Assembly: GCA_020638735.1 (NCBI GenBank)
Contig: JACKHZ010000013.1
Span: 277,694-341,693 of the forward strand
Length of the DNA: 64,000 nucleotides
Reading direction: 5' to 3'
From: Planctomycetota bacterium
Lineage (GTDB): Bacteria; Planctomycetota; UBA1135; UBA2386
Each line of letters opens with the position of its first letter. The first letter of the stretch is position 1. Both the position numbers and the translations under genes were made by a program. A model generated the notes under the pieces. That model was not told where the DNA came from. It searched no databases and saw only the letters and a list, made by a program, of their open reading frames with translations. This document shows positions 1-64,000 of the stretch, piece by piece.

Positions 1-87
1 AGCTCCACATCAGCAGCAGAACCAGGGAGACGAGCAGCAGAACGGCGCCGCCGACGAGGACGGTGCGAGACGCGGAGGCATTCGGCA
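1..87 (-). CDS. partial CDS (N-terminus only, continues past the left edge); hydrophobic TM/signal-like N-terminus, function unknown
   Basis: The minus-strand ATG at 87 reads MPNASASRTVLVGGAVLLLVSLVLLLMWS..., a short polar stub followed by an L/V-rich helix. It lies 57 nt downstream of the stop of the 145..2106 gene on the same strand. It is too short to appear in the ORF track. Confidence 0.3.
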
Positions 88-144
88 TGGGCGACGAGGG
101 CAGCATCGCCGGAGTGACGACGCAGTGCACGCCATGCGCGGCAA

Positions 145-2106
145 CTACTTCGACGAGATCGGCCGGATCTTCAGGTTGCGGAACGACACCAGGCCGTGGT
201 CGCCCTGCAGCGCCAGGTAGCCCTCGTCGAACCGGGCGAAGCCGGGCATCGACGCGAACTTGCTCGCCGCGAGCCGCTGGTCGAAGTCCTCGCTGTGCAT
301 GACGTAGTCGAAGTACTTCACGCCGTTCATCTCGTGCTCGCAGCGCTGCTTCGTGATCAGCAGCCGTAGATGGTTCCACTCGCCTGCCGGCTTCGTCGCG
401 TCGACTTCGGTCTTGTACAGCGCGTAGAGCCAGCCCGCCTTGTTGGGGTCCTTGCCGTCCTTGTTGTCGAGCAGCTGGCACTCGGGGCCGGTCGCCCACG
501 CCGCACTGCCCTCGTCACTGACGTGGAACATGACGCCGCTGTTGCCGCCGGGAGACATCTTGTAGTCGAGCACCAGCTCGAACTCGCCGTAGCGCGCATC
601 GGTGCACAGGTCGCCGGCGTCGTGCGGATCGGCGCAGACGATCGCGCCCTCGACGACCTGCCAGCCCGGCCGCACCCCGTCGTGGTGGAAGCTGTGCCAG
701 CCCCGCAGATCGACGCCGTTGAACAGCAGCTTCCAGCCGGCGGCCTTCTCCTCGTCGGTCAGCACGTCGAGTCCGGGCGGCGGCACCAGGCTGCTCCGCC
801 AGTCGGCCTCGAGCTCGGCGCGCGGCTTGCCGCACAGCTGCTGCCACAGCGCCTCGTCGTAGGTGCCGCCGCGCAGCGCCGCGTTCAGCTTCGTCACCAG
901 CTCGCGGTCGTGCGTGCGCACGGCCCAGGCCAGGAAATTGGCGCTGATGCGGTAGCTGGCGTCGCTCCTGGCGGTGGCCGGGTCGGCGATGTCGGCGCCG
1001 TGTGACTGCGGCTCGTAGAGAAACCAGCGGATGTAGTCGGCGATGCCTTCGACCGCCCAGCCCGGGCGCTGCCCGCGGTTGCGGCCGCGTCCGCCGTAGC
1101 GCTGCGCCACGTGCACGAGCTCGTGCACGACCGCGCCGATCGCCTCGCCGCGCAGGTTGTCGCGGAACCACGGCGCCGCGCAGACCACGCGCGTGCCGCT
1201 GGTCGCGGCGACGCCCCGCCCCTCGTCGTCGAAGCGCACCGTCAACGCGGCCGGCGCCTCGAAGCCGTCGCTCGGCAGCATGGCGACGATGCGCGGGTAC
1301 CAGTCGAGCAGCACCGGCATCAGCTCGTCGTCGGCCCAGGCCTGCAGGTCCGGTGTCGCGGTGGCGTCGATCGAGATCGTGTAGCGCCCGTCGGCGGTCT
1401 TGCCGACGATCGGCGCCGGGGCCGCCGGCGCCGCCAGCCGCACGTCGATCTCGCTGAAGAACGTGTTGCTCGAGCGGTCGCGTTCGTTGGTCGGCGCGAC
1501 GTCGAACAGCAGGTAGCGCAACGTCGCCTGCGGGCCGTCGCCGAGCTGCACGTCGACCGCGTACTGGCCGCCGGCGCCGCGAGCGTCGTCGGTGCGCGTG
1601 TCGACCTTCGCCAACAGCTGCCAGCCGCATTGCAGCGGATCGGTGCCGCGTCGCGGCGCTGCGTCGAAGCCGGCGGCGGCGCCGTCGGCGACGTACAGCG
1701 TGTAGAGCTGCGGTCCGCGCGGCCCCGGGTGCCACGAGTAGCTGTCGACCCGGGCGACCTTCTGGGCGCTGCCGAGATCGATCGCGAAGCGTCCGCCGTC
1801 GCCGGCGAAGAAGAAGTTCGCGGCCGGCTGGTCACTGCCGCTCGGCAGCCGTCCGTCGTGCAGCACGTCGAGGCCCGGGCTGTTGCGATCGACGCGACCG
1901 TCGACCAGCGTGAAGGTCGCCGTGGCCGCGGCGTCGCTGCGCGCCGGCACCGGCGTCGTCGTCAGGCGGAAGCCCGGCCGGGCTTCGGCGTTGCCGCGAT
2001 GCTCGACCTGCACCACCGCGGGCACGGGCGTCTGGGGAACGGCGAACAGGACGACAGCGGCGATGGGGATCAGCATGCGGCACTCCGGCGGGACGGCGAG
2101 CCGCAC
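145..2106 (-). CDS. secreted multidomain protein: N-terminal beta-sandwich region, central basic-secretory-protein-like metallopeptidase module (HExxH), C-terminal DUF1080 (3-keto-disaccharide hydrolase-like) domain
   Basis: 653-aa ORF with a signal-like N-terminus (MLIPIAAVVLFAVPQTP). It has an HExxH motif (AVVHELVHVAQRY) flanked by GIADYIRWF and ANFLAW. The last ~190 aa (GWKLLFNGVDLRGWH...GNSGVMFH...WNHLRLL...LQGDHGLVSFRNLKIRPI) match the DUF1080 signature. Composition is diverse, unlike the overlapping R/A/P-rich frames. The start could also be the internal ATG at 2076. Confidence 0.8.
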   Translation of the reverse strand: MRLAVPPECRMLIPIAAVVLFAVPQTPVPAVVQVEHRGNAEARPGFRLTTTPVPARSDAAATATFTLVDGRVDRNSPGLDVLHDGRLPSGSDQPAANFFFAGDGGRFAIDLGSAQKVARVDSYSWHPGPRGPQLYTLYVADGAAAGFDAAPRRGTDPLQCGWQLLAKVDTRTDDARGAGGQYAVDVQLGDGPQATLRYLLFDVAPTNERDRSSNTFFSEIDVRLAAPAAPAPIVGKTADGRYTISIDATATPDLQAWADDELMPVLLDWYPRIVAMLPSDGFEAPAALTVRFDDEGRGVAATSGTRVVCAAPWFRDNLRGEAIGAVVHELVHVAQRYGGRGRNRGQRPGWAVEGIADYIRWFLYEPQSHGADIADPATARSDASYRISANFLAWAVRTHDRELVTKLNAALRGGTYDEALWQQLCGKPRAELEADWRSSLVPPPGLDVLTDEEKAAGWKLLFNGVDLRGWHSFHHDGVRPGWQVVEGAIVCADPHDAGDLCTDARYGEFELVLDYKMSPGGNSGVMFHVSDEGSAAWATGPECQLLDNKDGKDPNKAGWLYALYKTEVDATKPAGEWNHLRLLITKQRCEHEMNGVKYFDYVMHSEDFDQRLAASKFASMPGFARFDEGYLALQGDHGLVSFRNLKIRPISSK

Positions 2107-2395
2107 ATCGTCATCGACTGGCGTCGACGATCAAGCCGTGGCGCCGGGGATTGTCCGCGGGCGGCTCGGCACCGGGCGCGACTGCACACCGCACCCGGCG
2201 CGGCCGACACGGCCGGCGAGCGAGCGTCGCCGCGCCGGCGCTCAGCGCGTCTTGAACTGACCGACGACCGCGCTCAGGACGACGACGGATGGCTCGGCAT
2301 CTCGATCAGCTCGACGAGGCCGTGGCGGTCTATGCTGACCCGGCCCTTCTCCTGCAGCGCCTGCCAGACCTCGGGCGGAGATCCAGACAACCTCG

Positions 2396-2758
2396 ATGCT
2401 GAAGAAACTGCTCCGCGGCCTGGTCGTGTCGATGGCGATCGTCGGGGCCTACGCGACGATCCGGTTCCTCCTCTGGCCGCGGCCAGCCGTCGTCTTCGAG
2501 GACGAGAACTGGGTCGTGCTGCGCTCGGCAGGGCAGGCGAGACGCTGTGTCGTCATCGAACGGGATGGCGCGCCGATTCCGGACTTCCCGTTGGAGACCA
2601 ACTCGGACTCCGGAGCCTGGGTCGAGAGAACGGACGCCTCGGGACGAGGGACGTTCGTGTCCTTCGGTGGCCCTGGAGCCACGGCCTGGTTGCCCACCGG
2701 CCACCAGCTTCCATTGCACGACATGGGGTTCACCGTGATCGTCCGTAAGCGACCCTGA
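2396..2758 (+). CDS. hypothetical small membrane-anchored protein
   Basis: 120-aa ORF with one N-terminal TM helix (LLRGLVVSMAIVGAYATIRFLLW). The soluble part has normal residue diversity (FEDENWVVLRSAGQARRCVVIERDGAPIPDFPLETNSDSGAWVERTD). No family recognised. Confidence 0.5.
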   Translation: MLKKLLRGLVVSMAIVGAYATIRFLLWPRPAVVFEDENWVVLRSAGQARRCVVIERDGAPIPDFPLETNSDSGAWVERTDASGRGTFVSFGGPGATAWLPTGHQLPLHDMGFTVIVRKRP

Positions 2759-2828
2759 GCGACCGCACCTCCTCGCTGCCACCACGCCTGTCGCCCCACA
2801 ACGCCCCGACGATAGCCCTCGCGCGGCG

Positions 2829-3010
2829 CATCCGTAAGATCGCCGCCCCCGATGTCCCTCCGTCGCGAAGGCCCCGTCACCGAACGCCTGCTGCGCGTCT
2901 TGCGCGAGCACCCCGGCGCCGACCCCACCCGCACCGGCCCGATGGACGCGCCGATCGCGCCGCATTCGCCGATGTCGCGCCGTTAGCGAGCTGCGGACCT
3001 GCTGCTCACG
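2829..3010 (+). pseudogene. decayed 5' remnant of a TPP-dependent dehydrogenase E1 gene, paralogous to the start of 28468..30789
   Basis: catccgtaagatcgccgcccccgatgtccctccgtcgcgaaggccccgtcaccga at 2829 is nearly identical to 28445-28500. The ATG at 2852 reads MSLRREGPVTERLLRVLREHPGADPTRTGPMDAPIAPHSPMSRR then TAG (2984-2986), versus MSLRREGPVTERLLNLLHSHPGPDRAQSGPLDAPIVPHSAMTRRQ in the full gene. Similarity resumes briefly (ctgcggacctgctg vs ctgcaggacctgctg) after an apparent deletion. Confidence 0.6.
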
Positions 3011-3188
3011 TTCCGCGCGCCGGCGGCGGCTCACTCCGACCAGGTCGGCGAGCCGGATCAGGACTCGGGCGGCCAGCTCGAGGCCTGAACCTTGCGCCTT
3101 ACGGGCAGTTCCGGAGCGTTCATCCGCCCCGTCTGCCCGTCACCTTCGCCACTCCAGGGTGTCTGGCGAACTTGCTGCCGGGCTCGCC

Positions 3189-4457
3189 TTACAGGCTCTC
3201 GGTGTAGTTGCAGCCGGTCTCCGGCGGTGCCTTCCATCCGGAGCAGCCCCAGAACTTCTCGCCCGACTGGCTGTTCGTCCGCACCTTCATCCGAAGGCCG
3301 CAGATAGGACAGAGCTTGATCTCAAGGCTTCGCTGATCCTTCGCCAAAGCGAGGATCCGCACTTCTGAGGCCTTGTTCTTCAAGAGGACGCGAGCGCATT
3401 CAGCAACGGTTTCCCCAGTGGTCAGCACATCATCGACGAGGAGAACGCGGCCGCCGCCCCACGTGTACTTTGACTCGAAGGCGCCCCTGACCGCGGCTGC
3501 ACGGTCGTCGGGCTTCATGTTCTTGTAGCCGTCGATCTCTTTGACGCATCGCAGCCCGTCGACGTACACCTTGATTCCCGAGTCCAGATGCGGCTCGGCG
3601 TGCCCCAGAAGGGCCTCGAACCGATTCCGCGTTTGGCTCGGCTTCGGGGGAACCGGGACGATGAAGTGCGGCTTCCACTTGAGCTTGCTCAGTCCGTCCC
3701 CTAGCGCCTGCCCGAACGCCGCCGCAGGTCCGTCGGCGTTCTTCAAGCTGAGAACATGAGCGGACAGGCGGCTCGACCCGTGGCGGCTGTCCCCGGTCGT
3801 GAAGTAACGGCCGAGCGCGTAGCGCGGAACGCTTCCACCGCAGCGGAGTAACGACCCCAGATGGAGAAGCGGCTCGCCGGCTGCCGCGCGCACCTCGGCG
3901 ACGTACCCGCGCCGCTCGAACTCAGCAACCCCCAACAACCGGTCCGGTCTAAACAGCAGCAGATCCGGAGCGACGCTCGAGAGGCTCTCGAAGTCCTCAA
4001 CACCCCAACCCGCTCCGATCGCCTGGACCCTCGCGTGGTAGCTTGCCTCGAAGTCGATGGCCGCGTCGCCGACGTGGAATGACCGCTTGGGGTCCGCTCC
4101 GAGGCGCTCGAGCGCGAGCTTTATCGGCTCAGGGTCCGGTTTGTGGGCCTCGGTGTCGTGGTACGCGACCAGCTCGTCGTACTCGATGCCGAACGTCTTG
4201 AGGAGTTGCTCGGCGTACCACCGCGGGGAGGCCGTCACGACACCGATCGAGTAGCCGAAGGTCTTGAGCTGCGAGGGGATGTCATGCGGGCGCAGCCCAG
4301 AGCCCTCGAACGCGCGTACGCGATGCATGTTCTGACGCACCCTGGCCCAGTTCTGCAACTGTCGCCAGATCGTCAGCTCCGACGAGTCGACCAGGGTCAT
4401 GTCCAGGTCGAACAGAAACGCCGCGCCGGCCACGGTTCGCGTCCGGCCGTGCGTCAA
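3189..4457 (-). CDS. three-domain protein: HAD-superfamily phosphatase + ComF/GntX-type phosphoribosyltransferase + C-terminal topoisomerase-type C4 zinc ribbon
   Basis: 422-aa ORF. HAD motifs are FLFDLDMTLVDS (DxDxT), VVTAS, HKPDP and VGDAAID. The ComF-like region is YALGRYF...SAHVLSLKNADG, with the PRPP-binding loop GGRVLLVDDVLTTGETV. The C-terminus LCPICGLRMKVRTNSQSGEKFWGCSGWKAPPETGCNY is a Topo-I-type Zn ribbon. Its start overlaps the upstream gene's stop by 4 nt (ATGA at 4454-4457). G+C is lower than the surroundings by eye. Confidence 0.8.
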   Translation of the reverse strand: MTHGRTRTVAGAAFLFDLDMTLVDSSELTIWRQLQNWARVRQNMHRVRAFEGSGLRPHDIPSQLKTFGYSIGVVTASPRWYAEQLLKTFGIEYDELVAYHDTEAHKPDPEPIKLALERLGADPKRSFHVGDAAIDFEASYHARVQAIGAGWGVEDFESLSSVAPDLLLFRPDRLLGVAEFERRGYVAEVRAAAGEPLLHLGSLLRCGGSVPRYALGRYFTTGDSRHGSSRLSAHVLSLKNADGPAAAFGQALGDGLSKLKWKPHFIVPVPPKPSQTRNRFEALLGHAEPHLDSGIKVYVDGLRCVKEIDGYKNMKPDDRAAAVRGAFESKYTWGGGRVLLVDDVLTTGETVAECARVLLKNKASEVRILALAKDQRSLEIKLCPICGLRMKVRTNSQSGEKFWGCSGWKAPPETGCNYTESL

Positions 4458-5770
4458 AACAGCGTGCCCTGGGAGTTCTTGCGCGCCTTCGGCGCGGGCG
4501 GCGCAGTGGCGGCTTGCTCCAAGACCTCGAGGAGTACCTGGTAGTCGTCACGGCTAGCGAAGGCGTTCGCCACCGGTCGACCGGCAAAGTCCCTGCGCAA
4601 CAGTTCCGCGTATTCGCCCTTGGCCTCTACAAGGCTCGCGAACTCCGCGCCGGTCTTCTCCGTGAGCGCGCGAATCCCTCGACTCTTGGGCTCTTCGGTA
4701 TGCGGTCCGCGCGGAACAGGCGCGAACAGACGCCGCCCTTGCATCAAGGTGAACCGCACGGTGTGCATCGACCCTCCGACGATGTCGGTCTGGGCGACGA
4801 TGGTCCCAACGGACATGCCGCTCTGCAGCCGATCCCGATGAACCAGGTTCCGCGGAATCGCAGACGCACCGAACGGTTGTTCACTAAGCAGCGCCCCCCC
4901 TGAAGCCAAGATTCGGTCCGCGAGCGCGGCGTTGGCCTTCGGGTAGATCGCATCTAGGCCGTTGGCAAGAACCGCCACCGTGTGGCCGCCAGCACCGAGG
5001 GCCGCTTCGTGTGCGAGCGCGTCAACGCCGATCGCGAGCCCGCTGACGATGCTCCATCCGCGCTCTGCCAGATGCGTCGTGATGCCCTTCGCAACCTTCA
5101 CTCCAAAGAAGGTCGGCTCACGAGTTCCGATGCATGCAACGGTTCGAGGACCAGACGCAAGGCACCCCCGTACGAACACGACCGGCGGGTGGTCCGGTAT
5201 CGTCTTCAGGTGCATCGGGTATTCGTCGTCCGCGACGGTGTAGAGCTGCACGCCGAGCTCCGCGGCCTGCTCGAGCACCCTCTCCGCGCGGTCCTCCGCC
5301 TGCTGCCACGCAGCATCGTCTTCAAGCGAGCGGAGAGCTGACGACGACACCTCACCGACGAGTTGCGTGGCCATCGCAGCGCTGCGGATCTCGCGCAACA
5401 TCTCGAATCGGCTGGCGAGTCGCTCGGCAGTCTGCGGTCCTACGCCCTTGAGTCCGAGCAGAGTCAGCAGCCCCATGGGCCCTGATGCTCGATGATCAGT
5501 CTCGGTTGCGCCGCGGCCTTCGCCCGGTGGAAGCGGTTCGGCGCTGTAGGTGTTTTGCTCCCGGATTCGGCCGTCTGCGGCGTGGATGAGATGCACCGCA
5601 CTCTCCCGGACCGCCATGGCGCGGGCCGCCTCCACGGCTTCGGCCTGAGTGCGGTAGACCCCCGAGGCGCGCCGGCTCCCCTCCTGGCGGTTCACCCAGC
5701 CGTTGCCTTCTCGGATGGTGTGGATCGTTGTCTTGGCCATGGCTCCTGCCGAACGCTGCGGCTTCTCCAT
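4454..5770 (-). CDS. DUF2188-like N-terminal domain + helix-hairpin-helix + DprA/Smf-family (SLOG Rossmann) domain protein
   Basis: 438-aa ORF. The N-terminus MAKTTIHTIREGNGWVNRQEGSRRASGVYRTQAEAVEAARAMAVRESAVHLIHAADGRI fits DUF2188. The HhH segment is LLGLKGVGPQTAERLASRF. The DprA core is VACIGTREPTFFGVKVA...GWSIVSGLAIGVDALAHEAALGAGGHTVAVLANGLDAIYPKANAALADRILASGGALLSEQPFG...RNLVHRDRLQSGMS. The true start may be the ATG at 5740 (MAKTT). Confidence 0.8.
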   Translation of the reverse strand: MEKPQRSAGAMAKTTIHTIREGNGWVNRQEGSRRASGVYRTQAEAVEAARAMAVRESAVHLIHAADGRIREQNTYSAEPLPPGEGRGATETDHRASGPMGLLTLLGLKGVGPQTAERLASRFEMLREIRSAAMATQLVGEVSSSALRSLEDDAAWQQAEDRAERVLEQAAELGVQLYTVADDEYPMHLKTIPDHPPVVFVRGCLASGPRTVACIGTREPTFFGVKVAKGITTHLAERGWSIVSGLAIGVDALAHEAALGAGGHTVAVLANGLDAIYPKANAALADRILASGGALLSEQPFGASAIPRNLVHRDRLQSGMSVGTIVAQTDIVGGSMHTVRFTLMQGRRLFAPVPRGPHTEEPKSRGIRALTEKTGAEFASLVEAKGEYAELLRRDFAGRPVANAFASRDDYQVLLEVLEQAATAPPAPKARKNSQGTLF

Positions 5771-6071
5771 TATCGACCCTCTCCGCTCCGAAGGCGCCGG
5801 CTTGCCCCCGGAGTCGGGGCCATGGGTCGATTCTCCCCCGGTCCCGCTCGGTCTGGCAACCGATGCGCGTGCGGCGCGTCAGGCTTGCGCTGTCGCTTCA
5901 TCGGGTTCCTCCTCGACTTCAGCCGCCAGCCTTTCATCCGCCCCAGGTTCTCGATGGCTCCGCGCTCTTCGAGTTCGCGCAAGCCATGCGCCCGTCGAAT
6001 GCGGAGAACCGCCGCCGCCTCGATCGCCGGGCCCGGTGCCGATGGGTTGCCGAAACGCACGATGCACATGG

Positions 6072-6621
6072 GGGGATAGGTAGTCCAAGCTGCAATCCGG
6101 ACCACCCGAACCGCACCGCCGCAACGATCCTCGGCCCTTCGACACCCGTCAACCCGCCTCTGGATCCCGCCCATCCCGGGGAACCTTGCCGAAATCCCCC
6201 TTCCAGCCAACACCGCGCCCCCGCCGCGCCCCTCTGGCCGCGGCCTCAGCTCCCTCACCTCACGCGCCCCACCACTCCGCCTCTCCCGGCGGCGCCCGCG
6301 CCGGCGCTACTTGCGCCACCTCACACGGCAACCCTATCGCCCGCAGCACCTTCTCGATCGCATCCGGCGCGGTGATCGCCGCCAGCAGCCGACGCACGCC
6401 GCCGCAATGCGGACAGACGAGCACGTCGATCGCGAACACCCGCCGCAGCAGTTCCGCCCACGGATAGCGGCGACGACGCATCGTCGCGCAACCCGGCCGA
6501 CCGCCGTTCGGTGCATGCGGGACCGTTCTGCGTCTCAGGCGCAACGCGAGCACCGCCTGCACGGCCCGCTGCTCCGGCACCGCATCGACGCCTTCGTCCG
6601 CCACCGCCTCTACCTCATCCA
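6072..6621 (-). mobile_element. IS91-family element, fragment A: oriIS-like end plus the last ~120 codons of the transposase (5'-truncated pseudogene)
   Basis: Shares ...VRRLLAAITAPDAIEKVLRAIGLPCEVAQVAPARAPPG..WWGA and the ~190-bp non-coding tail with copies at 14281, 20152 and 27001. On the transposase-sense strand the tail ends ...GGACTACCTATCCCC, resembling my recollection of the IS91/ISCR oriIS terminus (..CCTATCC). Homology to copy B stops after tacctcatcca (6621). The non-coding tail is the most diverged of the four. Confidence 0.8.
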
Positions 6622-6743
6622 GTTCCTTACGGCCTGCGTCGGACCGAACATTGGTTCCGCGATCGCGCCGCAGCCGCAGAAACGTGGCAGTCGCGAGGGC
6701 CCTGCTGGCGCAGAGGCGGGTGCACGTGACCGTGCACACCCCG

Positions 6744-9158
6744 ATGCGAAATCCAACTGTTCCGCGATGGCGCTGTCTGCGCATTCTCCCGCTGCTGGCC
6801 GGCTGTGCCGCGTTCGCCCAACAGCCTTCCTGGTCACCCGATTGGGCCGTGGCAGGCCTCGGTGGCACCGTCTGGGCGCTCGCCGAATACAACGGCGAAC
6901 TCTACGCCGGCGGCGAGTGGTTCGTGGCCAAAGGCGGCGTGATCCGCGGCCTCGCGCGCTTCGACGGCGTCGATTGGCAGCCGGTCGGCACCGGCGTCGA
7001 CCTGGTCAACTACACGTTCCCGCCGAGCGATGTGCGTGTCGCGGCGATGACGGTCTACAACGGCGAACTCGTGTTCGCCGGCACGTTCGACCGCGTCGGC
7101 GGCCAGGCGATCAGCTACATCGCCCGCTGGAACGGCGCCGCGTTCGCGCCGCTCGGCGCCGGCCTGTCGCTGTCGTTCGACGAAGCCGACGTGCGCGCGC
7201 TGGCGGTGTTCAACAACGAGCTCTACGCCGCCGGGCAGTTCGACCTCGCGGGCGGCCAGCCCGCGGCCGGCATCGCGCGCTGGAACGGCAGTGCGTGGAG
7301 CCCGGTCGGTTCGGGGCTGCGCATGGCCGGCGGTGCCGCGGTCGGCTACCCGCGGGCGCTGCACGTGCACGGCAACGAACTGATCGCGGGTGGCGTGTTC
7401 GGGCTCGCCGGCGGACTGACGGCGAACAACATCGCGCGCTGGAACGGCACCAGCTGGTTGGCGCTCGCGCAGGGCTCGTTCGCGCCGGTGTATGCCCTCG
7501 AGACCTTCGGCACGCAGCTGATCGCAGCCGGCCAGTTCCAGATCGGCGGCTTCACCGCGTTGCCCGGCGCCTGGAACGGAACGTCGTGGAGCGCCGTCGG
7601 CAGCAACCCGCCGGGCCTGCCGTCGGTCGCGCTGCGCACGTTCGGCAGCGCGCTGTTCGCCGACGGCGGCCAGACCGTGTGGCGCTTCGACGGCGCGACG
7701 TGGAGCAACGTCGGCGTCGTGTCGGGCATCTACAACGGCGTGCTGACGACCAACATCCGCACACTGCAGACGGTCGGCGGCGAACTGCTCGTCGGCGGTC
7801 AGTTCACGCGCGCCGGTTCGATCCCGAACCTGCCGCTGGTCGCATCGGCCGGCGCCGTCGCGTTCGACGGCGTGAGCACCTGGCGCACGCTCGGCACCGG
7901 CGAGGGCCTGGACCGCCGGATCGTGCGACTGTTGCCGTGGCGCGGCAGCTGGTTCGCAGCGGGCCAGTTCAGCGAGGCCGGCGGTGCCCCCGCGGTCGGG
8001 CTCGCGCGCTACGACGGCGATCGCTGGCAGCTGTTCGCGCGCGTCGATGGCGGCGTGATCTACGACGCGGCGATCCACCAGGACGGGCTGGTCGTGACCG
8101 GCAACTTCAGCAGCATCGCCGGCCAGGCGTTCCCGGGGGTCGCGCGCTACGACGGCGCCGCGTGGCACCCATTCGGCACGTTCGGCCCGCCGGGGCTGCA
8201 CGCGCACGCGGGCGAGCTCTACGCGTTCGGCGGTTCGGCGCTGACCCGGTGGAACGGCACGTCGTTCGCCGTCGTCGCGACGCCGCCGAGCGGTTCGATC
8301 GATGCGCTGCATTCGCACAGCGACGGTTCGCTGTATGCCGCCAACAACGACTCGGTCAACCATCGCGTGCTGCGTTGGACCGGCTCGCAGCTGCAGCCGA
8401 TCGGAACGGCGAACAACTCCGTGCAGGTGCTCGGCAGCTACGGCGGCGAACTGCTCGCGGGCGGACGGTTCAGCTCGATCGGCGGTGCCGCCGCGGCGCT
8501 GATCGGCAGGTGGAACGGCTCGCAGTGGAGTGCGATGCCGTCGCCGGTCAGCGGCTTCTCCGCGGATGCCTTCTGCGAGTTCGACGGCGACCTGTATGCG
8601 GGCGTCAACGGCGATCCCCGCGGCTTCCTGCTGCGGCTGCGCAACGGCACGTGGTCCGGACTCGGCGCGGGCATCGACGGCGTGCCGAGGCTGTTGTTCG
8701 CCGATCCCGCGGTCGCGAGCGTGTTCGCCAGCGGCGACATCCTGAACGCGGGCGGTGTGCCGAGCCGCAGCCTCGCCGAGTGGCGCACGCAGCCGGACTG
8801 GCGCGATCGCCTGCGCGGGCTCGCGGGCGCCAACGGCGAGCCGCGGTTGTCGGGGCGCGGCGCCGCACAGAGCGGTGCGACGCTGCAATGGACGATCGCC
8901 GGTCCGGTCGGCACGCTCGGCGTGCTGGCGTTCGGCTTCACCCGCGTCGACGCTCCCGCCCTCGGCGGCACCCTGGTGCCGTCGCCGGACGCGACGTTCG
9001 CGTTCGTGACCGACGCGCTCGGTTCGGCGCCCTTCGCGTTGCAGCTGCCGACGCCGACGTCGCCGGGCATCGACGTGTTCGCCCAGGCGTGGCTGCTCGA
9101 TGCCAGCGGCCCGCAGGGCCTGACCGCGACGAACGCGCTGCAGTGCACGACGCGGTGA
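6744..9158 (+). CDS. secreted beta-propeller repeat protein (repeated ARWNG..W..G blades) with shared C-terminal domain
   Basis: The ATG at 6744 gives MRNPTVPRWRCLRILPLLAGCAAFAQQ, a signal peptide. There are more than 10 repeats of the type IARWNGAAFAPLGAGL / IARWNGSAWSPVGSGL / ARYDGDRWQLF / GRWNGSQWSAM. The C-terminal ~110 aa (..FALQLPTPTSPGIDVFAQAWLLDASGPQGLTATNALQCTTR) recur in four other exoproteins here. The part of the ORF-track ORF upstream of 6744 is R-rich and probably not translated. Confidence 0.8.
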   Translation: MRNPTVPRWRCLRILPLLAGCAAFAQQPSWSPDWAVAGLGGTVWALAEYNGELYAGGEWFVAKGGVIRGLARFDGVDWQPVGTGVDLVNYTFPPSDVRVAAMTVYNGELVFAGTFDRVGGQAISYIARWNGAAFAPLGAGLSLSFDEADVRALAVFNNELYAAGQFDLAGGQPAAGIARWNGSAWSPVGSGLRMAGGAAVGYPRALHVHGNELIAGGVFGLAGGLTANNIARWNGTSWLALAQGSFAPVYALETFGTQLIAAGQFQIGGFTALPGAWNGTSWSAVGSNPPGLPSVALRTFGSALFADGGQTVWRFDGATWSNVGVVSGIYNGVLTTNIRTLQTVGGELLVGGQFTRAGSIPNLPLVASAGAVAFDGVSTWRTLGTGEGLDRRIVRLLPWRGSWFAAGQFSEAGGAPAVGLARYDGDRWQLFARVDGGVIYDAAIHQDGLVVTGNFSSIAGQAFPGVARYDGAAWHPFGTFGPPGLHAHAGELYAFGGSALTRWNGTSFAVVATPPSGSIDALHSHSDGSLYAANNDSVNHRVLRWTGSQLQPIGTANNSVQVLGSYGGELLAGGRFSSIGGAAAALIGRWNGSQWSAMPSPVSGFSADAFCEFDGDLYAGVNGDPRGFLLRLRNGTWSGLGAGIDGVPRLLFADPAVASVFASGDILNAGGVPSRSLAEWRTQPDWRDRLRGLAGANGEPRLSGRGAAQSGATLQWTIAGPVGTLGVLAFGFTRVDAPALGGTLVPSPDATFAFVTDALGSAPFALQLPTPTSPGIDVFAQAWLLDASGPQGLTATNALQCTTR

Positions 9159-9304
9159 ATGCGCGCGCGATCCGCCGCGGCGTCGTCGCGCCGGCGCCCG
9201 GGCAGCCCGCCCGGTGGCGCGCTGCGTGCCGCGAGCATGCTGCCGACGTCCGCGTGCTCGCCTACATTGCTGCCGCGCCGGCGCCCTGTCCCGGCCGACA
9301 CGCG

Positions 9305-9874
9305 ATGACCGAACCCCGGCGGGATCCGCAGCACACCGAGGCGAACGCCACCGCCGCGCGGGATCTGGCCGTCGCCGCGCTCTACGGCGAGATCCGCCGC
9401 ATCGCGCGGAACCTGATGCGCGAGGAGCGCAGCAACCACACGCTCGCGCCGACCGCGCTCGCGAACGAGGCGTGGCTGCGGCTGTTCGGCGACGGGCCGT
9501 TGACGTTCGCCAACGATGGCGAGTTCCTCGCCGCCGCCGTCAGCGCGCTGCGCCGCGTGCTCGTGGAGCACGGTCGCCGCCGCGCGGCGCACAAGCGCGG
9601 CGGTGGCCGCATCGAGCCGCTGCTGCAACCGGACCAGGTGCATGCGCCGGTGGCCGACGAGCGCCTGCTCGCGCTCGAGGAGGCGCTAACCCAGCTCGCG
9701 GAGTTCGATCCCGGCAAGGCGAAGCTGGTCGAACTGCGGTTCTTCGGCGGCATGTCGGTCGACGAGGCGGCGCGCGTGCTCGGACTGTCGCCGCGCACGG
9801 TGGCGCGCGACTGGCGTGTGGCGCAGGCGTTCCTGAATGCGCGCCTGAGGGGCTCGGATGACCTGGACGACTGA
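9305..9874 (+). CDS. ECF-type RNA polymerase sigma factor (kinase-associated ECF type, TIGR02999-like)
   Basis: ATG at 9305, 189 aa. The sigma-2-like region is LYGEIRRIARNLMREERSNHTLAPTALANEAWLRL. The sigma-4 HTH region is VELRFFGGMSVDEAARVLGLSPRTVARDWRVAQAFL. It is embedded in a spurious 1187-aa ORF in the track, and its 3' end overlaps the kinase gene by 17 nt. Confidence 0.85.
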   Translation: MTEPRRDPQHTEANATAARDLAVAALYGEIRRIARNLMREERSNHTLAPTALANEAWLRLFGDGPLTFANDGEFLAAAVSALRRVLVEHGRRRAAHKRGGGRIEPLLQPDQVHAPVADERLLALEEALTQLAEFDPGKAKLVELRFFGGMSVDEAARVLGLSPRTVARDWRVAQAFLNARLRGSDDLDD

Positions 9875-12530
9875 ACGCTGGGCGCAGATCGAGCGGATGT
9901 TCCTCGCGGTCTCGGACGAGCCTCCCGCGCGGCGCACGGCATTGCTGCGCGAACGCTGCGGCGACGACGAACGGTTGCGCATCGAAGTCGAGCGCATGCT
10001 GGCGGCCGATGCCGCCGGCCCGGACGGGTTCATCGAACGCGGCGTCGCGTCGCTGTGGCTCGGCGACGACCCGCTGCTCGGGACCTGCGTCGGTGCGTTC
10101 GAACTGCGCGAGCGCATCGCCGATGGGGGCATGGGCACCGTCTATCGCGCCCGCCGCACCGGCGTCGACTTCGATCAGGAAGTCGCGGTCAAGGTGTTGC
10201 GCCTCGGACTCGAGACGCCGGCGATGCGCGGGCGATTCGTGCGCGAGCGGCAGACGCTCGCACGGCTCGTGCACCCGAACGTCGCCCGTCTGCTCGATGG
10301 CGGCACCACGGGCCAGGGCGTGCCCTACATCGTCATGGAATACGTCGACGGCGTCGCGATCGATCGCTTCGCCGCCGCCCACGAACTGACCCTGCGGGCG
10401 CGCCTGCAGCTGTTCGCGGTCGTGTGCCACGCGGTGCAGTTCGCGCACCAGAACCTCGTCGTGCATCTCGACCTGAAGCCCGGCAACATCCTCGTCGACG
10501 GCCGCGGCACGCCGAAGCTGCTCGACTTCGGCGTCGCCGGCCTCGTCGACGACCTCGCGTCGGAACCGGCCGACGGCGCGCTCGGCGCGGCTGCGGTCGC
10601 GCGCCCGATGACGCCCGAGTACGCGAGCCCCGAGCAGCGTCGCGGCGACCGCGTCGGCACCGCGGCGGACGTGTACGCGCTGGGCGCCGTGCTGTTCGAA
10701 CTGCTGACCGGTCTCCGTCCCGATGCGCGCGGCGCGAACGCACCGCTGATCGCGAGCGACGCGTTCGATGCGCGCGTGCCAGGCGTCGGCGCGACGGCCG
10801 CTGCGCGCGCCCGGGTCCGCAGCAGCCGGCCGCACCGCCTGCTGCGCGCGCTGCGCGGCGATCTCGATGCGATCGTCGCCCGCGCGACCGCGGTCGATGC
10901 GACCCAGCGCTACGGATCGTGTGCGGCGCTCGCCGACGACGTCGAACGCCACCTGCGCGGCTTCCCGGTCGAGGCGAACCCGGGCGGCTGGTCGCGGCGG
11001 CTGACGAAGTTCGTCCGCCGTCACGCGCTGTCGGTGGCGGTGGCCGCCGTCGCGGTGCTGTCGCTGCTCATGGGCATCGTCGCGACGGCGCACCTGGCCG
11101 CGATCGCGCGCGATCAGCGCGACGACGCGGCAGCGGCGCGCGAGCACGCCGAGCAGGCTGCCGGGCACGCACGTATCGAGGCGACCTCGAGCCGGATGAT
11201 CGCGGAGTTCCTGGCGGACTCGCTGCTGTCGTCGGGCGCGCTCGCGGACCAGGCCGAACGCACGCGCATGCTGGCGACCATCGACCGTCGCGCCGAGCAA
11301 GCGCGGCGCCAGCACGCGGACAACCCGCATCTGCGCGCGAATCTGCTCGATGCGCTCGGCAGCGCATGCGCTCGGCTCGACGCGTTCGCGGCGGCCGAGA
11401 CGCTGCTGGGCGAGGCCGCGGCGCTGCGCGAGCGCGAGTTCGGCGAACACAGCCTCGAGACCGCGCTGAGCCGCAGCTCGGTCGGCCAGCTCCGCTACCG
11501 GCAAGGTCGCTTCGCCGAAGCCGCGGAACTGCTCGGCGAGGCCTATCGCCTGCACTGCGAATGTGCCCCCGACGTGCACACCGACGTCGCGCAGGCCGCC
11601 AACGACCTCGCCGCTGCCGAACGTGCGCTGGGCAACATCGCGCGCGCGCGCGAGCTGCACGAGCACGCGCTCGCGCTGCGGCGCGCGAGCGGCGATCCGG
11701 TGCTGGTGGCCGAGAGCCTCAACAACCTGGCGGCGATCGCGCCCGACCGCGCCACGGCGATCGCGCAGCTCGCCGAGGCGCTGCGACTGCGCACCGAGGT
11801 GCTCGGCCCGGATCACCCGCTGACGCTGCAGTGCGAAGTCAACTTCGGCGTGCTGAACCTGAACGCCGGCGACTACGAGGCGGCGCGCACGCACTTGGCC
11901 CGCGCGGTGGAGCGCAGCCAGGCGCTGGCGACGCTCGGCATCGATGCGAGGGCCGTCGCGCTGCGTTCCCTCGCGTTCGCGGAGCTGCAGCTCGACCACG
12001 TCGACGCGGCCGCGGCCGCGATCGCCGCGGCGATCGACATCGAGCGCGAGCGCTTCGGTGCCGATCACGTGCGCGTCGCGGCGGCCCTCGAGATCCGCGC
12101 GCTGGTCGAAGAACGGCAGCACGCCGCCGCCGCTGCCGTCGCGACCTGGCGCGAGGTGGTGCGCGTGCGCACGGTCGCGCTGTCGCCGAGCGCAATCCCG
12201 ACGCTGCTGGCGCGCCAGAGCCTCGGCAACGCGCTGGTGCGCGCCGGCGAGCCGGCCGAGGCGACGAGACTGCTCGTGGACGTGGTCGCGGCGCTCGATC
12301 GGCTTGGCCCGCGCGCTGTGCGCGAGGCTGCCGAGGCGCGCGTGTCGTGGGCGCTCGCACGCGAGGCCGACGGCGATCTCGACGGCGCCGAACGGCTGTT
12401 GCGCGAAGCGGCTGCTGCCCTGCCCGCCAGCGACGGCGCCGCCTGGGCCGCGGCCATCCGGGAGCACCAGCGCGCGTTCGGTCGGCGCCACGATCGCGCC
12501 GTCGACGAGGCCGGCGCGCATCGCCGGTGA
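9858..12530 (+). CDS. Ser/Thr protein kinase with TM segment and C-terminal TPR repeats
   Basis: 890-aa ORF. The N-terminus WAQIERMFLAVSDEPPARRTALLRERCGDDERLRIEVERML is typical of ECF-coupled kinases. The Hanks kinase motifs are GGMGTVYRA, VAVKVL, HLDLKPGNILV, KLLDFGVA and TPEYASPEQ. The TM helix is ALSVAVAAVAVLSLLMGIVA. TPR-like repeats follow (LNNLAAI, ALRLRTEVLGPDHP). Confidence 0.9.
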   Translation: MTWTTERWAQIERMFLAVSDEPPARRTALLRERCGDDERLRIEVERMLAADAAGPDGFIERGVASLWLGDDPLLGTCVGAFELRERIADGGMGTVYRARRTGVDFDQEVAVKVLRLGLETPAMRGRFVRERQTLARLVHPNVARLLDGGTTGQGVPYIVMEYVDGVAIDRFAAAHELTLRARLQLFAVVCHAVQFAHQNLVVHLDLKPGNILVDGRGTPKLLDFGVAGLVDDLASEPADGALGAAAVARPMTPEYASPEQRRGDRVGTAADVYALGAVLFELLTGLRPDARGANAPLIASDAFDARVPGVGATAAARARVRSSRPHRLLRALRGDLDAIVARATAVDATQRYGSCAALADDVERHLRGFPVEANPGGWSRRLTKFVRRHALSVAVAAVAVLSLLMGIVATAHLAAIARDQRDDAAAAREHAEQAAGHARIEATSSRMIAEFLADSLLSSGALADQAERTRMLATIDRRAEQARRQHADNPHLRANLLDALGSACARLDAFAAAETLLGEAAALREREFGEHSLETALSRSSVGQLRYRQGRFAEAAELLGEAYRLHCECAPDVHTDVAQAANDLAAAERALGNIARARELHEHALALRRASGDPVLVAESLNNLAAIAPDRATAIAQLAEALRLRTEVLGPDHPLTLQCEVNFGVLNLNAGDYEAARTHLARAVERSQALATLGIDARAVALRSLAFAELQLDHVDAAAAAIAAAIDIERERFGADHVRVAAALEIRALVEERQHAAAAAVATWREVVRVRTVALSPSAIPTLLARQSLGNALVRAGEPAEATRLLVDVVAALDRLGPRAVREAAEARVSWALAREADGDLDGAERLLREAAAALPASDGAAWAAAIREHQRAFGRRHDRAVDEAGAHRR

Positions 12531-12776
12531 CACGCCGCGAGTGTCGCCGCATCGCACTTCGCTCGGCGTCGATGGCGGTATTCGGCCCGACGGCTGCTGG
12601 TCCGCCTGCAAAGGGCGTTGTGCCCGATTTGGCCGTCGCGACCCGGGCGAACGACCTCACCGGCGCGACGTGCCTCGCGTTGGCGCGACGACCGAGTTGC
12701 CCCGGCAACGAGCCGGCGGCAACGAGCCCGCGGGAACGCGCTCGCGCGCGCACTGCGGCGCGTGCATCCTCGCGCC

Positions 12777-13673
12777 ATGCGCATGCACATGCTGATCGGT
12801 CTCGCCGCGAGCGGCTTCGCTGGCCTCGCCGCGCAAACGCCGGCGACGAGCGCGCCGACGGAGTCGGTTGCCGCGTGGAGCCGGTTCACCGCCGAGTCCG
12901 CGCCGCTGCCGAGCACAGCGGAGCTGCCGGCGTTGCTCGATCGGCTGACGGCGCTGCTCGCCAATCCCGACCCGGCGCTGCGCGACGACGTCGCCTACAC
13001 GCTGTTGTCGAAGTGGCTGCGCGCGCCGCACCTCGTCAGCGACGAGCAGTGTCGCGCGCTCGTCGGCACGTGGTCGGCGAGGCTCACGGCCGGCGTCGGC
13101 GAACGCGACACCGATGCGGTCTGCGGCCGCTCGTTCGCCGCGCTGAGCCTCGCGCTGCTCGCGGCGCGCGACCTCGATGCACCGTTCCTCGATCGCGCGG
13201 CGTTCGACGCGTTGTTGGCCGCGGCGCTCGACTACTTCGCCGCCGAACGCGACGTGCGCGGGCTCGACGCGCGGCTCGGCTGGGTGCATTCGGTCGCGCA
13301 CACGGCCGACCTGCTGACGTTCCTCGCGCGCAGCCCGCAGCTGTCGGTGCCGCAGCAGGCGGCGCTGCTCGCTGCGATCTCGGCGAAGCTCGCCACTGTC
13401 GAGGTGCCGCTGGTCGCCGGTGAGGACGAGCGCATCGCGCGCGCGATCCTGTCCGTGTGCGCGCGCGACGACTTCGCGCGCGGCGCGTTCGCGGCGTGGC
13501 TCGCGGCGCTGTGCCGCGAACGCTATCGCGGCGAGCCGCTCGTCGAGCTGGCGCGTCGCGAGAACCGGAAGCACGTGCTGGTGTCGTTGTTCGCGCTGCT
13601 GTCGCTCGACGAGCGCACGGCGCCGTCGCTGGCGACCGCGCGCGACGAACTGCGCCGCGCGCTCGGCGGCTGA
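12777..13673 (+). CDS. hypothetical secreted helical-repeat protein (possibly DUF2785-like)
   Basis: The ATG at 12777 gives MRMHMLIGLAASGFAGLAAQTPA, a signal peptide. The helical body contains LRDDVAYTLLSKWL and LGWVHSVAHTADLLTFLA. The family call is tentative and from memory. Confidence 0.6.
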   Translation: MRMHMLIGLAASGFAGLAAQTPATSAPTESVAAWSRFTAESAPLPSTAELPALLDRLTALLANPDPALRDDVAYTLLSKWLRAPHLVSDEQCRALVGTWSARLTAGVGERDTDAVCGRSFAALSLALLAARDLDAPFLDRAAFDALLAAALDYFAAERDVRGLDARLGWVHSVAHTADLLTFLARSPQLSVPQQAALLAAISAKLATVEVPLVAGEDERIARAILSVCARDDFARGAFAAWLAALCRERYRGEPLVELARRENRKHVLVSLFALLSLDERTAPSLATARDELRRALGG

Positions 13674-13690
13674 TGCCGCGGTGTGGCATC

Positions 13691-14107
13691 ATGGCGCGCA
13701 TGTCGAACGCCCCTCGTGTTCCATCGCCGCTGGTCCTCGCCGCGGCCACCGCCGTGCTGGGCGCGCTGCCGGCCCAGGCACCGAATCCGCAGCGCGTCGC
13801 ATTCGTCGCGGTCGGTTCGGTGCCCGCCGCACGCGCGCTCGCGTTCGAGCAGTTCTTCGCGCAGCGGTTCGCGACCGTGCGGCGCGTCGGCGCCGAGCAG
13901 ATCGCGACCGCGGACCTCGCCGACATCGACGTCGTCGTGCTCGACTGGCCGCAAGCCGACGGCGTCAGCAAGTGGATGGGCGACCGTTCGCTGCCGGTGG
14001 TGGCGCCGCTCGGCGAACGCGCCCTGTGGCGCACGCCGACGGTGCTGCTCGGCAGCGCCGGACTGAATCTCGCGGTCGCGTGGGACGTGCGCGGCGGCGC
14101 GGGTTGA
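13691..14107 (+). CDS. hypothetical secreted protein as conventionally called; ends at a TGA that may be read through (see 14108..14280)
   Basis: The ATG at 13691 gives MARMSNAPRVPSPLVLAAATAVLGALPAQAP, a signal peptide. The body is VAFVAVGSVPAARALAFEQFFAQRF...IDVVVLDWPQADGVSKWMG. The TGA lies at 14105-14107. Confidence 0.6.
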   Translation: MARMSNAPRVPSPLVLAAATAVLGALPAQAPNPQRVAFVAVGSVPAARALAFEQFFAQRFATVRRVGAEQIATADLADIDVVVLDWPQADGVSKWMGDRSLPVVAPLGERALWRTPTVLLGSAGLNLAVAWDVRGGAG

Positions 14108-14280
14108 ACGTGCCTCGCACCCTTCGCGTACGGGCTACGCGAACACGAGATCTTCCGAACGCCGAAGCCGATCGACCGGACCGGCATGATCGAGGAGCCG
14201 AGCGGTGCGTGGGCCGGATACGTGCCGGGCAAGCCGGCGACGTTGTCGTTCCTGCCGCTCGCGCGCGCGGGCGAAGGGAG
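14108..14280 (+). other. coding-like continuation, in the same frame as 13691..14107, running up to the IS91 fragment B boundary
   Basis: The same reading frame after the TGA gives TCLAPFAYGLREHEIFRTPKPIDRTGMIEEPSGAWAGYVPGKPATLSFLPLARAGEG. This has F/Y/H/I/K/E-rich composition, unlike non-coding frames of this genome. It ends abruptly at the IS end (14281). Confidence 0.45.
14123..14143 (+). promoter_or_regulatory. candidate SECIS-like hairpin downstream of the in-frame TGA at 14105
   Basis: UUCGCGUA-CGGGC-UACGCGAA forms an 8-bp perfect stem with a 5-nt loop that has G at loop position 2. The loop starts 23 nt after the UGA. No U-tract follows, so it is not a typical intrinsic terminator. 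Confidence 0.35.
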
Positions 14281-15500
14281 GGGGATAGGTCGTCCAAGCT
14301 GCAGTCCGGCCCACCCGAACCGCACGACCGCGTCGATCCACGATCCTTCGCCCCCCGTCGACCCGCCTTCGGACCCCGCCCAACCCGGGCACTCTTGCCG
14401 AAATCCCCCTTCCAGCCAACACCCCGCCCCCGCCGCGACCCTTCGCCCGTGGCCTCCGCTCCCTCACCTCACGCGCCCCACCACTCCGGCCCTCCCGGCG
14501 GCGCCCGCGCCGGCGCTACTTGCGCCACCTCACACGGCAACCCCATCGCCCGCAGCACCTTCTCGATCGCATCCGGCGCGGTGATCGCCGCCAGCAGCCG
14601 ACGCACGCCGCCGCAATGCGGACAGACGAGCACGTCGATCGCGAACACCCGCCGCAGCAGTTCCGCCCACGGATAGCGGCGACGACGCATCGTCGCGCAA
14701 CCCGGCCGACCGCCGTTCGGTGCATGCGGGACCGTTCTGCGTCTCAGGCGCAACGCGAGCACCGCCTGCACGGCCCGCTGCTCCGGCACCGCATCGACGC
14801 CTTCGTCCGCCACCGCCTCTACCTCATCCACCCGAGGCACAACCCGCGAACGCAACCCCGCCGCCGGCGCCAACACGCCGTGATACGTCACCAGGTGCCG
14901 CCGCGGCGGCGGTACCAATGCCAGCAGCCGCTCGATCAGCACCTCCGGCTCCATCACGACGTGTGTCGAACCGTCCTTCCACCGCCGCTTCAGCGAGTAC
15001 GCCACCCGCCCATCCGGCAGCAGTGACAACCGCGACTCCGCGATCGCCGCACGACCCGCGTAGCGCAGCAGGTGCTCCAATCGCTTGCGATCCCCCGCCG
15101 CGACACGCACCCCGGCGTGCAGCGAGAAGCCGTCGTGATCCGCGCACAGCGGGCCCTTCACGAACGGTTCCGCACGCGTGCCGCGACCGACCCGCACGTC
15201 GATCTGCCCGGCGCGTTCACCCAGCGCGGCGCGACCCGTCACCGCACCCGATGCCAGCGTCAGCATCGTCTGCTGCTCGCCATCGACGACCTCGCTCGCA
15301 TCCGCCGCATCGCCTTCGTCCCACCACTTGCCCGCCTTCTTCAGCTCCCTCGTCACACGCGCGCCGATGCGCCGCACCTGTGCTGCCACGTCCGCGTCGG
15401 TCAGCCCTTCGTGCTCGTGCCACGCGACCTCCCCGCGGCCGGGCTGCCAGGAGTACACACCGTCGAGCCACACCACATGGAAGTGCACGTTCAGCCGCAG
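14281..15500 (-). mobile_element. IS91-family element, fragment B: oriIS-like end plus ~340 C-terminal codons of the transposase (5'-truncated)
   Basis: The transposase part runs from [33 protein letters not shown]... to ...CPHCGGVRRLLAAITAPDAIEKVLRAMGLPCEVAQVAPARAPPGGPEWWGA. The tail is nearly identical to copy C. Comparison with copy D shows homology ends after ...gttcagccgcag (15500). By chance the fragment is fused in frame to the neighbouring gene remnant, which produces the 531-aa track ORF 14469..16064. Confidence 0.85.
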
Positions 15501-17734
15501 GAGGAACGCCGTCTCGAGCGCGAACAGGCCGCGGCCGACGCGCACCTCGCCGTGCGCGACCGTCTCCGTGTAGTCGAAGAAGTCGGGTCCGAGCGTCACC
15601 GTGTCGCCGAAGGTGCGTTCGCTGCGACCGCCGTTGATGCCGAACTCCAGCACCGAGCCGAGGTAGTCCCAGCTGGCGAAGGCGACCGGCTCCTGCTCGG
15701 CATAGCCGACGCCGACGCCGCCCTGCACGACCTGCGTCAACAGCGGATCGGCGAACAGCCCGTAGACGCCGTAGCCGCCAGTCGGCACCGCGAACGTCGA
15801 CGGCGACCAGAAGCGCGGGCGCAGCTCGGAGAGGCCGGAGTACGGCTCGACGCTCAGCGCGGCACCGGCACCTGGAGTCGCCGCGGGCAGCGGCGTCGCG
15901 GCGCGCGACACGCCGGTCGCCTGGCGGTTGCTCGGCTCCACCGGCGCCGGCCAGAGCAGCTGGATCGACGGCACCTCGGTCGGCGGTGGTGGTGGGGTCG
16001 TTGGCGATGCGCGCGACGAACGGGCCGCGCGCGTCGTGATCGACGATCGCCAGCGTGCGACCATCGGGCGACGGCACGCAGGCGATGACGCCGCCGATGA
16101 CGTTCGTCACCGGGGTGACCTTCGCGTTCGCGCCGTCGAGGGGCCAGGCGGTAGGCGTTGGCGACGCCGGTGGCATCCGCGCAGCAGAACAACGCGTCAC
16201 CGACCGCCGTCCAGCACGGGTGCAGGATGCGACCGCGCACCTGCCACAACACGGTGCGCGAGCTGGCATCGCCGAGCGAACCGAGCACCAGGCGCGAGCC
16301 GTCGCGGTCGGTCTCGACCCAGACCAGCTCGCCGTCGTGGGCCGGACGCAGCGCCGGGCTCCACGGCGTGCCCTCCGTCGGCAGCACGCGCGCGCCGCGC
16401 CGAGTTCGCCGTCGACGAGTTGGTGCACGACGAGTTGCTGACCGCCGCCGTCGCGCAGCTGCACCGCGACCACCGTGCGCGCGTCGCCACGCAACGCGCC
16501 GGCGTCCGGCTGCAGCATGCGCCAGCCGACGACTTCGCCGTCGACGACCAGCCGGCTGATGCCGCGCCAGTTGTATTCGTGGTAGACGACCCCGGTGTCG
16601 CGCCCGCCGTCGGGCAGCGCGCGAACGGCGCCCAGCGCGCGCGTCGGCGTGTTCGACCCGGCCAGTTCGCCGTCGGCGGTCAGGGTGTGCAAGCGGCCTC
16701 GACCCTGCGCCGGCCAGCCGCCGAACACCAGCTCGCCGTCCGGGCGCCACGCCGGCGCCCCCACCGACATGTCGACGGGGGTCAGACGTGCGGTCGCGGT
16801 CACCGGCGCGCTGCGCAGGGTTGCCAGCGCCGCGGCCTGTTCGGCGGCGAGGGGCCTGGCGCGCGCGCGCCAGCAGCGCCTGATGGCGTTGCCCGACGGC
16901 GTCGCGCGAACCGCGATCGAACACGAACGCCCACGACTTCGCCTGCTGCTCGACGAGACGCCACACCGACGCGCGATCGCCGAAGTAGCCCTCGAGGAAG
17001 CGGGTGTAGGCGGTGCCGTAGGTGTAGGCGCGACCGCCGAACGGCCATTCGTGGTAGGTGATGCGCCAATCGCTCTGGTCGGGGATCGCGGCCGCCGCCG
17101 CGTCGAGCCGCCAGATCATGTGCGTCAGCGGATCGCGGCCGCGACCGGCCCAGACCCGCGTCGGGTCGGCGTAGCTGGTCTCGGCCCACACGCCGAGCCC
17201 TTCCTGCCAGAAGCGCGGCATCGTCTGGTGCGCGGGCGTCGACAGGTAGAAGACCAGCGTGCTGAACAGGTCGTTGGGCAGCACGCGGCCGAACACCTGC
17301 TCGAGCACGCCGCGCACACCGTGGTTGCGGTCGTTGCTGATCTGGTGGGCGAACTCGTGCACCAGCGTGCGCTCGGCGTCGAAGCCGCCGGCGAAGATCG
17401 TCGACTCGGGCTTGGACGGCGCGAGCTGCAGCTGCACCAGCGGGAACGGCGTGACGAACGAGTAGCCGTTGTGCGAATCGGACCAGTCCCAGATCAGCAG
17501 CCGCAGCTTCTCGCCGGGCACGAACCCGGAGTCGGCGATCATGTGCGCATAGAGCTGGTCGGCGCGCGCGACGAGGTCGCGCAGGTCGTCGGCGGCGGCG
17601 GCCGGCACGTAGGCGCGCAGGTGCTCGGCGTCGATGGTGGCGATCGCCTCGTCGGGCCAGATCAGCGTCTGCGCCGGCGCAGCGACACCGGCGACCAGGG
17701 TGGCGAACGCGAATGCGGCGCGGCGTCGGATCAT
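15501..17734 (-). pseudogene. disrupted gene for a large envelope protein (N-terminal HExxH-type domain, TolB-like beta-propeller repeats, Omp85-like C-terminal barrel); at least 4 frameshifts and 3' truncation by IS91 fragment B
   Basis: Coding-quality sequence hops between three frames. Frame of 17734: signal MIRRRAAFAFATLVAGVAAPAQ, ...TLVHEFAHQISNDRNHG..., good to about 16870. Frame of 16803: VGAPAWRPDGELVFGGWPAQGRGRLHTLTADGE...VAVQLRDGGGQQLVVHQLVDGE, to about 16385. Back to the first frame: TPWSPALRPAHDGELVWVETDRDGSRLVLGSL, to about 16140. Second frame: DGANAKVTPVTNVIGGVIACVPSPDGRTLAIVDHDARGP, to about 15985. Third frame: VEPYSGLSELRPRFWSPSTFAVPTGGYGVYGLFADPLL...FGINGGRSERTFG, up to the IS junction. 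Confidence 0.7.
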
Positions 17735-17900
17735 CGGGGGGCAGTTTCCTCGCGGCGCGCGCGCGCAGCAACGCGAGCGCAGACGTTCGGCCGCGACGCC
17801 AGCGGAACGATTCCAACGCCCCCCCCGTCACCTTGCCGATTCCCACGACCCGACTAGCATGACCGCCTCGCTCCCGGTCCAGCCTCGCGAAGGAGATACC

Positions 17901-19409
17901 ATGCAGCTGATCCGCCTGCTCACCGCCACCGCCGTCTCGCTCGCCGGCGTCACCGCGCAGCAATTCACCTCACAAGAGCTCCCGACCGGGCACGGCAAGC
18001 CGGTGCGCGCCCTGCCGGGCGACTTCGACGGCGACGGCACGCTGGACCTGTTCGTCGTGCAGCTCAACAACTTCGTCCAGGGCGGCTTCCAGGTCTGGTC
18101 CCGCCTGGCCAACGGCACTTGGGGCATGCGCGTGAAGCACGCTTTCGGCAAGGTGTCGGGTGCGGCCGTCGCCGAACTCGACGGCGATGGACGTCCGGAA
18201 GTGATCCTCGCGGCGGCCAACTCGCCCGTATTTCCCCTGAACTCGGTCATCGTCATCCGCTTCTCGCCGCGCATGGAGCCGACGTTTACGACCGTGGCGT
18301 CTGGCGGGGGCGAGTTGGCGCTGCTGCGCGGCGACCAGGACGCGTTGCCCGACGTGTTCCTGTTCTCACAGTCGAACGTCTCTTTCCTGCGCAACCTCGG
18401 CGGCGGCAACTTCGCGGCGGCGGTGGACACGACGATCGTGCCGCCGACCTCATGGGAGGACACGCTGCGCATGAACGACTTCGACGGCGACGGCTTCGCC
18501 GACCTGCTGTTCGTGGCGCGCATGCCGGCGGAGCTGGTGCTGTATCGCGGCAACGGGGCGGGTGGCTTCCTGCCGGCGATCGTGACGCCGATACCGTTCT
18601 ACACCTGGAACGGGGCGCTGACGATCGATGCCGACATCGATGGCAACGGGATCCGCGACGTGATCGTCAGAGGACGCGTGATGCTCGGCACCAACAGCGG
18701 CACGTTCGTCGACACGACCGTGGTGATTCCTGGAAACCCCTTCGACTGCGGCGACGTCGACGGCGATGGGCGGACCGACGTGTTCAGTGAAGTGCCCGGG
18801 GGACTGACCCCCTACCTGCAACAAGCGCCGTTGGTGTTCACCGCGGGCAATGCCCTGCCGCTGGGCAGCGGCGCTGCTCGCAGCGTTCTCGACGTCGACC
18901 AGGACGGCTTCCTCGACGTCCTGCGACTTCACGTCGACACCGTCGGGCCGATCCAGGCGAACCTGTACACTCGGGATCGGCCACACCAACCGCCGCACGT
19001 CTGGCCCTACGGCATCGGCACACCCGGCTGCAAGGGCCACATCGCGCTGAGCGCCAACCGCGATCCGGTCGCCGGCGACCCGGGGTTCGCGATCACGGCG
19101 ACCAACGCCCCGACCTCGGCGATCGGCGTGCTGGCAGTCAGCTGGCAACTGCTGCGGCCGGAGCCGTCCCAACCCGGCGGCCTGGGGTTCGACTTCGTGC
19201 TGCCGCTGTCGCCGTCCTACGTCGCGGCGGTCGTGCCGTTCTTCGGCAACACCTACGGGCAAGCCCACTTCCCCGTGCCGCTGCCGGCGGCGGGTTCGTT
19301 CCTGATGCAATGCCAGGCGATCTGGCTGGCACCAGACGGCGACGGCGCGTGCAGCGCTTCCCCGCTCGGCTTCGTCAGTTCGAACGCGCTGCAGGTGCTG
19401 AGTCACTGA
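17901..19409 (+). CDS. secreted FG-GAP/VCBS-repeat (integrin-alpha-like beta-propeller) protein with shared C-terminal domain
   Basis: The ATG at 17901 is preceded by AAGGAGA (17890-17896). The signal peptide is MQLIRLLTATAVSLAGVTAQQ. Repeats of the type GDFDGDGTLDLFVV, ELDGDGRPEVIL, NDFDGDGFADLLFV, DIDGNGIRDVIV, GDVDGDGRTDVF and LDVDQDGFLDVL are present. The C-terminus ...AHFPVPLPAAGSFLMQCQAIWLAPD....GFVSSNALQVLSH matches the shared domain. Confidence 0.85.
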   Translation: MQLIRLLTATAVSLAGVTAQQFTSQELPTGHGKPVRALPGDFDGDGTLDLFVVQLNNFVQGGFQVWSRLANGTWGMRVKHAFGKVSGAAVAELDGDGRPEVILAAANSPVFPLNSVIVIRFSPRMEPTFTTVASGGGELALLRGDQDALPDVFLFSQSNVSFLRNLGGGNFAAAVDTTIVPPTSWEDTLRMNDFDGDGFADLLFVARMPAELVLYRGNGAGGFLPAIVTPIPFYTWNGALTIDADIDGNGIRDVIVRGRVMLGTNSGTFVDTTVVIPGNPFDCGDVDGDGRTDVFSEVPGGLTPYLQQAPLVFTAGNALPLGSGAARSVLDVDQDGFLDVLRLHVDTVGPIQANLYTRDRPHQPPHVWPYGIGTPGCKGHIALSANRDPVAGDPGFAITATNAPTSAIGVLAVSWQLLRPEPSQPGGLGFDFVLPLSPSYVAAVVPFFGNTYGQAHFPVPLPAAGSFLMQCQAIWLAPDGDGACSASPLGFVSSNALQVLSH

Positions 19410-19411
19410 CG

Positions 19412-20074
19412 GTGCCGGAGCACGAGCCACGCCCGCCGCTGCCGCGCGGTGTGCGCATCGCGCTGGTGTTCGGCGGCTGGACGCAGATCGCGTGGTTGAC
19501 GACCGCGCTGTTCGCGTGGGCCGCGGCGTTCCAGATCGACGAGATGCACTTCGACTTCCTGACGTTCGCCGACCCGACGGCGGTCGCGAGCGGCGATCTG
19601 CTCGGCATCGAACGTCACGAGGAGCCGCAGAGCCGGGGCCGGAAGCCGTGGGTGTACTTCGAGCACAGCTACCGCTTCCAGGTCGACGGCCTCAACTATT
19701 GGGGTGAGTCGTTCGCCGACGAACGCATCCCGGGGAAGGAACCGCGCATCGAGTACGTCGTCGCCGAGCCAGAGCGTTCGCGCATCGTCGACATGCGGAC
19801 GCGTCCTCGCTCGGGATGGAACGCGGTGGGCGGCATGGCCGCGTTCCTCGCCATGGCGCTGGTCGCCTGGTCGAGACACCTGCGCGTGCACCGCATCGCC
19901 GACAGCGCCCGCGTCCAACTCACATTGCGCCCACATCGATCGCACTGGCGCGTCGGCACGGGGCTGCGTCTCGGCCGCAGCGGCGAACTGATCGCCAGGG
20001 TCGCATGGCGCAACCTGGTCCCACCGGTCCTGGGCATCGCCGGGTTCGTGTTCCTCTACGCGCGCATGCCCTGA
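19412..20074 (+). CDS. membrane protein, DUF3592-like (TM - beta domain - TM)
   Basis: The probable GTG start at 19412 lies 2 nt after the stop of the upstream gene. The N-terminal helix is VRIALVFGGWTQIAWLTTALFAWAAAF. The central region is SGDLLGIERHEEPQSRGRKPWVYFEHSYRFQVDGLNYWGESF. The second TM is GGMAAFLAMALVAWS. The family call is tentative. Confidence 0.55.
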   Translation: MPEHEPRPPLPRGVRIALVFGGWTQIAWLTTALFAWAAAFQIDEMHFDFLTFADPTAVASGDLLGIERHEEPQSRGRKPWVYFEHSYRFQVDGLNYWGESFADERIPGKEPRIEYVVAEPERSRIVDMRTRPRSGWNAVGGMAAFLAMALVAWSRHLRVHRIADSARVQLTLRPHRSHWRVGTGLRLGRSGELIARVAWRNLVPPVLGIAGFVFLYARMP

Positions 20075-20151
20075 TCCACGGCGCGTCGGCCGGCCTCACT
20101 CGAAGTGCCGCGCCGCGAACTGCAGGTAGAACTGCCAGTCGCGCTCGCTGA

Positions 20152-21341
20152 GGGGATAGGTCGTCCAAGCTGCAGTCCGGCCCACCCGAACCGCACGACC
20201 GCGTCGATCCACGATCCTTCGCCCCCCGTCGACCCGCCTTCGGACCCCGCCCAACCCGGGCACTCTTGCCGAAATCCCCCTTCCAGCCAACACCCCGCCC
20301 CCGCCGCGACCCTTCGCCCGTGGCCTCCGCTCCCTCACCTCACGCGCCCCACCACTCCGGCCCTCCCGGCGGCGCCCGCGCCGGCGCTACTTGCGCCACC
20401 TCACACGGCAACCCTATCGCCCGCAGCACCTTCTCGATCGCATCCGGCGCGGTGATCGCCGCCAGCAGCCGACGCACGCCGCCGCAATGCGGACAGACGA
20501 GCACGTCGATCGCGAACACCCGCCGCAGCAGTTCCGCCCACGGATAGCGGCGACGACGCATCGTCGCGCAACCCGATCGACCGCCGTTCGGTGCATGCGG
20601 GACCGTTCTGCGTCTCAGGCACAACGCGAGCACCGCCTGCACCGCCCGCTGCTCCGGCACCGCATCGACGCCTTCGTCCGCCACCGCCTCTACCTCATCC
20701 ACCCGAGGCACGACCCGCGAACGCAACCCCGCCGCCGGCGCCAACACGCTGTGATACGTCACCAGGTGCCGCCGCGGCGGCGGCACCAATGCCAGCAGCC
20801 GCTCGATCAGCACCTCCGGCTCCATCACGACGTGTGTCGAACCGTCCTTCCACCGCCGCTTCAGCGAGTACGCCACCCGCCCATCCGGCAGCAGTGACAA
20901 CCGCGACTCCGCGATCGCCGCACGACCCGCGTAGCGCAGCAGGTGCTCCAATCGCTTGCGATCCCCCGCCGCGACACGCACCCCGGCGTGCAGCGAGAAG
21001 CCGTCGTGATCCGCGCACAGCGGGCCCTTCACGAACGGTTCCGCACGCGTGCCGCGACCGACCCGCACGTCGATCTGCCCGGCGCGTTCACCCAGCGCGG
21101 CGCGACCCGTCACCGCACCCGATGCCAGCGTCAGCATCGTCTGCTGCTCGCCATCGACGACCTCGCTCGCATCCGCCGCATCGCCTTCGTCCCACCACTT
21201 GCCCGCCTTCTTCAGCTCCCTCGTCACACGCGCGCCGATGCGCCGCACCTGTGCTGCCACGTCCGCGTCGGTCAGCCCTTCGTGCTCGTGCCACGCGACC
21301 TCCCCGCGGCCGGGCTGCCAGGAGTACACACCGTCGAGCCA
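20152..21341 (-). mobile_element. IS91-family element, fragment C: oriIS-like end plus ~330 C-terminal codons of the transposase (5'-truncated)
   Basis: Almost identical to fragment B from the tail through ...[23 protein letters not shown]. Homology to B stops after ccgtcgagcca (21341). On the ori side it abuts a 17-codon remnant of a minus-strand gene (..SERDWQFYLQFAARHFE*, stop at 20096). Confidence 0.85.
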
Positions 21342-21861
21342 GCTCGGCAGCGGCCTGACCGAGCTGAGCGCGTCGGCGAGCTCGATCTCGGGGCGCGTGG
21401 TCCGCAACGCCGAGATCGCCACCGAGACCCGTGCGCGCAGCACGTCGGCGGCGGAGCTGTTGCAGCGGCTCGGTCAGACGACGCGCAACATCGGCGAGAT
21501 CACCGGCATGATCCGCGACGTCGCCGACCGCACCAACCTGCTGGCGCTCAACGCCTCGGTCGAGGCCGCGCGCGCCGGTGAAGCTGGCCGCGGCTTCGCC
21601 GTCGTCGCCGGTGAGGTCAAGGAGCTGGCCAAGCAGAGCCGCAGCGCGACCGGCGAGATCTCGGCGCAGCTGGCAGAGATCTCCAACCAGGTCGCCGCGT
21701 CGGTCGAGGCGGTCGACAAGATCTGCAAGGACATCGACGCCGTCGCCGACAACACCAGCGAGGTCGCCGCCGCCGTCGAACAGCAAGCCAGCGTCGTGCA
21801 GGAGCTGAGCATGACGGCCGAGACGCTCGCGTCGCGCTCGGGCGTGATCCCGGCGAATTGA
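21342..21861 (+). pseudogene. 3' fragment of a methyl-accepting chemotaxis protein gene (signalling domain only), 5'-truncated by IS91 fragment C
   Basis: From the IS junction the + frame reads ...[61 protein letters not shown]...[16 protein letters not shown]. This is the highly conserved MCP hairpin-tip signature. No sensor, TM or HAMP part is present. Confidence 0.85.
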
Positions 21862-21864
21862 CGG

Positions 21865-22935
21865 TCAGCGGTCGCCGCCGCCCGCGACGCGCACCGGCCA
21901 CTCGATCTCCAGCGGCACGCCCGGCAGCAGTTCGATCGGCAGCGGCTCGGCGGTGAGGGCGTCGCGCTCGGGGGCGTGCAGCACGAACCGGCCGGCAGGG
22001 AGGCCGTGCAGCTGCAGCGTGTCGCCGTCGACCGAGACCTGCGGGTGGGGCGCGACGATCGCTCCGTCGGCGTCGCGAACGATCGGTCGCGGCAATGGCC
22101 CGCGCCACGGCGGCGTCGCCGGCAGCACCGGCCGCACGCGCAGCGGCACCGAGCGCTGCAGTTCGATCGGCGGCAGTGTGGTCTCGGGTTCGCTCAGCGT
22201 CACCTCGATCGATCGGCTGGCGTGGTCCGGCGCGTGCACCAGGATGCGGTGGTGGCCCAGGTCGAAGCCGTCGATGCGGAAGCGCCCGCCGTCGGTGCCC
22301 AGCGGTTGCAGGTTGCGGTCGCTGGACAGTTGCACCATCAGCACGGCGTCGTCCAGCAGCGCGCCGGCGGTGTCGACGACCGAGCCGGCGAGCGTGGCGT
22401 GCTGCAGGGCTTCGTCGGGAAGTCGCAGCGTCAGGGCGCTGGTGCCGGCGGCGACGTTGCGTGCCGTGATCTGCGGCGCCGCGTCGCGCCAGGACGTGCC
22501 TTCGCGGCGGGCGACGACGGTCAGCGGACCGTCGGCAGGCCCCCACAGCGAGAAGGTGCCGTCGACGCCGGTGCGGGGAAAGCCGAGTCGCACGGCCGCC
22601 TCGAACCAACGCTCCTTGTTCGGCTCGGCGTCGGCGAACGCGACGACGAACCAATCGGCCACCGGTGCGCCTTGAGCGTCGAGCAGGCGGCCGGCGACCA
22701 TCACGCGTTCGTCGATCACCATCTCGAGCGGCGGGTTCTGCTCGCTCACCTGCAGGGTGCGTCTGGTCAGCACAGCGTCGTTGCGTCGCACCTCGAGCAC
22801 GACTTCGCCGAGCGGCAGCGTCATGCGCTGGCTGGTCGCCGGTTCGCGCATCGTCCAGGAATCGATGGTCTTGCCATCGGGCTTCGACGCCAGCAGCCGC
22901 ACGCCGACAGCGCGACTGCCGTCGGGGTGCTGCAC
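21865..22935 (-). CDS. CarboxypepD_reg-like (Ig/transthyretin-like) repeat protein lacking a recognisable signal peptide; possibly an N-terminally truncated paralogue of the sigma-fusion ectodomains
   Basis: 356-aa ORF starting at a GTG. Repeats include VMVAGRLLDAQGAPVADWFVVAF, ATLAGSVVDTAGALLDDAVLMV and TDGGRFRIDGFDLGHHRILVHAPDHAS. It lies 73 nt downstream of the HTH gene on the same strand. Confidence 0.6.
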   Translation of the reverse strand: MQHPDGSRAVGVRLLASKPDGKTIDSWTMREPATSQRMTLPLGEVVLEVRRNDAVLTRRTLQVSEQNPPLEMVIDERVMVAGRLLDAQGAPVADWFVVAFADAEPNKERWFEAAVRLGFPRTGVDGTFSLWGPADGPLTVVARREGTSWRDAAPQITARNVAAGTSALTLRLPDEALQHATLAGSVVDTAGALLDDAVLMVQLSSDRNLQPLGTDGGRFRIDGFDLGHHRILVHAPDHASRSIEVTLSEPETTLPPIELQRSVPLRVRPVLPATPPWRGPLPRPIVRDADGAIVAPHPQVSVDGDTLQLHGLPAGRFVLHAPERDALTAEPLPIELLPGVPLEIEWPVRVAGGGDR

Positions 22936-23008
22936 GCTACACAGCCCGGGCGGGGTGCTGTGCGACGCAGAACTGTGGCTGGCAGCAGAAAAGTCGCGGC
23001 GGTGCTCG

Positions 23009-23221
23009 CTAGTCGTGCTCCGGCTCGTACTCGAGCAGGTCCCCGGGCTGACACTGCAGCGCTTCGCAGATCGCTTCGAGCGTCGAGAAGCGCAGCGCGC
23101 GGGCGTGGCCGTTCTTCAGCACCGACAGGTTGGCCAGCGTCAGGCCGATGCGCTGCGACAGCGCGGTCAGCGTGAGGTCCCGCTTGGCGAGCATGACGTC
23201 GAGGTGGACGCGGATCGGCAT
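23009..23221 (-). CDS. small XRE/Cro-family HTH transcriptional regulator (YozG-like)
   Basis: 70 aa: MPIRVHLDVMLAKRDLTLTALSQRIGLTLANLSVLKNGHARALRFSTLEAICEALQCQPGDLLEYE. This is the classic YozG-type sequence and sits directly downstream of a DUF2975-like membrane protein, a widely conserved pairing. Confidence 0.9.
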   Translation of the reverse strand: MPIRVHLDVMLAKRDLTLTALSQRIGLTLANLSVLKNGHARALRFSTLEAICEALQCQPGDLLEYEPEHD

Positions 23222-23228
23222 CGTGTCC

Positions 23229-23861
23229 TCAGACGGTCAGTGCCTGTTCTTGCTCGAGCTCGGCGCCGTAGCGCACCAGCGTGCCGGCGGTCAGCGCGCA
23301 GCAGGCGAGCAGCAGCGTGGTCCAGTCGAAGCGGTTGGGATCGAAGCCGATGGCGGCTGCGTGGATGTCGGTCGCCTTGGCGAACTGCACCGACAGCAGC
23401 TCGAACGTCGCGTGCAGGCCGAACGAAGCGAGCAGCCACCAGCCCATCGCGGTGCAGCGGCGGCCGTTGCGTGGCGAGAACGGATGCTCGCCGCGGGTGC
23501 TGCGCAGGAAGCGGACGAGCAGGTGCAGCGCCATCAGCGACGTGACCCAGGTCAGCGCTTCGAGCAGGCGCATGCCGAAGAAGGTCACCGGGGCGACGTC
23601 GAAGAGGCGCAGCTCGGCTGCCTTGACCGCCAGTCGCGCAGAGGCGTCGGCAACTGCGCCGAGCGAGTGGTGGCCGTCCGCGATCGTCGTGTACGGGAGG
23701 CCGTGCACCGGGATGGTGAGCGAGTGATGCTGCGTGAACAGGCTGAGCACGATGTTCCCGACCACGTTCCCGACCACCAGCCAGCCGCCCACCAGGCCGA
23801 TCGCGACCAGTGCTTCGATTGCGATCAGCGGAACGGGGCGGCGCGCCAGCCGTGGGGTCAT
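23229..23861 (-). CDS. DUF2975-like polytopic membrane protein
   Basis: 210 aa with 4-5 hydrophobic helices (PLIAIEALVAIGLVGGWLVVGNVVGNIVLSLF; FFGMRLLEALTWVTSLMALHLLV; AMGWWLLASFGLHATF; TTLLLACCALTAGTLV). It is paired with the YozG-like HTH. Confidence 0.7.
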   Translation of the reverse strand: MTPRLARRPVPLIAIEALVAIGLVGGWLVVGNVVGNIVLSLFTQHHSLTIPVHGLPYTTIADGHHSLGAVADASARLAVKAAELRLFDVAPVTFFGMRLLEALTWVTSLMALHLLVRFLRSTRGEHPFSPRNGRRCTAMGWWLLASFGLHATFELLSVQFAKATDIHAAAIGFDPNRFDWTTLLLACCALTAGTLVRYGAELEQEQALTV

Positions 23862-23872
23862 GGGAGACGGGC

Positions 23873-23934
23873 TTATCGATAATCGATATGGAGTGCAAGG
23901 GGGTCATCGGTGACGCCACGCGCACGATTCGTGC
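23873..23934. promoter_or_regulatory. divergent promoter/operator region with an A/T-rich direct ATCGAT repeat and a 6-1-6 palindrome
   Basis: The sequence ttATCGATaATCGATat (23873-23889) is conspicuously A/T-rich in this G+C-rich DNA. GCACGAtTCGTGC (23922-23934) is a perfect inverted repeat. Both lie in the 115-bp gap between the DUF2975-HTH operon and the sigma-fusion gene. Confidence 0.35.
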
Positions 23935-23976
23935 ACTTCGTGTAGCACGGTCGCCCCGACCCCGGAAGACACGCCG

Positions 23977-26900
23977 ATGCCGCTCCCGTTCGCCGGACCC
24001 GACCGCCTGCTCGCGCACTACGCCCGCACCGGCGACGCGCGTTCGCTCGGCCGGCTGTTCGACCGCACCGCGCCGGAGCTGCTGCGGGTCGCGCTGTGGC
24101 TGGTCGGTGACCGCCACGACGCCGAGGACCTGCTGCAGCGCACGTTCGTCGCGGTGATGCAGTCGCGGGAGCGCTACGACCCGGCGCGGCGCGCGGTGCC
24201 GTGGATGTGCGGCGTGCTCGGCAACCTGGCGCGGCGGCTGCACGAGCAGCGAGCGCGGACGGCGCGGGACGTGCCGATCGAAGGGGTCGCCGAATGTGCG
24301 GGTGCCGGCGACCCGGTGCGCGCGGCCCGCGACGCCGAACTCGCCGCGGCGGTCGCGCGCATGCGCGACGCGCTCGGCCCGCCCTACGCGGAAGTGCTGG
24401 ACCTTCACCTCGGCGAAGGGCTCCTGGCCAACGAGATCGCGACGCGCCTCGGGCGCCCGGCCGGCACGGTGCGCACGCAGTTGGTGCGCGGTCTCGGCCT
24501 GCTCAAACGTCACCTGCCGAACGGCTTCGTCGCCGGGCTGCTGCTCGCCGGCTCGGCGCGCGCGGCGGTGCTGGTGGCGGCGCAGGCTGCCGTGCGGCAA
24601 CAGGTGGTCTCGGCGGCGCTGGCCGCGCAACCGGCGGGCGCCGCGGCGGGAACCGCGGCGCTCGCGATCCAGATCGCGGGGATGACGATGGGGAAGAAGA
24701 TGCTGTGGCTCGCACCGGCGCTGCTGCTCGCGCTCGGTGGTGGCGTTCTCTGGTGGCAGCAGGATTCCGCCGCGGCGCCGGTTGCGCCGGCGCCGCTGGC
24801 GGCGGAGGTGGAGGTCGTTGGGCGTGATGGTTCGTCGCGCGAGCCCGTCGCGTCGGCAGCGGAGCGCGTGGCGGCGGTGGCCGGGGACGCGCTTCCCGAG
24901 CCAGATCCCGACTGGGCGACGTTGGTCGTGCGGCTGAAGTGGGAGGACGACGGTTCGCCGGCGGTCGGGGTCGGCATCCGCGCCCAGCCGGATCCTGGGC
25001 TGCCGACGCGCATGCGTTGCGGGCTCACCGGCGATGCCGGGGCGGTGACGTTGCGCCGGTTGCGTCCGGGCAGGGTCGTCGTCGACTCGCACTTCAGTGT
25101 GCCCAAGTGGATCGACGTCGAGGCCGGTCGCGTGCAGACGCTCGACCTGACGGCGCCGCGCGGGGAGACCGTCGAGGGCATCGTGCTCGACGCCGCAGAA
25201 CGGCCGGTCGCCGGTGCGCGCATCTGGTTGTCCGACTCCGGCAGCGTCTGGCGCGGCTTCGAAGTGGCGACCACGGGCGCCGATGGGCGGTTCGCGATGA
25301 CGGCCCGCGGTGGCCATGTCGGCGCGCGCTGTGCCGGCTATGTGCCGTCGCGGTTGCGTATGCTGACGCCCGGGCACGGTGCGTTGACGATCCGCCTCAC
25401 GGAGGCAGCCGGCGCGGTGCACGGGCGCGTCGTCGATACGAAGGGGCAGCCGGTCGCGGAGGCGTTGGTGGCCATCGGCTGGCTCGGCGGCAACGTGATC
25501 CCCGGCAGCACGCGCGACGAGTACTACACGGCGCCGACCCGACCGCGCATCGTCACCGACGTCGATGGCCGCTTCTCTTGTGATGGCGTAGCGCCGGGTT
25601 CGACCGAGGTGCAGGCTTGGGCAGCTGGCTTCGGTCCGGCGAGCACGACGACGCTGGTCGCGGTCGACGCGAGTGCGGAGGTCATGCTGGTGCTCGAGCC
25701 GGGTGCCGTGGTCGAAGGCGTCGTGCGGGATGCCGGTGGTGGCGCGGTCGCCAACGCGCGCGTCGGCCGTGCCGTCAGCTACTACACGTTTGCCGCGGTC
25801 GGGGCTTCGACCGATGCCGAAGGGCGCTTCCGGCTCGTCGACCTGCCGGCGGGGGAGGTGCCACTGAAGGTGTGGCGCGATGGGCGCGACGTCACTGCGC
25901 AAACGGTGGCCACCATCGCCGGCGCGGTGACGACCTGGAACCCCGTGCTCGACGAGGGCGCGGTACTGCGCGGCCGCGTGCTCGCACCGGACGGTTCGCC
26001 GGTCGCTGACCTGACGGTCGGTGTGGTGCCCGACAACCAGGGGCCACTCGATCCCGAGACGACGACCGATGCGGATGGGGCCTTCGTGCTCGACGACATC
26101 CGCAGCGTTCCATTGACGCTGCGCATCGAGGGCTCTTGCCCGCTCGCGGAGCGCCGGTTCGATACCGCACCTGCCGCTGCGCAGGTCCTGCAGCTCACCG
26201 ATCGCGAGTGGCCGTCGGCCAGTGTGAGTGGCCGCGTGCTGGGTGTCGACGGTGCGACCGTCGCGGCGACGGTCTCGGTGCACCAAGCGTGGTGGCGTAC
26301 GGGGCCGCAGCGGGTCACCGACGAGCGCGGAGGGTTCGTGTTCGAGCGCCTGACACCGGGTGACTACCGCGTCGCCGTGCACGCGCCCGGCTATGGCGAG
26401 TTGCTGCTGCCGCAGCTGCACTTGCAGCCGGGCGAGCAGGTTCGTTTGCCTGACGTGCAGCTACGACCCGCTGGACGCATCGAGTTCGAGTTCCGGCCAT
26501 GCGAGGAGAACGCTTCGTTCGGCATGCTCCAGTTGCTGCGCGACGACGGGGTCACGGTCGGGCACGTGATGCCGGACGGTGCCGTCGCATCCGCAGAGCT
26601 GCCGGCAGGTGACTATCGGGCGATCGCCTGGGGCAACCACTCGGTGGCCGTGGTGGGCTTCCACGTCGACAGCGGAACTACGAACCGTGCGGAGCTGGTG
26701 TTCGCGCCGGCGCACCGCGTCGAGTTCGTCGTGACGTGGCCGGGTCGGGAAGCGCCGCAGCGCCTGCAGCTGATCGTGCGCGACGGCGGGGGCGGCATCG
26801 TCGGTACGCGCTACTTGGAGCCGTCGAGAACGGGGAACGGAGGGTCGCTCGATTGTCAGGTCGCGTTCGCCGTCGGTGCCTACAACATCGAAGCGCGAAT

Positions 26901-26994
26901 CGGCGACGAGCTCGTTGCCGAGGTCGCGTTCACGGTCGCCGCGGGTGACCCCGGGCCGATGCCGCGCATCGACGTGCCGCTGCGCCAGCAGTAG
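23977..26994 (+). CDS. membrane-tethered ECF sigma factor fused to a TM helix and a ~750-aa extracytoplasmic array of CarboxypepD_reg-like domains (paralogue 1)
   Basis: 1005 aa. Sigma-2 region: LLRVALWLVGDRHDAEDLLQRTFVAVMQSRERYDPARRAVPWMCGVLGN. Sigma-4 HTH: VLDLHLGEGLLANEIATRLGRPAGTVRTQLVRGLGLLKRHL. TM helix: KKMLWLAPALLLALGGGVLWW. Repeats then follow, such as VEGIVLDAAERPVAGARIWL...TGADGRFAM, VHGRVVDTKGQPVAEALVAI...TDVDGRFSCDGVAPG and LRGRVLAPDGSPVADLTVGV...TDADGAFVLD. Confidence 0.85.
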   Translation: MPLPFAGPDRLLAHYARTGDARSLGRLFDRTAPELLRVALWLVGDRHDAEDLLQRTFVAVMQSRERYDPARRAVPWMCGVLGNLARRLHEQRARTARDVPIEGVAECAGAGDPVRAARDAELAAAVARMRDALGPPYAEVLDLHLGEGLLANEIATRLGRPAGTVRTQLVRGLGLLKRHLPNGFVAGLLLAGSARAAVLVAAQAAVRQQVVSAALAAQPAGAAAGTAALAIQIAGMTMGKKMLWLAPALLLALGGGVLWWQQDSAAAPVAPAPLAAEVEVVGRDGSSREPVASAAERVAAVAGDALPEPDPDWATLVVRLKWEDDGSPAVGVGIRAQPDPGLPTRMRCGLTGDAGAVTLRRLRPGRVVVDSHFSVPKWIDVEAGRVQTLDLTAPRGETVEGIVLDAAERPVAGARIWLSDSGSVWRGFEVATTGADGRFAMTARGGHVGARCAGYVPSRLRMLTPGHGALTIRLTEAAGAVHGRVVDTKGQPVAEALVAIGWLGGNVIPGSTRDEYYTAPTRPRIVTDVDGRFSCDGVAPGSTEVQAWAAGFGPASTTTLVAVDASAEVMLVLEPGAVVEGVVRDAGGGAVANARVGRAVSYYTFAAVGASTDAEGRFRLVDLPAGEVPLKVWRDGRDVTAQTVATIAGAVTTWNPVLDEGAVLRGRVLAPDGSPVADLTVGVVPDNQGPLDPETTTDADGAFVLDDIRSVPLTLRIEGSCPLAERRFDTAPAAAQVLQLTDREWPSASVSGRVLGVDGATVAATVSVHQAWWRTGPQRVTDERGGFVFERLTPGDYRVAVHAPGYGELLLPQLHLQPGEQVRLPDVQLRPAGRIEFEFRPCEENASFGMLQLLRDDGVTVGHVMPDGAVASAELPAGDYRAIAWGNHSVAVVGFHVDSGTTNRAELVFAPAHRVEFVVTWPGREAPQRLQLIVRDGGGGIVGTRYLEPSRTGNGGSLDCQVAFAVGAYNIEARIGDELVAEVAFTVAAGDPGPMPRIDVPLRQQ

Positions 26995-27000
26995 TTCGGC

Positions 27001-28444
27001 GCATAGGTCGTCCAAGCTGGAGTCCGGCCCACCCGAACCGCACGACCGCGTCGATCCACGATCCTTCGCCCCCCGTCGACCCGCCTTCGGACCCCGCCCA
27101 ACCCCGGCACTCTTGCCGAAATCCCCCTTCCAGCCAACACCCCGCCCCCGCCGCGACCCTCTGGCCACGGCATCAGCTCCCTCACCTCACGCGCCCCACC
27201 ACTCCGCCACTCCCGGCGGCGCTCGCGCCGGCGCTACTTGCGCCACCCCACACGGCAACCCCATCGCCCGCCGCACCTTCTCGATCGCATCCGGCGCGGT
27301 GATCGCCGCCAGCAGCCGACGCACGCCGCCGCAATGCGGACAGACGAGCACGTCGATCGCGAACACCCGCCGCAGCAGTTCCGCCCACGGATAGCGGCGA
27401 CGACGCATCGTCGCGCAACCCGGCCGACCGCCGTTCGGTGCATGCGGGACCGTTCTGCGTCTCCTGCGCAACGCGAGCACCGCCTGCACCGCCCTCTGCT
27501 CCGGCTCGACCTCGACGCCATCGTCCGCCACCACCTCGTCTTCCTCCACCCGCGGTATCACCCGCGAACGCAACCCCGCCGCCGGCGCCAACACGCCGTG
27601 ATACGTCACCAGGTGACGCCGCGGCGGCGGCACCAATGCCAGCAGCCGCTCGATCAGCACCTCCGGCTCCATCACGACGTGTGTCGAACCGTCCTTCCAC
27701 TGCCGCTTCAGCGAGTACGCCACCCGCCCATCTCGTGCTCGTGCCACGCGACCTCCCCGCGGCCGGGCTGCCAGGAGTACACACCGTCGAGCCACACCAC
27801 ATGGAAGTGCACGTTCAGCCGCAGCCCCGAGTCGAACCGCTGCACGAACAACACCGCTCCCGTGCGCGGCCGTGGCAACCCCAGCCGACGCGCGCGCGAC
27901 TCGTAGAACCCCGACACCGCGCCCACCAACACCCGCCGCACCAGCGCACACGCCTCCGCGTCATACGCACACAGCACCCGCAGCCGATGCGGCAGCGACA
28001 ACACCCATTGCCGCACCGGCGCCTCGACCGGAAACACCCGGTCCACCAACCACGCCGCCGTGTCCACCATGCGCCGCGCCCCGCACGACGGGCAGAAGCC
28101 GCGGCCCTTGCACGAGAACGCCACCGCCTCGTCCTTCCGGCACACCTCGCACCACACCCGCGCGAAGCCGTGCGCCAACACCCCGCAGCGCAAGAACGCA
28201 TCCACCTCCCGATGGCAGAACCGCGGCAACGGCCGTTCGCGCTGCTCGAGGCGTAGACGCACCGTCGGCCACGCAGAGGCGACCGCCCGGTAGAGCACCG
28301 ACCGCTCCGGTCGGCGCCGACACCACGTTGCTGCAGCTGCGCGCACATACGGTCAGGTGCACCGCATGCGCCAGCGGTGGCATGGATTCGCCGCGGCACG
28401 CCATCACGCAGTCACACGCACGCGAGCATGGCCTTGCCCTCCAC
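27001..28444 (-). mobile_element. IS91-family element, copy D: oriIS-like end to transposase N-terminus, but with an out-of-frame internal deletion of roughly 0.4 kb (transposase pseudogene); right (terIS-side) boundary uncertain
   Basis: The N-terminal part (27708..28346 ORF) has the Zn-binding domain FLRCGVLAHGFARVWCEVCRKDEAVAFSCKGRGFCPSCGARRM and the Y2 core [17 protein letters not shown]. The C-terminal part (27187..27951 ORF) resumes at DGRVAYSLKRQWKDGSTHVV in another frame. At the junction, ...gccacccgcccatc|tcgtgctcgtgcc skips sequence present in copy B (about 15013-15408). The terminus variant is ..CCTATGC. It is more diverged from A, B and C (e.g. RVIPRVEEDEVVADDGVEVEPEQ). Confidence 0.8.
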
Positions 28445-28467
28445 CATCCGTAAGATCGCCGCCCCCG

Positions 28468-30785
<2,318 letters not shown>

Positions 30786-30789
<4 letters not shown>

Positions 30790-31793
30790 GCAAGCCCACC
30801 GCGGTGCTGTTCTGCCCCGGCCGCGGCGCCTACGGCAAGGACGAGCTCGGCTTCGTCGGCCGCACGCTGCGCCCCGGCCCCGTCGCCGACGCGCTCGCCG
30901 CGAGCGACGCCGCGCGCCGCGCCGCCGATCGCGCGACGCTGACCGAAGTGGACGCCGCGGATCGTTTCCGCCCGAGCTACCACCTCGACGGCGAGAACGC
31001 CGCCGAGTTGATCTACTTCGGCGCCATGGCGCACGTCGAGCAACTGCGCGAGCGCTACGAGATCGTCGCCGTCGCCGGCAACTCGCTGGGTTGGTACACG
31101 GCGCTGCCCGCGAGCGGCGCGCTCGACCCCACCGCCGGCTGGCGCCTCGTCGCGACGATGGCGCGCCTACAGAAGCTCGTGAAGGGCGGCCAGGTGCTGA
31201 CGACCACGGTCGGCGACGACTGGCGCCGCAACCCGGCGCTGTGGGTCGCCGTCGAGGCGACCGTGCACGCGCTGCAGGACCGCGGCGACGAGTTCTACTG
31301 CGACCACAGCATCCACCTCGGCGGCCACGCCGTGCTCGCCGGCACCGAGGCCGCCGTGCAGGAGCTGCTCGTGCGCCTGCCCAAGGTCAAGGTCGGCGAG
31401 CGCGAGTTCCCGTTCCGGCTCGCGGGCCACGGCCCGTTCCACACGCGCCTGTGCAACGAGACCTCGGCGCAGGCCGCGACGTTGCTCGCCGACCTGCCGG
31501 TCGTGGCGCCGCAGTGCCACCTGATCGACGGCTTCGGCAACGTGCACTCGCCGTGGTCCGCCGACCCGCGCGAGCTGCTGCGCTACACGCTGCGCGAACA
31601 GGTCGTCGAGACCTTCGATTTCTCCGCCTGCGTGCGCACGGCGATGCGCGAGTTCCAGCCGGACGTGCTGCTGTGCGCCGGACCGGGATCGTCGCTGCGC
31701 GCGCCGGTCGGCCACTGCGTCCTGCGCGAGGGCTGGCGCGGGGTGCACGACAAAGCGGCGCTGTTCGCGTCCGGCGTCGTCGCGACCGGTTGA
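30786..31793 (+). CDS. malonyl-CoA:ACP transacylase-like (FabD-family) acyltransferase
   Basis: The ATG at 30786 overlaps the E1 stop (ATGA). The protein starts MSKPTAVLFCPGRGAYGKDELGF and has the nucleophile elbow VAVAGNSLGWYTA (GxSxG) and the later GHGPFHTRL motif. Length is 335 aa. Confidence 0.75.
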
Positions 31794-31820
31794 TGAGTGC
31801 GCCGAGGCGCCCGCCGGCGA

Positions 31821-33017
31821 TCAGTTGATGCGGAACGCCATCGCCGAACCGAGCAGGAACGGCGCGGTGACCGTCGCGCCGGCGCCCTGCACGGCGAAGG
31901 TCACCCCGACCAGCAACGGATTGTTCGGCACCGGCAGGTAGAGGTCGAAGCGCTGCGTCGAGGTCAGCGTCTGCGCGATGGCGAACGCGGAAGTCGGATC
32001 GAGCAAGAGGTCGCCGATCGGAGTGCTGATCGGACCCGCCTCCGCGTGCGCACCCAGCATGCCGACGTAGCCGTTCTCGGAGGCGACGGAGAGGCGCGTC
32101 ACCCTGCCGATGGAAAGCGGCGAATCGCACCAGGCAACCGGCGTGACGACCTGACGATCCACCTGGACGAGGTGCGCCTCCGACAACCCCTCGGCGCCGA
32201 GCACCGGCTCGAGCCCGCGGGGGTCGTCGCCGAGGAACTGGCCGAAGAACCCGCCCGCGATCGCCATCGCGCGGTCGAACACCTCCGGACCCGCCGCGCT
32301 GAGCCCGGCGACGTTCATGTGGTCGCAGCTCCAGTCCATTCGGTAGTGGAACTTGAGCCCCTCCTTCGGCGCCAGGTACTCGTAGAACGGCTGCGCGTGC
32401 AGCAGCGGCGGTGTGATCTGGTCACCTTCGCCAGAGACGATGCCGAACGGGGCGTGCACGCTCGCCGCCGGCAAGCCCGGGTCGTGCGGCGCGAGCGCCA
32501 GCGCGCACTTGTAGCCCGGATTGCAGAGCGGCCCCGGCACGTCGTACATCACGTAGGCCGCGACACCGCCGCCCATCGAGTGCCCCATCACGCCGACCCT
32601 CTTCATGTCGAGCCGCTGATAGAACGGCGAAGCCGGGTCGCTGTTGGTCGCGGCCAACGCGCCGAACATCGCCCGCCCGTCGTACTCGAGCGCCAGATAG
32701 CTCCACTGGCCCGTGTTGAGCATCACGGTGACGAAGCCGCGGCTCGCCATGCGATCGCCGATCGCCGCGTAGTCGCTGCCGACGAAGCTGTAGCCGTGCA
32801 AGAACACGATCACGGGGCATCTGCCGACGTGCGGGCTCATCGGCACATCCTGGCCCCCGACGTCGGCCGGATAGAACACCTCGGCATCCAGCACGGGCGT
32901 GCCGTTGCCGGTGGTGTTGGCCCAGGCGACGTCGCGCATCCCGACGCCACCCACCTGCGCCGTGGCGATGGACGCCGTGGCGACGATCGCCAGCAGAAGT
33001 GCCCGGTTGTTGCGCAT
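31821..33017 (-). CDS. secreted alpha/beta hydrolase, cutinase/polyesterase- or chlorophyllase-like (GHSMGG), with shared C-terminal domain
   Basis: The signal peptide is MRNNRALLLAIVATASIATAQ. The hydrolase core is PVIVFLHGYSFVGSDYAAIGDRMASRGFVTVMLN, with nucleophile elbow VGVMGHSMGGGVAAY. Candidate acid and His residues are in SGEGDQITP and SCDHMN. The C-terminal ~100 aa (...FDLYLPVPNNPLLVGVTFAVQGAG....LLGSAMAFRIN) resemble the shared domain. Confidence 0.8.
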   Translation of the reverse strand: MRNNRALLLAIVATASIATAQVGGVGMRDVAWANTTGNGTPVLDAEVFYPADVGGQDVPMSPHVGRCPVIVFLHGYSFVGSDYAAIGDRMASRGFVTVMLNTGQWSYLALEYDGRAMFGALAATNSDPASPFYQRLDMKRVGVMGHSMGGGVAAYVMYDVPGPLCNPGYKCALALAPHDPGLPAASVHAPFGIVSGEGDQITPPLLHAQPFYEYLAPKEGLKFHYRMDWSCDHMNVAGLSAAGPEVFDRAMAIAGGFFGQFLGDDPRGLEPVLGAEGLSEAHLVQVDRQVVTPVAWCDSPLSIGRVTRLSVASENGYVGMLGAHAEAGPISTPIGDLLLDPTSAFAIAQTLTSTQRFDLYLPVPNNPLLVGVTFAVQGAGATVTAPFLLGSAMAFRIN

Positions 33018-33333
33018 CGAGTTCGGAGGTTGTCGCTCGGGAGGTCGAGGAAGATACCGGAGGAGACGGCACGGGCAAGGTCGTCTCGAGTGCGGCCGCG
33101 CGCGGCGGCAGCGCAGGCGCCCATCCCATCAGGAGAACGCCCCTCACCGCGACCGACGCTCGGCCGGAAACGCGCGCTCACACCGGGACGATGCGGCGAG
33201 CGCGTGGCGTCGGCCGTTCGACGGCGGCGACGCAAGCCCCTGACCGGACGACGTCGCCGCGCCGACGGTGCGACGCCGCGCCGACAGCGGCGCGGCGGGA
33301 GCTTCCGACGCGGTCGTGGCCTAGCATCTCGCC

Positions 33334-34551
33334 GTGCCGAATCCCCGCCACCACACCCCGCGTCGCCAGCAAGACCCCGGCGAGCAGATTTTCTCGTGCC
33401 GCCACTTCGGCATCTGCGGCGGCTGCTCGCTGCTGGACCAGCCGGTCGCGTGGCAGCTGCACGACAAGGTCGAGGCCGCGGAGGCGTTGCTGGCGCCGTT
33501 CCTCGACGGTCAGCGCGTCGCGTCCTCACCGCCCGAACGACCGCAGCGCCACTTCCGCACGCGCCTGCTCTACCCGGTGCGACAAGGCCACGACCACCAG
33601 CCGATCGTCGGCATCTACGAGTATCGCAGCCACCACGTGGTGCGCATCGAGGAGTGCCAGACGCAGGACGAGTGGTTGACCGCGCTCGGCCGCGCCGCCG
33701 AACGCGTCATCGGCGAGCTGCGGCTGCAGCCCTACGTCGCCGCACGACGGCGCGGCCAGGTGAAGGCGTTCTGGGCGCGGCTCGCCAGCGGCACCGGCGA
33801 AGTGCTCGCCGGCATCGTCACGCGGCCGGGCGAGTTCGACGAGGGCAAGCAGTTCGCCGACGCGCTGATCGACGCCGCGATGGAGCTGCGCAGCAGCGGC
33901 CGCGGGCGGCGGCTCGTCGGCGTCATGCACTCGATCAGCGACCGCGACGACGAGTTCCTGCTCGGCGATCGCCATGTGCCGCTGCGGGGCCGCGACCACG
34001 TGCTCGACGAGCGCGACGGACTGACGTTCCGCGTCAGCGCCGGCAGCTTCTACCAGATCCACGCCGGCGCCCACGCGCTGCTGTATCACCCGACGATCGA
34101 GCTGTGCGGCGACGTGCGCGACAAGCGCGTCGTCGACGGCTACGGCGGTGTCGGCGCGTTCGGCCTGCGACTCGCGAAGGCCGGCGCGCGCGAGGTGCTG
34201 ATCGTCGAGGACAACGCCGCCGCGTGCCGCGACGCCGAACACAACGCCAAGGAGAACGGGCTGGCCAACGTCGTCGTGCGCCGCGAACCGTTCGGCAGCG
34301 CGACGCTGCCGCGCGACCCCGACCTGATGATCGTCGACCCGCCGCGCGCCGGCCTGCAGCAGAAGGGCGTCGGCCGCGTGCTGCAGAGCAACCCGAAGCG
34401 GCTGATCTACGTCGCCTGCGCCGCCGACGCGCTGCAGCGCGACCTGCCGAAGCTGCGCGACTCCGGCTATCGCGTCACCGCGGCGCGGCTGTGCGACCTG
34501 TTCCCGCACACCGAGCACGTCGAGCTGGTGGTGCGGCTGGATCGCGAATGA
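33334..34551 (+). CDS. RumA/TrmA-family SAM-dependent RNA (uracil-5)-methyltransferase
   Basis: GTG start, 405 aa. The Fe-S Cys cluster is FSCRHFGICGGCSL. The SAM motif is VVDGYGGVGAFGLRLA. Further motifs are MIVDPPRAGL, the nucleophile region IYVACAADALQRDL, and the C-terminal LCDLFPHTEHVELVVRL. Confidence 0.85.
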   Translation: MPNPRHHTPRRQQDPGEQIFSCRHFGICGGCSLLDQPVAWQLHDKVEAAEALLAPFLDGQRVASSPPERPQRHFRTRLLYPVRQGHDHQPIVGIYEYRSHHVVRIEECQTQDEWLTALGRAAERVIGELRLQPYVAARRRGQVKAFWARLASGTGEVLAGIVTRPGEFDEGKQFADALIDAAMELRSSGRGRRLVGVMHSISDRDDEFLLGDRHVPLRGRDHVLDERDGLTFRVSAGSFYQIHAGAHALLYHPTIELCGDVRDKRVVDGYGGVGAFGLRLAKAGAREVLIVEDNAAACRDAEHNAKENGLANVVVRREPFGSATLPRDPDLMIVDPPRAGLQQKGVGRVLQSNPKRLIYVACAADALQRDLPKLRDSGYRVTAARLCDLFPHTEHVELVVRLDRE

Positions 34552-34573
34552 GGGTGCGGTCGCTCCGGTGCGC

Positions 34574-34966
34574 CTACTGCTCGTTGGCGCCACCCTCGAC
34601 GAACGATGTCATCTCGTCGAGGAAGGACTCGGCGACTCGCGCCACACCCACGGCAACCGGCTCCATCTTCTCCCAGTCCAGGTCCAGAGCCGTCGCGTGT
34701 CTCGAGACGTGTCGAAACCCCAGCAACTCTCCGAGCCGCTCGTGCAAGTCCGTCGATAGGACGGGCGGCCGACCACTCGTCGAGCGGGTCATGCTCGCCA
34801 AGAGCTGTTGATGCCAGGAGACGGCGTCGATCTTCGGCTCTCCACAGTGCTTCGCGACGGACTTCAGCAACTCTTCGATCCGTTGTAGATGCCACCCAGG
34901 AACCACGCGATCACCGCGAGATCTCGTTGCGATGGCGTGCCACCTGGCAGGATCTCGGCGAGGCAC
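34574..34966 (-). CDS. HEPN-like (HepT-type RX4H) small protein, apparently without its nucleotidyltransferase partner
   Basis: 130 aa. LHERLGELLGFRHVSRHATALDLDWEKMEPV carries an R-x4-H motif in the context typical of HepT-like HEPN toxins. The locus looks less G+C-rich than its neighbours. Only ~90 bp separate it from the next gene, so there is no room for a partner upstream. The call is tentative. Confidence 0.45.
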   Translation of the reverse strand: MPRRDPARWHAIATRSRGDRVVPGWHLQRIEELLKSVAKHCGEPKIDAVSWHQQLLASMTRSTSGRPPVLSTDLHERLGELLGFRHVSRHATALDLDWEKMEPVAVGVARVAESFLDEMTSFVEGGANEQ

Positions 34967-35053
34967 TTCCCGACCTCATCCACGTCGCCAAGACGCCTCC
35001 GCCGCGAATCGTTCCTGTCACCGACGCCGGGTGCTCCGTAGATTGCGCCCGCA

Positions 35054-37168
35054 ATGGCCCAGCGTCGACTCCGTGCGTCCCGTCCGACCCTGACCCCAGC
35101 CCTCTGGCTCACCGCGCTGCTGGCCGCGCCGGCCGCGGCGCAGGGGCCCGACCATCTGGCCCTCGGCAAGATGTGGACGTTCGAGAACCCGCCGCTCGGG
35201 TACCTCGAGAAGGAATACGGCTTCAAGCCCGACCAGAAGTGGCTCGACTCGCTGCGGCTGGCGGCGCTGCGCCTCGGCGAACGCGGCAACCCGTGGTGCT
35301 CGGCGTCGTTCGTCTCGCCGCAGGGCCTGATCATGACCAACCACCACTGCGTGCGCGAACAGGTGGCCGAGGTGCAGGGCGGGGCCGACTGGGTGCACGA
35401 CGGCTTCGCCGCGACGGCGCTCGAGGACGAAGTGCCGATCCCGGGCCTGACCGTGCAGCAGCTGATCGCGCAAGAAGACGTCACCGCCCGCGTCGACGCC
35501 GGCATCGCTGCCGACGACGACGCGGTGACGATCGCCAAGAAGCGCGCCGACAACACCAAGGCGATCCTCGCCGCGGCCGACGCCGCGCACCCGGGTCACC
35601 TGCACCAGGTCGTCGCGCTCTACCAGGGCGCCGTGCAGCAGCTCTATCGCTACCGCGTCTACGACGACCTGCGGCTGGTGGTCGCGCCGCACCTGCAGAC
35701 GGCGCACTTCGGCGGCGACCCGGACAACTTCACCTTCCCGCGCTGGAGCATCGACTTCTCGTTCGTGCGCGCCTACGAGGACGGCGAGCCGGCGGACACG
35801 ACCGCGCACTACTTCCGCTGGCGCGCGGAAGGCGCGCTCGACGGCGACCTGGTGTTCGTGCCGGGCAACCCCGGCAACACCAACCGCCAGCTGACCGTGT
35901 CGCAGCTCGAGGTGCAGCGCGACCTCGAATACCCGCTGATCCTCGGCCAGCTCGAGCGCGGCATCGCGATCCTCGCCCCGTTCACCAAGATGAGCCCCGG
36001 CATCCTGACCACACAGCTGAGCTGGCAGAACAGCTACAAGGCGATCGGCGGCATGCTCGGCGGCCTGCGCGACGAGGCGCTGATGCAGAAGAAGCTGCAG
36101 CACGAGCAGCACCTGCGCGGCGCGGTGTCGGAGAACCCGGAGCTGGCCAAGAAGTACGGCGACCTCTGGCGCGAGATCGACCGACTGTGTGTGCAGCGGC
36201 GCGAGGTGCTCGCCAAGAGCTCGTTCTACGGCCCGAGCTACTCGGCCGTGCTCGAGCGCGGCGTCGCGATCGCCAAGGCGCTCGACGAGACGGTGAGCGA
36301 AGAGGAGCGCGCGCAGGCCCGCGAACAGGCCGCGCAGGAGGTGTTCGAGGGCAACGTGCTGACGCGGGCGCTGCTGCTCGATCACTTCGAGCGCGCCGTG
36401 AATTGGCTCGGCGCCGACGATCCCTTCCTCATGGCGGTCGGCCGTGACTACCGCGCCGCCGCCGGCTTCGACTGGCCGAAGGCGATCGGCGCGCTGCGTC
36501 GCAGCGAGCTCGGCGACGACGCGTTCGTCGCGCAGCTGCTCGCCGCCGGCGACGCCGCCGAGCGCTGGGCACAGAGCGAGGACCACGCCATCGCCGTCGC
36601 GCGCGTGCTGTGGCCGCTGATGCGCGACGCCCAGCAGACGCAGGAGCACGTCGAGAAGGAGCTCGAGACGCAGGGCATCCGCCTCGGCCACGCGCTGCAC
36701 GACGTCTACGGCAGCCACATCAGCCCCGACGCGACGATGACGCTGCGCTTCTCCGACGGACGCGTCTCCGGCTATCCCTACAACGGCACGCTGGCGCCGT
36801 GGGCGACGAGCTTCTACGGCCTGTTCGGCCGCGGCGTCGAGTTCGGCGGCAAGTATCCGTTCGACATCCCGCGCCAGTGGCTCGACGCCGAGCAGGCGAT
36901 CGACCTGTCCAAGCGCGTCTGCTTCGCCAGCACCAACGACATCGTCGGCGGCAACTCCGGCTCGTGCGTCGTCGACCAGGAGCTGCGCGTCGTCGGCCTG
37001 ATCTTCGACGGCAACATCGAGTCGCTACCCAACGACTTCTACTACACGCAGGACAAGGCCCGCGCCGTCAGCGTGCACACCGACGCGATCGTCACCGCGC
37101 TGCAGCACGTCTACGGCATGCAGCGCATCGTCGACGAACTCCGCGCCGGCGCGGCGAACGACCGGTAG
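35054..37168 (+). CDS. S46-family serine peptidase (dipeptidyl-peptidase 7/11-like)
   Basis: 704 aa with signal peptide LWLTALLAAPAAAQG. Family hallmarks are GKMWTFENPP, WCSASFVSPQGLIMTNHHCV (catalytic His), FGGDPDNFTFPRWSIDFSFVRAY and IVGGNSGSCVVD (catalytic Ser). Confidence 0.9.
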   Translation: MAQRRLRASRPTLTPALWLTALLAAPAAAQGPDHLALGKMWTFENPPLGYLEKEYGFKPDQKWLDSLRLAALRLGERGNPWCSASFVSPQGLIMTNHHCVREQVAEVQGGADWVHDGFAATALEDEVPIPGLTVQQLIAQEDVTARVDAGIAADDDAVTIAKKRADNTKAILAAADAAHPGHLHQVVALYQGAVQQLYRYRVYDDLRLVVAPHLQTAHFGGDPDNFTFPRWSIDFSFVRAYEDGEPADTTAHYFRWRAEGALDGDLVFVPGNPGNTNRQLTVSQLEVQRDLEYPLILGQLERGIAILAPFTKMSPGILTTQLSWQNSYKAIGGMLGGLRDEALMQKKLQHEQHLRGAVSENPELAKKYGDLWREIDRLCVQRREVLAKSSFYGPSYSAVLERGVAIAKALDETVSEEERAQAREQAAQEVFEGNVLTRALLLDHFERAVNWLGADDPFLMAVGRDYRAAAGFDWPKAIGALRRSELGDDAFVAQLLAAGDAAERWAQSEDHAIAVARVLWPLMRDAQQTQEHVEKELETQGIRLGHALHDVYGSHISPDATMTLRFSDGRVSGYPYNGTLAPWATSFYGLFGRGVEFGGKYPFDIPRQWLDAEQAIDLSKRVCFASTNDIVGGNSGSCVVDQELRVVGLIFDGNIESLPNDFYYTQDKARAVSVHTDAIVTALQHVYGMQRIVDELRAGAANDR

Positions 37169-37349
37169 CAGCAATCTGGCACGGCGCCGCGAAAATGCCC
37201 GCGGCGCGGCGCGGGGCCCGGAGCGCGGATCTCGCCATGACATGGCGTTCGCCCAGCAGCCCACGCGCGGTGGCCTTCCGACCCGGCTGCACCGCTCGAC
37301 GACCTCGGGTAGGTTGTCAGGCCTCGCCTGCCAGCGAACGCCACCGACG

Positions 37350-39677
37350 ATGCGCCTACCTTCCCCTGCAGTCTCCCTGATCTCCGCCGCGGCGCTGTCG
37401 GTCGCGGTCGCCAACCTCGCGCCGCTCTCGACCTCCACCGACACGGCGATGCCGGGTACGCAGCCGCTCGAGGCCGCCTTGCTCGGCCCGTTGCCGGCCT
37501 GCGACGGATGCCACGGCTACTACGACCAGGACGTCGAGCCGGTCGAGAACTGGATGGGCAGCATGATGTCGCACGCCGGCCGCGACCCGGTGTTCTGGGC
37601 GGCGCTCGGCGTCGCCGAAGGCGACCTGCCCGGGGCCGGCGACTTCTGTCTGCGCTGCCACGCGCCGCGCGGCTGGCAGGAAGGGCGCGCCTTCCCGACC
37701 GATGGCTCGGCGCTCGATCCGATGCTGGACCAGTACGGCGTCGAGTGCGGCCTGTGCCATCAGCTCGTCAACCCGGACAAGAGCGAACACGGCGGCGTGC
37801 AGTACCTGCCCTACGTCGCCAACGACGGCGGCAACCCGGTCGAGGGCTACTACGGCAGCGGCATGGCCGTGCTGGCCGGCAACCAGACACGCTACGGTCC
37901 GTACGCCTCGACCACCGCGGGTCACCCGTTCGTGCAGTCGAAGTTCCACCGCTCCGCGGAGATCTGCGGCACCTGTCACGACGTCTCCAACCCGGTCACC
38001 GGCGACCTCGCCGCCAACAACGGCGCGATGACGCCGCTGCCGCCCGGTCAGTCGAGCGGCGTGTCCGGCGCGCCGGTGACCCAGAAGGCGGCGTTCCTCA
38101 ACCCGCCGTTCGCCTACGGCATCGTCGAGCGCACGTTCAGCGAGCACTTCGCCAGCGCGCTGTCGACCACGCCGGTCGCCAACTACGCGTCGCTACCGGG
38201 CGACCTTCAGCGCGGCGCGATCAAGCGCGCCTACGACCAGGCGCAGCTCGCCGGCATGTCGGGCGATCACGAGGACGGCACCGCGCGCTTCTTCTCGTGC
38301 CAGAGCTGCCACATGGAGCCCGTGGTCGGCGAAGGCGCGGCGTTCGGCATCTCGCCGGTGCGCTACGACCTGCCGAAGCACGACATGACCGGCGGCAACA
38401 CCTGGGCGCCGCTGGCGATCCAGTGGCTCGACGGCCAGTCGCCGAGCCTGCTGCGCCTCGGCAAGAACATGTCGCCGACGATGACCGCGGCGATGGACCG
38501 CGGCGTGCTTCGCTCGCGCGCGGCGCTGCAGCGCGCGGCGGCGCTCGACGTGCAGAACGTCGACACGCTGCGCGTCACCAACCTGACCGGCCACAAGCTG
38601 CTGACCGGCTATCCCGAAGGCCGTCGCATGTGGCTGCGCATCCGCTGGATGAACGAGCAGCTGCAGGTGATCCAGGAGCAGGGCTCGTACGGCAGCTTCC
38701 AGACGACCGTCAACGGCCAGAACTACACCGTCGAGTCGATCACCGACCCGAACGCCCACGTCTACGAGGCCAAGCTCGGCATCACCCAGGACTGGGCGCT
38801 GCAGCTGCTCGGCATGGGCGTGTCGCCGTTCACGCCGCTCGGCTTCGACCGCGTGACGGGTGCGCCGACGACGGACCTCGCGACGCTGGCGACCAGCGCG
38901 CCGGGCACCGCCGAGCCGACCTTCCACTTCGTGCTCAACAACACGCTGCTCGAGGACAACCGCATCCCGCCCTACGGCTTCGACCGCGACGAGGCCGAAC
39001 ACCGCAACGCGCTGCCCGTGCCGGCGACGGCGTTCGGCAACCCGGCGCCGGGCGGGACCTACGAGCACTTCGACGACGTGCAGCTGACGCCGCCGCCCGG
39101 CGCCACGCGCGCCGAGATCGAGCTGATGTACCAGACCGCGAGCTGGGAGTACATCCAGTTCCTGCTGCTCGCCAACCCGGGCACCAGCGCCTTCCTCGCC
39201 TCGGCCGGGCAGGAGCTGTTCGACGCCTACATGGCCACCGGCAAGTCGACGCCGGAGGTGATGGCGACCGCGCGCTGGTGCGAGATGCCGGGCTCCAACG
39301 AAGACGCCGTCCTGCGCACGTCGATCGACAGCGCGACACCGGACGCGACCTGCGCCAAGCGGGTCGAGGGAGGCGACGTGATGCACTTCGAGATCACCAG
39401 CCCCAACGGCACCCACACCAACAGCCTCGGCCTGCTGGTGCTCGAGCTGCACCAACCGAGCGCGCCGCCGATCCCGGGCCTGATCCCGGGCCTGTGGCTC
39501 GACGAAGCCCACGGCCTGGTCACGATCAACGGCGTGCCGCCGGGTGGCTGGAGCTGGAGCATCCAGCTGCCCTCGAGCGTGGTCGGCAGCCTGCGCTGGC
39601 AGGCGCTGCTGTGCAACGCGACCCCGGCGAACGGCATCTTCGCCGCGACCGACGCGTTCGACTTCTACCAGGACTGA
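37350..39677 (+). CDS. secreted multiheme c-type cytochrome-like protein (5 CxxCH motifs) with shared C-terminal domain
   Basis: The ATG at 37350 gives MRLPSPAVSLISAAALSVAVA, a signal peptide. The CxxCH motifs are CDGCH, CLRCH, CGLCH, CGTCH and CQSCH. The C-terminus is ...WSIQLPSSVVGSLRWQALLCNATPANGIFAATDAFDFYQD. Confidence 0.8.
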   Translation: MRLPSPAVSLISAAALSVAVANLAPLSTSTDTAMPGTQPLEAALLGPLPACDGCHGYYDQDVEPVENWMGSMMSHAGRDPVFWAALGVAEGDLPGAGDFCLRCHAPRGWQEGRAFPTDGSALDPMLDQYGVECGLCHQLVNPDKSEHGGVQYLPYVANDGGNPVEGYYGSGMAVLAGNQTRYGPYASTTAGHPFVQSKFHRSAEICGTCHDVSNPVTGDLAANNGAMTPLPPGQSSGVSGAPVTQKAAFLNPPFAYGIVERTFSEHFASALSTTPVANYASLPGDLQRGAIKRAYDQAQLAGMSGDHEDGTARFFSCQSCHMEPVVGEGAAFGISPVRYDLPKHDMTGGNTWAPLAIQWLDGQSPSLLRLGKNMSPTMTAAMDRGVLRSRAALQRAAALDVQNVDTLRVTNLTGHKLLTGYPEGRRMWLRIRWMNEQLQVIQEQGSYGSFQTTVNGQNYTVESITDPNAHVYEAKLGITQDWALQLLGMGVSPFTPLGFDRVTGAPTTDLATLATSAPGTAEPTFHFVLNNTLLEDNRIPPYGFDRDEAEHRNALPVPATAFGNPAPGGTYEHFDDVQLTPPPGATRAEIELMYQTASWEYIQFLLLANPGTSAFLASAGQELFDAYMATGKSTPEVMATARWCEMPGSNEDAVLRTSIDSATPDATCAKRVEGGDVMHFEITSPNGTHTNSLGLLVLELHQPSAPPIPGLIPGLWLDEAHGLVTINGVPPGGWSWSIQLPSSVVGSLRWQALLCNATPANGIFAATDAFDFYQD

Positions 39678-39777
39678 CGCCCGCAGGACCGGGCGACCGC
39701 CGGCGATTGCGGTCGCCCCCGAGGCTGCGCATGCTGGGCCGACCCGGCCCGCCGGGCGCCCCGCCTCCTGCTCCGCC

Positions 39778-42402
39778 ATGCATCGATCGCTCCTGCTGAC
39801 GCCGTTCCTCGCCGCGAGTCTGCACGCCCAGGACGACGTCGCCACGCCGACGCGACCGATCGAGCCCGCCGCGGAGAAGCTCGCGCGCGTGGCGCCGCGT
39901 TCGCCCGAAGAGACCGTCGCGTCGATCGAACTGCCGCCCGGCTACCACCTCGAGGTCGTCGCCTGCGAGCCGATGATCCGCGAGCCGGTGGCGATCGCGT
40001 GGGACGGCAACGGCCGCATGTACGTCGCCGAGATGTGCACCTACATGCAGGACATCGACGGCCGCGACGAGCACGCCGCGAAGAGCCGGATCAGCCGCCT
40101 CGAGGATCGCGACGGCGACGGCCGGATGGACCACCACACGGTGTTCGTCGACGGCCTCGTGCTGCCGCGCATGATCCTGCCGCTGCAGGACAGCGTCATC
40201 GTGCGCGAGACCGACACGCTCGATCTGCACGAGTATCGCGACACCGACGGCGACGGCGTCGCCGACGACAAGCGGCTGGTGTTCGCCGGCGGCGGGCGCG
40301 GCGGCAACCTCGAGCATCAGCCGAGCGGGCTCGAGTGGAACGTCGACAACTTCCTCTACGTGACCTACACCGACCGGCGCTACCGCTACCGCGACGGCAG
40401 GATCGAGGCGCACCCGCTGCCCGCCGGCGAAGGGCAGTGGGGCATCACCTTCGACGACTGGGGCCAGTGCTTCTACTCGCGCGCCGGCGGCGAGGTGGTC
40501 GCGACGATGTTCCAGCAGAACCTGCAGTACGGGCGCCTGTCGCTGCCCGGCGAGCTCGAAGACGGCTTCCACGAGTGCTGGCCGATCGACGACATCCCCG
40601 ACGTGCAGGGCGGCCTGCCCCGCGTGCGCGAAGACGGCTCCCTCAACCACTTCACCGGCTGCTGCGGTCAGACGGTGTTCCGCGGTGATCGCCTGCCCGA
40701 GGAGCTGCGCGGCAACCTGTTCGTGCCCGAGCCCGTCGGTCGGCTGATCCGCCGCGCGACGATCACCGACGAAGGCGGCAAACGCGTGCTGCGCAACCCG
40801 CACGGCAAGTCGGAGTTCTTGCGCACCGCCGACGCGAACTTCCGCCCGGTCAACATGGAGACGGGCCCCGACGGCACGCTCTACATCGTCGACATGTATC
40901 GCGGCATCATCCAGGAGGGCAACTGGGTGCGCGAAGGCAGCTACCTGCGCGGCGTCGTGCAGCAGTACGGCCTCGACCGCAACATCGGCCGCGGCCGCAT
41001 CTATCGCCTCGTGCACGACGACTTCGCGCCGGGGCCGCAGCCGCACATGCTCGACGAGACCAGCGCCGAGCTGGTCGCACACTTGAGCCACGCGAACGGC
41101 TGGTGGCGCGACAGCGCGCAGAAGCTGCTGGTGCTGCGCGGCGACGTGTCGGTGGTGCCGGCGCTGGGCGAACTGCTGCAGCACGGCGAGACCGCGGTGG
41201 CGCGCATGCACGCGCTGTGGACGCTCGACGGCCTCGACGCGGTCACGATGCGGCACGTGCAGACCGCGCTGAAGGACGACGACGCGCGCATGCGCGCGAC
41301 CGCGGTGCGCGTCGCCGAGCGCTTCCTCGACGCCTCGTCGCGCGACGCCGATGCCGTGGCCGCGGTGCACAGCGCCGCCGTCGACCCGTCGCCGCTCGCG
41401 CGCCTGCAGGCGCTGCGCACCGCGCTCTACGTCGAGCTGCCCGGCTACGAGCAGCTGGTCGAACGGATCGTCGCCGCCGGCGGCGACCACGAGGTGTTCC
41501 GGCTGACGGCCAAGGAGCACTTCGACCGCCTCGCCAAGGAGAAGGCCGAGGCCGAACGGCGCGCCGAGATCGCGCGCAAGAACGCCGCGCTCGCCGCCGC
41601 CGTGCAGCGCGGCGCGACGGTCTACCAGGGGCTGTGCTTCGCGTGCCACGGCACCGACGGCGAGGGCATGCCCGTGCCCGGCAGCGAAGGCATGCGGCTC
41701 GCGCCGAGCCTCGCCCGCTCGCCGCGCGTGCTCGGATCGCCGGCGCGGCTCGGTCGCATCCTGCTGCACGGCCTGACCGGCCCCGTCGACGGCGCGAACT
41801 TCCCCGGCGTGATGGTCGGAATGGCCGCCAACGACGACCAGTGGATCGCCGACGTGATGACCTACGTACGCAACAGCTGGGGCAACGCCGCCAGCCTGAT
41901 CGAGCCGGCCGAGATCGCCGAACTGCGCAAGGCGACCGCCGCCCGCAACACGCAGTGGACGCTCGCCGAGCTGAAGCCGTTCGACCCTGTGCTGCTCGCG
42001 CGCCGCAGCTGGCGGCTGACCTCGGACCGCAACCCGGGTGAACTGGCGCGCGCGGTCGACGGCGACGACGGCACGCGCTGGACGACCAACGAGACGCAGC
42101 GGCCGGGCACCTGGCTGAGCATCGAGCTGCCCGAAGCCGTGCCGCTGACCGGCTGCTGCCTCGACACGCACGGCTCGATCAACGACTTCCCGCAGCGCTA
42201 CGAAGTGCGCACGTCGATGGACGGCGAGAACTGGAGCGAGCCGATCGCCGCCGGCGACGGCGAACGAGACCAACCGATCATCCGCTGGCAGCCGACGACC
42301 GCGCGCTTCGTCAAGATCACGCAGCTCGGCAAGAAGGCAGACCTCTGGTGGTCGGTGCACGAGCTGCAGCTGTTCGGCGACGGCAACCCGCTGCCGAAGT
42401 AG
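39778..42402 (+). CDS. PVC-type heme-binding (CxxCH) membrane-bound-dehydrogenase-domain protein with HEAT repeats and C-terminal F5/8 type C (discoidin) domain
   Basis: The ATG at 39778 gives MHRSLLLTPFLAASLHAQ. The dehydrogenase-like domain is PPGYHLEVVACEPMIREPVAIAWDGNGRMYVAEM...DGDGRMD...FRPVNMETGPDGTLYIVDMYRGIIQ. The cytochrome c motif is VYQGLCFACHGTDGEG. The discoidin-like end is AVDGDDGTRWTT...WLSIEL...RYEVRTSMDGENW. Confidence 0.85.
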   Translation: MHRSLLLTPFLAASLHAQDDVATPTRPIEPAAEKLARVAPRSPEETVASIELPPGYHLEVVACEPMIREPVAIAWDGNGRMYVAEMCTYMQDIDGRDEHAAKSRISRLEDRDGDGRMDHHTVFVDGLVLPRMILPLQDSVIVRETDTLDLHEYRDTDGDGVADDKRLVFAGGGRGGNLEHQPSGLEWNVDNFLYVTYTDRRYRYRDGRIEAHPLPAGEGQWGITFDDWGQCFYSRAGGEVVATMFQQNLQYGRLSLPGELEDGFHECWPIDDIPDVQGGLPRVREDGSLNHFTGCCGQTVFRGDRLPEELRGNLFVPEPVGRLIRRATITDEGGKRVLRNPHGKSEFLRTADANFRPVNMETGPDGTLYIVDMYRGIIQEGNWVREGSYLRGVVQQYGLDRNIGRGRIYRLVHDDFAPGPQPHMLDETSAELVAHLSHANGWWRDSAQKLLVLRGDVSVVPALGELLQHGETAVARMHALWTLDGLDAVTMRHVQTALKDDDARMRATAVRVAERFLDASSRDADAVAAVHSAAVDPSPLARLQALRTALYVELPGYEQLVERIVAAGGDHEVFRLTAKEHFDRLAKEKAEAERRAEIARKNAALAAAVQRGATVYQGLCFACHGTDGEGMPVPGSEGMRLAPSLARSPRVLGSPARLGRILLHGLTGPVDGANFPGVMVGMAANDDQWIADVMTYVRNSWGNAASLIEPAEIAELRKATAARNTQWTLAELKPFDPVLLARRSWRLTSDRNPGELARAVDGDDGTRWTTNETQRPGTWLSIELPEAVPLTGCCLDTHGSINDFPQRYEVRTSMDGENWSEPIAAGDGERDQPIIRWQPTTARFVKITQLGKKADLWWSVHELQLFGDGNPLPK

Positions 42403-42408
42403 TGCGCG

Positions 42409-44313
42409 TCAGAGGATGTCGAGCACGCCGGTAGAGCCGTTGCTCAGCGTGTCGACGAACGTCGCCCAGTTGCTGTCGATGCTGAGCGACGTGTTCCACG
42501 GCAGCGCGTCCTTGTCGCCGACGCCGCCGAGCGCGGCCGCGGCGAACGCGCGGGCCAGCTTGGTCATGCGCTTGTCGGCGGTCAGCTCGATCAACGGATC
42601 GATCGCGCGGCGGTCGCCGATGCGACCGATCGCGGTCGCGATCGCGGCGAGCACGGCCGTGCTGTCGTACTCCTTCAACATCGCGACCAGCTGCTCATTG
42701 GCGTTCTTGTCGCCGAGACAACCGAGCGCGACCGCGCACTGCTGTAACAGGAACGGCCGCCGCCCCGAACGCCGCAACACCGCCGACAGCTGCGGCACGG
42801 CGACGGCGTCGTGCAGCAGGCCGAGGCCGACGCACAGGTAGCCGGCCGCGCGTTCGTCCCCTTCGTGCGCCGAGAGCTGCTGCATCACGGTCGGCGCGGC
42901 GTCGGTGTGACCGGCGAGCCCGAGCGCGACCGCGAGCGCCGAGCGCTGGTCGTCGGTCTGCGCGTCGATCAGGTCCGACAGCAGCAGCTGCCCGACCACC
43001 GCGTCGGGCGAACCGGCGGCGGCGGCGGGCTGCGCCAGCAAACCGAGCGCGATGGCGAGCCACGGCGCCGCCGTCGCCCGGCTGGCCTTGTTGTAGGCCT
43101 TGAGCAGCCAGTCGCGGTTGGCTTCGCCGCCGATGCGCCCGAGGGCGATCACCGCGAACCACCGCGTCGTCTGGTCCCTGCCGCGCTCGTAGCAGCTGCG
43201 CAGCGCCGCGCTGCAGAAGGCGTCGGCGGCGTCGCGCTCCTCCGGCAGCGCGAGCATGCCGAGCGCGATCGCCGCCGACTGCCGGATCGCCGCCCCGCGA
43301 CGGTTCTTGTCGTCGAGCTCGTCGACGAACGCCTGCTTGCAGCGCTGGTGCAGCGACGAGACGTCGCGCCCGAGCAGCCGTCCGATCGCCGGCCCGGCGT
43401 GCGCCTGGATCTGCTCGTCGCCAGCGCCGCGGTCGGCGGCGAACCAGTCGAGCAGCTGCTCGACCAGGATCCACGCCAACCGCTTGTCGGCCGAACGCTC
43501 GGGGTCGCCGCGCAGCACGCCGAGCCCCGACAGCGCGCCGGTCAGCAGGTCGCGGTCGTTCTCCTGCTCGTCCTTCAGCACGCCCCACAGCACCTCGTAG
43601 GCCTGCTGCGACAGCTTGGGGTCGCCGAGGCGGCGGGCCAGCAGCCCGAGCCCGTAGGCGGCGAACGCCCGGGTGCGGTCGCGCACCTCGCTGCGATCGA
43701 CCATCGCCCGCGCCTTCTTGTCGTCCTGCACCAGCGACACGAGCATCGGGAACGCCGCGGCGCGCCCGGCGATCGCCAGCGACAGCACCGCCGTCTCGCG
43801 CACCTCCTGGTCGTCGCGCTTCAGTCGTTCTGCCAGCACCGCCTCGAGCTCGCCGCCCGGCGGGTCCTGCCCGACCTTGCCGAGCGCGACCAGCGTCGCC
43901 GACTGCACGTCGCGGTTGCGGTCCGCCTCGAGCAGGGCGATCAGCGCGGGCACGATGCGCGACTTGCGGTCGTCCTCGGTCGGCGCCAGCACGTCGGCGA
44001 CGAGGTTGGGCCGGTTGGGACCGAGGTAGAAGTCGTCGGACCCGGTGATCGGCACCACCGACGTCGCGCTGCGCGGCAGCAGGTAGGGCTCCTTGTTGAA
44101 CTCCCACCAGGTCTGCCAGCTGATCGTGTAGGGCTGCACGTCGCGCGCGCCGGTGGTCGGCCCAGGCGTCGGCGGCGCCGCCGGCGGCCCATTGAGCACC
44201 GGCAACGGCACGACGGGGATGCCCGGGGGACCGCGGTACTGCCCGCCGTGCGCCGACAGCGCGGTCGCCAGCAGCACGGCGCAAGACACCGAGAGCGTGA
44301 GTTGGCGACGCAT
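42409..44313 (-). CDS. secreted HEAT/PBS-lyase-like repeat protein
   Basis: The ATG at 44313 gives MRRQLTLSVSCAVLLATALSAHG, a signal peptide. Many HEAT-like repeats follow (VRETAVLSLAIAG, IRQSAAIALGML, RWFAVIALGRIGG, CAVALGCLGD, LAAIATAIGRIGD, RAFAAAALGGVGD). The upstream 330 codons of the 966-aa track ORF are R-rich and rejected. Confidence 0.8.
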   Translation of the reverse strand: MRRQLTLSVSCAVLLATALSAHGGQYRGPPGIPVVPLPVLNGPPAAPPTPGPTTGARDVQPYTISWQTWWEFNKEPYLLPRSATSVVPITGSDDFYLGPNRPNLVADVLAPTEDDRKSRIVPALIALLEADRNRDVQSATLVALGKVGQDPPGGELEAVLAERLKRDDQEVRETAVLSLAIAGRAAAFPMLVSLVQDDKKARAMVDRSEVRDRTRAFAAYGLGLLARRLGDPKLSQQAYEVLWGVLKDEQENDRDLLTGALSGLGVLRGDPERSADKRLAWILVEQLLDWFAADRGAGDEQIQAHAGPAIGRLLGRDVSSLHQRCKQAFVDELDDKNRRGAAIRQSAAIALGMLALPEERDAADAFCSAALRSCYERGRDQTTRWFAVIALGRIGGEANRDWLLKAYNKASRATAAPWLAIALGLLAQPAAAAGSPDAVVGQLLLSDLIDAQTDDQRSALAVALGLAGHTDAAPTVMQQLSAHEGDERAAGYLCVGLGLLHDAVAVPQLSAVLRRSGRRPFLLQQCAVALGCLGDKNANEQLVAMLKEYDSTAVLAAIATAIGRIGDRRAIDPLIELTADKRMTKLARAFAAAALGGVGDKDALPWNTSLSIDSNWATFVDTLSNGSTGVLDIL

Positions 44314-44366
44314 TGGCGCACCATATCCGCTCGCCGTGGTGCGGTAACGCACACCGCCGGAAGCGG

Positions 44367-45512
44367 TCAGAAGCGGATCGGCACCACGGGCAGAACGCCC
44401 GTGACCTCGTCGCCTTCGGCGGTGACGAGCAGCAGCCGCGCCGACACCACCCGATGCCGCAGAGCCGGCAGCGCGGGCCAGCGCAGGGCCACCGTCACGC
44501 TGCCGTAGAAGGGCACTTCGCCGATCGTGTTGCCGCCGAGCGAGTCGCGCCAGTCGGCGCGCATCACGTGCGGCGCGGCGGGCGGCTGCAGCAGCCAAGG
44601 CTCGACGCCCTCGGGGCCGAGCACCGGCGGCGGTCCCGGCCGCGCCTGCGCCAGGTCGAGCACGTGCATGCTGCCGGGCAACGCCGCCGTCGCGGCGACC
44701 AGCGTCGCCTCGCCGCGGCCGATCACCGCCGCCACGCTGCAGCGCGGCGCCGCCGGCGCGCCGAGCCGCACGCTGCGGCCGAGGTCGCCTTCGCGCATCG
44801 CCGCGAGGCCGACGCCGCCGCGCTGCAGGCCGCCGTCGAGCACCTGCAGCACCGGCTGCTCGTCGACGAAGCAATGCAGACGGAAGCCCTGCAGCTGGAA
44901 GGTCAGCCGGTGCGAACCCGTCGGTGCGCTGGCGGTCGTCGCCTGGGCGACGATCATGCGATCGGCGCCGAACCAGCGCTCGATACGCACCACGGCGGCC
45001 GCCGGGTCGACGGCGAACACGTAGCAGCCGTTGTCGCTGCGCCGTGCGACGACGCCGACCGCGCGCGCATCGTCGCCGCTGCCGAGCTCGACGTCGGCGA
45101 CCACGCGGTAGTCGCTCGCCTCGTCGTCGGGCAGCGCCGCGGTGCGCAACGCCCAGCGATGGTCGCCGCGCGTCGTCTCGAGCATCGCCTCGCCGTCGAG
45201 GGCCCGTTCGCGCGTCGCGTCGGGCCCCGCCGCTTCGACAGCGAGCACGACCTCGTCGCCCGGCGCGACCGTCAGCCCGAGCGAACCGGGCTTGCCGGCG
45301 TCGTTCCACGGGAAGTCCACCTGCGCCTCGACGAACGGCAGTTCGCGCGCCTCGCCGGCGTGCAGTTCGACGGGCGCGGCGCCGGCGCCGCTGCGCACGG
45401 TCGCCACGCCGCTGCGGCCGAGCAGGCGCCAGGTCGCCGTCTCCGGCTGCTGCGCAGCGAGCAGTCCGGCCAGCGCGACGATCGTCGCGGCGCGCGCGGC
45501 GAGCCCGTTCAC
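44367..45512 (-). CDS. hypothetical secreted protein with a concanavalin/LamG-like central region
   Basis: The probable GTG start at 45512 overlaps the stop of the upstream exonuclease gene (GTGA). The N-terminus [22 protein letters not shown] is a signal peptide. The central region is [29 protein letters not shown]...[37 protein letters not shown]. Confidence 0.6.
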
Positions 45513-46087
45513 GACGGCACCGCTCCGTTGACGCGCAGCATGTTGCAGAACATCGCGCCCTGCTCGCGCGCGTCGTCGAGCGCGACGTGCGTGTGCGGCA
45601 GCTCGTCCGACCACTCGGCCGGCAGCGCGCCCTTCACGCAGTCCCGATACGGTCGCTTCAGCATCGCCATCGCGTAGGTCTTGACGTCCAGCGCCGAGTG
45701 GCCGAACGGCACGTCGCCACAGTAGCGCTGCAGATACCAGTAGACCCACATGAAGTCGTAGGCCGCGGGCTGGCCGACGAACACCACGCGCCCCGGCAGA
45801 TGTCGCAGCCACTTCGCGTAGCGCGGCATCACATCGGCCGGGTCCTCGGGGTTCTCGCGCGCCTTCGCCAGCGCGGCGGGGAAGCCTTCCCACCACAGCA
45901 TCGTGCGTTCGTGCGGCGCGGCGCCCGGCAGGGTCTGCAGGTTGGCGGAGAACTCGTCGACGACGCTCTTGTCGGCGCGCAGCGCGACCGACGCGAAGCT
46001 CAGCATCGAATGCGGTCCGGGGATCGGGCCGTCGGCCTCGACGTCGGTGCTGATGTAGATCTCTTCGGGCATGACGGGACGGGTCAT
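45509..46087 (-). CDS. DEDDh-type 3'-5' exonuclease domain protein
   Basis: 192 aa. Motif I is [14 protein letters not shown], motif II-like is [13 protein letters not shown], and motif III is [13 protein letters not shown]. Confidence 0.75.
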
Positions 46088-46134
46088 CTTGCCGGCTACC
46101 AGGGGCGCGCGCTGCCCGGTGGCGCGGTTATCTT

Positions 46135-46914
46135 GTGACGGAGCGTGGCGGAGACGCAGGAGCAGGTGACATGTACCTCAACCAGTCCCACAACAGTCCG
46201 TATTGGGCGCAACCGCGACCGCAGCTCGCCTTCCTGATCTTGATCATGCTGTGGATGCCGCGATCGCCGTTCGCCGATCTCGGCTGGTGGGCCCTGCTAC
46301 CGATGCTCGCGATCGTCGGCGGTGTGCTTTGGTGGACGCTGTCCCCAGACGGGCGCTCCGGCGTGCTACGCACGATGCAACGGCTGCAGAAGGATGTGCA
46401 CTGGTTCCAGCTGCGCCCGGTCACCTGCCACGAGCTGGGCGACGGCGACGAACTGCGCACCGCGCTGACGAAGCACGGCTATCAGGTCATCGAACTCGAC
46501 GGCCAGGGCATCACGTCGTGGCAGAGCCTCGGCGAAGCACTGCAGCCGCACACCGCACCGCTGCGCTTCCCCGAAGAGCCGCGCAACCACGTGCGTGCGC
46601 TGCTCGCGCAGATGGCCTGCGAGAAGCCGCGCCGCCGCGCGATCGTCTGGCGCAACGCGATCGTCGCCGCGCAGCACGACCCGGCGTTCTTCGCCCGCGT
46701 GCTCGCCGACCAGGCCTCACAGGCGCTGACGCTGCCGGCAGGTCTACTGCTGTTCGTCGACCTGCCCGAAGCCGCACCACAGCCCCGCAGCGAACGCGAC
46801 GTCGAGATGCGCTTGCCGCACGGCGAGCCGCGCGACGTCGACCGCGGCGTGCTCACCCGCGCGCCGGACGACGCGTGGTGGAAGCCGAAGCCCGGTGAGA
46901 TGACGCACGGATGA
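46135..46914 (+). CDS. membrane-anchored barstar-like protein (paralogue 1)
   Basis: 259 aa with two N-terminal TM helices ([11 protein letters not shown]; [19 protein letters not shown]). A barstar-like pattern follows: [40 protein letters not shown]......RRAIVWRNA....DPAFFARVL. The start is either the GTG at 46135 or the ATG at 46171. The domain call is tentative. Confidence 0.5.
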
Positions 46915-47486
46915 AGCCGCCGCGTCGCCGACCGAAGAAGTGGCCACCGTGGCGATGGCCTTTGTGGATCCGGCTCGTGATCGCCGCCACGGTGATGGTC
47001 ATGCCGTTCTTGACTGGCCGCCCTCAGAGCTTCTGGTTCGCGCCGCTGTGGTTCCCGATGCTGTTTGGCCTGTTCTATCAGGTGCCGATCTCACTCGAAC
47101 CGATGGTGCGCTGGGCCGACGGCATCACCTTCGACGCCGCGCAGCAGCTGCTGCGCTCGCCGGCGCGCCACCTGCTGCACCTCGACGGCAGCAAGGTGCA
47201 CGACGCCGCGAGCCTGGTGCGCGCCCTCGACGCGCTGCTCGGTGCCTTCGAAGTGCCGGCTGACGCGCTGCAGCGCTCGCTCGCGCACATCGCCTTCGAG
47301 TCGCGAGGCTCCGGCCTGCGCACCATCGTCTGGACCGACGCCCGCAACCTCGCCGACAACGACCCGGCGACGTTCCGGACTTTCGTCACCGAGTGGAACG
47401 AACGCATCGAACCCACCAACTGGTTCGAGCGTGTGCTGATCCTGGACATGCCGGTGCCGGCGGCGGAGTGGGCCCAAGCGGCCTGA
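46911..47486 (+). CDS. membrane-anchored barstar-like protein (paralogue 2)
   Basis: 191 aa with an ATGA overlap to the previous gene. TM helices are LWIRLVIAATVMVMPFL and FWFAPLWFPMLFGLFYQV. The barstar-like pattern is LLHLDGSKVHDAASLVRALDALLGAFEVPADALQRSL....LRTIVWTDARNLADNDPATFRTFVTEW. Confidence 0.5.
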   Translation: MKPPRRRPKKWPPWRWPLWIRLVIAATVMVMPFLTGRPQSFWFAPLWFPMLFGLFYQVPISLEPMVRWADGITFDAAQQLLRSPARHLLHLDGSKVHDAASLVRALDALLGAFEVPADALQRSLAHIAFESRGSGLRTIVWTDARNLADNDPATFRTFVTEWNERIEPTNWFERVLILDMPVPAAEWAQAA

Positions 47487-47515
47487 GCGCTGCCCCCGGT
47501 CGCGCACTCTGCTGT

Positions 47516-48484
47516 GTGACCTCACCGCACGACGCCCTGTTCCGCTTCGTGTTCGGCGACTGCGAGCACGCCGCCGGGCTGCTGCGCAGCGCCCTGCCAG
47601 CCGACGTGGCGGCCGCCATCGACTGGACGACGCTCGAACGCCTCGCCGAACCGCACCCCGACGGGCGCGGAGGGGAACGGGTCTGTGACCTGTTGTTCTC
47701 CTGTCGCCTGCGATCAGGCCCGCGCCTCTTGCTCTACGTCGTGCTGGAGCACAAGTCGCGCGGCCGACGCTTCGACGTGCTGCAGGTCTTCGCCCAGGTC
47801 ACGGCCGTGCTCGAACGCTACCGGCGCGAACACCCTGGCGAACGCTTCTTGCCTGCCGTGCTGCCGGTCGTGCTGCACGTCGGCCGCCGCCCCTGGGCAG
47901 CGCCGGTGTCGCTGCGCGAACTGTTCGACGTCGATGCGCTGCCGGCCGGAGTGGTGCAGCACCTGCCCGACTTGACCGTGCGGCTCGACGACGTCAACCG
48001 CGACGACGAACGGGCCCTGCGCGACCGCGCCCTGTCGCTGACCGGTCTGTGGAGCCTCGCGTCGCTCCGCTACCTGCCCGCGCTCAGCGACGACCCCAAG
48101 GGCCTCGCGCGCTGGCTCGAGACCTGGGCAGACGTCATCGAAGAGGTCGTCTGCGCGCCCACGGGCCAAGAAGCCGTGCGGGCGATATCCTCCTACCTCC
48201 TCCAGACCTCGCGCCTGCCGCGCCTGCGCGTCGAGGTCGTCATGCAACGCATCCTCAACGAACGAGCCATGACCCGCCGCAAGTCCACCTACGACCAGAT
48301 CGTCGAAGAAGAGCGCGCGCACGGCAGCGCGTCCGTCGTTCTGCGCCAGCTGACCCGTCGCTTCGGCCCGCTGCCGGACGGCGTCGAGCAGCGCGTGCGC
48401 ACGGCTGGAAGCGAAGACCTGGATCGTTGGGCCGATCGCCTGCTGGACGCGGCGACGCTCGACGAGGTGTTCGAAGGGGCGTAG
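47516..48484 (+). CDS. Rpn-family recombination-promoting nuclease / putative transposase (YhgA-like PD-(D/E)XK) with DUF4351-like C-terminus
   Basis: The probable GTG start at 47516 gives VTSPHDALFRFVFGDCEHAAGLLRSALP. The nuclease core is RVCDLLFSCRL...LLLYVVLEHKSR. The C-terminus SVVLRQLTRRFGPLPDGVEQRVRTAGSEDLDRWADRLLDAATLDEVF is typical of this family. Confidence 0.8.
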   Translation: MTSPHDALFRFVFGDCEHAAGLLRSALPADVAAAIDWTTLERLAEPHPDGRGGERVCDLLFSCRLRSGPRLLLYVVLEHKSRGRRFDVLQVFAQVTAVLERYRREHPGERFLPAVLPVVLHVGRRPWAAPVSLRELFDVDALPAGVVQHLPDLTVRLDDVNRDDERALRDRALSLTGLWSLASLRYLPALSDDPKGLARWLETWADVIEEVVCAPTGQEAVRAISSYLLQTSRLPRLRVEVVMQRILNERAMTRRKSTYDQIVEEERAHGSASVVLRQLTRRFGPLPDGVEQRVRTAGSEDLDRWADRLLDAATLDEVFEGA

Positions 48485-48520
48485 CGAATCGCGCCGATCG
48501 CCTCGGCGACCTGCACCCGC

Positions 48521-49675
48521 TCAGTCGAGCCGCTCGAGATCCTGTTGCAGCCGATGGATCGACAGCGCCCGGATGCCGTCGCGCAGCCACCACGTCGACG
48601 GCCCCAGGTGCACGACGTCGAGGCGTTCGAGCTGCAGGTCCTGCATCGCCGCATGCATCGACCGGGTCGTCGTCGGCTCCTCGCTGCGCTTGAACTCGAA
48701 CCCCAGGCGGCGATCCCCGCGCACGACCAGCAGATCCAGCTCCGCGCCAGCGTGCGTCGCCCAGAACCAGCACTCGTCGTCCTTGGCCCCCAGGCGCTTC
48801 TGCACCTGATGCAGCGCGAACCCCTCGAACGATGCGCCGACCAACGGGTGACCGGCGAGCTGCTCGGGCGTGCGGATGTCGTGCAGCGTGTGCAGCAGTC
48901 CGGAGTCGAGCACGTAGACCTTGGGCGATTTGACCAGGCGTTTGCCGAGGTTGGCGAACCACGGTCGCAGCAACCGGACCACCATCGCGTCGCAGAGCAC
49001 GTCGAGGTAGTTGCGCACCGTCGTCGGCGACGAGCCCATGGCCCGCGCCAGTTCGGCGTGGTTGAGCACCCGCCCGCTCCAGTGCGCCAGCATCATCCAG
49101 AACTCACGCATGCGCAGGAACGGCGTCGTGACGCCCATCATCGGCAGGTCGCGCGCCAGGAAGGTCTCGAGGAAGCTGCTGCGCCAGCCGAAGCTGTCGG
49201 CGTCGTTCTCGGCGAGGAACGAGCGCGGAAAGCCGCCGCGCAACCACAGCTTCGACAGGGAGTCGGCGCCGACCTCGCCCAGCTCGAAGCCGTCGAGCCG
49301 CAACCAACCGACGCGGCCGGCGAGCGACTCGGAACCCTGCTGCAACAGCTTGCCGGAGGCACTGCCGAGCAACAGGAAGCGCGCCGGATCGTCCGGGCGA
49401 TCGAGCAGCACGCGCAGCGCGGGGAACAGTTCGGGTCGCTGCTGGATCTCGTCGAGCACGATCAGCCCGCGCAACGGCTCGAGCGTGCTCATCGCGTTGT
49501 CGAGTTGGCGACGGTGGCGTGGATCCTCCAGGTCGAAGAAGTGCACGGGCCCGTCCTGCTCGGCGGCGAACTGACGCGCCAGGGTGGTCTTGCCCACCTG
49601 ACGCGCACCGAGGATCGCAACAGCCTTGGACCAGCGGTAGAGCGTGTTCAGTTCGGTCCGAGCGAGCCTGAGCAT
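48521..49675 (-). CDS. AAA+ ATPase with C-terminal DUF4143 (COG1373-type)
   Basis: 384 aa. Walker A is AILGARQVGKTTL and Walker B is GLIVLDEIQ. Further family motifs are FLLLGSAS...SLAGR, a winged-helix/DUF4143-like region (KVYVLDSGLLHTL) and ELDLLVV...GFEFKRS. Confidence 0.85.
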   Translation of the reverse strand: MLRLARTELNTLYRWSKAVAILGARQVGKTTLARQFAAEQDGPVHFFDLEDPRHRRQLDNAMSTLEPLRGLIVLDEIQQRPELFPALRVLLDRPDDPARFLLLGSASGKLLQQGSESLAGRVGWLRLDGFELGEVGADSLSKLWLRGGFPRSFLAENDADSFGWRSSFLETFLARDLPMMGVTTPFLRMREFWMMLAHWSGRVLNHAELARAMGSSPTTVRNYLDVLCDAMVVRLLRPWFANLGKRLVKSPKVYVLDSGLLHTLHDIRTPEQLAGHPLVGASFEGFALHQVQKRLGAKDDECWFWATHAGAELDLLVVRGDRRLGFEFKRSEEPTTTRSMHAAMQDLQLERLDVVHLGPSTWWLRDGIRALSIHRLQQDLERLD

Positions 49676-49863
49676 ATGGGAATCCTGGCTTCTTGGTTAC
49701 GTTTTTCAAGCGTAAGGCATCAAGTTGCATAGAATATCGTCACTCTAGATAACGATTTTCTAGCAAATAGCTCGATGGGAGCCATGCGACCGTTCGGGCT
49801 GGCGGCCCGAGCCAGGACTCGAAGATCCGTGTAACCGCTGAGCGATCCGAGCCACTGTCCAGT
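49676..49863. promoter_or_regulatory. strikingly A/T-rich divergent intergenic region (likely promoters for the AAA ATPase and XPB-like genes)
   Basis: The sequence ...ggttacgtttttcaagcgtaaggcatcaagttgcatagaatatcgtcactctagataacgattttctagcaaatagctcg... is by far the most A/T-rich stretch in the window. It contains short dyads (ATCGT-N11-ACGAT around TCTAGA). Confidence 0.45.
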
Positions 49864-51219
49864 GTGGCCCAGCCTTCCGCTCCGATCACGACCCTGAGCT
49901 TCCGCGCCGGCAACGTCGAGGCGTCTCCATGGCCGGAGACGCTGCCACCCCCGTTCGGTGCCCGGCTGGTCCCTGCGCCGTCCGGACCACCCGGGCTGCT
50001 CGCACCCGGCCGCATGCGTTGGCGCCTGCGGCATGCGCTCGAAGGCGCCGCCGCCGCCTACCGCGACGGCATCGCCACCACGGCGTCACATCTGCAGAGG
50101 TCACATCTGCAGAGGGAGCATCTGCAGGCCACACGCTGGCGGTCGACGAGCATGGCGATCGAGAACCTGCGCCTAGCAGGCTACCGCGGGCTGCTGCACG
50201 CCACACCCGAACCGCTGCGCGTCGCGATCGCCGTCGCCCTGGCCCGCACGCTGAACCAACGCGCCCTGGTCGCCGTGATCGACTCGGCCGCCTGCGACCG
50301 CTGGCACCGTCAGGCTGGCCTCGATGCAGCGCTGCTCGAGGTGCACACCTTCGCACGGCTGGCGAGGGAGATGCGCTGGCGCGGCGGTCAGCAGGACCTG
50401 CTCGTGGTCGACGGCCCCGAGGCGATTCCGCATGGCATCGCCAGCGCGGTGTGCGATGCCTCGGCCGCGCTGGCGCGCGTCGGCTTCCTCGACCAGCTCG
50501 ACACGGCGACGGTCGAACGGTTCGCGAGCAGCCTCGGACCGCTGCTGCTCCTCTCCCGCTGCGAAGCACCTGACGGCGACTCTCCCGGCCGCTCCACCGA
50601 ACTGCGCGTGCCGCTGCCCGACGATCGCTTGGATCGCTACCAGGCGGCATGGCACACGTTCCTGACCGCCTACGACCGCTTCCTCGCCGCGCGTGGCAAC
50701 GCCGGCTTCGGCGCCTTCTTGCAGCAGGCTCGCAGCGACCCCGCGCAGCGGCCCGCGGTGTTCGCCTGGCACGAAGCAGTTCGCCTCGCGGCGTGGCATC
50801 CGGGCAAGGCCGCACTGCTGGGCGAGCTGCTGCGCCGACACGAAGCCGAACGGACGCTGGTCTTCACGCCAGATCGCAACAGCGCCTACGAGATCGCCAG
50901 CGCGCACCTGGTGCCGGCGGTCACCGCCGAGTTGCCACGCGCGGAGCGCCGCGCCCTCCTCGAGGCGTTCGCCACCGGCCAGCTGACGACGCTAGCCGGG
51001 CCGCGCCTGCTGGAGACCGGCGTCGATCAGCAGCAGGCCGATGTCGCGATCCTGGTCGGCGGCGGTCACGGCACCGCACAACGTCGTCGACGCCTGCAGC
51101 GCGTGCGCACCGGCGGCCACTGCTACGAACTGACCACCCTCGAAACCCTGGAGATCGGTCGTGCCTCGCGATGGCGTGCCTCCGATGCCGATGCGGCGAT
51201 TGCCGTTCACCATGGCTGA
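49864..51219 (+). CDS. XPB/Ssl2-like superfamily-2 helicase homologue with degenerate Walker A and DExH motifs
   Basis: 451 aa with a GTG start. RecA2-like features are kept: TLVFTPDRNSAYEIASAHLVPAVTAELPRAERRALLEAFATGQL, ETGVDQQQADVAILVGG and TAQRRRRLQRVRTG. At the Walker A position it reads GLLHATPEPLRVA (no GKT), and at the motif II position LLVVDGPEAI (no DExH). It is followed by a DUF790/Bax1-like gene, the canonical XPB partner. Confidence 0.65.
   Translation: MAQPSAPITTLSFRAGNVEASPWPETLPPPFGARLVPAPSGPPGLLAPGRMRWRLRHALEGAAAAYRDGIATTASHLQRSHLQREHLQATRWRSTSMAIENLRLAGYRGLLHATPEPLRVAIAVALARTLNQRALVAVIDSAACDRWHRQAGLDAALLEVHTFARLAREMRWRGGQQDLLVVDGPEAIPHGIASAVCDASAALARVGFLDQLDTATVERFASSLGPLLLLSRCEAPDGDSPGRSTELRVPLPDDRLDRYQAAWHTFLTAYDRFLAARGNAGFGAFLQQARSDPAQRPAVFAWHEAVRLAAWHPGKAALLGELLRRHEAERTLVFTPDRNSAYEIASAHLVPAVTAELPRAERRALLEAFATGQLTTLAGPRLLETGVDQQQADVAILVGGGHGTAQRRRRLQRVRTGGHCYELTTLETLEIGRASRWRASDADAAIAVHHG
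50086..50130 (+). repeat. 15-bp in-frame tandem repeat (2 perfect + 1 imperfect unit), each unit containing CTGCAG
   Basis: The units are tcacatctgcagagg | tcacatctgcagagg | gagcatctgcaggcc. They encode SHLQR-SHLQR-EHLQA in the linker before the helicase core. Confidence 0.9.
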
Positions 51220-52342
51220 CGGCGAAGTGATCCCGTGCTGGCTCGGCGAACGCGACCGACCGTGGCTGCGCGACCTGCTCGAATCAGCGCTCGGCTTCGT
51301 CGGCCGCACTGCCGCCGAGCTGCGCCAGTACTGGGGGCGCGAGCCCGACCCGCGCGCCGGTCAACGCCATTGGCCTGCCAGACACGTGATCTCGAGCTGG
51401 CTCGCCCGATCCAGTCACGCGCCGCGGCGGACTTCGTGGCGCCGACGCCTGTTCGCGCTGCGCGCCGCTGGCAGCTCGCGCGAAGACGCCCTCGCCGTGG
51501 TCGCCGCCGAGAACGGCATCGACGCCGAGTTGCTCGCTCGCTCGCTGTTCGACGACCTGCCCGATCGCCGCCTGGTCAGCAGACCGGACACGCTGGACCC
51601 AGGCGTGCTCGCCGTGGTCGCCAACAGCTGCATGGTCAGGACGCTGCTGCGCCACGCCAGCAAGGCCGAGCTGAGGTCACGCGGTGGCTCACGCCTGCTG
51701 TGGCGGACGGCGTGGTTGCTCGGCGTCGCCCTCGAACACGTCGCGGACGGCGGCGCGACGCTCGCCCGATGGCGCCGCGGACCGACGGGCCTTGCGACGG
51801 GCCCCACCACAGGCCTCGCCGCCTTGGCCCCGCTGCTGCCGTGGCTGCATCGCTACCGACTGACCGCAGAACTGCAGCACCCGATCGCCCGCGGACACCT
51901 GGTGCTGGCGACGGGCGACCCGCTGCAGCCGGGACCCGAGCCCACGGCCTACGACAGCCGGCTCGAGCGACGCTTCGCCGCCGACCTGCGCCGACTGCAC
52001 CCGACGTGGCAGCTGCTGCGCGAACCCGAGCCGGTCCGCACCTCGAGCGGGCTCGCCTTCCCCGACTTCGCGATCACCGGCCCCGGGCGCCCGACGTGGC
52101 TGTGCGAGATCGCGGGCCTGCGTCAGTTGTCCTGTCTTCCGGCCAAGTTGGCGCTGCTCGAACACCCCCGCGTCGTGCTCTGCCTGCCCGAGCGCCACGT
52201 GCCCGAGCGACTGCGCGGCCATCCGCGGATCGTGCCGTTCCAGGGCCACGTTCCGGTGCCCCGCGTCGTCGCCGCCATCACAGCACCCTTCCTCGCGCCG
52301 GACACCCGGGCTAGCCTGTTCGCCCCCGAATCGAGGAACTGC
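51212..52342 (+). CDS. DUF790 / Bax1-like PD-(D/E)XK nuclease homologue; no in-frame stop before the downstream fadN-like gene
   Basis: The ATG at 51212 overlaps the helicase stop (ATGGCTGA). The N-terminus is MADGEVIPCWLGERDRPWLRDLLESALGFVGRTAAELRQYW. The C-terminal nuclease core is YDSRLERRFAADLRRLHPTWQLLREPEPV...LAFPDFAI......WLCEIAGL...PAKL. The same frame continues without a stop through 54367, so the end coordinate is nominal (set at the downstream start). Confidence 0.6.
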
Positions 52343-54367
52343 ATGAGCTTCACCCACCAAGGCCGCACGATCCGCAAGGTCGCCGTCATCGGTTCGGGCC
52401 AGATCGGCCCGGACATCGCCCTCTACTTCACCAAGGTCCTGAGCCCGTTCGGCGTCGAGACCGTCGTCGTCGACGTCAGCGAGGACGCGCTCGCCGGCGG
52501 CCGGAAGAAGCTCGAGAAGAAGGTCGCGAAGGGTGTCGAGAGCGGCGCCTTCTCGGCCGAGCAGCAGACCAAGATGACCGGCAGCGTCACCTGGACGTCG
52601 AACTACGACGCCATCAAGGGCGCCGACCTGGTCGTCGAGGCCGCCACCGAGAACAAGGAGCTCAAGGGCAAGATCTTCGGTCAGGTCGAAGGCCTCGTCC
52701 AAGACGACGCGATCCTGGTCAGCAACAGCTCGCACCTGGAGCCCGAGGTGATCTTCGCCAACGCCAAGCTCAAGGGCCGCACCGGCGTGGTGCACTACTT
52801 CTTCCCCGCCGAGCGCAACCTGCTGGTCGAGGTCGTGCCGGGCAAGGACACCGCCGCGGCGACGACGAAGTGGCTGCTGTCGTTCTACGAGGAGATCGGC
52901 AAGGTGCCGATCGAGGTGCAGTCGCGCTACGGCTACGCGCTCGATCCGGTGTTCGAGGGGCTGTTCTACGCCTGCGCGCTGCTCGCCGAAGAGGGCGTCG
53001 CGACGACCAAGCAGATCGACGTGGTCTGCAAGAAGACCTTCAAGATGGGCGTCGGTTCGTTCACGGCGATGAACCTGACCGGCGGCAACCCGATCACCGC
53101 GGTCGGTCTCGACAACTACACGACCAAGATCGGCCCCTACTTCAAGACGCCGCAATCGCTGAAGGACAAGGTCGCGCAGAAGGCCAACTGGGACGTGCCG
53201 GCGCGCGGTGAGCAGGTCGACGTGCCCGACGACGTCGCCGCCAAGGTCCGCGACGAGCTGCTCGGCGCCTACTTCGGCCTGTGCGGCGAGATCGTCGACG
53301 CGGGTCTGGTGACGATCGCCGACTTCAACATGGGCATCGAGGTCGCGCTCGACATGAAGCCGGCGTTCTCGTTCATGAACGAACTCGGCACGGCGAAGGC
53401 GCTGGCCCTGGTCGAGGCCTACGCCAAGAAGCACCAAGGCTTCCCAGTGGCGAAGTGCATCGCCGCACACGGCGCGGAGAACAAGCCGTTCGACATCCCG
53501 GTGGTGCTGCGCGAGGACCGCGATGGCATAGCCGTGCTGACGATCCGCCGCCCGAAGGTGCTCAACGCGCTCGACCAGGGCGTGTTCGCCGAGATCCAGC
53601 GCCGCTTCGAGGAGTGCCAGAAGGACCCGAAGGTCGTCGGCGTGGTGCTGACCGGCTTCGGCAAGAAGGCGTTCGTCAGCGGCGCCGACGTCAACTTCCT
53701 GGCCAAGATCGACAGCGTGCAGATGGGCGAGCAGACCTCGCGCACCTCGCAGAAGTGCGTCGACGCCGTCCAGGCAGTCACCAAGCCGACCGTCGCCGCG
53801 CTCAACGGCCTGGCGTTCGGCGGCGGCATCGAGACCGCGATGGCATGCGAGACCCGCATCGCCAGGAAGGGCCTCAAGGTGCTCGCCGGCCAGCCCGAGG
53901 CCAACCTCGGCATCATCCCCGGCGCCGGCGGCACGGTGCGCCTCGCGCGCATCGTCGGCATCGAACGAGCCAACGAGATGCTGCGCACCTGCCGTCCGAT
54001 CAGCAGCGAGAAGGCGCTCGCCTACGGCCTGATCCGCGAGGAGGTCGACGGCGACCTCGTCGGTCGCGCCGTGCAGCTCGCCAAGGAGATGGCCGAGGGC
54101 AAGGCGCCGCGTTCGCGCATGGCCGAGGGCCCGATGGCCGACGTGCCATCGACGCTGCCGGCGGTCGAGATCGGCCACCTCAGCAAGAAGGTCGACGAGA
54201 TCCTGCAGAAGGCCATCCTCGGCGCGGCAAAGCTGCCGCTGGCCGAGGCGATCCCGTTCGAGGCGAAGTGCTTCGGCGAGGTCTGCGGCACCGAGGACAT
54301 GAAGATCGGCGTGACCAACTTCATGAAGAACGGCCCGAAGGTGAAGGCCGAGTTCGTGCACCGCTGA
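52343..54367 (+). CDS. bifunctional 3-hydroxyacyl-CoA dehydrogenase (N-terminal) / enoyl-CoA hydratase (C-terminal), FadN-type domain order
   Basis: The ATG at 52343 is preceded by GAGGAA (52334-52339). The Rossmann fold is KVAVIGSGQIGPDIA. HCDH motifs are VVEAATENKELKGKIF, SNSSHL and VVHYFFPAERNLLVEVV. The crotonase fold is IAVLTIRRPKVLNALD...VVLTGFGKKAFVSGADV....LNGLAFGGGIETAMAC. Confidence 0.9.
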   Translation: MSFTHQGRTIRKVAVIGSGQIGPDIALYFTKVLSPFGVETVVVDVSEDALAGGRKKLEKKVAKGVESGAFSAEQQTKMTGSVTWTSNYDAIKGADLVVEAATENKELKGKIFGQVEGLVQDDAILVSNSSHLEPEVIFANAKLKGRTGVVHYFFPAERNLLVEVVPGKDTAAATTKWLLSFYEEIGKVPIEVQSRYGYALDPVFEGLFYACALLAEEGVATTKQIDVVCKKTFKMGVGSFTAMNLTGGNPITAVGLDNYTTKIGPYFKTPQSLKDKVAQKANWDVPARGEQVDVPDDVAAKVRDELLGAYFGLCGEIVDAGLVTIADFNMGIEVALDMKPAFSFMNELGTAKALALVEAYAKKHQGFPVAKCIAAHGAENKPFDIPVVLREDRDGIAVLTIRRPKVLNALDQGVFAEIQRRFEECQKDPKVVGVVLTGFGKKAFVSGADVNFLAKIDSVQMGEQTSRTSQKCVDAVQAVTKPTVAALNGLAFGGGIETAMACETRIARKGLKVLAGQPEANLGIIPGAGGTVRLARIVGIERANEMLRTCRPISSEKALAYGLIREEVDGDLVGRAVQLAKEMAEGKAPRSRMAEGPMADVPSTLPAVEIGHLSKKVDEILQKAILGAAKLPLAEAIPFEAKCFGEVCGTEDMKIGVTNFMKNGPKVKAEFVHR

Positions 54368-54375
54368 CCTGACGG

Positions 54376-57354
54376 TCAGCGCGCCGGAGGGAAGGTCACG
54401 CGCCCGCCGTGCTCGTCGACGCGGACGCTCTGCCTGCGCGTGTTCCAGTAGCCGGCGATCTCGGCCCGGAGTTCGCCCGGCGGCACCGCGACCTCGAACT
54501 CCAGCTGTGGGCCGACGTGACCGTGGAACCACGTGTCGAGGTCGCGCCAGGCGAGCAGCGTACCGTCGGCGTCGCGAACCAGCAGCGTGTCGCTCCAGCA
54601 CATCTGCGCGCGCTGCTCGACGTCCAGCTCGACGACGACCCGCAGCGGTGACGCCGGCTCGAGCGCGAACGCCACCTCGGTCGCCGCACCGACGCCGACG
54701 TGCACCGGCGTCGGCGCGACACGCAAGCTGCGGCTGCTGCCGCGCAGTTCGTAGTCCCCGGCCGGCACCTCGGCGTGCGAGAACGAACCGTCGCGCCTGC
54801 GCCGCAGCACGAAGCTCTCACCGCGCCCGACCGCGAACAGCGCCAGCTGCAGGTCCTTGGGCGCTACCAGCTCACCCGCAGCCACCGCGTGCACGCGGTG
54901 CGGCGGCCCCATCGTGATCGTGCCGAGATCGACGTCGCCGCCGGCCGGCACCTCGAGGTCGTTCCACCGCACCGAGGGACGGCCCGTCACCGAGACGGTG
55001 GCCGTCAGGTGCCCCGGGGCGAACGGCCCGATCTCGAAGCGGCCGTTCTCGTCGCAGCGGGCCGTCGGCCCGGTCCATCGCAGTCGGCGCTGCACGACCA
55101 TGATCTGTGCGCGCAGCGGCTGACCGTTCTCGTCGACGACAAGACCGCGGACCCAGTGCCGCGACCGCGCGCGGTCCGGCACGACGACGTCGACGACGTT
55201 GCCGTCCGGCACGACAGCGGGCACGCGCCAGATCGCTAAGAACGGATGCAGCTCGTAGGCAGCGGCGTCGAACAACGCGACCTCGATCGGTCGATCGCCG
55301 GGCACGCGCCACGTCATCGCCTGTAGCGTCAGGCCGTCTTCGTCGGTCGGCACCGCCTGGCCGACAGGCATGCCGTTCGGGTCCGAGACCTGCACCCGCC
55401 ATCCCGCCAGCGGCGCACCGCGCTCGTCGCGCAGCCGCACGCGCAGCGGCAGCAGCGCCGGCGCCGCGGCGTCCCAGGTCGACGGCCGGCCGCTGCGCAG
55501 CTCGATCACTTCGCGCACGTCCGCGTCGCCGATGTCGGCCGTGACCACCCACATGCCCGGCAGCAAGCCGTCGAACGAGAACACGCCGCGTCCCCACGAG
55601 CGCAGCGACCGTTCGCAGAACGGGAACGCGTGCGCGCCGTCCGCCAGCATGCGCAGCGAGACCTGTGATCCGCCCGCCGGCGCGCCGTCGGCGCGGGTCG
55701 TCGTGCCCTGCAGCGACGCGCCTTCGTCGACACGCACCTCGATCGGCGCGCTGCTCGGCAGGTCCAGTCGCACCATGCCGATGCGCTGTCGGTCTCCGTC
55801 GACGACCCGGGCGACCACCGCGACGTGCCCCGGTGACAGCCAATCCAGCACGAACGAACCGTCCGCCGCGGTGCGGTCGTACCACGGCTCCGGGATGTCG
55901 CTGCCGAACGAGATCGTGCCGAGCTCGGCGGCGACGGGCTCGCCGCGTTCGTCGACCACCCTGCCGCGCAGCTGCGGACCAGCTGCGCCGAGGCGCAGGC
56001 GACACTTCAGCACGCCGTCGACGACGCTCGTGTTCGTCCACGCCGACACGGCGTGACCGGAAGCCCGCGCCCGCAGCTGCGGTGCGCGCTGACCACGGCG
56101 ACGCAACACGCCGTCGACCCCGGTGACGCCCAGCGGCGTCATGTGCCGATATGCCCCCTGGGTGGCGTTGCCCTCCACCTCGGCGCCGACGACCGGTGCG
56201 CCGAGCGCGTCGACCACGGTCACCTGCAGTGGTGTCTCGGCCGGGACCTGCACCTCGAGCTCGTGATGGAACGTCGCCGGAACGGGGTTGGGGTACCAGA
56301 TGCCTTGTGCTTCGGTGCCGCTGACGAACACCTCGTAGGTCGTCGCGTGCGCACAGTCCTCGAACGTCACGTCCCCGCTGGCGTCGGTGTCGAGGCAGCG
56401 GACGTCGTCGCCGTGGACCAGCATGACCACCTCACCGGCCTCCACCACCGGCTCGTCGGCGTGGCGAACGTGCACGGTGATCGCGCGGCGCGGCCGCGCC
56501 TCGACCGGCGGCGCGATCACCGGCGGCGGCGGCAGTTCGACCGCGTCCCGCTGACCGACCGTCGTCACCGGCTCGGCCTCGGCGCTCGCCGGAGCGACCG
56601 CAACCGCGCCCGCCGCGGCGGGCGGCGCCAGACGTTCGGGCCGCCACAGCATCGCGACGGCGGCGATCGCGACGACCGCCGTCGCAGCCGCCGCGACGCG
56701 CATCAACCGATGCGGCACCACAGGCTTCGCCGGCACCCGCGTCAGCAACGTGTCGCGCATCGCGTCGAGCCGCGTCGCCGACAGCGCCATCGCGCCTGCC
56801 GTCGTCGCCAGCCCGGCCGGCAACAGCGCGCGCAGCCGGTCGAGCCCGCGCACGATCTGCGTTCGCACGGTGCCCGCCGGCCGCCCGAGCGTCGCGCCGA
56901 TCTCGGCCGCGGTCAGGCCGTGCTGCACGTGCAGCCCGACCGCCTCGCGGAACGGCGACGGCAGCTCGGCGAGCGCGTTCTTCAGCAGCTCGGCGAACTC
57001 GCCGTCGACGCTGCCGCGCACCGGGTCGTCGCCGGCCAGCAACGTCTCCAGCTGCGCCGCCCCGGTCATCTGTCGCCGCGCCGTGCGCTGCATGGTGCGC
57101 GCGTGGTTGGCGAGCACGCCGAGCAGCCACGGCAGCAGCGGCCGCGCCGGATCCCACCGGTCGGCGTGCGTCATCGCCGTCAGCCAGGTGGTCTGCAGCA
57201 GGTCCTCGGCGCGGTGCTGGTCGCCGCCGGCGAGGTAGCAGGCGACGCGACCGAGCTCCGGCGCGGTGCGGTCGAAGACCCCAGCCAGCGCGCGCGCATC
57301 GCCGCGCTGACGGAAGTCGAGGAACAGGGATTCGACGGTGGCAGGAGTCTTCAC
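54376..57354 (-). CDS. membrane-tethered ECF sigma factor fused to a TM helix and a CarboxypepD_reg-like ectodomain array (paralogue 2)
   Basis: 992 aa with a GTG start. Sigma-2 region: LGRVACYLAGGDQHRAEDLLQTTWLTAMTHADRWDPARPLLPWLLGVLAN. Sigma-4 region: VGLHVQHGLTAAEIGATLGRPAGTVRTQIVRGLDRLRALL. TM helix: VAAAATAVVAIAAVAML. Repeats include LRGRVVDERGEPVAAEL, VRLRDERGAPLAGWRVQV..TDEDG and VRGLVVDENGQPLRAQIMVV...CDENGRFEIGPFAPG. Confidence 0.85.
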   Translation of the reverse strand: MKTPATVESLFLDFRQRGDARALAGVFDRTAPELGRVACYLAGGDQHRAEDLLQTTWLTAMTHADRWDPARPLLPWLLGVLANHARTMQRTARRQMTGAAQLETLLAGDDPVRGSVDGEFAELLKNALAELPSPFREAVGLHVQHGLTAAEIGATLGRPAGTVRTQIVRGLDRLRALLPAGLATTAGAMALSATRLDAMRDTLLTRVPAKPVVPHRLMRVAAAATAVVAIAAVAMLWRPERLAPPAAAGAVAVAPASAEAEPVTTVGQRDAVELPPPPVIAPPVEARPRRAITVHVRHADEPVVEAGEVVMLVHGDDVRCLDTDASGDVTFEDCAHATTYEVFVSGTEAQGIWYPNPVPATFHHELEVQVPAETPLQVTVVDALGAPVVGAEVEGNATQGAYRHMTPLGVTGVDGVLRRRGQRAPQLRARASGHAVSAWTNTSVVDGVLKCRLRLGAAGPQLRGRVVDERGEPVAAELGTISFGSDIPEPWYDRTAADGSFVLDWLSPGHVAVVARVVDGDRQRIGMVRLDLPSSAPIEVRVDEGASLQGTTTRADGAPAGGSQVSLRMLADGAHAFPFCERSLRSWGRGVFSFDGLLPGMWVVTADIGDADVREVIELRSGRPSTWDAAAPALLPLRVRLRDERGAPLAGWRVQVSDPNGMPVGQAVPTDEDGLTLQAMTWRVPGDRPIEVALFDAAAYELHPFLAIWRVPAVVPDGNVVDVVVPDRARSRHWVRGLVVDENGQPLRAQIMVVQRRLRWTGPTARCDENGRFEIGPFAPGHLTATVSVTGRPSVRWNDLEVPAGGDVDLGTITMGPPHRVHAVAAGELVAPKDLQLALFAVGRGESFVLRRRRDGSFSHAEVPAGDYELRGSSRSLRVAPTPVHVGVGAATEVAFALEPASPLRVVVELDVEQRAQMCWSDTLLVRDADGTLLAWRDLDTWFHGHVGPQLEFEVAVPPGELRAEIAGYWNTRRQSVRVDEHGGRVTFPPAR

Positions 57355-57435
57355 GGCGTTCTGCCCCTGCTTGCCGGAGCCCGCGCCAGTGCGCCCGGCA
57401 ACTGCGGAATTCTCGCCGCGACGCGGCGCGCGAGT

Positions 57436-57861
57436 CTACCGCGGCGCGCGGAGCACCAGGTTGTCGCCGCGCACGACGAACACCGCCTCGTCGCGCGGCA
57501 GCAACCGCCCGGGGGCGATGAGCGTCCGGCCGACGTCGTAACTCGCCACGACCTTGCCGCCGGCGACGAACACCAACAGCTGGTACTCGTCGAAGTTCTG
57601 CTGCTGCGATCGCGCTGCCCCGCCCCAGGCGATGCCGATCGCCCGGTCGACGTCTTCCGGCGACTGGTAGGGCGTCGCGACGTACATCGCGTCCCAGTCG
57701 AAGCCGGCCAATTGGTCCATGCGCACCTCGGCGCCTTCGTGCTTCTTCACCGCCGCGCGCAGCACGTCGTCGAGGCGCAGCCGGCCCTGCCACCACACGG
57801 CCGCGCCGCCGAGCAGCACGACGCCGACGAAGGCCAGGGTGCCGAGCCTAGAACGCGCCAA
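57436..57861 (-). CDS. hypothetical small membrane-anchored protein
   Basis: 141 aa with an N-terminal TM helix (LGTLAFVGVVLLGGAAVWW). The soluble domain has normal composition (DQLAGFDWDAMYVATPYQSPEDVDRAIGIAWGG...YQLLVFVAGGKVVASYDVG). Its start overlaps the 3' end of the upstream propeller gene by 14 nt. Confidence 0.6.
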   Translation of the reverse strand: MARSRLGTLAFVGVVLLGGAAVWWQGRLRLDDVLRAAVKKHEGAEVRMDQLAGFDWDAMYVATPYQSPEDVDRAIGIAWGGAARSQQQNFDEYQLLVFVAGGKVVASYDVGRTLIAPGRLLPRDEAVFVVRGDNLVLRAPR

Positions 57862-59299
57862 CGGTCAGGCTCAGCGCGTTGGTCGCGGTGATCGGGCCGA
57901 AGTCGAGCGTCGGCGTGACCTCGAACGACACCCACTGCTCGCGCAGCTCGACACCTGCCAGCGCCGGGTCGTCCGGCAGCGTCAGCGTCGACGACGCCGA
58001 GCCGCCGCTCGGCAGCAGCACGCCGATCACATCGGGCGCCGCCTGCAGCACGCAGCCGGGCACACCGGTCGCGAACACCGCGTCGAGGCCGACCGACACC
58101 GGCGAGAAGCCGTGCACGACGACGACGATCGACGACGACGGCAGACCGCTGCCAGTCGTCTCGACGACGCCGCCGGTCCACGGCAGCGACGCCGTGATCG
58201 CGCCCTGGCACGCGCCGCCGAGGTCGGCGACGAGCGCTTCGCAGGTCGTCGTCAGTCCCATCACCGACGGCAGCTGCACGCCGCCCGCGCCGAAGAACTG
58301 ACCGCCGGCGGCGACGTCGCCGTCGGGCATGACCAACAGGTCGTTGCACGCGCCGGACGTCGCCGGCCCGATCGGCGTCCACGTCGTGCCGTCGAAGCGC
58401 TTCAGCGAACCCGAGATGCCGCCGGTGACGAGATCGCCGTCGGGCAGCGCCACGACGACGGTCTGGTAGTCGAAGTTGCCAGGCACGATCGCCCACGTCG
58501 CGCCGTCCCAGACGAACGTGTCGGCGTTGGCGGCGACCAGCGAGCCGTCGGCGCGCGCGGCGAGGTCGCGCACGGTGCTCGACAGCCCGCTGCCGAACGC
58601 GACCCACGCGCTGCCGTTCCACCGCGCGACCTTGCCGGCCATGACGCCGCCGATCTGCGAGAAGCTGCCGCCGGCGACGAGCTCGCCGCCGGGCAGCTGC
58701 GCGAACGCGCGCACGTCGCCGTTGGCGCCGGCGCCGAACGCCGACCAGGCGCCTCCGTCCCAGCGGGCGATGTTGGCCGCGGCGGTGCCACCGGCCATGT
58801 TGAAGAACCCGCCGACGACGAGGTCCCCGTTCGGCAGCTCGTTCAGCGCGTAGACGTAGGCCACCAGCGAGCTGAACGTCACGCCGCCGCCCACCGCCGA
58901 CCACGACGCGCCGTCGAAGCGCGCCAGCCGGTTGACGGTCACGCCGTCGATCGTCGTGAACTCACCGCCGACCACGAGGGCGCCGTCGGACGTGGCGAGC
59001 ATGCACAGCGGGCGGCCGTTGGTCGTGCCGAGCGTCGTCCACGACGAGGACTGTTCGTCCCATTGCACGACCGCGCCGCTGGTCCCCGCGCCGCGCCCGG
59101 CGACGAGCTGCGCCGTCAGCGGTCCAGCGCCGTCGGCGTCCCAGGCGGCCATCGACCAGACCTGCGTCGAGGCGGTGTCGAACGGACCATCGGTCCGCCA
59201 CTGCGTCGTGCACTGCGCCACGACGGAGGTCGCGAACGCCGAGGTGGCGGCCGCGCACGCCAACGTTCGCAGCAGATTGCCGGGCGGGATCAGGAGCAT
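57848..59299 (-). CDS. secreted beta-propeller repeat protein (paralogue of 6744..9158) with shared C-terminal domain
   Basis: 483 aa with signal peptide MLLIPPGNLLRTLACAAATSAFATSVVAQ. Blades include ARFDGASWSAVGGG, IARWDGGAWSAFGAG, VARWNGSAWVAFGSGL and KRFDGTTWTPIGP. The C-terminus is ...STLTLPDDPALAGVELREQWVSFE....GPITATNALSLTVGAF. Confidence 0.85.
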   Translation of the reverse strand: MLLIPPGNLLRTLACAAATSAFATSVVAQCTTQWRTDGPFDTASTQVWSMAAWDADGAGPLTAQLVAGRGAGTSGAVVQWDEQSSSWTTLGTTNGRPLCMLATSDGALVVGGEFTTIDGVTVNRLARFDGASWSAVGGGVTFSSLVAYVYALNELPNGDLVVGGFFNMAGGTAAANIARWDGGAWSAFGAGANGDVRAFAQLPGGELVAGGSFSQIGGVMAGKVARWNGSAWVAFGSGLSSTVRDLAARADGSLVAANADTFVWDGATWAIVPGNFDYQTVVVALPDGDLVTGGISGSLKRFDGTTWTPIGPATSGACNDLLVMPDGDVAAGGQFFGAGGVQLPSVMGLTTTCEALVADLGGACQGAITASLPWTGGVVETTGSGLPSSSIVVVVHGFSPVSVGLDAVFATGVPGCVLQAAPDVIGVLLPSGGSASSTLTLPDDPALAGVELREQWVSFEVTPTLDFGPITATNALSLTVGAF

Positions 59300-59420
59300 G
59301 GGACTGGCGAGCAGGTAGAGGGACGGGGGAACAGTCTAGGCGAGCGGCGCAGACCTGCGCGGTGGCTCGACGCCATCGCCAGTTGTCTGGACGCCGCGGG
59401 CGGGTTGCGCAAAAGCAGCC

Positions 59421-62400
59421 TCACGGCAGACGCAGCGGCGAAAGCGCCATGCCAGCGGGCATCGGCAGGGTGACGTTCACCCGCACCGGCGCTCCGCCGG
59501 GCAACCTCGCCGAGACGGTGTAGTCACCGGGGGGCAGCACGACCTGCAGTCCAGACTCCCGGTCGGCGGGCTGGCTGCGGCCCCGCACGCTGACGTAGCG
59601 ACGCAAGGCGCCCTCGCCTTCGATCTGCCACATCACCTTGAAGTCGACGCGCGGCACCGTCGGCACGGCGAACATCCGCAGCGTCGCGCCGCGCTCGACG
59701 ACGGCGAACGCGACCTCGTTGACCCGATCCGGCGCCACCTCGACGAGGCGCTGATCGACGTAGCCCGCTTCCTGAACGAGCAGCAGCCGATAGCGGCCCG
59801 CCGGCAGCACCAGCTCACCGACCGGTTCGCGCAGGCGGCAGAGACCGAACATCGGGCCCAGCTCGTCGGCGTAGGCATAGACCTCGGCCGGCGCCCCGGC
59901 GCTGGCGCTCGGGGCGAGGATGCGGACCGTGCAATCGGTGTCCGCGTCCACCACGCCCAGGTCCTGTTCGTCGTCGGCGCGCAGCGTCACGTCGCGACGC
60001 AGCGTGATGCGGCGCAGGCCGGCGATCAGGTGGTATTCACCCGGCGGCGCCACGAACGAGAAGCCGCCGTCGGCGGCGACCGGGGCGTAGACGGCTTCGC
60101 CCGAATCGCGCTCGAAGAGGCCGACCTGCTTCTCCTGCAGCCGCGCGAGCCGTCCCCGCAGCGTCGCCGTCGGCCGTCGCGCGGGCGGCAGCCGCAGCAC
60201 GACGTCGTCGCCGGGTCGCGCGCCGAAGTGGCGCAGCAGCACCATCGCCGCCGGATCACGACCGAGCTGCAGCAGCAACTCGAAGCGTCGGTCCGTCAGC
60301 CCTTCGAGCACGAACGCGCCGCGCTCGTCGAGCTCCGCGAAGAACGGGCGACTGGCCACGGCGCGGGCGCAGACGAGGCCGCCGCAGAAGGGCCGGCCCG
60401 CTTCGTCGAGCACGACGCCACGCACGACCCCTCGCTCGCCGAACGTCGGCGACCATGACAGCTCGGCTCCGTCGGCGACGACCAGTTCGCGTTCGACGTG
60501 CTCGCCGCGCGACGACTGCGCCTGCAGCAACACGTCGCCTTCGGGCACACCGCGAAGCTCGTAGCTGCCGTCCGCGCGGGCGACGCAGGTCGGCCAGAAC
60601 CAGGTCGGCGCGCGCGCGCCGACGTCCGCGCCGAGTTCGATGGCGCGCGCCATCGCCGCCGCCGTCCCACCCTGGCGCGGACCATCGGGCGCGCCGTCCT
60701 CGCGGGTGGCAGCGAGCCCGCCGAACACACCGCCGCAGACCGCGCCGTCGCGCAGCTCGACCTTCACCGTCGTACCGAGGTGTCCCGGCTCCACCGTCAC
60801 CACGGCGGGCGCGAGCCCCGCCGCGCGCACGAACAGCTGCATCGCGCGGTCGAGGGGTGCCTGCCGGCACGTCGCGACGCCGCGTCCGTCGGTGCGGCCG
60901 AGCCACGGCAGGCGCATCGCGCGCGTCTTGTCGTTCTCGTCGGCGAACGCGTTCGCCAGCGCGCCGCCGAGCTGCAGCGACGCGCCGACCACCGGTCGGC
61001 CGCGCCCGTCGAGCACCTCGACTCCGAACTCGCCGGCCGCATCGCCGAGCTGCAGCTCCATCTCCTCGCCGTCGCCGACGCGCGGCACCTGCCGCAAGCC
61101 GCTCGACAACACGCCGTCGAGGCGCGCCTCGAGGTAGCGGCCGCGCGTCGCGCCCGGCACGCGGAACGCGCCGTGATCGTCGGTCGCAGCCACCGGTAGA
61201 CGCAGCTCGAAGCTGTCGGCGAACGTCGAGTAGACGATCGCGCCGCTGACGCCGACGCCGCGCGCATCGACGACGCGCCCGCTGACGTCGACGCCGTCGG
61301 CCATCGGCACCGCGACCGTCACGTCCGGCCGATCGACGACGAACGACACTTCGTCGCCGCGGTTGGCCTGCAGCTGGTAGAGGCCGTAGGGCACGCCGAG
61401 GATCGTGTGCTCGCCGCGCTCGTTGGCGACGACGGGCAGCGCCGCGACGAACGCGTCCGGGTCGGTCGGCACCGTGACGTAGCCGTTCCACGAGAACGGC
61501 GCCGCCGCGAACTCGCCGACCAGATGCACGGTCGCGGTCGGCGCCTCGCTCGCAGGCTGCGGCGCCGCCGGCTCGCGCGCCGCGTCACGCCCCGGCGACG
61601 GCGCCTCGACGACCTCCTTCGCGGCCGTGCCCTTCGCGACCACGCCCTGCGCGGCGACGTCGACGCTGGCCGGCGCGCCGGTACCCGGAGCCGCGTCGGG
61701 CCACCACGCCATCGCGACGACGAGCGCCACTGTCGTCGCGCCCGACGCGACCACCCAACGCAGCCACGGAACACCGCGGGCGCTGGCCATGCCGGTGGCA
61801 GCCGCCCCGAGGGCCGCGGACGCCGATGCGCTGCCCGCCGCGGCGAGGTGCCGCGCGCCCTCCGCGACCACCGCTTCGCGAACGTGCAGGAGGCTGTCCA
61901 TGCCGCGCAGCAGCGCGCCGAACGCGACCGTCATGCTCGCCGGAAGCCGTCGCCGCACGACCTCGAGGCTGCGGTGGATCCAGCTCTTGACGGTGCCGAC
62001 CGGCCGCGACGTCGCGTGCGCGATCTCGGTCGGCGTCATGCCGTGCACGAGGTTCAGCGTCATCACCTCGCGCTGCGGCACCGGCAGGCCGGCGATCGCT
62101 TCGTTGAGCGAGGCGACGAACTCTGCTTCGATCGCCGCGTCGCTCGGCTGTCGCGAGGTCGGCGATGGCTCGTATTCGCTGCCGGTGACCTCGCGTGCGC
62201 GACGGCGCCGGTCGTTGCGCGTGACGTTGACCAGGATGCCGACCAGCCACGGCTCGAGCGGCCGTTCGCCGTCGTAGCGGTCGGCGCGCTGGATGGCGGT
62301 CAGGAACGTCTCCTGCAGCAGGTCCTCGGGCTGTTGCTGCTTGCCGGCGACGTGGCTGGCCACCAGCAGCAGCTGCTGCGCGACCAGATCGAACACCTGC

Positions 62401-62471
62401 GCGAGCGCGGCGGTGTCGCCTTCGTCGCGGAAGCGGAGGAAGGCCAGGCGGGCGTCCGGTCGGATCTGCAT
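59421..62471 (-). CDS. membrane-tethered ECF sigma factor fused to a TM helix and a CarboxypepD_reg-like ectodomain array (paralogue 3)
   Basis: The preferred ATG at 62471 gives MQIRPDARLAFLRFRDEGDTAALAQVFDLVAQQLLLVASHVAGKQQQPEDLLQETFLTAIQRADRYDGERPLEPWLVGILVN. Sigma-4 region: VMTLNLVHGMTPTEIAHATSRPVGTVKSWIHRSLEVVRRRL. TM helix: WVVASGATTVALVVAMAWW. Repeats include VSGRVVDARGVGVSGAIVY...TDDHGAFRVPG, VVRGVVLDEAGRPFCGGLV and others. The 97 upstream codons of the track ORF look non-coding. Confidence 0.85.
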   Translation of the reverse strand: MQIRPDARLAFLRFRDEGDTAALAQVFDLVAQQLLLVASHVAGKQQQPEDLLQETFLTAIQRADRYDGERPLEPWLVGILVNVTRNDRRRRAREVTGSEYEPSPTSRQPSDAAIEAEFVASLNEAIAGLPVPQREVMTLNLVHGMTPTEIAHATSRPVGTVKSWIHRSLEVVRRRLPASMTVAFGALLRGMDSLLHVREAVVAEGARHLAAAGSASASAALGAAATGMASARGVPWLRWVVASGATTVALVVAMAWWPDAAPGTGAPASVDVAAQGVVAKGTAAKEVVEAPSPGRDAAREPAAPQPASEAPTATVHLVGEFAAAPFSWNGYVTVPTDPDAFVAALPVVANERGEHTILGVPYGLYQLQANRGDEVSFVVDRPDVTVAVPMADGVDVSGRVVDARGVGVSGAIVYSTFADSFELRLPVAATDDHGAFRVPGATRGRYLEARLDGVLSSGLRQVPRVGDGEEMELQLGDAAGEFGVEVLDGRGRPVVGASLQLGGALANAFADENDKTRAMRLPWLGRTDGRGVATCRQAPLDRAMQLFVRAAGLAPAVVTVEPGHLGTTVKVELRDGAVCGGVFGGLAATREDGAPDGPRQGGTAAAMARAIELGADVGARAPTWFWPTCVARADGSYELRGVPEGDVLLQAQSSRGEHVERELVVADGAELSWSPTFGERGVVRGVVLDEAGRPFCGGLVCARAVASRPFFAELDERGAFVLEGLTDRRFELLLQLGRDPAAMVLLRHFGARPGDDVVLRLPPARRPTATLRGRLARLQEKQVGLFERDSGEAVYAPVAADGGFSFVAPPGEYHLIAGLRRITLRRDVTLRADDEQDLGVVDADTDCTVRILAPSASAGAPAEVYAYADELGPMFGLCRLREPVGELVLPAGRYRLLLVQEAGYVDQRLVEVAPDRVNEVAFAVVERGATLRMFAVPTVPRVDFKVMWQIEGEGALRRYVSVRGRSQPADRESGLQVVLPPGDYTVSARLPGGAPVRVNVTLPMPAGMALSPLRLP

Positions 62472-62559
62472 GGTGGGCGAACCCCGATAGTCGCCGCAGC
62501 GCGTCCCGGTTGCAGGAACTTCGCCGGCGGCGCGAGGCGAGGGTCTAGGATGCGCGACC

Positions 62560-63846
62560 ATGGTCATCCCGCCCATCCCCCGGCACCTCGCGAAGCTGTC
62601 GGTCTCGCTGCTGCTGCCGGTGTTCGCGTCGGCCCAGGACGATCCGACCGCGGACTCGACGATCCCGTGGCAGCAGGACCTCGCCGCCGCGCGCGCGCAG
62701 GCCGCCGAACGCCACGCGCCGCTGTTCGTCGTCTTCCGCTGCGAGCGTTGAAGGGACTGCAACGCCTTCTACGGCCAGTTGGGCCGTGAATCCGAGCTGG
62801 ACACCGCCGCCGCCGACTACGTGCCGGTGCGCATCACCAACCTCGCTGAGCTCGACGTCGCCAACCTGCGCTTCGACTTCGACCTGACGTTCGCGGCGGT
62901 GCTGATGCACGCCGACGGCACGGTCTACCACCGCTACGGCAGCCGCGGCCCCGACGCCGCCGACGGCTACCTGTCGCTGTCGTCGCTGGCGCAGCTGCTG
63001 CGCGACACGCTGCCCGAGCACCGTGAGTACGACCGCGCGCCGAAGCCGCCCGCGCCGGCCGCGGCGCAGCGCGCGATCGAGCTGCCGTGGCTGCAGCAGC
63101 GCCTCGCCGCCGGCCAGAAGATCGACTGCGTGCACTGCCACACCGTCAACGACGCCGAGTTCCGCGGCCGCGGCGAGCGCTTCGCGCCCGACGACGACGA
63201 CGTCTACCGCTTCCCCGATCCGGCGCGCGTCGGCATCTCGCTCGACCGCGAACACCAGCGCCGCGTCACCGCCGTGCGCGACGGCTCGCCCGCAGCGGAG
63301 GCCGGCATCGTCGCCGGCGACGAACTGCTCGCGCTCGGCGCGCAACGCTCGGTGCGCACGCTCGCCGACGTGCAGTGGGCGCTGCACCACGCGCCCGCCG
63401 CCGGCGGTGCGCTGCCGATCGCGTGGCGGCGCGACGGCGCCGAGCAGCATTCGGTGCTGACCTTGCCCGCGGGCTGGAAGCGCTGCGATCCCGCCGACTT
63501 CGCGTGGCGACCCTACAAGTGGAACCTGTCGCCGGCGCCCGGCTTCGGCGGCCCCGCGCTGACCGCCGCGGAGAAGCGCCGGCTCGGCGTCGCCGACGAC
63601 CGCTTCGCGTTCCGCGTCAACTACCTCGTCGACTGGGGCGACCGCGCCAACCGCGGCAAGGCCGCGCGCGCGGCCGGCCTGCAGAAGGGCGACGTCGTCG
63701 TGTCGTTCGCCGGCAAGGACGACTTCGCGTCCGTCGAGCACTTCCACGCCTGGGTCCGGCTGACGCGCGCCGTCGGCGAGCAGGTCGAGCTCGTCGTGCT
63801 GCGCAACGGCGAACGGCACACGCTGCGCTACGCGTTGCCGCGCTGA
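62560..63846 (+). CDS. secreted thioredoxin-fold + PDZ-domain protein with an in-frame TGA (62749-62751) at the first position of the redox motif: candidate selenoprotein (UxxC), otherwise a nonsense-mutated pseudogene
   Basis: Track ORFs 62560..62751 and 62779..63846 are in the same frame and separated only by this TGA. The first piece has the signal peptide (MVIPPIPRHLAKLSVSLLLPVFASAQ) and the start of the Trx fold (IPWQQDLAAARAQAAERHAPLFVVFRCER). The read-through gives FRCER-U-RDCNAFYGQ, which aligns with FWAEW-C-GPCKMM of thioredoxins. The second piece has no signal peptide and only a TTG start. PDZ-like segments follow (VTAVRDGSPAAEAGIVAGDELLALG; AARAAGLQKGDVVVSFAG). Confidence 0.7.
62770..62788 (+). 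promoter_or_regulatory. candidate bacterial SECIS-like hairpin downstream of the in-frame TGA at 62749
   Basis: UACGGCC-AGUUG-GGCCGUG forms six Watson-Crick pairs plus one G-U pair, with a 5-nt loop that has G at loop position 2. The loop begins 25 nt after the UGA. No U-tract follows. Confidence 0.45.
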
Positions 63847-63924
63847 CGCGTCGGCGCTTCACGGGGGAATGCTCCTGGGCGGCGCGGCGCCGGTGCTAGA
63901 CTCGTCGCGCGCCTGCGCAACGCC

Positions 63925-64000
63925 ATGTTCCGAACCACCCGCTCCAGCGCGCTCGTCGCGACGCTGCTGATCGCCGCCCACGGCTGCTCCGACGGCGCCC
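63925..64000 (+). CDS. partial CDS (N-terminus only, runs off the right edge), signal/lipoprotein-like N-terminus
   Basis: The ATG at 63925 reads MFRTTRSSALVATLLIAAHGCSDGA..., which is signal-peptide-like with a Cys that could be a lipobox Cys. Only 25 codons are visible. Confidence 0.35.
   Translation, partial: MFRTTRSSALVATLLIAAHGCSDGA

Follow-up and report, generated by a model that had tools for sequence, protein, structure and literature searches.

A previously unnamed C-terminal beta-sandwich domain of exported Planctomycetota proteins, with a possible role in cargo localisation

Five proteins encoded within a 64,000-nucleotide stretch of a Planctomycetota genome (contig JACKHZ010000013.1, positions 277,694 to 341,693; hereafter, the window) end in one previously unnamed beta-sandwich domain (CTD), and on balance its most likely function seems to be the localisation of Sec-exported cargo. 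The domain is almost always terminal and occurs on diverse signal-peptide proteins, and is thus probably a localisation module. Judged from this distribution, it would be a sorting or surface-anchoring module.

The carriers and their C-terminal domains

P1, a DUF5122-type propeller protein (6744-9158, plus strand), begins with a Sec signal peptide (6744..6818; MRNPTVPRWRCLRILPLLAGCAAFA, followed by QQ) and carries its CTD at 8793..9155, where the profile ct1.hmm aligns with residues 684-803 of 804 (E=8e-38). Its pattern, termed P1-type, reads ...GG-TLVPSPD...LQLP...GIDVFAQAWLLD...TATNALQCTTR. The sequence-only reading, from which the idea of a shared domain came, had placed its start in P1 at 8830 and its length at ~100 aa; the actual start lies near 8793, and the length across the family is about 110-125 aa. 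P2, an FG-GAP repeat protein also on the plus strand (17901-19409), has a signal peptide at 17901..17957 (MQLIRLLTATAVSLAGVTA, followed by QQ) and a CTD at 19008..19406, with the profile allc.hmm aligning ORF residues 466-595 of 598 (E=1.4e-9). P3 is a PETase-like alpha/beta hydrolase on the minus strand (31821-33017), with a signal peptide at 32958..33017 (MRNNRALLLAIVATASIATA, followed by QV) and a divergent CTD copy at 31824..32165. Its core is matched by allc.hmm at ORF residues 366-423 (E=2.8e-5), and this copy retains the invariant P and Q columns. The most divergent copy belongs to P4, a multihaem cytochrome on the plus strand (37350-39677; signal peptide 37350..37412, MRLPSPAVSLISAAALSVAVA, followed by NL), and lies at 39345..39674, where ORF residues 802-885 of 891 are matched by allc.hmm with a domain E of 0.057. 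P5, a DUF5122 propeller on the minus strand (57848-59299; signal peptide 59216..59299, MLLIPPGNLLRTLACAAATSAFATSVVA, followed by QC), carries its CTD at 57851..58195, with ct5.hmm aligning residues 369-483 of 483 (E=6.6e-39). The pattern of this copy, termed P5-type and representing the commonest subtype, is ...PGC-x-L...PD...LP...G...Q...ATNALSLTVGAF-COOH.

Each of the five carriers has a single copy, ending a few residues before the stop codon, together with a Sec signal peptide. Translation recovered all five ORFs, and every motif string that had been quoted for them, as first described. The N-terminal signal peptides that had been ascribed to all five were likewise found by translation and a heuristic signal-peptide scan, and are of Sec type, with predicted cleavage at AFA/QQ, VTA/QQ, ATA/QV, VAVA/NL, and VVA/QC. 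The window carriers show a bias towards Gln after the predicted cleavage site, as in Bacteroidota, whose signal peptides expose Gln after cleavage (PMC5837995). The initial description of the five as otherwise unrelated was too generous, since P1 and P5 are both DUF5122/Rax2-type propellers. An HMM built from the five sequences and run against the six-frame ORFs revealed no further CTD copies in the window. The S46 peptidase and the DUF7133/cytochrome-c protein of the window have signal peptides and no CTD, and among the window's signal-peptide proteins, roughly 11 in all, 5 are carriers. No RNA genes were detected in the window by Rfam and tRNA scans.

Homology of the five C-termini

When the last 140 aa of each protein were compared with those of every other by BLASTP, the best E was 0.012 in the 5-sequence database, which is not significant, and leave-one-out HMMs made from the window alone ranked only P1 first, with E=0.19; homology therefore cannot be proved from the window by itself. 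Profiles of sequences from elsewhere single out exactly these five of the 532 six-frame ORFs. The profile ct1.hmm, which contains no window sequence, ranked P1 (1.6e-38), P5 (2.2e-20), P2 (2.2e-8), P3 (3.9e-4), and P4 (0.072) above all other ORFs, the next of which had E=1.2, and all five matches were C-terminal. A 227-sequence profile of outside sequences, allc.hmm, gave E-values of 1e-36 for P5, 8e-21 for P1, and, for P2 and P3, those cited above; its weak P4 domain match lay at the expected place. The corresponding hhalign probabilities were 99.4 (P1), 96.9 (P2), 82 (P3, local), 56.6 (P4), and 99.8 (P5), with 98 co-linear columns and P=1e-4 in the case of P4. When the last 125 aa were shuffled 3000 times with composition kept, 0/3000 shuffles reached the real score, which was 33.3 bits for P2, 22.3 bits for P3, and 14.4 bits for P4, against shuffle maxima of 11.4, 11.0, and 10.0, respectively.

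These results bear out the shared C-terminal domain. Pairwise similarity, which the sequence-only reading had named as one test of its idea, is indeed not significant, while the comparison with outside profiles is. Family membership is clear for P1, P2, and P5, and good for P3. P4 is the weakest member, and its probable inclusion is what the hhalign P value and the shuffle test argue for. The insignificant BLASTP and leave-one-out results would also be expected if there were no shared domain and the low-complexity, Ala/Gly/Pro-rich tails of a 71% G+C genome resembled one another by chance, but we regard this as extremely improbable: the outside profiles pick out the same five ORFs, composition-keeping shuffles never attain the real scores, 2,230 database relatives have the same terminal position, and the fold is confidently predicted by AF2. 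Chance likeness is already refuted for P1, P2, P3, and P5, and only P4 is individually weak.

Predicted structure

The AF2 model of the P5 CTD is an all-beta sandwich of 10 strands (pLDDT 95.3, pTM 0.86). The P4 model is also all-beta (pLDDT 71.8); of the 48 residues that it places in strands, 41 are aligned with strands of the P5 model, an agreement that is not independent, since the P4 input alignment contained other family members. Foldseek searches of PDB and BFVD returned generic sandwiches only (best E=4e-3, TM about 0.45-0.5), with Ig, FN3, complement MG, LPMO/CBM-like, and TRAP domains among the neighbours. No Pfam or NCBIfam model matched any of 35 CTD copies (the five of the window and 30 of P5-type), and no PDB sequence matched the CTD profile, in keeping with the original view that no named family could be assigned. 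A domain already described as an adhesion or Ig-like module, which that view had allowed for, was likewise absent from the Pfam and NCBIfam matches, and the terminal bias is strong. The literature searched contained no relevant account of a C-terminal sorting domain or a Q-rule in planctomycetes.

Distribution of the family

A 7-sequence profile, searched with HMMER against 1.84 billion representative proteins, matched 2,230 relatives at E<=1e-3, of which 82 reached E<=1e-10. For the top 150 of the 2,230, the match stops 2-5 residues before the protein end, with one exception (P0031). The relatives bear the public name "hypothetical protein", and a word-indexed protein search matched only 3-5 fragments, which carried neither names nor precomputed Pfam domains. 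A wastewater metatranscriptome contains contigs that agree exactly with the CTD-encoding ends of P3 (31818-32059) and P4; the host of the window is an activated-sludge or wastewater organism.

GTDB species genomes yielded 53 related loci, each taken with +/-10 kb, and all 53 came from Planctomycetota MAGs, where the family is represented by numerous paralogs per genome. The query was a narrow P5-type alignment and the set is biased towards that subtype, so that the recovery of Planctomycetota only says nothing on absence from other phyla. As far as sampled, the CTD family is specific to uncultured Planctomycetota. The 53 loci, amounting to 909 kb, contain 101 carrier ORFs with one CTD copy each. 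The CTD ends <=10 aa from the stop in 93/100 stop-terminated carrier ORFs (median 0.5 aa), and a count of signal peptides, which had been proposed as a check, gave a signal-peptide-like N-terminus in 81/101 by a crude scan. Two N-terminal copies were found. In locus L052, the mature protein begins with the CTD (51.5 bits), right behind the signal peptide, and in L026 a weaker N-terminal copy is accompanied by a C-terminal transmembrane helix. Such placement would not be tolerated by a signal dependent on a free C-terminus, and a docking or binding module would accommodate it better.

The passengers of 36 non-P5-type carriers include Kelch, DUF5122, FG-GAP, PQQ, GSDH, RCC1, and LVIVD proteins, as well as a beta-lactamase with BTRD1, a di-haem oxidoreductase, LamG, a subtilase, and PKD; the PETase-like P3 and the multihaem P4 of the window extend this list. 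In broad terms, the cargo thus comprises propellers, hydrolases, proteases, lectin-like modules, and haem proteins. Beta-propellers account for roughly half of the non-P5-type passengers examined, which means that some of the diversity stems from paralog expansion. The neighbourhoods of the related loci revealed no gene for processing or secretion beside the carriers; the only recurrent neighbours there were Ser/Thr kinase-TPR genes and ECF sigma genes.

Comparison with known C-terminal systems

The proposal that the domain is a sorting tag had been made by analogy with T9SS CTD, PEP-CTERM, and GlyGly-CTERM. Its basis in a terminal, single-copy distribution on diverse signal-peptide proteins has held, whereas the domain belongs to none of the named families. 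One close parallel is the T9SS CTD of Bacteroidota, which is also a folded beta-sandwich of roughly 100 aa at the extreme C-terminus of Sec cargo with type I signal peptides, with very diverse passengers, numerous paralogs in each genome, and a distribution confined to one lineage. Whereas the T9SS CTD comprises some 7 strands in 70-100 aa, the planctomycete CTD is modelled with about 10 strands in 115-125 aa; the latter also differs in its hosts and in the occurrence of rare N-terminal copies. T9SS is not known in Planctomycetota. The 35 copies gave no HMM match to the T9SS type A CTD (Por_Secre_tail, TIGR04183/PF18962) at E<=1, and none of the top 50 Foldseek PDB neighbours of the P5 and P4 models was described as a T9SS CTD.

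The dockerin modules of cellulosomal enzymes, whose location is set by docking to a common partner, offer a second parallel. Like the planctomycete CTD, they are terminal (usually C-terminal), single-copy, and common to many unrelated secreted enzymes of one organism, and occasional placement away from the C-terminus is tolerated. A dockerin, however, is a small Ca-binding duplicated helical module rather than a beta-sandwich; the predicted CTD fold is all-beta, no Pfam match to dockerin type I (PF00404) was obtained, and no cohesin-like partner was identified here.

PEP-CTERM, GlyGly-CTERM, and LPXTG tails resemble the CTD in their C-terminal position on signal-peptide proteins, varied passengers, lineage-specific expansions, and pattern-based discovery. 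These are tripartite tails of about 20-35 aa, in which a motif is combined with a transmembrane helix and a basic cluster, whereas the planctomycete proteins share a folded domain some 115 aa long. The five window tails (...NALQCTTR, ...NALQVLSH, ...MAFRIN, ...AFDFYQD, and ...LSLTVGAF) contain no PEP motif, transmembrane helix, or Arg-rich tail as in the PEP-CTERM/exosortase system, and no motif, transmembrane helix, or basic residues as in the GlyGly-CTERM/rhombosortase and LPXTG/sortase systems; NCBIfam gave no match to any of these. The bacterial pre-peptidase C-terminal (PPC) domain, PF04151, is likewise a C-terminal beta-sandwich on secreted proteins; it gave no HMM match, and the CTD carriers, unlike those of PPC, are mostly not peptidases. 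Choice-of-anchor domains in Pfam and NCBIfam gave no significant match. An OMP beta-signal was also considered, and 70% of the top database matches end in F, Y, or W; it was rejected on two grounds, a misfit in the alternating hydrophobic pattern and the variable polar residues at the ends of P1-type tails.

Possible functions

From the distribution of the domain we infer a localisation role; the partner and any cleavage are putative. If the domain localises cargo, the carrier would be exported by Sec and its signal peptide cleaved, after which the folded CTD would be recognised by a common partner. Such a partner might move the cargo through the outer membrane, in the manner of the T9SS CTD, or retain it at the cell surface or within a complex, in the manner of dockerin. 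A more specific and decidedly tentative proposal is that the CTD marks the cargo of an undescribed CTD-dependent secretion or surface-display pathway of one Planctomycetota clade. This pathway would be similar to T9SS in outline, unrelated to it in its tag and presumably also in its machinery, and accompanied by a Bacteroidota-like "Q-rule".

The domain might instead be a generic extracellular Ig-like module for binding (for example, of glycan), adhesion, or spacing, which has no sorting role and owes its C-terminal position to the way the genes were constructed and then duplicated. The predicted fold, a generic beta-sandwich typical of binding and spacer modules, is compatible with this, as are the one solid and one weak N-terminal occurrence, the lack of a partner gene near the carriers, and the fact that many carriers are paralogous propellers in tandem. 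CBM, PKD, and Big modules, however, are commonly internal and tandem, while the CTD is present in a single copy that ends at the stop in 93/100 carriers and in 148/149 database matches. Enzymes, haem proteins, and propellers with the same tail have no obvious common ligand, and no known binding-domain HMM matches, so that we consider this explanation rather unlikely, though worth keeping in view. A C-terminal pro-domain or folding helper resembling PPC, which would help the cargo to fold or hold it inactive during export and then be cleaved off, seems less likely still. A single C-terminal copy on exported proteins, hydrolases and a subtilase included, and a folded beta-sandwich about as large as PPC would suit such a role, but the CTD matches neither PF04151 nor any other Pfam model, the carriers are mostly non-enzymatic propellers that need no inhibition, and the junction shows no cleavage motif conserved across subtypes. 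Localisation of exported cargo is thus the function that we favour.

Significance

The movement of proteins across or onto the outer membrane of Planctomycetota is poorly understood, and the libraries and literature searched describe no T9SS- or exosortase-type cargo tag for a large part of the Planctomycetota secretome. A CTD HMM yields a cargo list for each genome and a starting point from which the partner machinery can be sought by phylogenetic profiling, and the CTD itself is a portable tag suited to reporter fusions. Even if the CTD were only a binding module, more than 2,000 "hypothetical" protein clusters would gain an annotation. If it does mark the cargo of an undescribed pathway, that pathway could handle a substantial share of the exported proteins of these bacteria, as suggested by the 5 of roughly 11 in the window.

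Shared C-terminal domain of the window proteins

Five ORFs of the window (G+C 69-74%), P1 to P5, were proposed from the sequence alone to end in one shared C-terminal domain (CTD), a possible sorting or secretion tag; the analysis puts its length at ~110-125 aa. The ORFs and the motif strings quoted for them were all found in the translations, and each of the five proteins carries an N-terminal Sec-type signal peptide. Pfam searches revealed, in the N-terminal parts, DUF5122/Rax2-type beta-propellers in P1 (6744-9158, plus strand) and P5 (57848-59299, minus strand), FG-GAP repeats in P2 (17901-19409, plus), a PETase-like alpha/beta hydrolase in P3 (31821-33017, minus), and a multihaem, cytochrome c7-like cytochrome in P4 (37350-39677, plus). 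Because P1 and P5 share a passenger type, the modules, described earlier as different, are of four types rather than five. The last ~120 residues matched no Pfam or NCBIfam family, even at E<=1. The CTD occurs on 5 of the ~11 signal-peptide proteins in the window; the S46 dipeptidyl-peptidase and the DUF7133/cytochrome-c protein have signal peptides but no CTD.

Scored by themselves, the window sequences showed no tail likeness above chance. An all-against-all BLASTP comparison of the terminal 140 residues gave a best E of 0.012 in a database of five sequences, the insignificant pairwise similarity that the sequence-only reading had named as speaking against it, and in leave-one-out HMMs from the window alone P1 was the sole protein to come first among the non-training ORFs (E=0.19). 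Since pairwise scoring lacks the power to detect domains that share 20-30% identity, outside sequences were brought in. Among 532 six-frame window ORFs, a profile built exclusively from such sequences (ct1.hmm) ranked P1 (1.6e-38), P5 (2.2e-20), P2 (2.2e-8), P3 (3.9e-4), and P4 (0.072) ahead of the first other ORF (1.2). A 227-sequence outside profile gave 1e-36 for P5, 8e-21 for P1, 1.4e-9 for P2, and 2.8e-5 for P3, and found P4 in the correct place with a domain E-value of 0.057; hhalign probabilities were 99.4, 96.9, 82, 56.6, and 99.8% for P1 to P5, respectively. In 3000 composition-preserving shuffles of the C-terminal 125 residues, the real score was never attained for P2, P3, or P4, and the 'LP' proline and a glutamine ~10 residues on, both invariant in a 24-sequence alignment, are also present in P3 and P4. 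The shared domain was thus borne out by profiles that contain no window sequence, and chance likeness is very improbable, with only P4 still individually weak. On these scores the CTD is certain in P1, P2, and P5 and well supported in P3; P4, the most divergent copy, is the least certain.

The P5 CTD was modelled by AlphaFold2 with 29 homologues as ten beta-strands (pLDDT 95.3, pTM 0.86). The P4 CTD model (pLDDT 71.8, seven strands), in which 41 of 48 strand residues align with P5 strands, took the family alignment as input and is not independent; the two models have the Foldseek neighbours 2a74_B, 3l3o_B, and 5cl2_B in common.

A large family in Planctomycetota

A HMMER search of 1.84 billion representative proteins with a 7-sequence profile (alignment A2) revealed 2,230 relatives at E<=1e-3, 82 of them at E<=1e-10. 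In all but one of the best 150, the match stops 2-5 residues short of the last residue, in proteins as short as 70 and as long as ~900 aa alike; only P0031, an unrelated repeat protein, departs from this. Members are named 'hypothetical protein [Planctomycetes bacterium]' or after their passengers, no Pfam or NCBIfam match was found for 30 CTD copies at E<=1, and a literature search found no description of the family.

Two large subtypes were distinguished. The P5-type, which comes after DUF5122 propellers, has the consensus ...GxGCPSSGGSNTL..LPW..TFRA.GTGLP...PGCDLLVAPDIL...TGTAQS.LFLPNTPPLVGVTFFHQMVPIELD...ITATNALQLTAGxF-COOH, and the P1-type the consensus ..W.DLG.GLAG..G.P.L.G.G.L..GS..F.L....P.A...LVLG.....P..GG.LVPSPD....TD..G.A....WP...P.G....QAW..D..GP.GFTASNAL.... 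The last residue is aromatic in 70% of the top P5-type matches (P0004-P0151; F 90, Y 12, W 3 of 149), typically in ...TATNALQLTAGxF-COOH, and an aromatic end was not seen in P1-type tails. This ending is inconsistent with an OMP beta-signal.

When one genome per GTDB species was scanned with the P5-type pattern, 53 loci were obtained, all in Planctomycetota MAGs, several genomes contributing 5-15 each; the pattern is narrow, so the sample is biased and the restriction to the phylum holds for that pattern. Six-frame translation of these loci (909 kb) yielded 101 CTD ORFs, 48 beyond the seeds, with a single CTD per ORF. The suggested C-terminal bias was upheld: the match lies <=10 residues from the stop in 93 of 100 stop-terminated carriers (median 0.5). 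An SP-like N-terminus was detected by a crude scan in 81 of 101 carriers. Among the passengers of 36 non-P5-type carriers are propellers (Kelch, DUF5122, FG-GAP, PQQ, GSDH, RCC1, LVIVD) as well as beta-lactamase/BTRD1, di-haem oxidoreductase, Laminin_G_3, subtilase, and PKD. Exceptions include a CTD that sits N-terminally in a longer protein, directly behind the signal peptide (L052, 51.5 bits), a weak N-terminal copy with a C-terminal transmembrane helix (L026), and a 54-residue extension beyond the CTD (L009); carriers in L021, L042, and L047 look frameshifted.

Of 250 SP-like N-termini in a crude heuristic scan of the window and loci, 114 have glutamine directly after the hydrophobic/small run, as do 53 of 74 CTD carriers; glutamine thus follows predicted cleavage sites far more often than expected. 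Window examples are AFA|QQ, VTA|QQ, ATA|QV, VVA|QC, AAA|QG, APA|QT, and LAA|QT (predicted cleavage), at positions such as 6744-6830, 17901-17970, 32950-33017 (minus), 59210-59299 (minus), 35054-35150, and 12531-12600. The bias is reminiscent of the 'Q-rule' for pyroglutamate N-termini in Bacteroidetes (PMC5837995); Planctomycetes are absent from that paper, and a literature search found none tying the rule to them.

Genomic neighbourhood and habitat

Immediately downstream of P1 lies a gene (9858-12530, plus) for a Ser/Thr protein kinase that carries TPR repeats at its C-terminus, and such genes are found next to CTD carriers in 12 of the 54 regions, the window and 11 loci (L002, L005, L011, L015, L017, L026, L030, L035, L036, L045, L053). 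Three ECF fusions of ~1000-1100 aa (23977-26994, plus; 54376-57354 and 59421-62762, minus) combine N-terminal sigma-70 regions 2 and 4 with CarboxypepD_reg and Big_1 repeats; the P5 gene lies between the latter two, and shorter ECF sigma genes recur near carriers elsewhere. These neighbours suggest that secreted propellers are paired with a signalling module made up of kinase and ECF sigma genes. Directly downstream of the P5 gene, a 142-codon ORF (57436-57864, minus; coding-like GC3 of 0.94) overlaps its 3' end by 17 nt. An IS91-family element is present in three direct copies (14280-16100, 20151-21470, 26998-28350), whose minus strands encode Y2_Tnp and Zn_Tnp_IS91; the copies are 95-100% identical over the reported 300-nt repeat copies and spaced by 5871 and 6847 bp, and the first two enclose the P2 gene. 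When read from its earliest possible GTG, an ORF at 51161-54367 (plus) contains both DUF790 (residues 90-372) and a FadB-like 3-hydroxyacyl-CoA dehydrogenase/enoyl-CoA hydratase; it may be a genuine fusion, or the ORF call may have merged two genes.

Two activated-sludge metagenome runs contained 94-97% of sampled words from 31000-40000, a region found in part in many wastewater runs. Wastewater metatranscriptome contigs identical to 31818-32059 (the P3 end, including the CTD) and 39321-39533 (the P4 CTD) may be transcripts or DNA carry-over.

Possible function

Known terminal localisation modules (T9SS CTDs, dockerins, PEP-CTERM) are defined by a single terminal copy, a Sec signal peptide, varied passengers, and lineage-restricted paralogs. 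The CTD is likewise single-copy at the extreme C-terminus, accompanied by a Sec signal peptide, attached to unrelated passengers, and present in large lineage-restricted paralog numbers; on the strength of these four properties, a sorting or anchoring tag is the best explanation and a moderately probable one. Once Sec has exported the cargo, a common partner would recognise the folded CTD sandwich and either carry the cargo over the outer membrane or keep it on the cell surface; the N-terminal copy in L052 somewhat favours a docking or anchoring role. No sorting machinery was found near carriers, where the only recurrent neighbours, the kinase-TPR and ECF sigma genes, look like signalling modules of the propeller proteins rather than such machinery.

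Foldseek searches of PDB and BFVD with the P5 model returned no close relative (best E 3-4e-3, TM ~0.45-0.55), all neighbours being generic sandwiches (Ig, FN3, complement MG, TRAP, effector), and the CTD profile matched no PDB sequence at E<=10. That the domain is an Ig-like module for plain binding or adhesion is a less probable reading, and a cleaved pro-domain or folding helper of the PPC kind is unlikely; no PPC match was found.

The sorting tag remains preferred. The CTD would work most like a T9SS CTD or dockerin, yet is a member of neither: it differs from the T9SS CTD in host phylum and in having no HMM or structural match, and it has no dockerin match. The tails lack the motifs of PEP-CTERM, GlyGly-CTERM, and LPXTG, a transmembrane helix, and a basic cluster. 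The earlier analogy to sorting domains thus stands for the distribution, which is like that of T9SS CTD and PEP-CTERM proteins, and fails for identity with T9SS CTD, PEP-CTERM, or GlyGly-CTERM. The CTD family is real, large, so far unnamed, and new as a family; as C-terminal localisation domains are already known as a kind, it would, by analogy of function, be a variant of them.

Follow-up and report, generated by a model that had tools for sequence, protein, structure and literature searches.

The window analysed here, a 64,000-nucleotide (64-kb) stretch of DNA from a wastewater planctomycete, contains four minus-strand genes, two of which encode an ECF sigma domain fused to a membrane-anchored ectodomain, and a third fusion gene of the same kind on the plus strand. 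The genes and the parts of their products that are referred to below are as follows:

59421-62471, minus strand: sigma fusion paralogue 3 (par3), 1016 aa
57848-59299, minus strand: beta-propeller exoprotein, 483 aa
57436-57861, minus strand: small membrane-anchored protein, 141 aa
54376-57354, minus strand: sigma fusion paralogue 2 (par2), 992 aa
23977-26994, plus strand: sigma fusion paralogue 1 (par1), same architecture
61932-62471, minus strand: ECF sigma domain of par3, residues 1-180
61701-61763, minus strand: transmembrane helix of par3, residues 237-257
59424-61574, minus strand: all-beta ectodomain of par3
56815-57354, minus strand: ECF sigma domain of par2
56647-56706, minus strand: transmembrane helix of par2, residues 217-236
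57851-58183, minus strand: C-terminal domain of the propeller protein, unannotated, ~110 aa

An earlier reading of this DNA, made from the sequence alone, had proposed the four genes as a co-directional cluster. All four open reading frames are present, as is par1 at 23977, and the 14-nt overlap that had been noted between the propeller gene and the small gene (57848-57861) is real. An independent gene caller gives the same four products (1016, 483, 141 and 992 aa) in two further assemblies of this organism, and the calls for the fusion genes are identical across three assemblies. The start codon of par3 at 62471 is supported because all of its orthologues (8/8) start with MQIR.

The N-terminus of the fusions is a complete, bona fide ECF (group 4) sigma2-sigma4 module. 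In the Pfam search par2 and par3 match PF04542 (Sigma70_r2) and PF08281 (Sigma70_r4_2) above the cut-offs and give no match to sigma region 1 or region 3, and all three paralogues match TIGR02937 (sigma70-ECF) at 61-72 bits against a cut-off of 42.9. The AlphaFold2 model of the N-terminal part (pLDDT 85.5) has SigE, SigW, SigL, SigH, AlgU, CnrH and SigK as its best Foldseek matches, and phmmer against the PDB finds SigE at 4.6e-14 for the sigma domain; the assignment of the N-termini to sigma-70 regions 2 and 4 is thus borne out by both score and fold. Compact anti-sigma-bound ECF structures fit the model better (Foldseek TMt 0.55-0.60) than RNAP-bound ones (0.36-0.42), and this compact state may be the default AlphaFold prediction for ECF sigmas. 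As had been proposed, the sigma parts of the three paralogues are homologous and the ectodomains diverged (35-49% versus 22-28% identity), and the string RPAGTVRTQ[LI]VRGL is found in two of them, par1 and par2.

It might be supposed that the sigma-like N-terminus is a degenerate relic carried by surface or adhesin proteins, whose pilin, adhesin and macroglobulin-type beta-sandwich arrays the ectodomain does resemble in Foldseek, or that the fusions are assembly or frameshift artefacts which join sigma and anti-sigma genes. Such a reading is extremely improbable and is already contradicted by the data: sigma2/sigma4 is the most conserved part of the protein, with invariant or near-invariant D51, Q54, W76, R158-P159-G161-T162-V163 and R169, orthologues of full length are known from hundreds of independent assemblies, and the gene calls agree in all three assemblies compared.

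The sigma module is followed in par1, par2 and par3 by the LP-x-G/S motif that had been recognized by eye, the proline of which (P179) is invariant in an alignment of 64 sequences. This motif opens a conserved cytoplasmic linker of ~40 aa (LPxG...LAAVRxxVLA), so that sigma4 and the membrane are about 35-55 residues apart. The LAAVRxxVLA segment, which lies ~15 residues past the invariant LPxG, forms an amphipathic helix (residues 193-206 in par2, pLDDT ~91 in the AlphaFold2 model) and is conserved in the alignment at L196, A197, V199, R200 (59/64), V203 and L204. Each fusion then has one strong hydrophobic helix flanked by KK, at about residues 217-236 in par2, 237-257 in par3 and 242-260 in par1. 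In the AlphaFold2 model of par2 a disordered Ala/Pro-rich stalk of ~50 residues lies just outside the membrane (residues about 235-289, pLDDT <50) and leads to eight beta-sandwich (Ig-like) domains that are all-beta (residues 290-988, pLDDT >90, pTM 0.68), an extension of ~700 aa. Pfam matches in the extension are confined to CarboxypepD_reg (PF13620, which scores 109.3 bits in par2 and 76.7 in par3, the cut-off being 32.3) and Big_1. The Pfam search finds no anti-sigma domain in the fusion proteins and no FecR or DUF4880 match at E<0.1, and linker columns 172-240 contain no conserved Cys or His among the 64 sequences. No recurrent neighbour gene, separate anti-sigma gene or conserved protease gene is found among the neighbour clusters of the family loci; HtrA-like PDZ proteases adjoin a par3 orthologue at a single locus, L074.

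The three paralogues belong to a large, previously uncharacterised, Planctomycetota-wide family of single-chain, single-pass membrane ECF sigmas, and the expanded family that the sequence-only reading had suspected is borne out by its ECF score and fold, its constant architecture and its multicopy occurrence. The sigma-TM-ectodomain order and the position of the TM helix (residues 217-245, near ~225) are constant in ~60 loci from many Planctomycetota MAGs, and the best 150 of 2,198 profile matches, which are mostly 830-1110 aa long, all span the TM helix; at 50% identity the family has no fewer than 150 clusters and may reach about 2,200. A genome usually carries several copies, and members come from wastewater, soil and marine Planctomycetota. 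The par3 orthogroup (loci L003 and L073-L078, 32-70% identical) forms a clade with 99% support, par2 has orthologues at 76%, 57% and lower identity, and par1 groups with L020 (70% identical) and L038 in a clade of its own.

The proposed cluster holds as a gene order but not as one conserved module, since what is conserved beyond the closest relative is the par3-propeller pair only; the position of par2 alongside is seen only in the window genome and one close relative. The propeller protein has a Sec-type signal peptide (residues 1-28), DUF5122/Rax2 propeller matches in Pfam, and a C-terminal tag that is indeed shared, being a ~110-aa domain that recurs in four or more further exoproteins of the window. 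A propeller gene is kept in the +1 position beside the par3 orthologues at L003, L073, L076 (60% identical), L075 and L074 (Kelch type). The small protein, which has an N-terminal TM anchor (residues 6-24), is a lineage-specific ORFan with a sole homologue in the close relative GCA_041398585.1. Its gene is probably co-transcribed with the propeller gene because of the 14-nt overlap; one exact metatranscriptome contig (57707-57933, n=1) spans the junction between the two and is weak evidence.

ECF promoters are typically autoregulated and bipartite, with an AAC-containing -35 element and a spacer of about 16 nt. A new result of the present analysis is a predicted family-specific bipartite promoter of ECF type upstream of these genes, which on the sequence evidence takes the form TGCAACC-N14-CGACTAT (par3 type) or G[YG]RGCAC-N14-G..AA (par1/2 type). 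The predicted elements in the window are:

62487-62521, minus strand: predicted par3 promoter (A/T-rich AAGTTCC; -35 TGCAACC at 62514-62508; 14-nt spacer; -10 CGACTAT at 62493-62487)
59382-59416, minus strand: predicted propeller-operon promoter, par3 type (GCTTTTG; CGCAACC at 59409-59403; 14-nt spacer; AGACAAC at 59388-59382)
57369-57411, minus strand: predicted par2 promoter (A/T-rich GAATTCC; core GGCGCAC at 57395-57389; 14-nt spacer; -10-like GCAAGC at 57374-57369)
23942-23948, upstream of par1: predicted par1 core, GTAGCAC

The shared upstream motif for which a search had been suggested is present before par3, the propeller gene and par2 as regards its bipartite N14 layout, but its -35 core differs between the par3 type and par2. 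The predicted par3 promoter lies 15 nt before the ATG, in the same position in 8/8 orthologues, and the propeller-operon promoter starts 5 nt past the par3 stop codon. These two sites are the only matches in the 64-kb window to yGCAACC-N14-nGAyWA (2 versus 0.11 expected). Five loci (the window, L003, L073, L076 and L074) have this motif at the same place past the fusion stop, ahead of the +1 propeller gene, which makes the propeller a predicted par3 target. Of the suggestion that the adjacent exoprotein genes are regulated targets, the part concerning the propeller gains support from these five loci, while the small membrane protein drops out as a general feature. The par1/2-type motif, G[YG]RGCAY-N14-G..AA, is found before family genes in 52/66 upstream regions, between -25 and -54, and is conserved at positions outside the anchors (+18 C in 44/49, +21 G in 38/49, +25 purine in 48/49), although its -10 is degenerate; 51 of the 62 matches to its PWM in 1.63 Mb are upstream of family genes, and the par2 promoter, with a score of 23.0, is the joint best match in the window. 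Between the predicted -10 elements and the start codons there are only about 8-22 nt, so that the leaders would be very short.

It is also conceivable, if decidedly unlikely, that the upstream element is the operator of another shared regulator or a housekeeping promoter or leader typical of the lineage. The conserved block of the par1/2 type, GAWTYC-N2-GYRGCAC, spans ~16 nt, which is more than a sigma4 footprint, and in a subset it lies within short inverted repeats (CCATG-TAG-CATGG, for example). The metatranscriptome contigs are few; one from a relative, from a run guessed to be RNA, reads through the motif. The element, however, hardly occurs outside family genes and the exoprotein genes directly beside them, which speaks against a housekeeping promoter, and for either form of this alternative the constant 14-nt distance to a second, GACwAT-like box, common to both motif types, is difficult to accommodate. 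The core at the -35 position, moreover, changes at just those points where the sigma4 recognition helix and the sigma clade also do: it is TGCAACC in the par3 clade, GGCGCAC in the par2 clade (7/7) and GTAGCAC in par1, the GCAACC group constitutes one sigma-domain clade (99% support), and the core covaries with the sigma4 helix (RPVGTVKSWIHRS versus RPAGTVRTQxVRG), with the qualification that clade-wise differences of this sort represent few independent evolutionary events. To judge from the promoter sequences, each copy seems to activate the gene that encodes it, and one copy, par3, seems to activate the neighbouring secreted propeller as well.

Taken as a whole, the explanation that we regard as probable, with considerable reserve, is a membrane-tethered, autoregulated single-chain sigma family with clade-specific promoters and proteolytic release. 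The product of each fusion gene would recognise the ECF-type promoter before that gene, giving positive autoregulation, and the differing -35 cores of the orthogroups (TGCAACC, GGCGCAC, GTAGCAC) suggest that the three paralogues form insulated channels. The par3-type promoter would drive the secreted propeller as well, with the overlapping small gene probably carried along. By analogy with IutY and RseA-type systems, the sigma would be kept inactive at the membrane in the resting state, possibly with the linker helix serving as a short anti-sigma element within the same chain; the sensing of a signal by the ectodomain would lead to cleavage of the stalk and then to intramembrane cleavage, and the sigma thus freed would bind RNA polymerase. 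Precedents for release by proteolysis are IutY and ECF48/52/53 (PMC8999054, PMC5411451).

Proteolysis could be dispensed with if the anchored sigma were switched by conformation or oligomerisation through the TM and linker helices and recruited RNA polymerase at the membrane, in the manner of ToxR or CadC. The short, highly conserved and confidently helical linker is what is expected of an element that passes on a signal, the ectodomain is modelled as a defined assembly (pTM 0.68) and not as loose beads, and the conserved neighbours include no protease gene. This mode of action is nevertheless unlikely: the 50-residue disordered Ala/Pro stalk resembles a cleavage-accessible region and would pass on a conformational change poorly, a fixed anchor is hard to square with the need of a sigma to accompany RNA polymerase while the promoter is opened, and IutY, the only characterised membrane-fused sigma, is freed by Prc and RseP (PMC8999054, PMC5411451). 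A bolder version of the release model, which we offer as speculation with little expectation that it will hold in full, posits an anti-sigma-free one-polypeptide class in which a two-helix linker acts as a class-II-like anti-sigma, the -35 cores have co-diversified with the sigma domain, and the propeller feeds back on the ectodomain as ligand or co-sensor. If it were true, the anti-sigma-like linker, insulated cores and propeller feedback would make up an exoprotein-sensing loop without a described counterpart.

ECF sigmas to which regulatory extensions are fused have been described as the “one-component systems” among sigma factors. To our knowledge very few of them have been studied, and among the transmembrane ones experimentally only IutY and, partly, SCO4117. 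The present family is a large one of uniform architecture without partner proteins, and it comes with concrete predictions, namely a promoter for each of three orthogroups, one target gene and a mutable conserved linker helix. With different -35 cores among the paralogues of a single genome, the family could also be a source of orthogonal membrane-to-gene switches.

Several known systems share parts of this design. In the SigI/RsgI systems of Clostridium thermocellum, paralogous channels with distinct extracellular sensing modules are each autoregulated and control secreted-protein genes, the sigma and the membrane anti-sigma being separate proteins. The likeness lies in the multiple paralogous channels per genome; SigI, however, is not an ECF of the clade found here, and sigma and anti-sigma do not form one chain. 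IutY of Pseudomonas putida, an ECF243 sigma/anti-sigma hybrid of cell-surface signalling whose sigma is freed by Prc and RseP (PMC8999054, PMC5411451), is likewise a single polypeptide that runs from an N-terminal ECF sigma through one TM helix to an extracytoplasmic C-terminal part. It differs in having a FecR-type anti-sigma domain, whereas no FecR or anti-sigma domain was detected in the fusions, which have instead a linker of ~40 aa and an ectodomain of eight CarboxypepD_reg-like domains; and it works with a TonB-dependent transducer, a gene for which is absent from the called neighbours (window, L003, L004, L073-L078) and from the recurrent neighbour clusters. The actinobacterial groups ECF48, ECF52 and ECF53 (e.g. 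SCO4117), for which proteolytic activation has been proposed (PMC5826349, PMC8999054), also join an ECF sigma to TM helices and to a region outside the cytoplasm that is sensory or binds carbohydrate. They belong to another phylum, have different ectodomains, and carry between sigma and TM a zinc-finger (ZAS-like) anti-sigma domain, the HxxxCxxC zinc-binding motif of which is absent from linker columns 172-240 of the 64 sequences.

The duplicated ECFs of planctomycetes, whose C-terminal extensions are diverse, and ECF57 in particular (5.3 per genome, with long C-terminal extensions and no anti-sigma gene; PMC7826278, PMC7671368, PMC8999054), resemble the fusions in their Planctomycetota origin, multicopy occurrence, long extensions and want of an anti-sigma gene. 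No already characterised ECF group was found to which the family maps, and from ECF57 it appears to be set apart by described features. ECF57 has WD40-like repeats and two conserved cysteines that link sigma2 and sigma4 (PMC8999054), whereas the extension here gives CarboxypepD_reg and Big_1 matches and eight modelled beta-sandwiches, with no WD40-like repeats; Cys is present in at most 19 of the 64 sequences at any alignment position, and residues 1-180 of par3 contain none. The fusions are a variant of the known ECF sigmas with transmembrane C-terminal extensions.

The four minus-strand ORFs that the sequence-only reading had grouped into one co-directional cluster are borne out at the following positions:

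59421-62471, minus strand: par3, a fusion of an ECF sigma factor to a linker, a transmembrane (TM) helix and an ectodomain, 1016 aa
57848-59299, minus strand: gene for a secreted DUF5122/Rax2-type beta-propeller, 483 aa
57436-57861, minus strand: small gene for a membrane-anchored protein, 141 aa
54376-57354, minus strand: par2, a second sigma fusion, 992 aa

All four coding frames are backed by a frame-specific GC pattern (the window has 72% G+C), an independent gene caller gives products identical to these in two further assemblies of the same organism, and the propeller gene and the small gene do overlap by 14 nt. A longer upstream ORF for par3, extending to 62762, is ruled out as the gene, because every orthologue has a start equivalent to the MQIR at 62471.

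The N-terminal regions of par2, par3 and the third paralogue par1 (23977-26994, plus strand) score as ECF sigma factors: Sigma70_r2 and Sigma70_r4_2, as well as CarboxypepD_reg, exceed their Pfam gathering scores in par2 and par3, and all three proteins pass TIGR02937, the NCBIfam model of the ECF superfamily. A single, strongly hydrophobic helix lies in each fusion 40-60 residues C-terminal of sigma-4, and no anti-sigma domain is found among the Pfam matches. The sigma parts are homologous and the ectodomains diverged, as had been read from the sequence, with identities among the paralogues of 35-49% and 22-28%, respectively. Across 64 aligned family members the motif L178-P179-x-G181 hardly varies and conservation extends to the linker helix L196-A-A-V-R200-x-x-V-L (R200 in 59 of 64); the TM helix is preceded by a KK pair and closed by W237, and the linker contains no conserved Cys or His.

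Residues 1-270 of par2, modelled with AlphaFold2 from a 64-sequence alignment (pLDDT 85.5), form the ECF helices followed by a weak helix (180-188), a confident one (193-206) and the TM helix (215-236), and the Foldseek matches of this model are exclusively ECF sigmas. The model fits the compact, anti-sigma-bound states of SigW/RsiW, SigK/RskA and CnrH/CnrY (TMt 0.55-0.60) better globally than RNAP-bound ECF states (TMt 0.36-0.42), which is weak evidence, at the level of a predicted structure, for a closed resting state of the par2 sigma. In the full-length AlphaFold2 model (pLDDT 85.9, pTM 0.68) a disordered Ala/Pro stalk at residues 235-285 is followed by about eight beta-sandwich domains at 290-988, and a whole-model Foldseek search returns nothing beyond generic multi-beta-sandwich matches (Ig-like arrays, TM <0.25).

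The proposal of an expanded family of single-chain transmembrane sigma factors is supported by the distribution of this architecture. A single sigma-4 peptide pattern, scanned against one genome per species and giving lower bounds on copy number, finds 66 loci, all in planctomycete MAGs, with 3-4 copies in several genomes; almost all encode a protein of 800-1370 aa with a TM helix at residues 217-245. A profile of sigma, linker and TM helix matches 2,198 cluster representatives (50% identity) at E<=1e-30, and the best 150 of these, mostly 830-1110 aa long, all align through the TM helix. The named relatives all belong to Planctomycetota, as MAGs or as isolates such as Pla163, and carry no other annotation than "sigma-70 family RNA polymerase sigma factor". 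The source organism is found in activated-sludge and wastewater metagenomes; a metagenome scan with par3 as the lone query gives nothing beyond two distant ECF matches. In a tree of sigma domains par1, par2 and par3 fall into three separate clades with 98-100% SH-aLRT, each of which includes orthologues from other genomes, and the duplications that produced them are, judging from these sequences, old. Full-length orthologues of par2 (76%, 57% and down to 42% identity) and of par3 (70%, 50% and down to 37%) match over 97-100% of the protein, so within an orthogroup the ectodomains are conserved, whereas those of different orthogroups have diverged.

The cluster as a whole is less widely conserved than its parts. 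The complete four-gene order recurs solely in the closest relative, GCA_041398585.1, and is absent around the 57%-identical par2 orthologue, while the pairing of par3 with a propeller is retained in other loci: unlike fusions of the par1/par2 type, par3 orthologues have a secreted beta-propeller gene directly downstream, of the DUF5122 type and 60-82% identical to that of the window in L003, L073 and L076 (loci from other genomes), and of the Kelch type in L075 and L074. Loci of the par1/par2 type have no conserved partner gene, any one neighbour family being seen in at most 7 of the 58 loci. The most frequent neighbours from outside the family are ECF/Ser-Thr-kinase pairs (5-7 loci), in which an ECF of about 200 aa, beside fusions in 5 loci, is paired in several loci with a TPR Ser/Thr kinase; such a kinase (Pkinase + TPR_12), neighbouring fusions in 7 loci, lies in the window at 9858-12530 on the plus strand.

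Several further features of these neighbourhoods may be recorded. In L074, the sole locus with a candidate site-1 protease adjoining a fusion, two co-directional genes for trypsin-like/PDZ (HtrA/DegS-like) proteases (4900-6935) lie directly upstream of a 44%-identical par3 orthologue. Transposase-like ORFs that are nearly identical to one another (98.8% over 333 aa), together with a fragment, flank the par1 region:

14469-16064, 20340-21443 and 27708-28346, minus strand: transposase-like ORFs/fragment

At 21865-22935 (minus strand) a 356-aa CarboxypepD_reg ORF, which has no sigma domain, TM helix or signal peptide, is similar to the C-terminal half of ectodomains in the family (best match 34% identity, to a 1020-aa protein of L017); a family-type core GTCGCAC (22966) stands 31 nt upstream of it, and it may represent a derivative without the sigma part or a remnant beside an IS copy. 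Divergent from par3, at 62560-63846 on the plus strand, ORFs of 63 and 355 aa form one frame split by a single TGA (62749-62751) in the context FRCER-TGA-RDCNAFY, a CxxU motif. This frame encodes a signal peptide, a Thioredoxin_7-like domain that holds the motif and two PDZ domains. L003 retains the TGA and the peptide that follows, with AGG->AAG (R->K) immediately past the TGA; a hairpin, ACGGCC-AGUUG-GGCCGU, is situated 21 nt downstream, and the frame is a candidate selenoprotein gene. The propeller ends in a domain of about 110 aa (57851-58183, minus strand; ..VPGC..APD...LPxDPALxG...Q......TNAL...) that matches no Pfam or NCBIfam model and is also C-terminal in the propellers of L073, L075, L004 and L078 and in other genes of the window:

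6651-9158, plus strand
17634-19409, plus strand
31821-33017, minus strand
37242-39677, plus strand

Its carriers are otherwise unrelated (DUF5122 and FG-GAP propellers, a PETase-like hydrolase and a cytochrome c protein), and the domain probably serves as a sorting or secretion tag not described before.

A shared ECF-type motif upstream of these genes, which had been suggested as a check, is present as bipartite elements at the par3, propeller and par2 sites (62487-62521, 59382-59416 and 57369-57411, respectively), all of them predicted promoters. In 8 of 8 par3-type genes the element lies 14-22 nt before the ATG and consists of an A/T-rich patch, the core TGCAACC at the -35 position, 14 nt (13 in L078) and a -10-like second box nGAC(T/A)A(T). 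It is repeated between the fusion stop codon and the propeller gene in the window and in L003, L073, L076 and L074; in L075 a gap of 26 nt separates the fusion from the start of the propeller, an operon-like arrangement, and in L078 the motif instead precedes a small secreted protein gene. The pattern GCAACC-N15-GAYWM occurs in the 64-kb window exactly twice, upstream of par3 and of the propeller, against 0.11 expected. L078 also encodes, near its par3-type fusion, an 847-aa DUF5122 propeller (7911-10454, minus strand), with a par1/2-like element GTGTCGCAT-N14-CGACCATG at its start that scored below the PWM threshold. The A/T patches of the predicted par3 promoter (62515-62521; AAGTTCC, L003 AAGAACC) and the predicted par2 promoter (57405-57411; GAATTCC, L003 AAAAACC) both have TT in the window and AA in L003, a close relative, within nearly identical intergenic sequence.

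The par1/par2 type has the same layout with another core, GAWTYC, 1-2 nt, G[YG]RGCAC, 14 nt and G..AA(T). This core is found at -25 to -54 in 52 of 66 upstream regions (about 16% estimated by chance), and unanchored positions are also kept (+18 C in 44/49, +21 G in 38/49, +25 purine in 48/49). Because a strict regular expression is uninformative (4 matches in the window, 3.4 expected), a PWM was used, which gives 62 matches in 1.63 Mb, 46 of them upstream of called family genes and a further 5 at family genes overlooked by the crude gene caller. The distance from A/T patch to second box is equal in the two types, and some second boxes are identical across them, such as TCGCGACAAT in L024 and L073. 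A sigma-54 reading of GGCGCAC/GTAGCAC is ruled out, as no site has the -24 GG (G does not occur at +2) and there is no GC at the -12 distance; GAATC as -35 with GYRGCAC as -10 is rejected because their spacing is just 2-4 nt. Inverted repeats around the TAG, which could have indicated a 5'-UTR RNA hairpin, are confined to a subset of upstream regions.

The core varies with the sigma clade, being TGCAACC in 8/8 par3-type and GGCGCAC in 7/7 par2-type genes and mostly GTAGCAC in the par1 type, and it also follows the sigma-4 recognition helix (RPVGTVKSWIHRS in the par3 type vs RPAGTVRTQxVRG). Autoregulated ECF sigmas that have diverged in -35 specificity are expected to show such co-variation, and since it is accompanied by an element shared between par3 and the propeller gene, the propeller is a predicted par3 target. 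The earlier suggestion that the exoprotein genes are regulated targets is to this extent retained for the propeller; the small protein is an ORFan. No sigma-70-like promoter was found in the four-gene cluster, and metatranscriptome contigs over these loci are sparse.

The family combines its fusion architecture with a conserved linker helix, the absence of a partner anti-sigma and a co-varying, family-specific bipartite element. In the mechanism that we propose, each fusion gene would be switched on by its own sigma product in positive autoregulation, par3 would control the propeller-small operon, and the three paralogues would act as insulated channels. For release from the membrane, the disordered stalk would be cut first (site-1 cleavage) and then the TM helix (site-2 cleavage), by analogy with IutY, a sigma/anti-sigma hybrid of Pseudomonas putida that is an analogue for proteolytic release from the membrane (PMC8999054, PMC5411451); the main rival to release by proteolysis is that the fusions signal without cleavage.

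Membrane-fused planctomycete ECFs are not new as a general idea. Among the regulatory types of ECF sigmas, that with a C-terminal extension ranks second in frequency, with 19 groups (PMC7826278), and multicopy ECFs with diverse extensions are known from planctomycetes (PMC7671368), among which the ECF57 group has 5.3 copies per genome (PMC7826278). No description of the sigma-TM-CarboxypepD_reg architecture was found in the literature searched, the supplementary group descriptions of PMC7826278 being outside its scope, and what adds interest to the family is that specific promoters and a target gene are predicted for it. IutY and the actinobacterial groups ECF48/52/53 are transmembrane sigma fusions like the present proteins, but IutY has a FecR domain and a TonB-dependent transducer, ECF48/52/53 a zinc finger, and ECF57 a cysteine pair and WD40 repeats; none of these defining features, which are those examined for each system, was found in the present family.

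Follow-up and report, generated by a model that had tools for sequence, protein, structure and literature searches.

In the window (the whole 64,000-nucleotide stretch of Planctomycetota DNA that was analyzed), two open reading frames (ORFs) lie close together on the plus strand. The upstream ORF (62560..62751) has an ATG start and encodes 63 amino acids, and the downstream ORF (62779..63846) opens with TTG and encodes 355 amino acids. They have a common frame, and the translation confirmed two proposals of the initial annotation, namely, that only the TGA at 62749-62751 separates them and that the downstream piece would need a TTG start. Around the TGA, the read-through product is ...PLFVVFRCER-U-RDCNAFYGQLGR... 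and, over a wider stretch, ...HAPLFVVFRCER-U-RDCNAFYGQLGRE.... We consider it very probable that the locus is a single gene and that its product is an exported selenoprotein belonging to NF041199, a Trx7/PDZ family already catalogued. The parts of this gene (62560..63846, plus strand) follow one another in the order signal peptide, Trx7-like domain, CxHCH, PDZ1, and PDZ2, and the features are as follows.

62560..63846, plus strand: complete predicted selenoprotein gene, 428 codons including selenocysteine (Sec), with its own stop TGA at 63844-63846
62560..62634, plus strand: signal-peptide-like N-terminus, MVIPPIPRHLAKLSVSLLLPVFASA before QDD, read from the translation
62659..63039, plus strand: Thioredoxin_7-like domain, approximately aa 34-160, with the TGA inside (Pfam PF13899 and PDB-sequence profile)
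62740..62742, plus strand: TGC, Cys61, three residues before the predicted Sec (-3); the column is TGC or TGA in the family
62749..62751, plus strand: TGA, predicted Sec (U64), placed where the thioredoxin-fold CxxC has its first Cys (homologous loci and structure-profile alignment)
62758..62760, plus strand: TGC, Cys67, predicted second redox residue of UxxC, Cys in 76/78 loci
62770..62788, plus strand: SECIS-like hairpin UACGGCC-AGUUG-GGCCGUG, in which 62771-62776 pairs with 62782-62787, plus U62770-G62788
63127..63141, plus strand: C-V-H-C-H (C190, H192, C193, and H194), located after the Trx7 domain and before PDZ1, from alignment columns
63229..63447, plus strand: PDZ domain 1 (Pfam PDZ_2 and PDZ_6, aa 224-296)
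63649..63834, plus strand: PDZ domain 2 (Pfam PDZ, aa 364-413; TIGR02037, aa 365-424)

Since the gene ends with a TGA of its own, UGA is not reassigned genome-wide. A signal peptide had earlier been placed on the upstream piece, and the translation indeed begins with a signal-peptide-like segment that is followed by QDD. By a crude filter, a similar hydrophobic N-terminus was present ahead of the domain in at least 69/78 loci of the family, and signal-peptide-like N-termini are, to judge from these translations, the rule in the Trx7/PDZ family. When U was written as C, Pfam PF13899 (Thioredoxin_7) matched aa 37-94 with 39.7 bits (cut-off, 27), a region that spans the TGA. The CxHCH residues C190, H192, C193, and H194 were invariant in alignments A1 and A4. 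This motif may be a form of the CXXCH haem-c attachment site or a metal site and may therefore hold haem or metal.

The C-terminal part of the product contains the two PDZ domains. When the downstream 355 aa only were modelled with AlphaFold2, the mean pLDDT was 93.4 and the pTM 0.89, and the best Foldseek matches were tandem PDZ domains, namely, those of DegQ, DegP, and RseP. The C-terminal PDZ pair is thus closest to the PDZ domains of the HtrA family and RseP, and this accounts for the names "serine protease Do" and "MucD" given to members of this family. The HtrA proteases (DegP, DegQ, and DegS) and RseP share this PDZ pair with the Trx7/PDZ protein and provide its best structural and sequence matches; unlike the HtrA proteases, however, the Trx7/PDZ protein has no trypsin-like protease domain. 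No Trypsin Pfam match was obtained in the read-through product, and of TIGR02037 the PDZ part alone matched (aa 365-424; 40 bits compared to a cut-off of 416). An identity as an HtrA/DegP serine protease was rejected, as a protease domain with the His-Asp-Ser triad was not found. For the same reason, the names "serine protease Do" and "MucD" are misannotations.

Conservation of the in-frame TGA

We scanned one genome per GTDB species and obtained 80 loci, 77 of which had the N-terminus present. Nearly all of them derive from Planctomycetota metagenome-assembled genomes (MAGs), and the cultured Saltatorellus ferox Poly30 is also represented (L073, with two predicted Sec codons); outside Planctomycetota, the gene occurred in single MAGs of Verrucomicrobiales and Armatimonadota and in one labelled Paracoccaceae. 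The identity of the best segment of the 77 loci to the gene described here ranged from 34 to 62%. The codon aligned to 62749-62751 was TGA in 77/77 loci, with conserved protein sequence on both sides (tblastn), whereas Cys or a sense codon at the U64 column was found in 0/77. Every one of the 77 species-level representatives thus holds the predicted Sec at the catalytic position. The question raised by the initial annotation of whether homologues have Cys or TGA in this column is thereby answered in favor of TGA throughout.

The constancy of the TGA excludes a private nonsense mutation. The initial annotation had named as its alternative a TGC/TGT-to-TGA change, and a pseudogene could have arisen in this way, by nonsense mutation or by a sequencing error in a Cys-type thioredoxin/PDZ gene: one base change makes TGA from TGC or TGT, and no Sec machinery was detected within the 64-kb window. 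This alternative fails on the comparison, since the same codon is TGA in 77/77 other species-level genomes that are only 34 to 62% identical, with frame and conservation intact and Cys in none of them. In addition, GC3 is 0.95 both upstream and downstream of TGA 62749-62751, and the TGA is followed by a covarying hairpin (see below). We regard the probability of a pseudogene as vanishingly small.

The same comparison excludes two separate genes. A protein homologue search of 5.8 billion proteins returned 152 homologues, of which 120 were listed. These 120 were 313 to 395 aa long, and none spanned more than 84% of the read-through query. This codon is where gene callers stop in the homologues as well, and two NCBI entries are named "(seleno)protein". 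The downstream ORF alone is annotated in nearly all homologues, as would be expected if a 63-aa exported peptide were followed by a separate cytoplasmic PDZ protein starting from TTG 62779. Against this arrangement, a start codon is missing there from many homologues, and the starts chosen by the callers vary, as the range of lengths illustrates. The nine codons that lie between TGA and TTG show conservation at the protein level (RDCNAFYGQ), and the downstream piece would open in the middle of the thioredoxin fold. The matches to Thioredoxin_7 and NF041199 are both continuous across the TGA, as the earlier claim of one gene rather than two had implied. Genuinely separate genes in the homologues would have spoken against that claim; instead, coding was continuous across the TGA in the 77 loci. 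Two genes are therefore extremely improbable, and the annotation of a 63-aa ORF followed by a "PDZ protein" (or "serine protease Do") of 355 aa can be corrected to that of one predicted 428-residue exported selenoprotein. The comparison shows that UGA 62749-62751 is kept by selection and, as far as the aligned genomes can tell, is decoded as selenocysteine and not as a stop.

Neighboring columns were also restricted. The Cys61 column (-3) was TGC in 37 loci, including this gene, and TGA in 41, with nothing else observed (n = 78). Two Sec codons (UxxUxxC) are accordingly present in 41/78 loci, while the gene at 62560-63846 represents the one-Sec form. A Cys-only form was found in none of the 77 species-level representatives. 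The only exceptions to Cys67 among the 78 loci were Ser and Met, each in one two-Sec member (L023 and L071, respectively). In terms of predicted residues, the family motif is [C/U]xxUxxC. A rough NJ tree suggested that C and U were switched about five times and that the two-Sec loci form at least two separate clades.

A hairpin downstream of the TGA

The hairpin at 62770-62788 begins 18 nt past the UGA. Its loop, AGUUG, occupies 62777-62781, so that the gap from UGA to loop is 25 nt, and its minimum free energy (MFE) is -11.8 kcal/mol. The position of the hairpin, of the loop at +25, and of the G at loop position 2 were as initially annotated. Published criteria for a bacterial SECIS (bSECIS) are a loop of 3 to 9 nt, a stem of 4 to 16 bp, a G in the first two loop positions, 16 to 37 nt between UGA and loop, and an MFE of -7.5 kcal/mol or lower (PMC13188914). 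When the values were compared with this source, the hairpin agreed with every one of them (loop of 5 nt with G at position 2 followed by U, stem of 6 to 7 bp, 25 nt, -11.8 kcal/mol). The proposed fit to bacterial SECIS criteria therefore stands, and it is now accompanied by covariation of the hairpin.

Folding of the single sequence was not informative. The 52-nt stretch compared with dinucleotide shuffles gave a z value of -0.97, and 36/200 shuffles folded equally well or better, as expected at 71% G+C. Therefore, single-sequence folding was rejected as stand-alone evidence, and the comparative data are decisive. Rfam scans of the whole window at the gathering threshold and of 62650-62900 with permissive settings returned no bacterial SECIS match.

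For the comparison, alignment A2 (78 loci, 60 columns, gap-free) was tested against an explicit structure. RNAalifold on the 60-column alignment yielded the top three pairs of the hairpin only; the explicit test covered all six pairs of the helix. In the helix formed by columns 35-40/46-51 (corresponding to 62771-62776/62782-62787), 90.6% of cells were paired across the 78 loci, and compensatory (double-sided) changes occurred at 6/6 pairs. For example, pair 38-48 was GC in 54 loci, AU in 12, and CG in 3, and pair 39-47 was GU in 27, CG in 17, AU in 14, and GC in 11. Several of the compensatory changes demand amino acid replacements (GQLGR, GQVVR, EQLAR, AQLAH, and SQVVS). Since coordinated amino acid replacements are needed for these changes, the constraint acts on the RNA.

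In the 41 loci with two UGAs, an extra hairpin came immediately behind the main UGA (columns 16-21/27-32 of A2). It was present in 41/41 of these loci, with a mean of 5.59/6 pairs and a mean MFE of -6.4 kcal/mol, and was essentially absent from the 37 one-UGA loci (this gene included), in which the same columns had a mean of 2.49/6 pairs and -1.5 kcal/mol. The difference between two-UGA and one-UGA loci had a Mann-Whitney p value of 5e-13, which is not corrected for phylogeny. C-G to G-C swaps in the extra hairpin couple a D-to-E change with a change at a third codon position. With both helices of A2 taken together, 79.6% of cells were paired compared to 29 to 45% when the partners were slid by 1 to 3 columns, and the observed covariation score was reached by 0/500 shuffles. 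The extra hairpin falls outside the bSECIS criteria, with a spacing of 15 nt and its mean MFE of -6.4 kcal/mol. The distance of the main hairpin is in the accepted range for each of the two UGAs (25 and 34 nt), which are 9 nt apart. The extra hairpin may be a dedicated second SECIS or a helper for two UGAs that lie 9 nt from each other.

The comparison shows that the hairpin at 62770-62788 is under selection as an RNA structure, and in its predicted fold it conforms to a bacterial SECIS. Like the E. coli fdhF-type SECIS and the bSECISearch consensus, it is a stem-loop within the coding sequence that closely follows the UGA and has a small apical loop with a G at position 2. Its sequence is not similar to that of the fdhF SECIS, and it is a putative SelB site.

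Predicted selenocysteine in the thioredoxin-fold active site

To place the predicted Sec in the fold, we used a profile (A5) of the N-terminal domain from 27 loci, which was searched against PDB sequences. It matched 3fk8, a "disulphide isomerase" (E = 2.7e-7), ERp18/TXNDC12 (2k8v and 1sen; E of about 2e-5), and AGR2 (E of about 1e-4). The Sec column was aligned with the first Cys in each case (WCTDC in 3fk8, WCGAC in ERp18, and CPHS in AGR2). In the same alignments, Cys67 fell on the second active-site position and Cys61 on a non-Cys residue. The UxxC alignment of the initial annotation, which had put the UGA on the nucleophilic Cys, is borne out by this profile. By this comparison, U64 is shown to occupy the attacking (N-terminal, nucleophilic) position of the thioredoxin-fold CxxC, with Cys67 as its predicted partner, and Cys61 is shown to be a third conserved residue of presumed redox function. 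With regard to Sec/Cys pairs, Cys was found at U64 in 0/77 loci, and at the -3 column the ratio of Cys to TGA was 37 to 41; for a Sec/Cys pair at the Sec position, the source is the literature, with its 12 reported Cys homologues (PMC2398784).

The N-terminal domain is homologous to Thioredoxin_7, ERp18 (TXNDC12), AGR2, and 3fk8, and the CxxC or CxxS of these proteins corresponds to Sec64-x-x-Cys67. In contrast to the Trx7/PDZ protein, they use Cys, have no PDZ domain, and lack both the -3 Cys/Sec and the CxHCH motif. The literature labels the motif of the family CxxU; this is because Cys61, three residues upstream of the Sec, is also conserved. The label CxxU is literally true as well, beside UxxC.

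A mechanism can be proposed from these features. SelB carrying Sec-tRNA(Sec) would bind the hairpin at 62770-62788 while the ribosome is at the UGA, and Sec would be delivered. The mature protein would be exported from the cytoplasm and would function as an oxidoreductase or isomerase of the selenol/thiol-disulfide type; its two PDZ domains could recruit client peptides as in DegP/DegQ, in this case without a protease domain, and the invariant CxHCH may hold haem or metal. Gene context gave no functional clue, since no neighboring gene cluster was shared by more than 7/78 loci. A broader reading, which we put forward only tentatively and consider rather doubtful, is that the family could consist of exported redox enzymes that depend obligately on Sec and have a [C/U]xxUxxC center (a diselenide in the 41 two-Sec loci), a CxHCH haem or metal site, and, in the two-Sec members, a second hairpin.

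Family membership and probable decoding of selenocysteine

The gene at 62560-63846 is an ordinary member of NF041199, an NCBIfam equivalog model named "Trx7/PDZ domain-containing (seleno)protein", and in this respect it is already known. With the U of the query replaced by C, the model matched with 375.4 bits (curated cut-off, 300; E = 2.9e-112), and the match paired aa 36-424 with positions 2-388 of the 390-position profile. The score, the architecture of Thioredoxin_7 and two PDZ domains, and the TGA at the Sec column (C61-E-R-U64) were all found as the model describes. Compared with the family, the gene has the same architecture, the same Sec column, and a SECIS hairpin downstream, and nothing essential differs.

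The first prediction of the family came from ocean metagenomes, in which it was described as a "putative secreted serine protease MucD" selenoprotein with the motif CxxU (Zhang & Gladyshev 2008, PMC2398784), and 12 Cys homologues were reported (PMC2398784). Reviews of 2022 and 2026 list it as "PDZ domain-containing protein (Thioredoxin_7), CxxU" (PMC9312934, PMC13188914), and the published motif is CxxU with one Sec (PMC9312934, PMC13188914). In our search of the literature on the Trx7/PDZ family, no experimental study of any member was found. As the family has been catalogued since 2008 (NF041199, PMC2398784, PMC9312934, PMC13188914), it is not new, and the discovery value of this gene is low. 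The reviews describe CxxU with one Sec, whereas our survey gave [C/U]xxUxxC with two Sec in 41/78 loci. The additions that can be tested are the Sec at the catalytic site in all 77 species-level representatives, the second Sec together with the extra hairpin in about half of the loci, and the invariant CxHCH.

An alternative to Sec insertion is that the UGA is read through by other means, either by a near-cognate tRNA (Trp, Cys, or Arg) or by SelB-free read-through or pausing at the hairpin. The Sec machinery was not located in the 64-kb window, which would be compatible with this possibility: NCBIfam scans of 38 ORFs detected none of selA, selB, and selD in the window, and ARAGORN detected no tRNA, and hence no tRNA-Sec, in it; in 60 related loci, only tRNA-Pro and tRNA-Met were found. 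However, the UGA lies at the catalytic Cys of a CxxC, where Sec is a known replacement, and the hairpin matches the bSECIS consensus, including the G at loop position 2. The -3 column contains only Cys or TGA, as expected of a Sec/Cys exchange, and the family has been classed as a selenoprotein by NCBI curators and in three papers (PMC2398784, PMC9312934, PMC13188914). We therefore consider read-through without Sec very unlikely. If the gene at 62560-63846 encodes a selenoprotein, as we prefer to read it, the organism must decode selenocysteine.

A further in-frame TGA of the window bears on this point. The initial annotation had pointed to a second TGA at 14105, and this codon proved to be real and in frame, with coding potential that goes on through it. 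In full-length homologues, the column of TGA 14105 is occupied by Cys (KGGSG-C-TC-L), and in related MAGs it is TGA, with approximately 310 further conserved codons behind it. TGA 14105 marks a second, apparently uncatalogued Sec/Cys family, whose gene is cut by an insertion sequence in the window. A second gene with an in-frame TGA and Cys homologues argues that the genome decodes Sec. Two MAGs that have the 14105-type TGA gene also carry the Trx7/PDZ gene (L010 with L081 and L037 with L084).

Selenocysteine number and a conserved motif in the Trx7/PDZ family

The gap-free, 60-column nucleotide alignment of 78 Trx7/PDZ loci (A2) showed that the selenocysteine (Sec) content of this family varies. 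An additional in-frame TGA was found three codons 5′ of the main UGA in 41 of the 78 loci (columns 4 to 6; related loci L021 to L035 and L073 are examples), giving a UxxUxxC motif. Across the same alignment, an extra hairpin (AAGGAC-UGCNN-GUCCUU; columns 16 to 32) immediately 3′ of the main UGA was observed in the two-TGA loci only, and two of these, L023 and L071, have lost the downstream Cys. A 2026 review lists one Sec per protein for the family (PMC13188914). The read-through protein also carries a CxHCH motif, which is unchanged in every aligned homologue and is not mentioned in any annotation:

63127-63141, +: CxHCH motif (C190-V-H-C-H194 of the read-through protein), conserved columns

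In this exported protein, the motif resembles a haem-c attachment site of the CXXCH type, or else a metal site.

A second selenoprotein candidate and an adjacent insertion element

The second in-frame TGA of the window lies in a gene for which read-through and homologues point to another selenoprotein:

13682-14281, +: second selenoprotein candidate, TGA at 14105-14107

Read-through at this TGA yields ...AWDVRGGAG-U-TCLAPFAYGLREHEIF..., and a hairpin (CGCGUA-CGGGC-UACGCG) starts 17 nt 3′ of the UGA. Full-length homologues of ~290 to 330 aa, such as that of Singulisphaera sp. Ch08, have a Cys at the TGA column (GGSG-C-TC). Close Planctomycetota relatives (L081 and L083) display an in-frame TGA followed by a long conserved continuation. 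Since the product had no match in Pfam or NCBIfam, the gene may represent an uncatalogued Sec/Cys family. Homology to the relatives ends at 14281, exactly where a repeated ISCR/IS91-like element starts:

14281-15470, 20152-21341, 27003-27732 and 6071-6621, strand not given: repeat copies, 94 to 99% identical
14469-16106, 20340-21473 and 27708-28352, -: transposase ORFs of the element

Because these two boundaries coincide, the gene looks to have been cut short by insertion; its C-terminal ~250 codons were not found elsewhere within the window.

Other TGA codons, long sigma factor ORFs and phylogenetic origin

The sole further TGA codons in the window with strong coding potential on either side are at 21859 (+) and 54378 (-). 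The latter marks the point where two ORFs of one frame meet, 54376-57435 and 57436-57864 continuing from it, and probably acts as a normal stop. Three very long ORFs match an ECF sigma-70 domain at the N-terminus, followed by ~800 more residues:

59424-62471, -: ECF sigma-70 ORF, ~1,000 aa
54379-57435, -: ECF sigma-70 ORF, ~1,000 aa
23914-26991, +: ECF sigma-70 ORF, ~1,000 aa

One of them is transcribed divergently from the Trx7/PDZ selenoprotein gene, a pairing that is not kept in other genomes. Planctomycetaceae and Rhodopirellula/Verrucomicrobium-type sigma factor matches were also obtained in the window, and the ORF at 39484-42399 (+) matched TIGR02604 ("PVC-type heme-binding CxxCH protein"; 181 bits). 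Taken together, these matches fit an origin of the window within the PVC superphylum (Planctomycetota).
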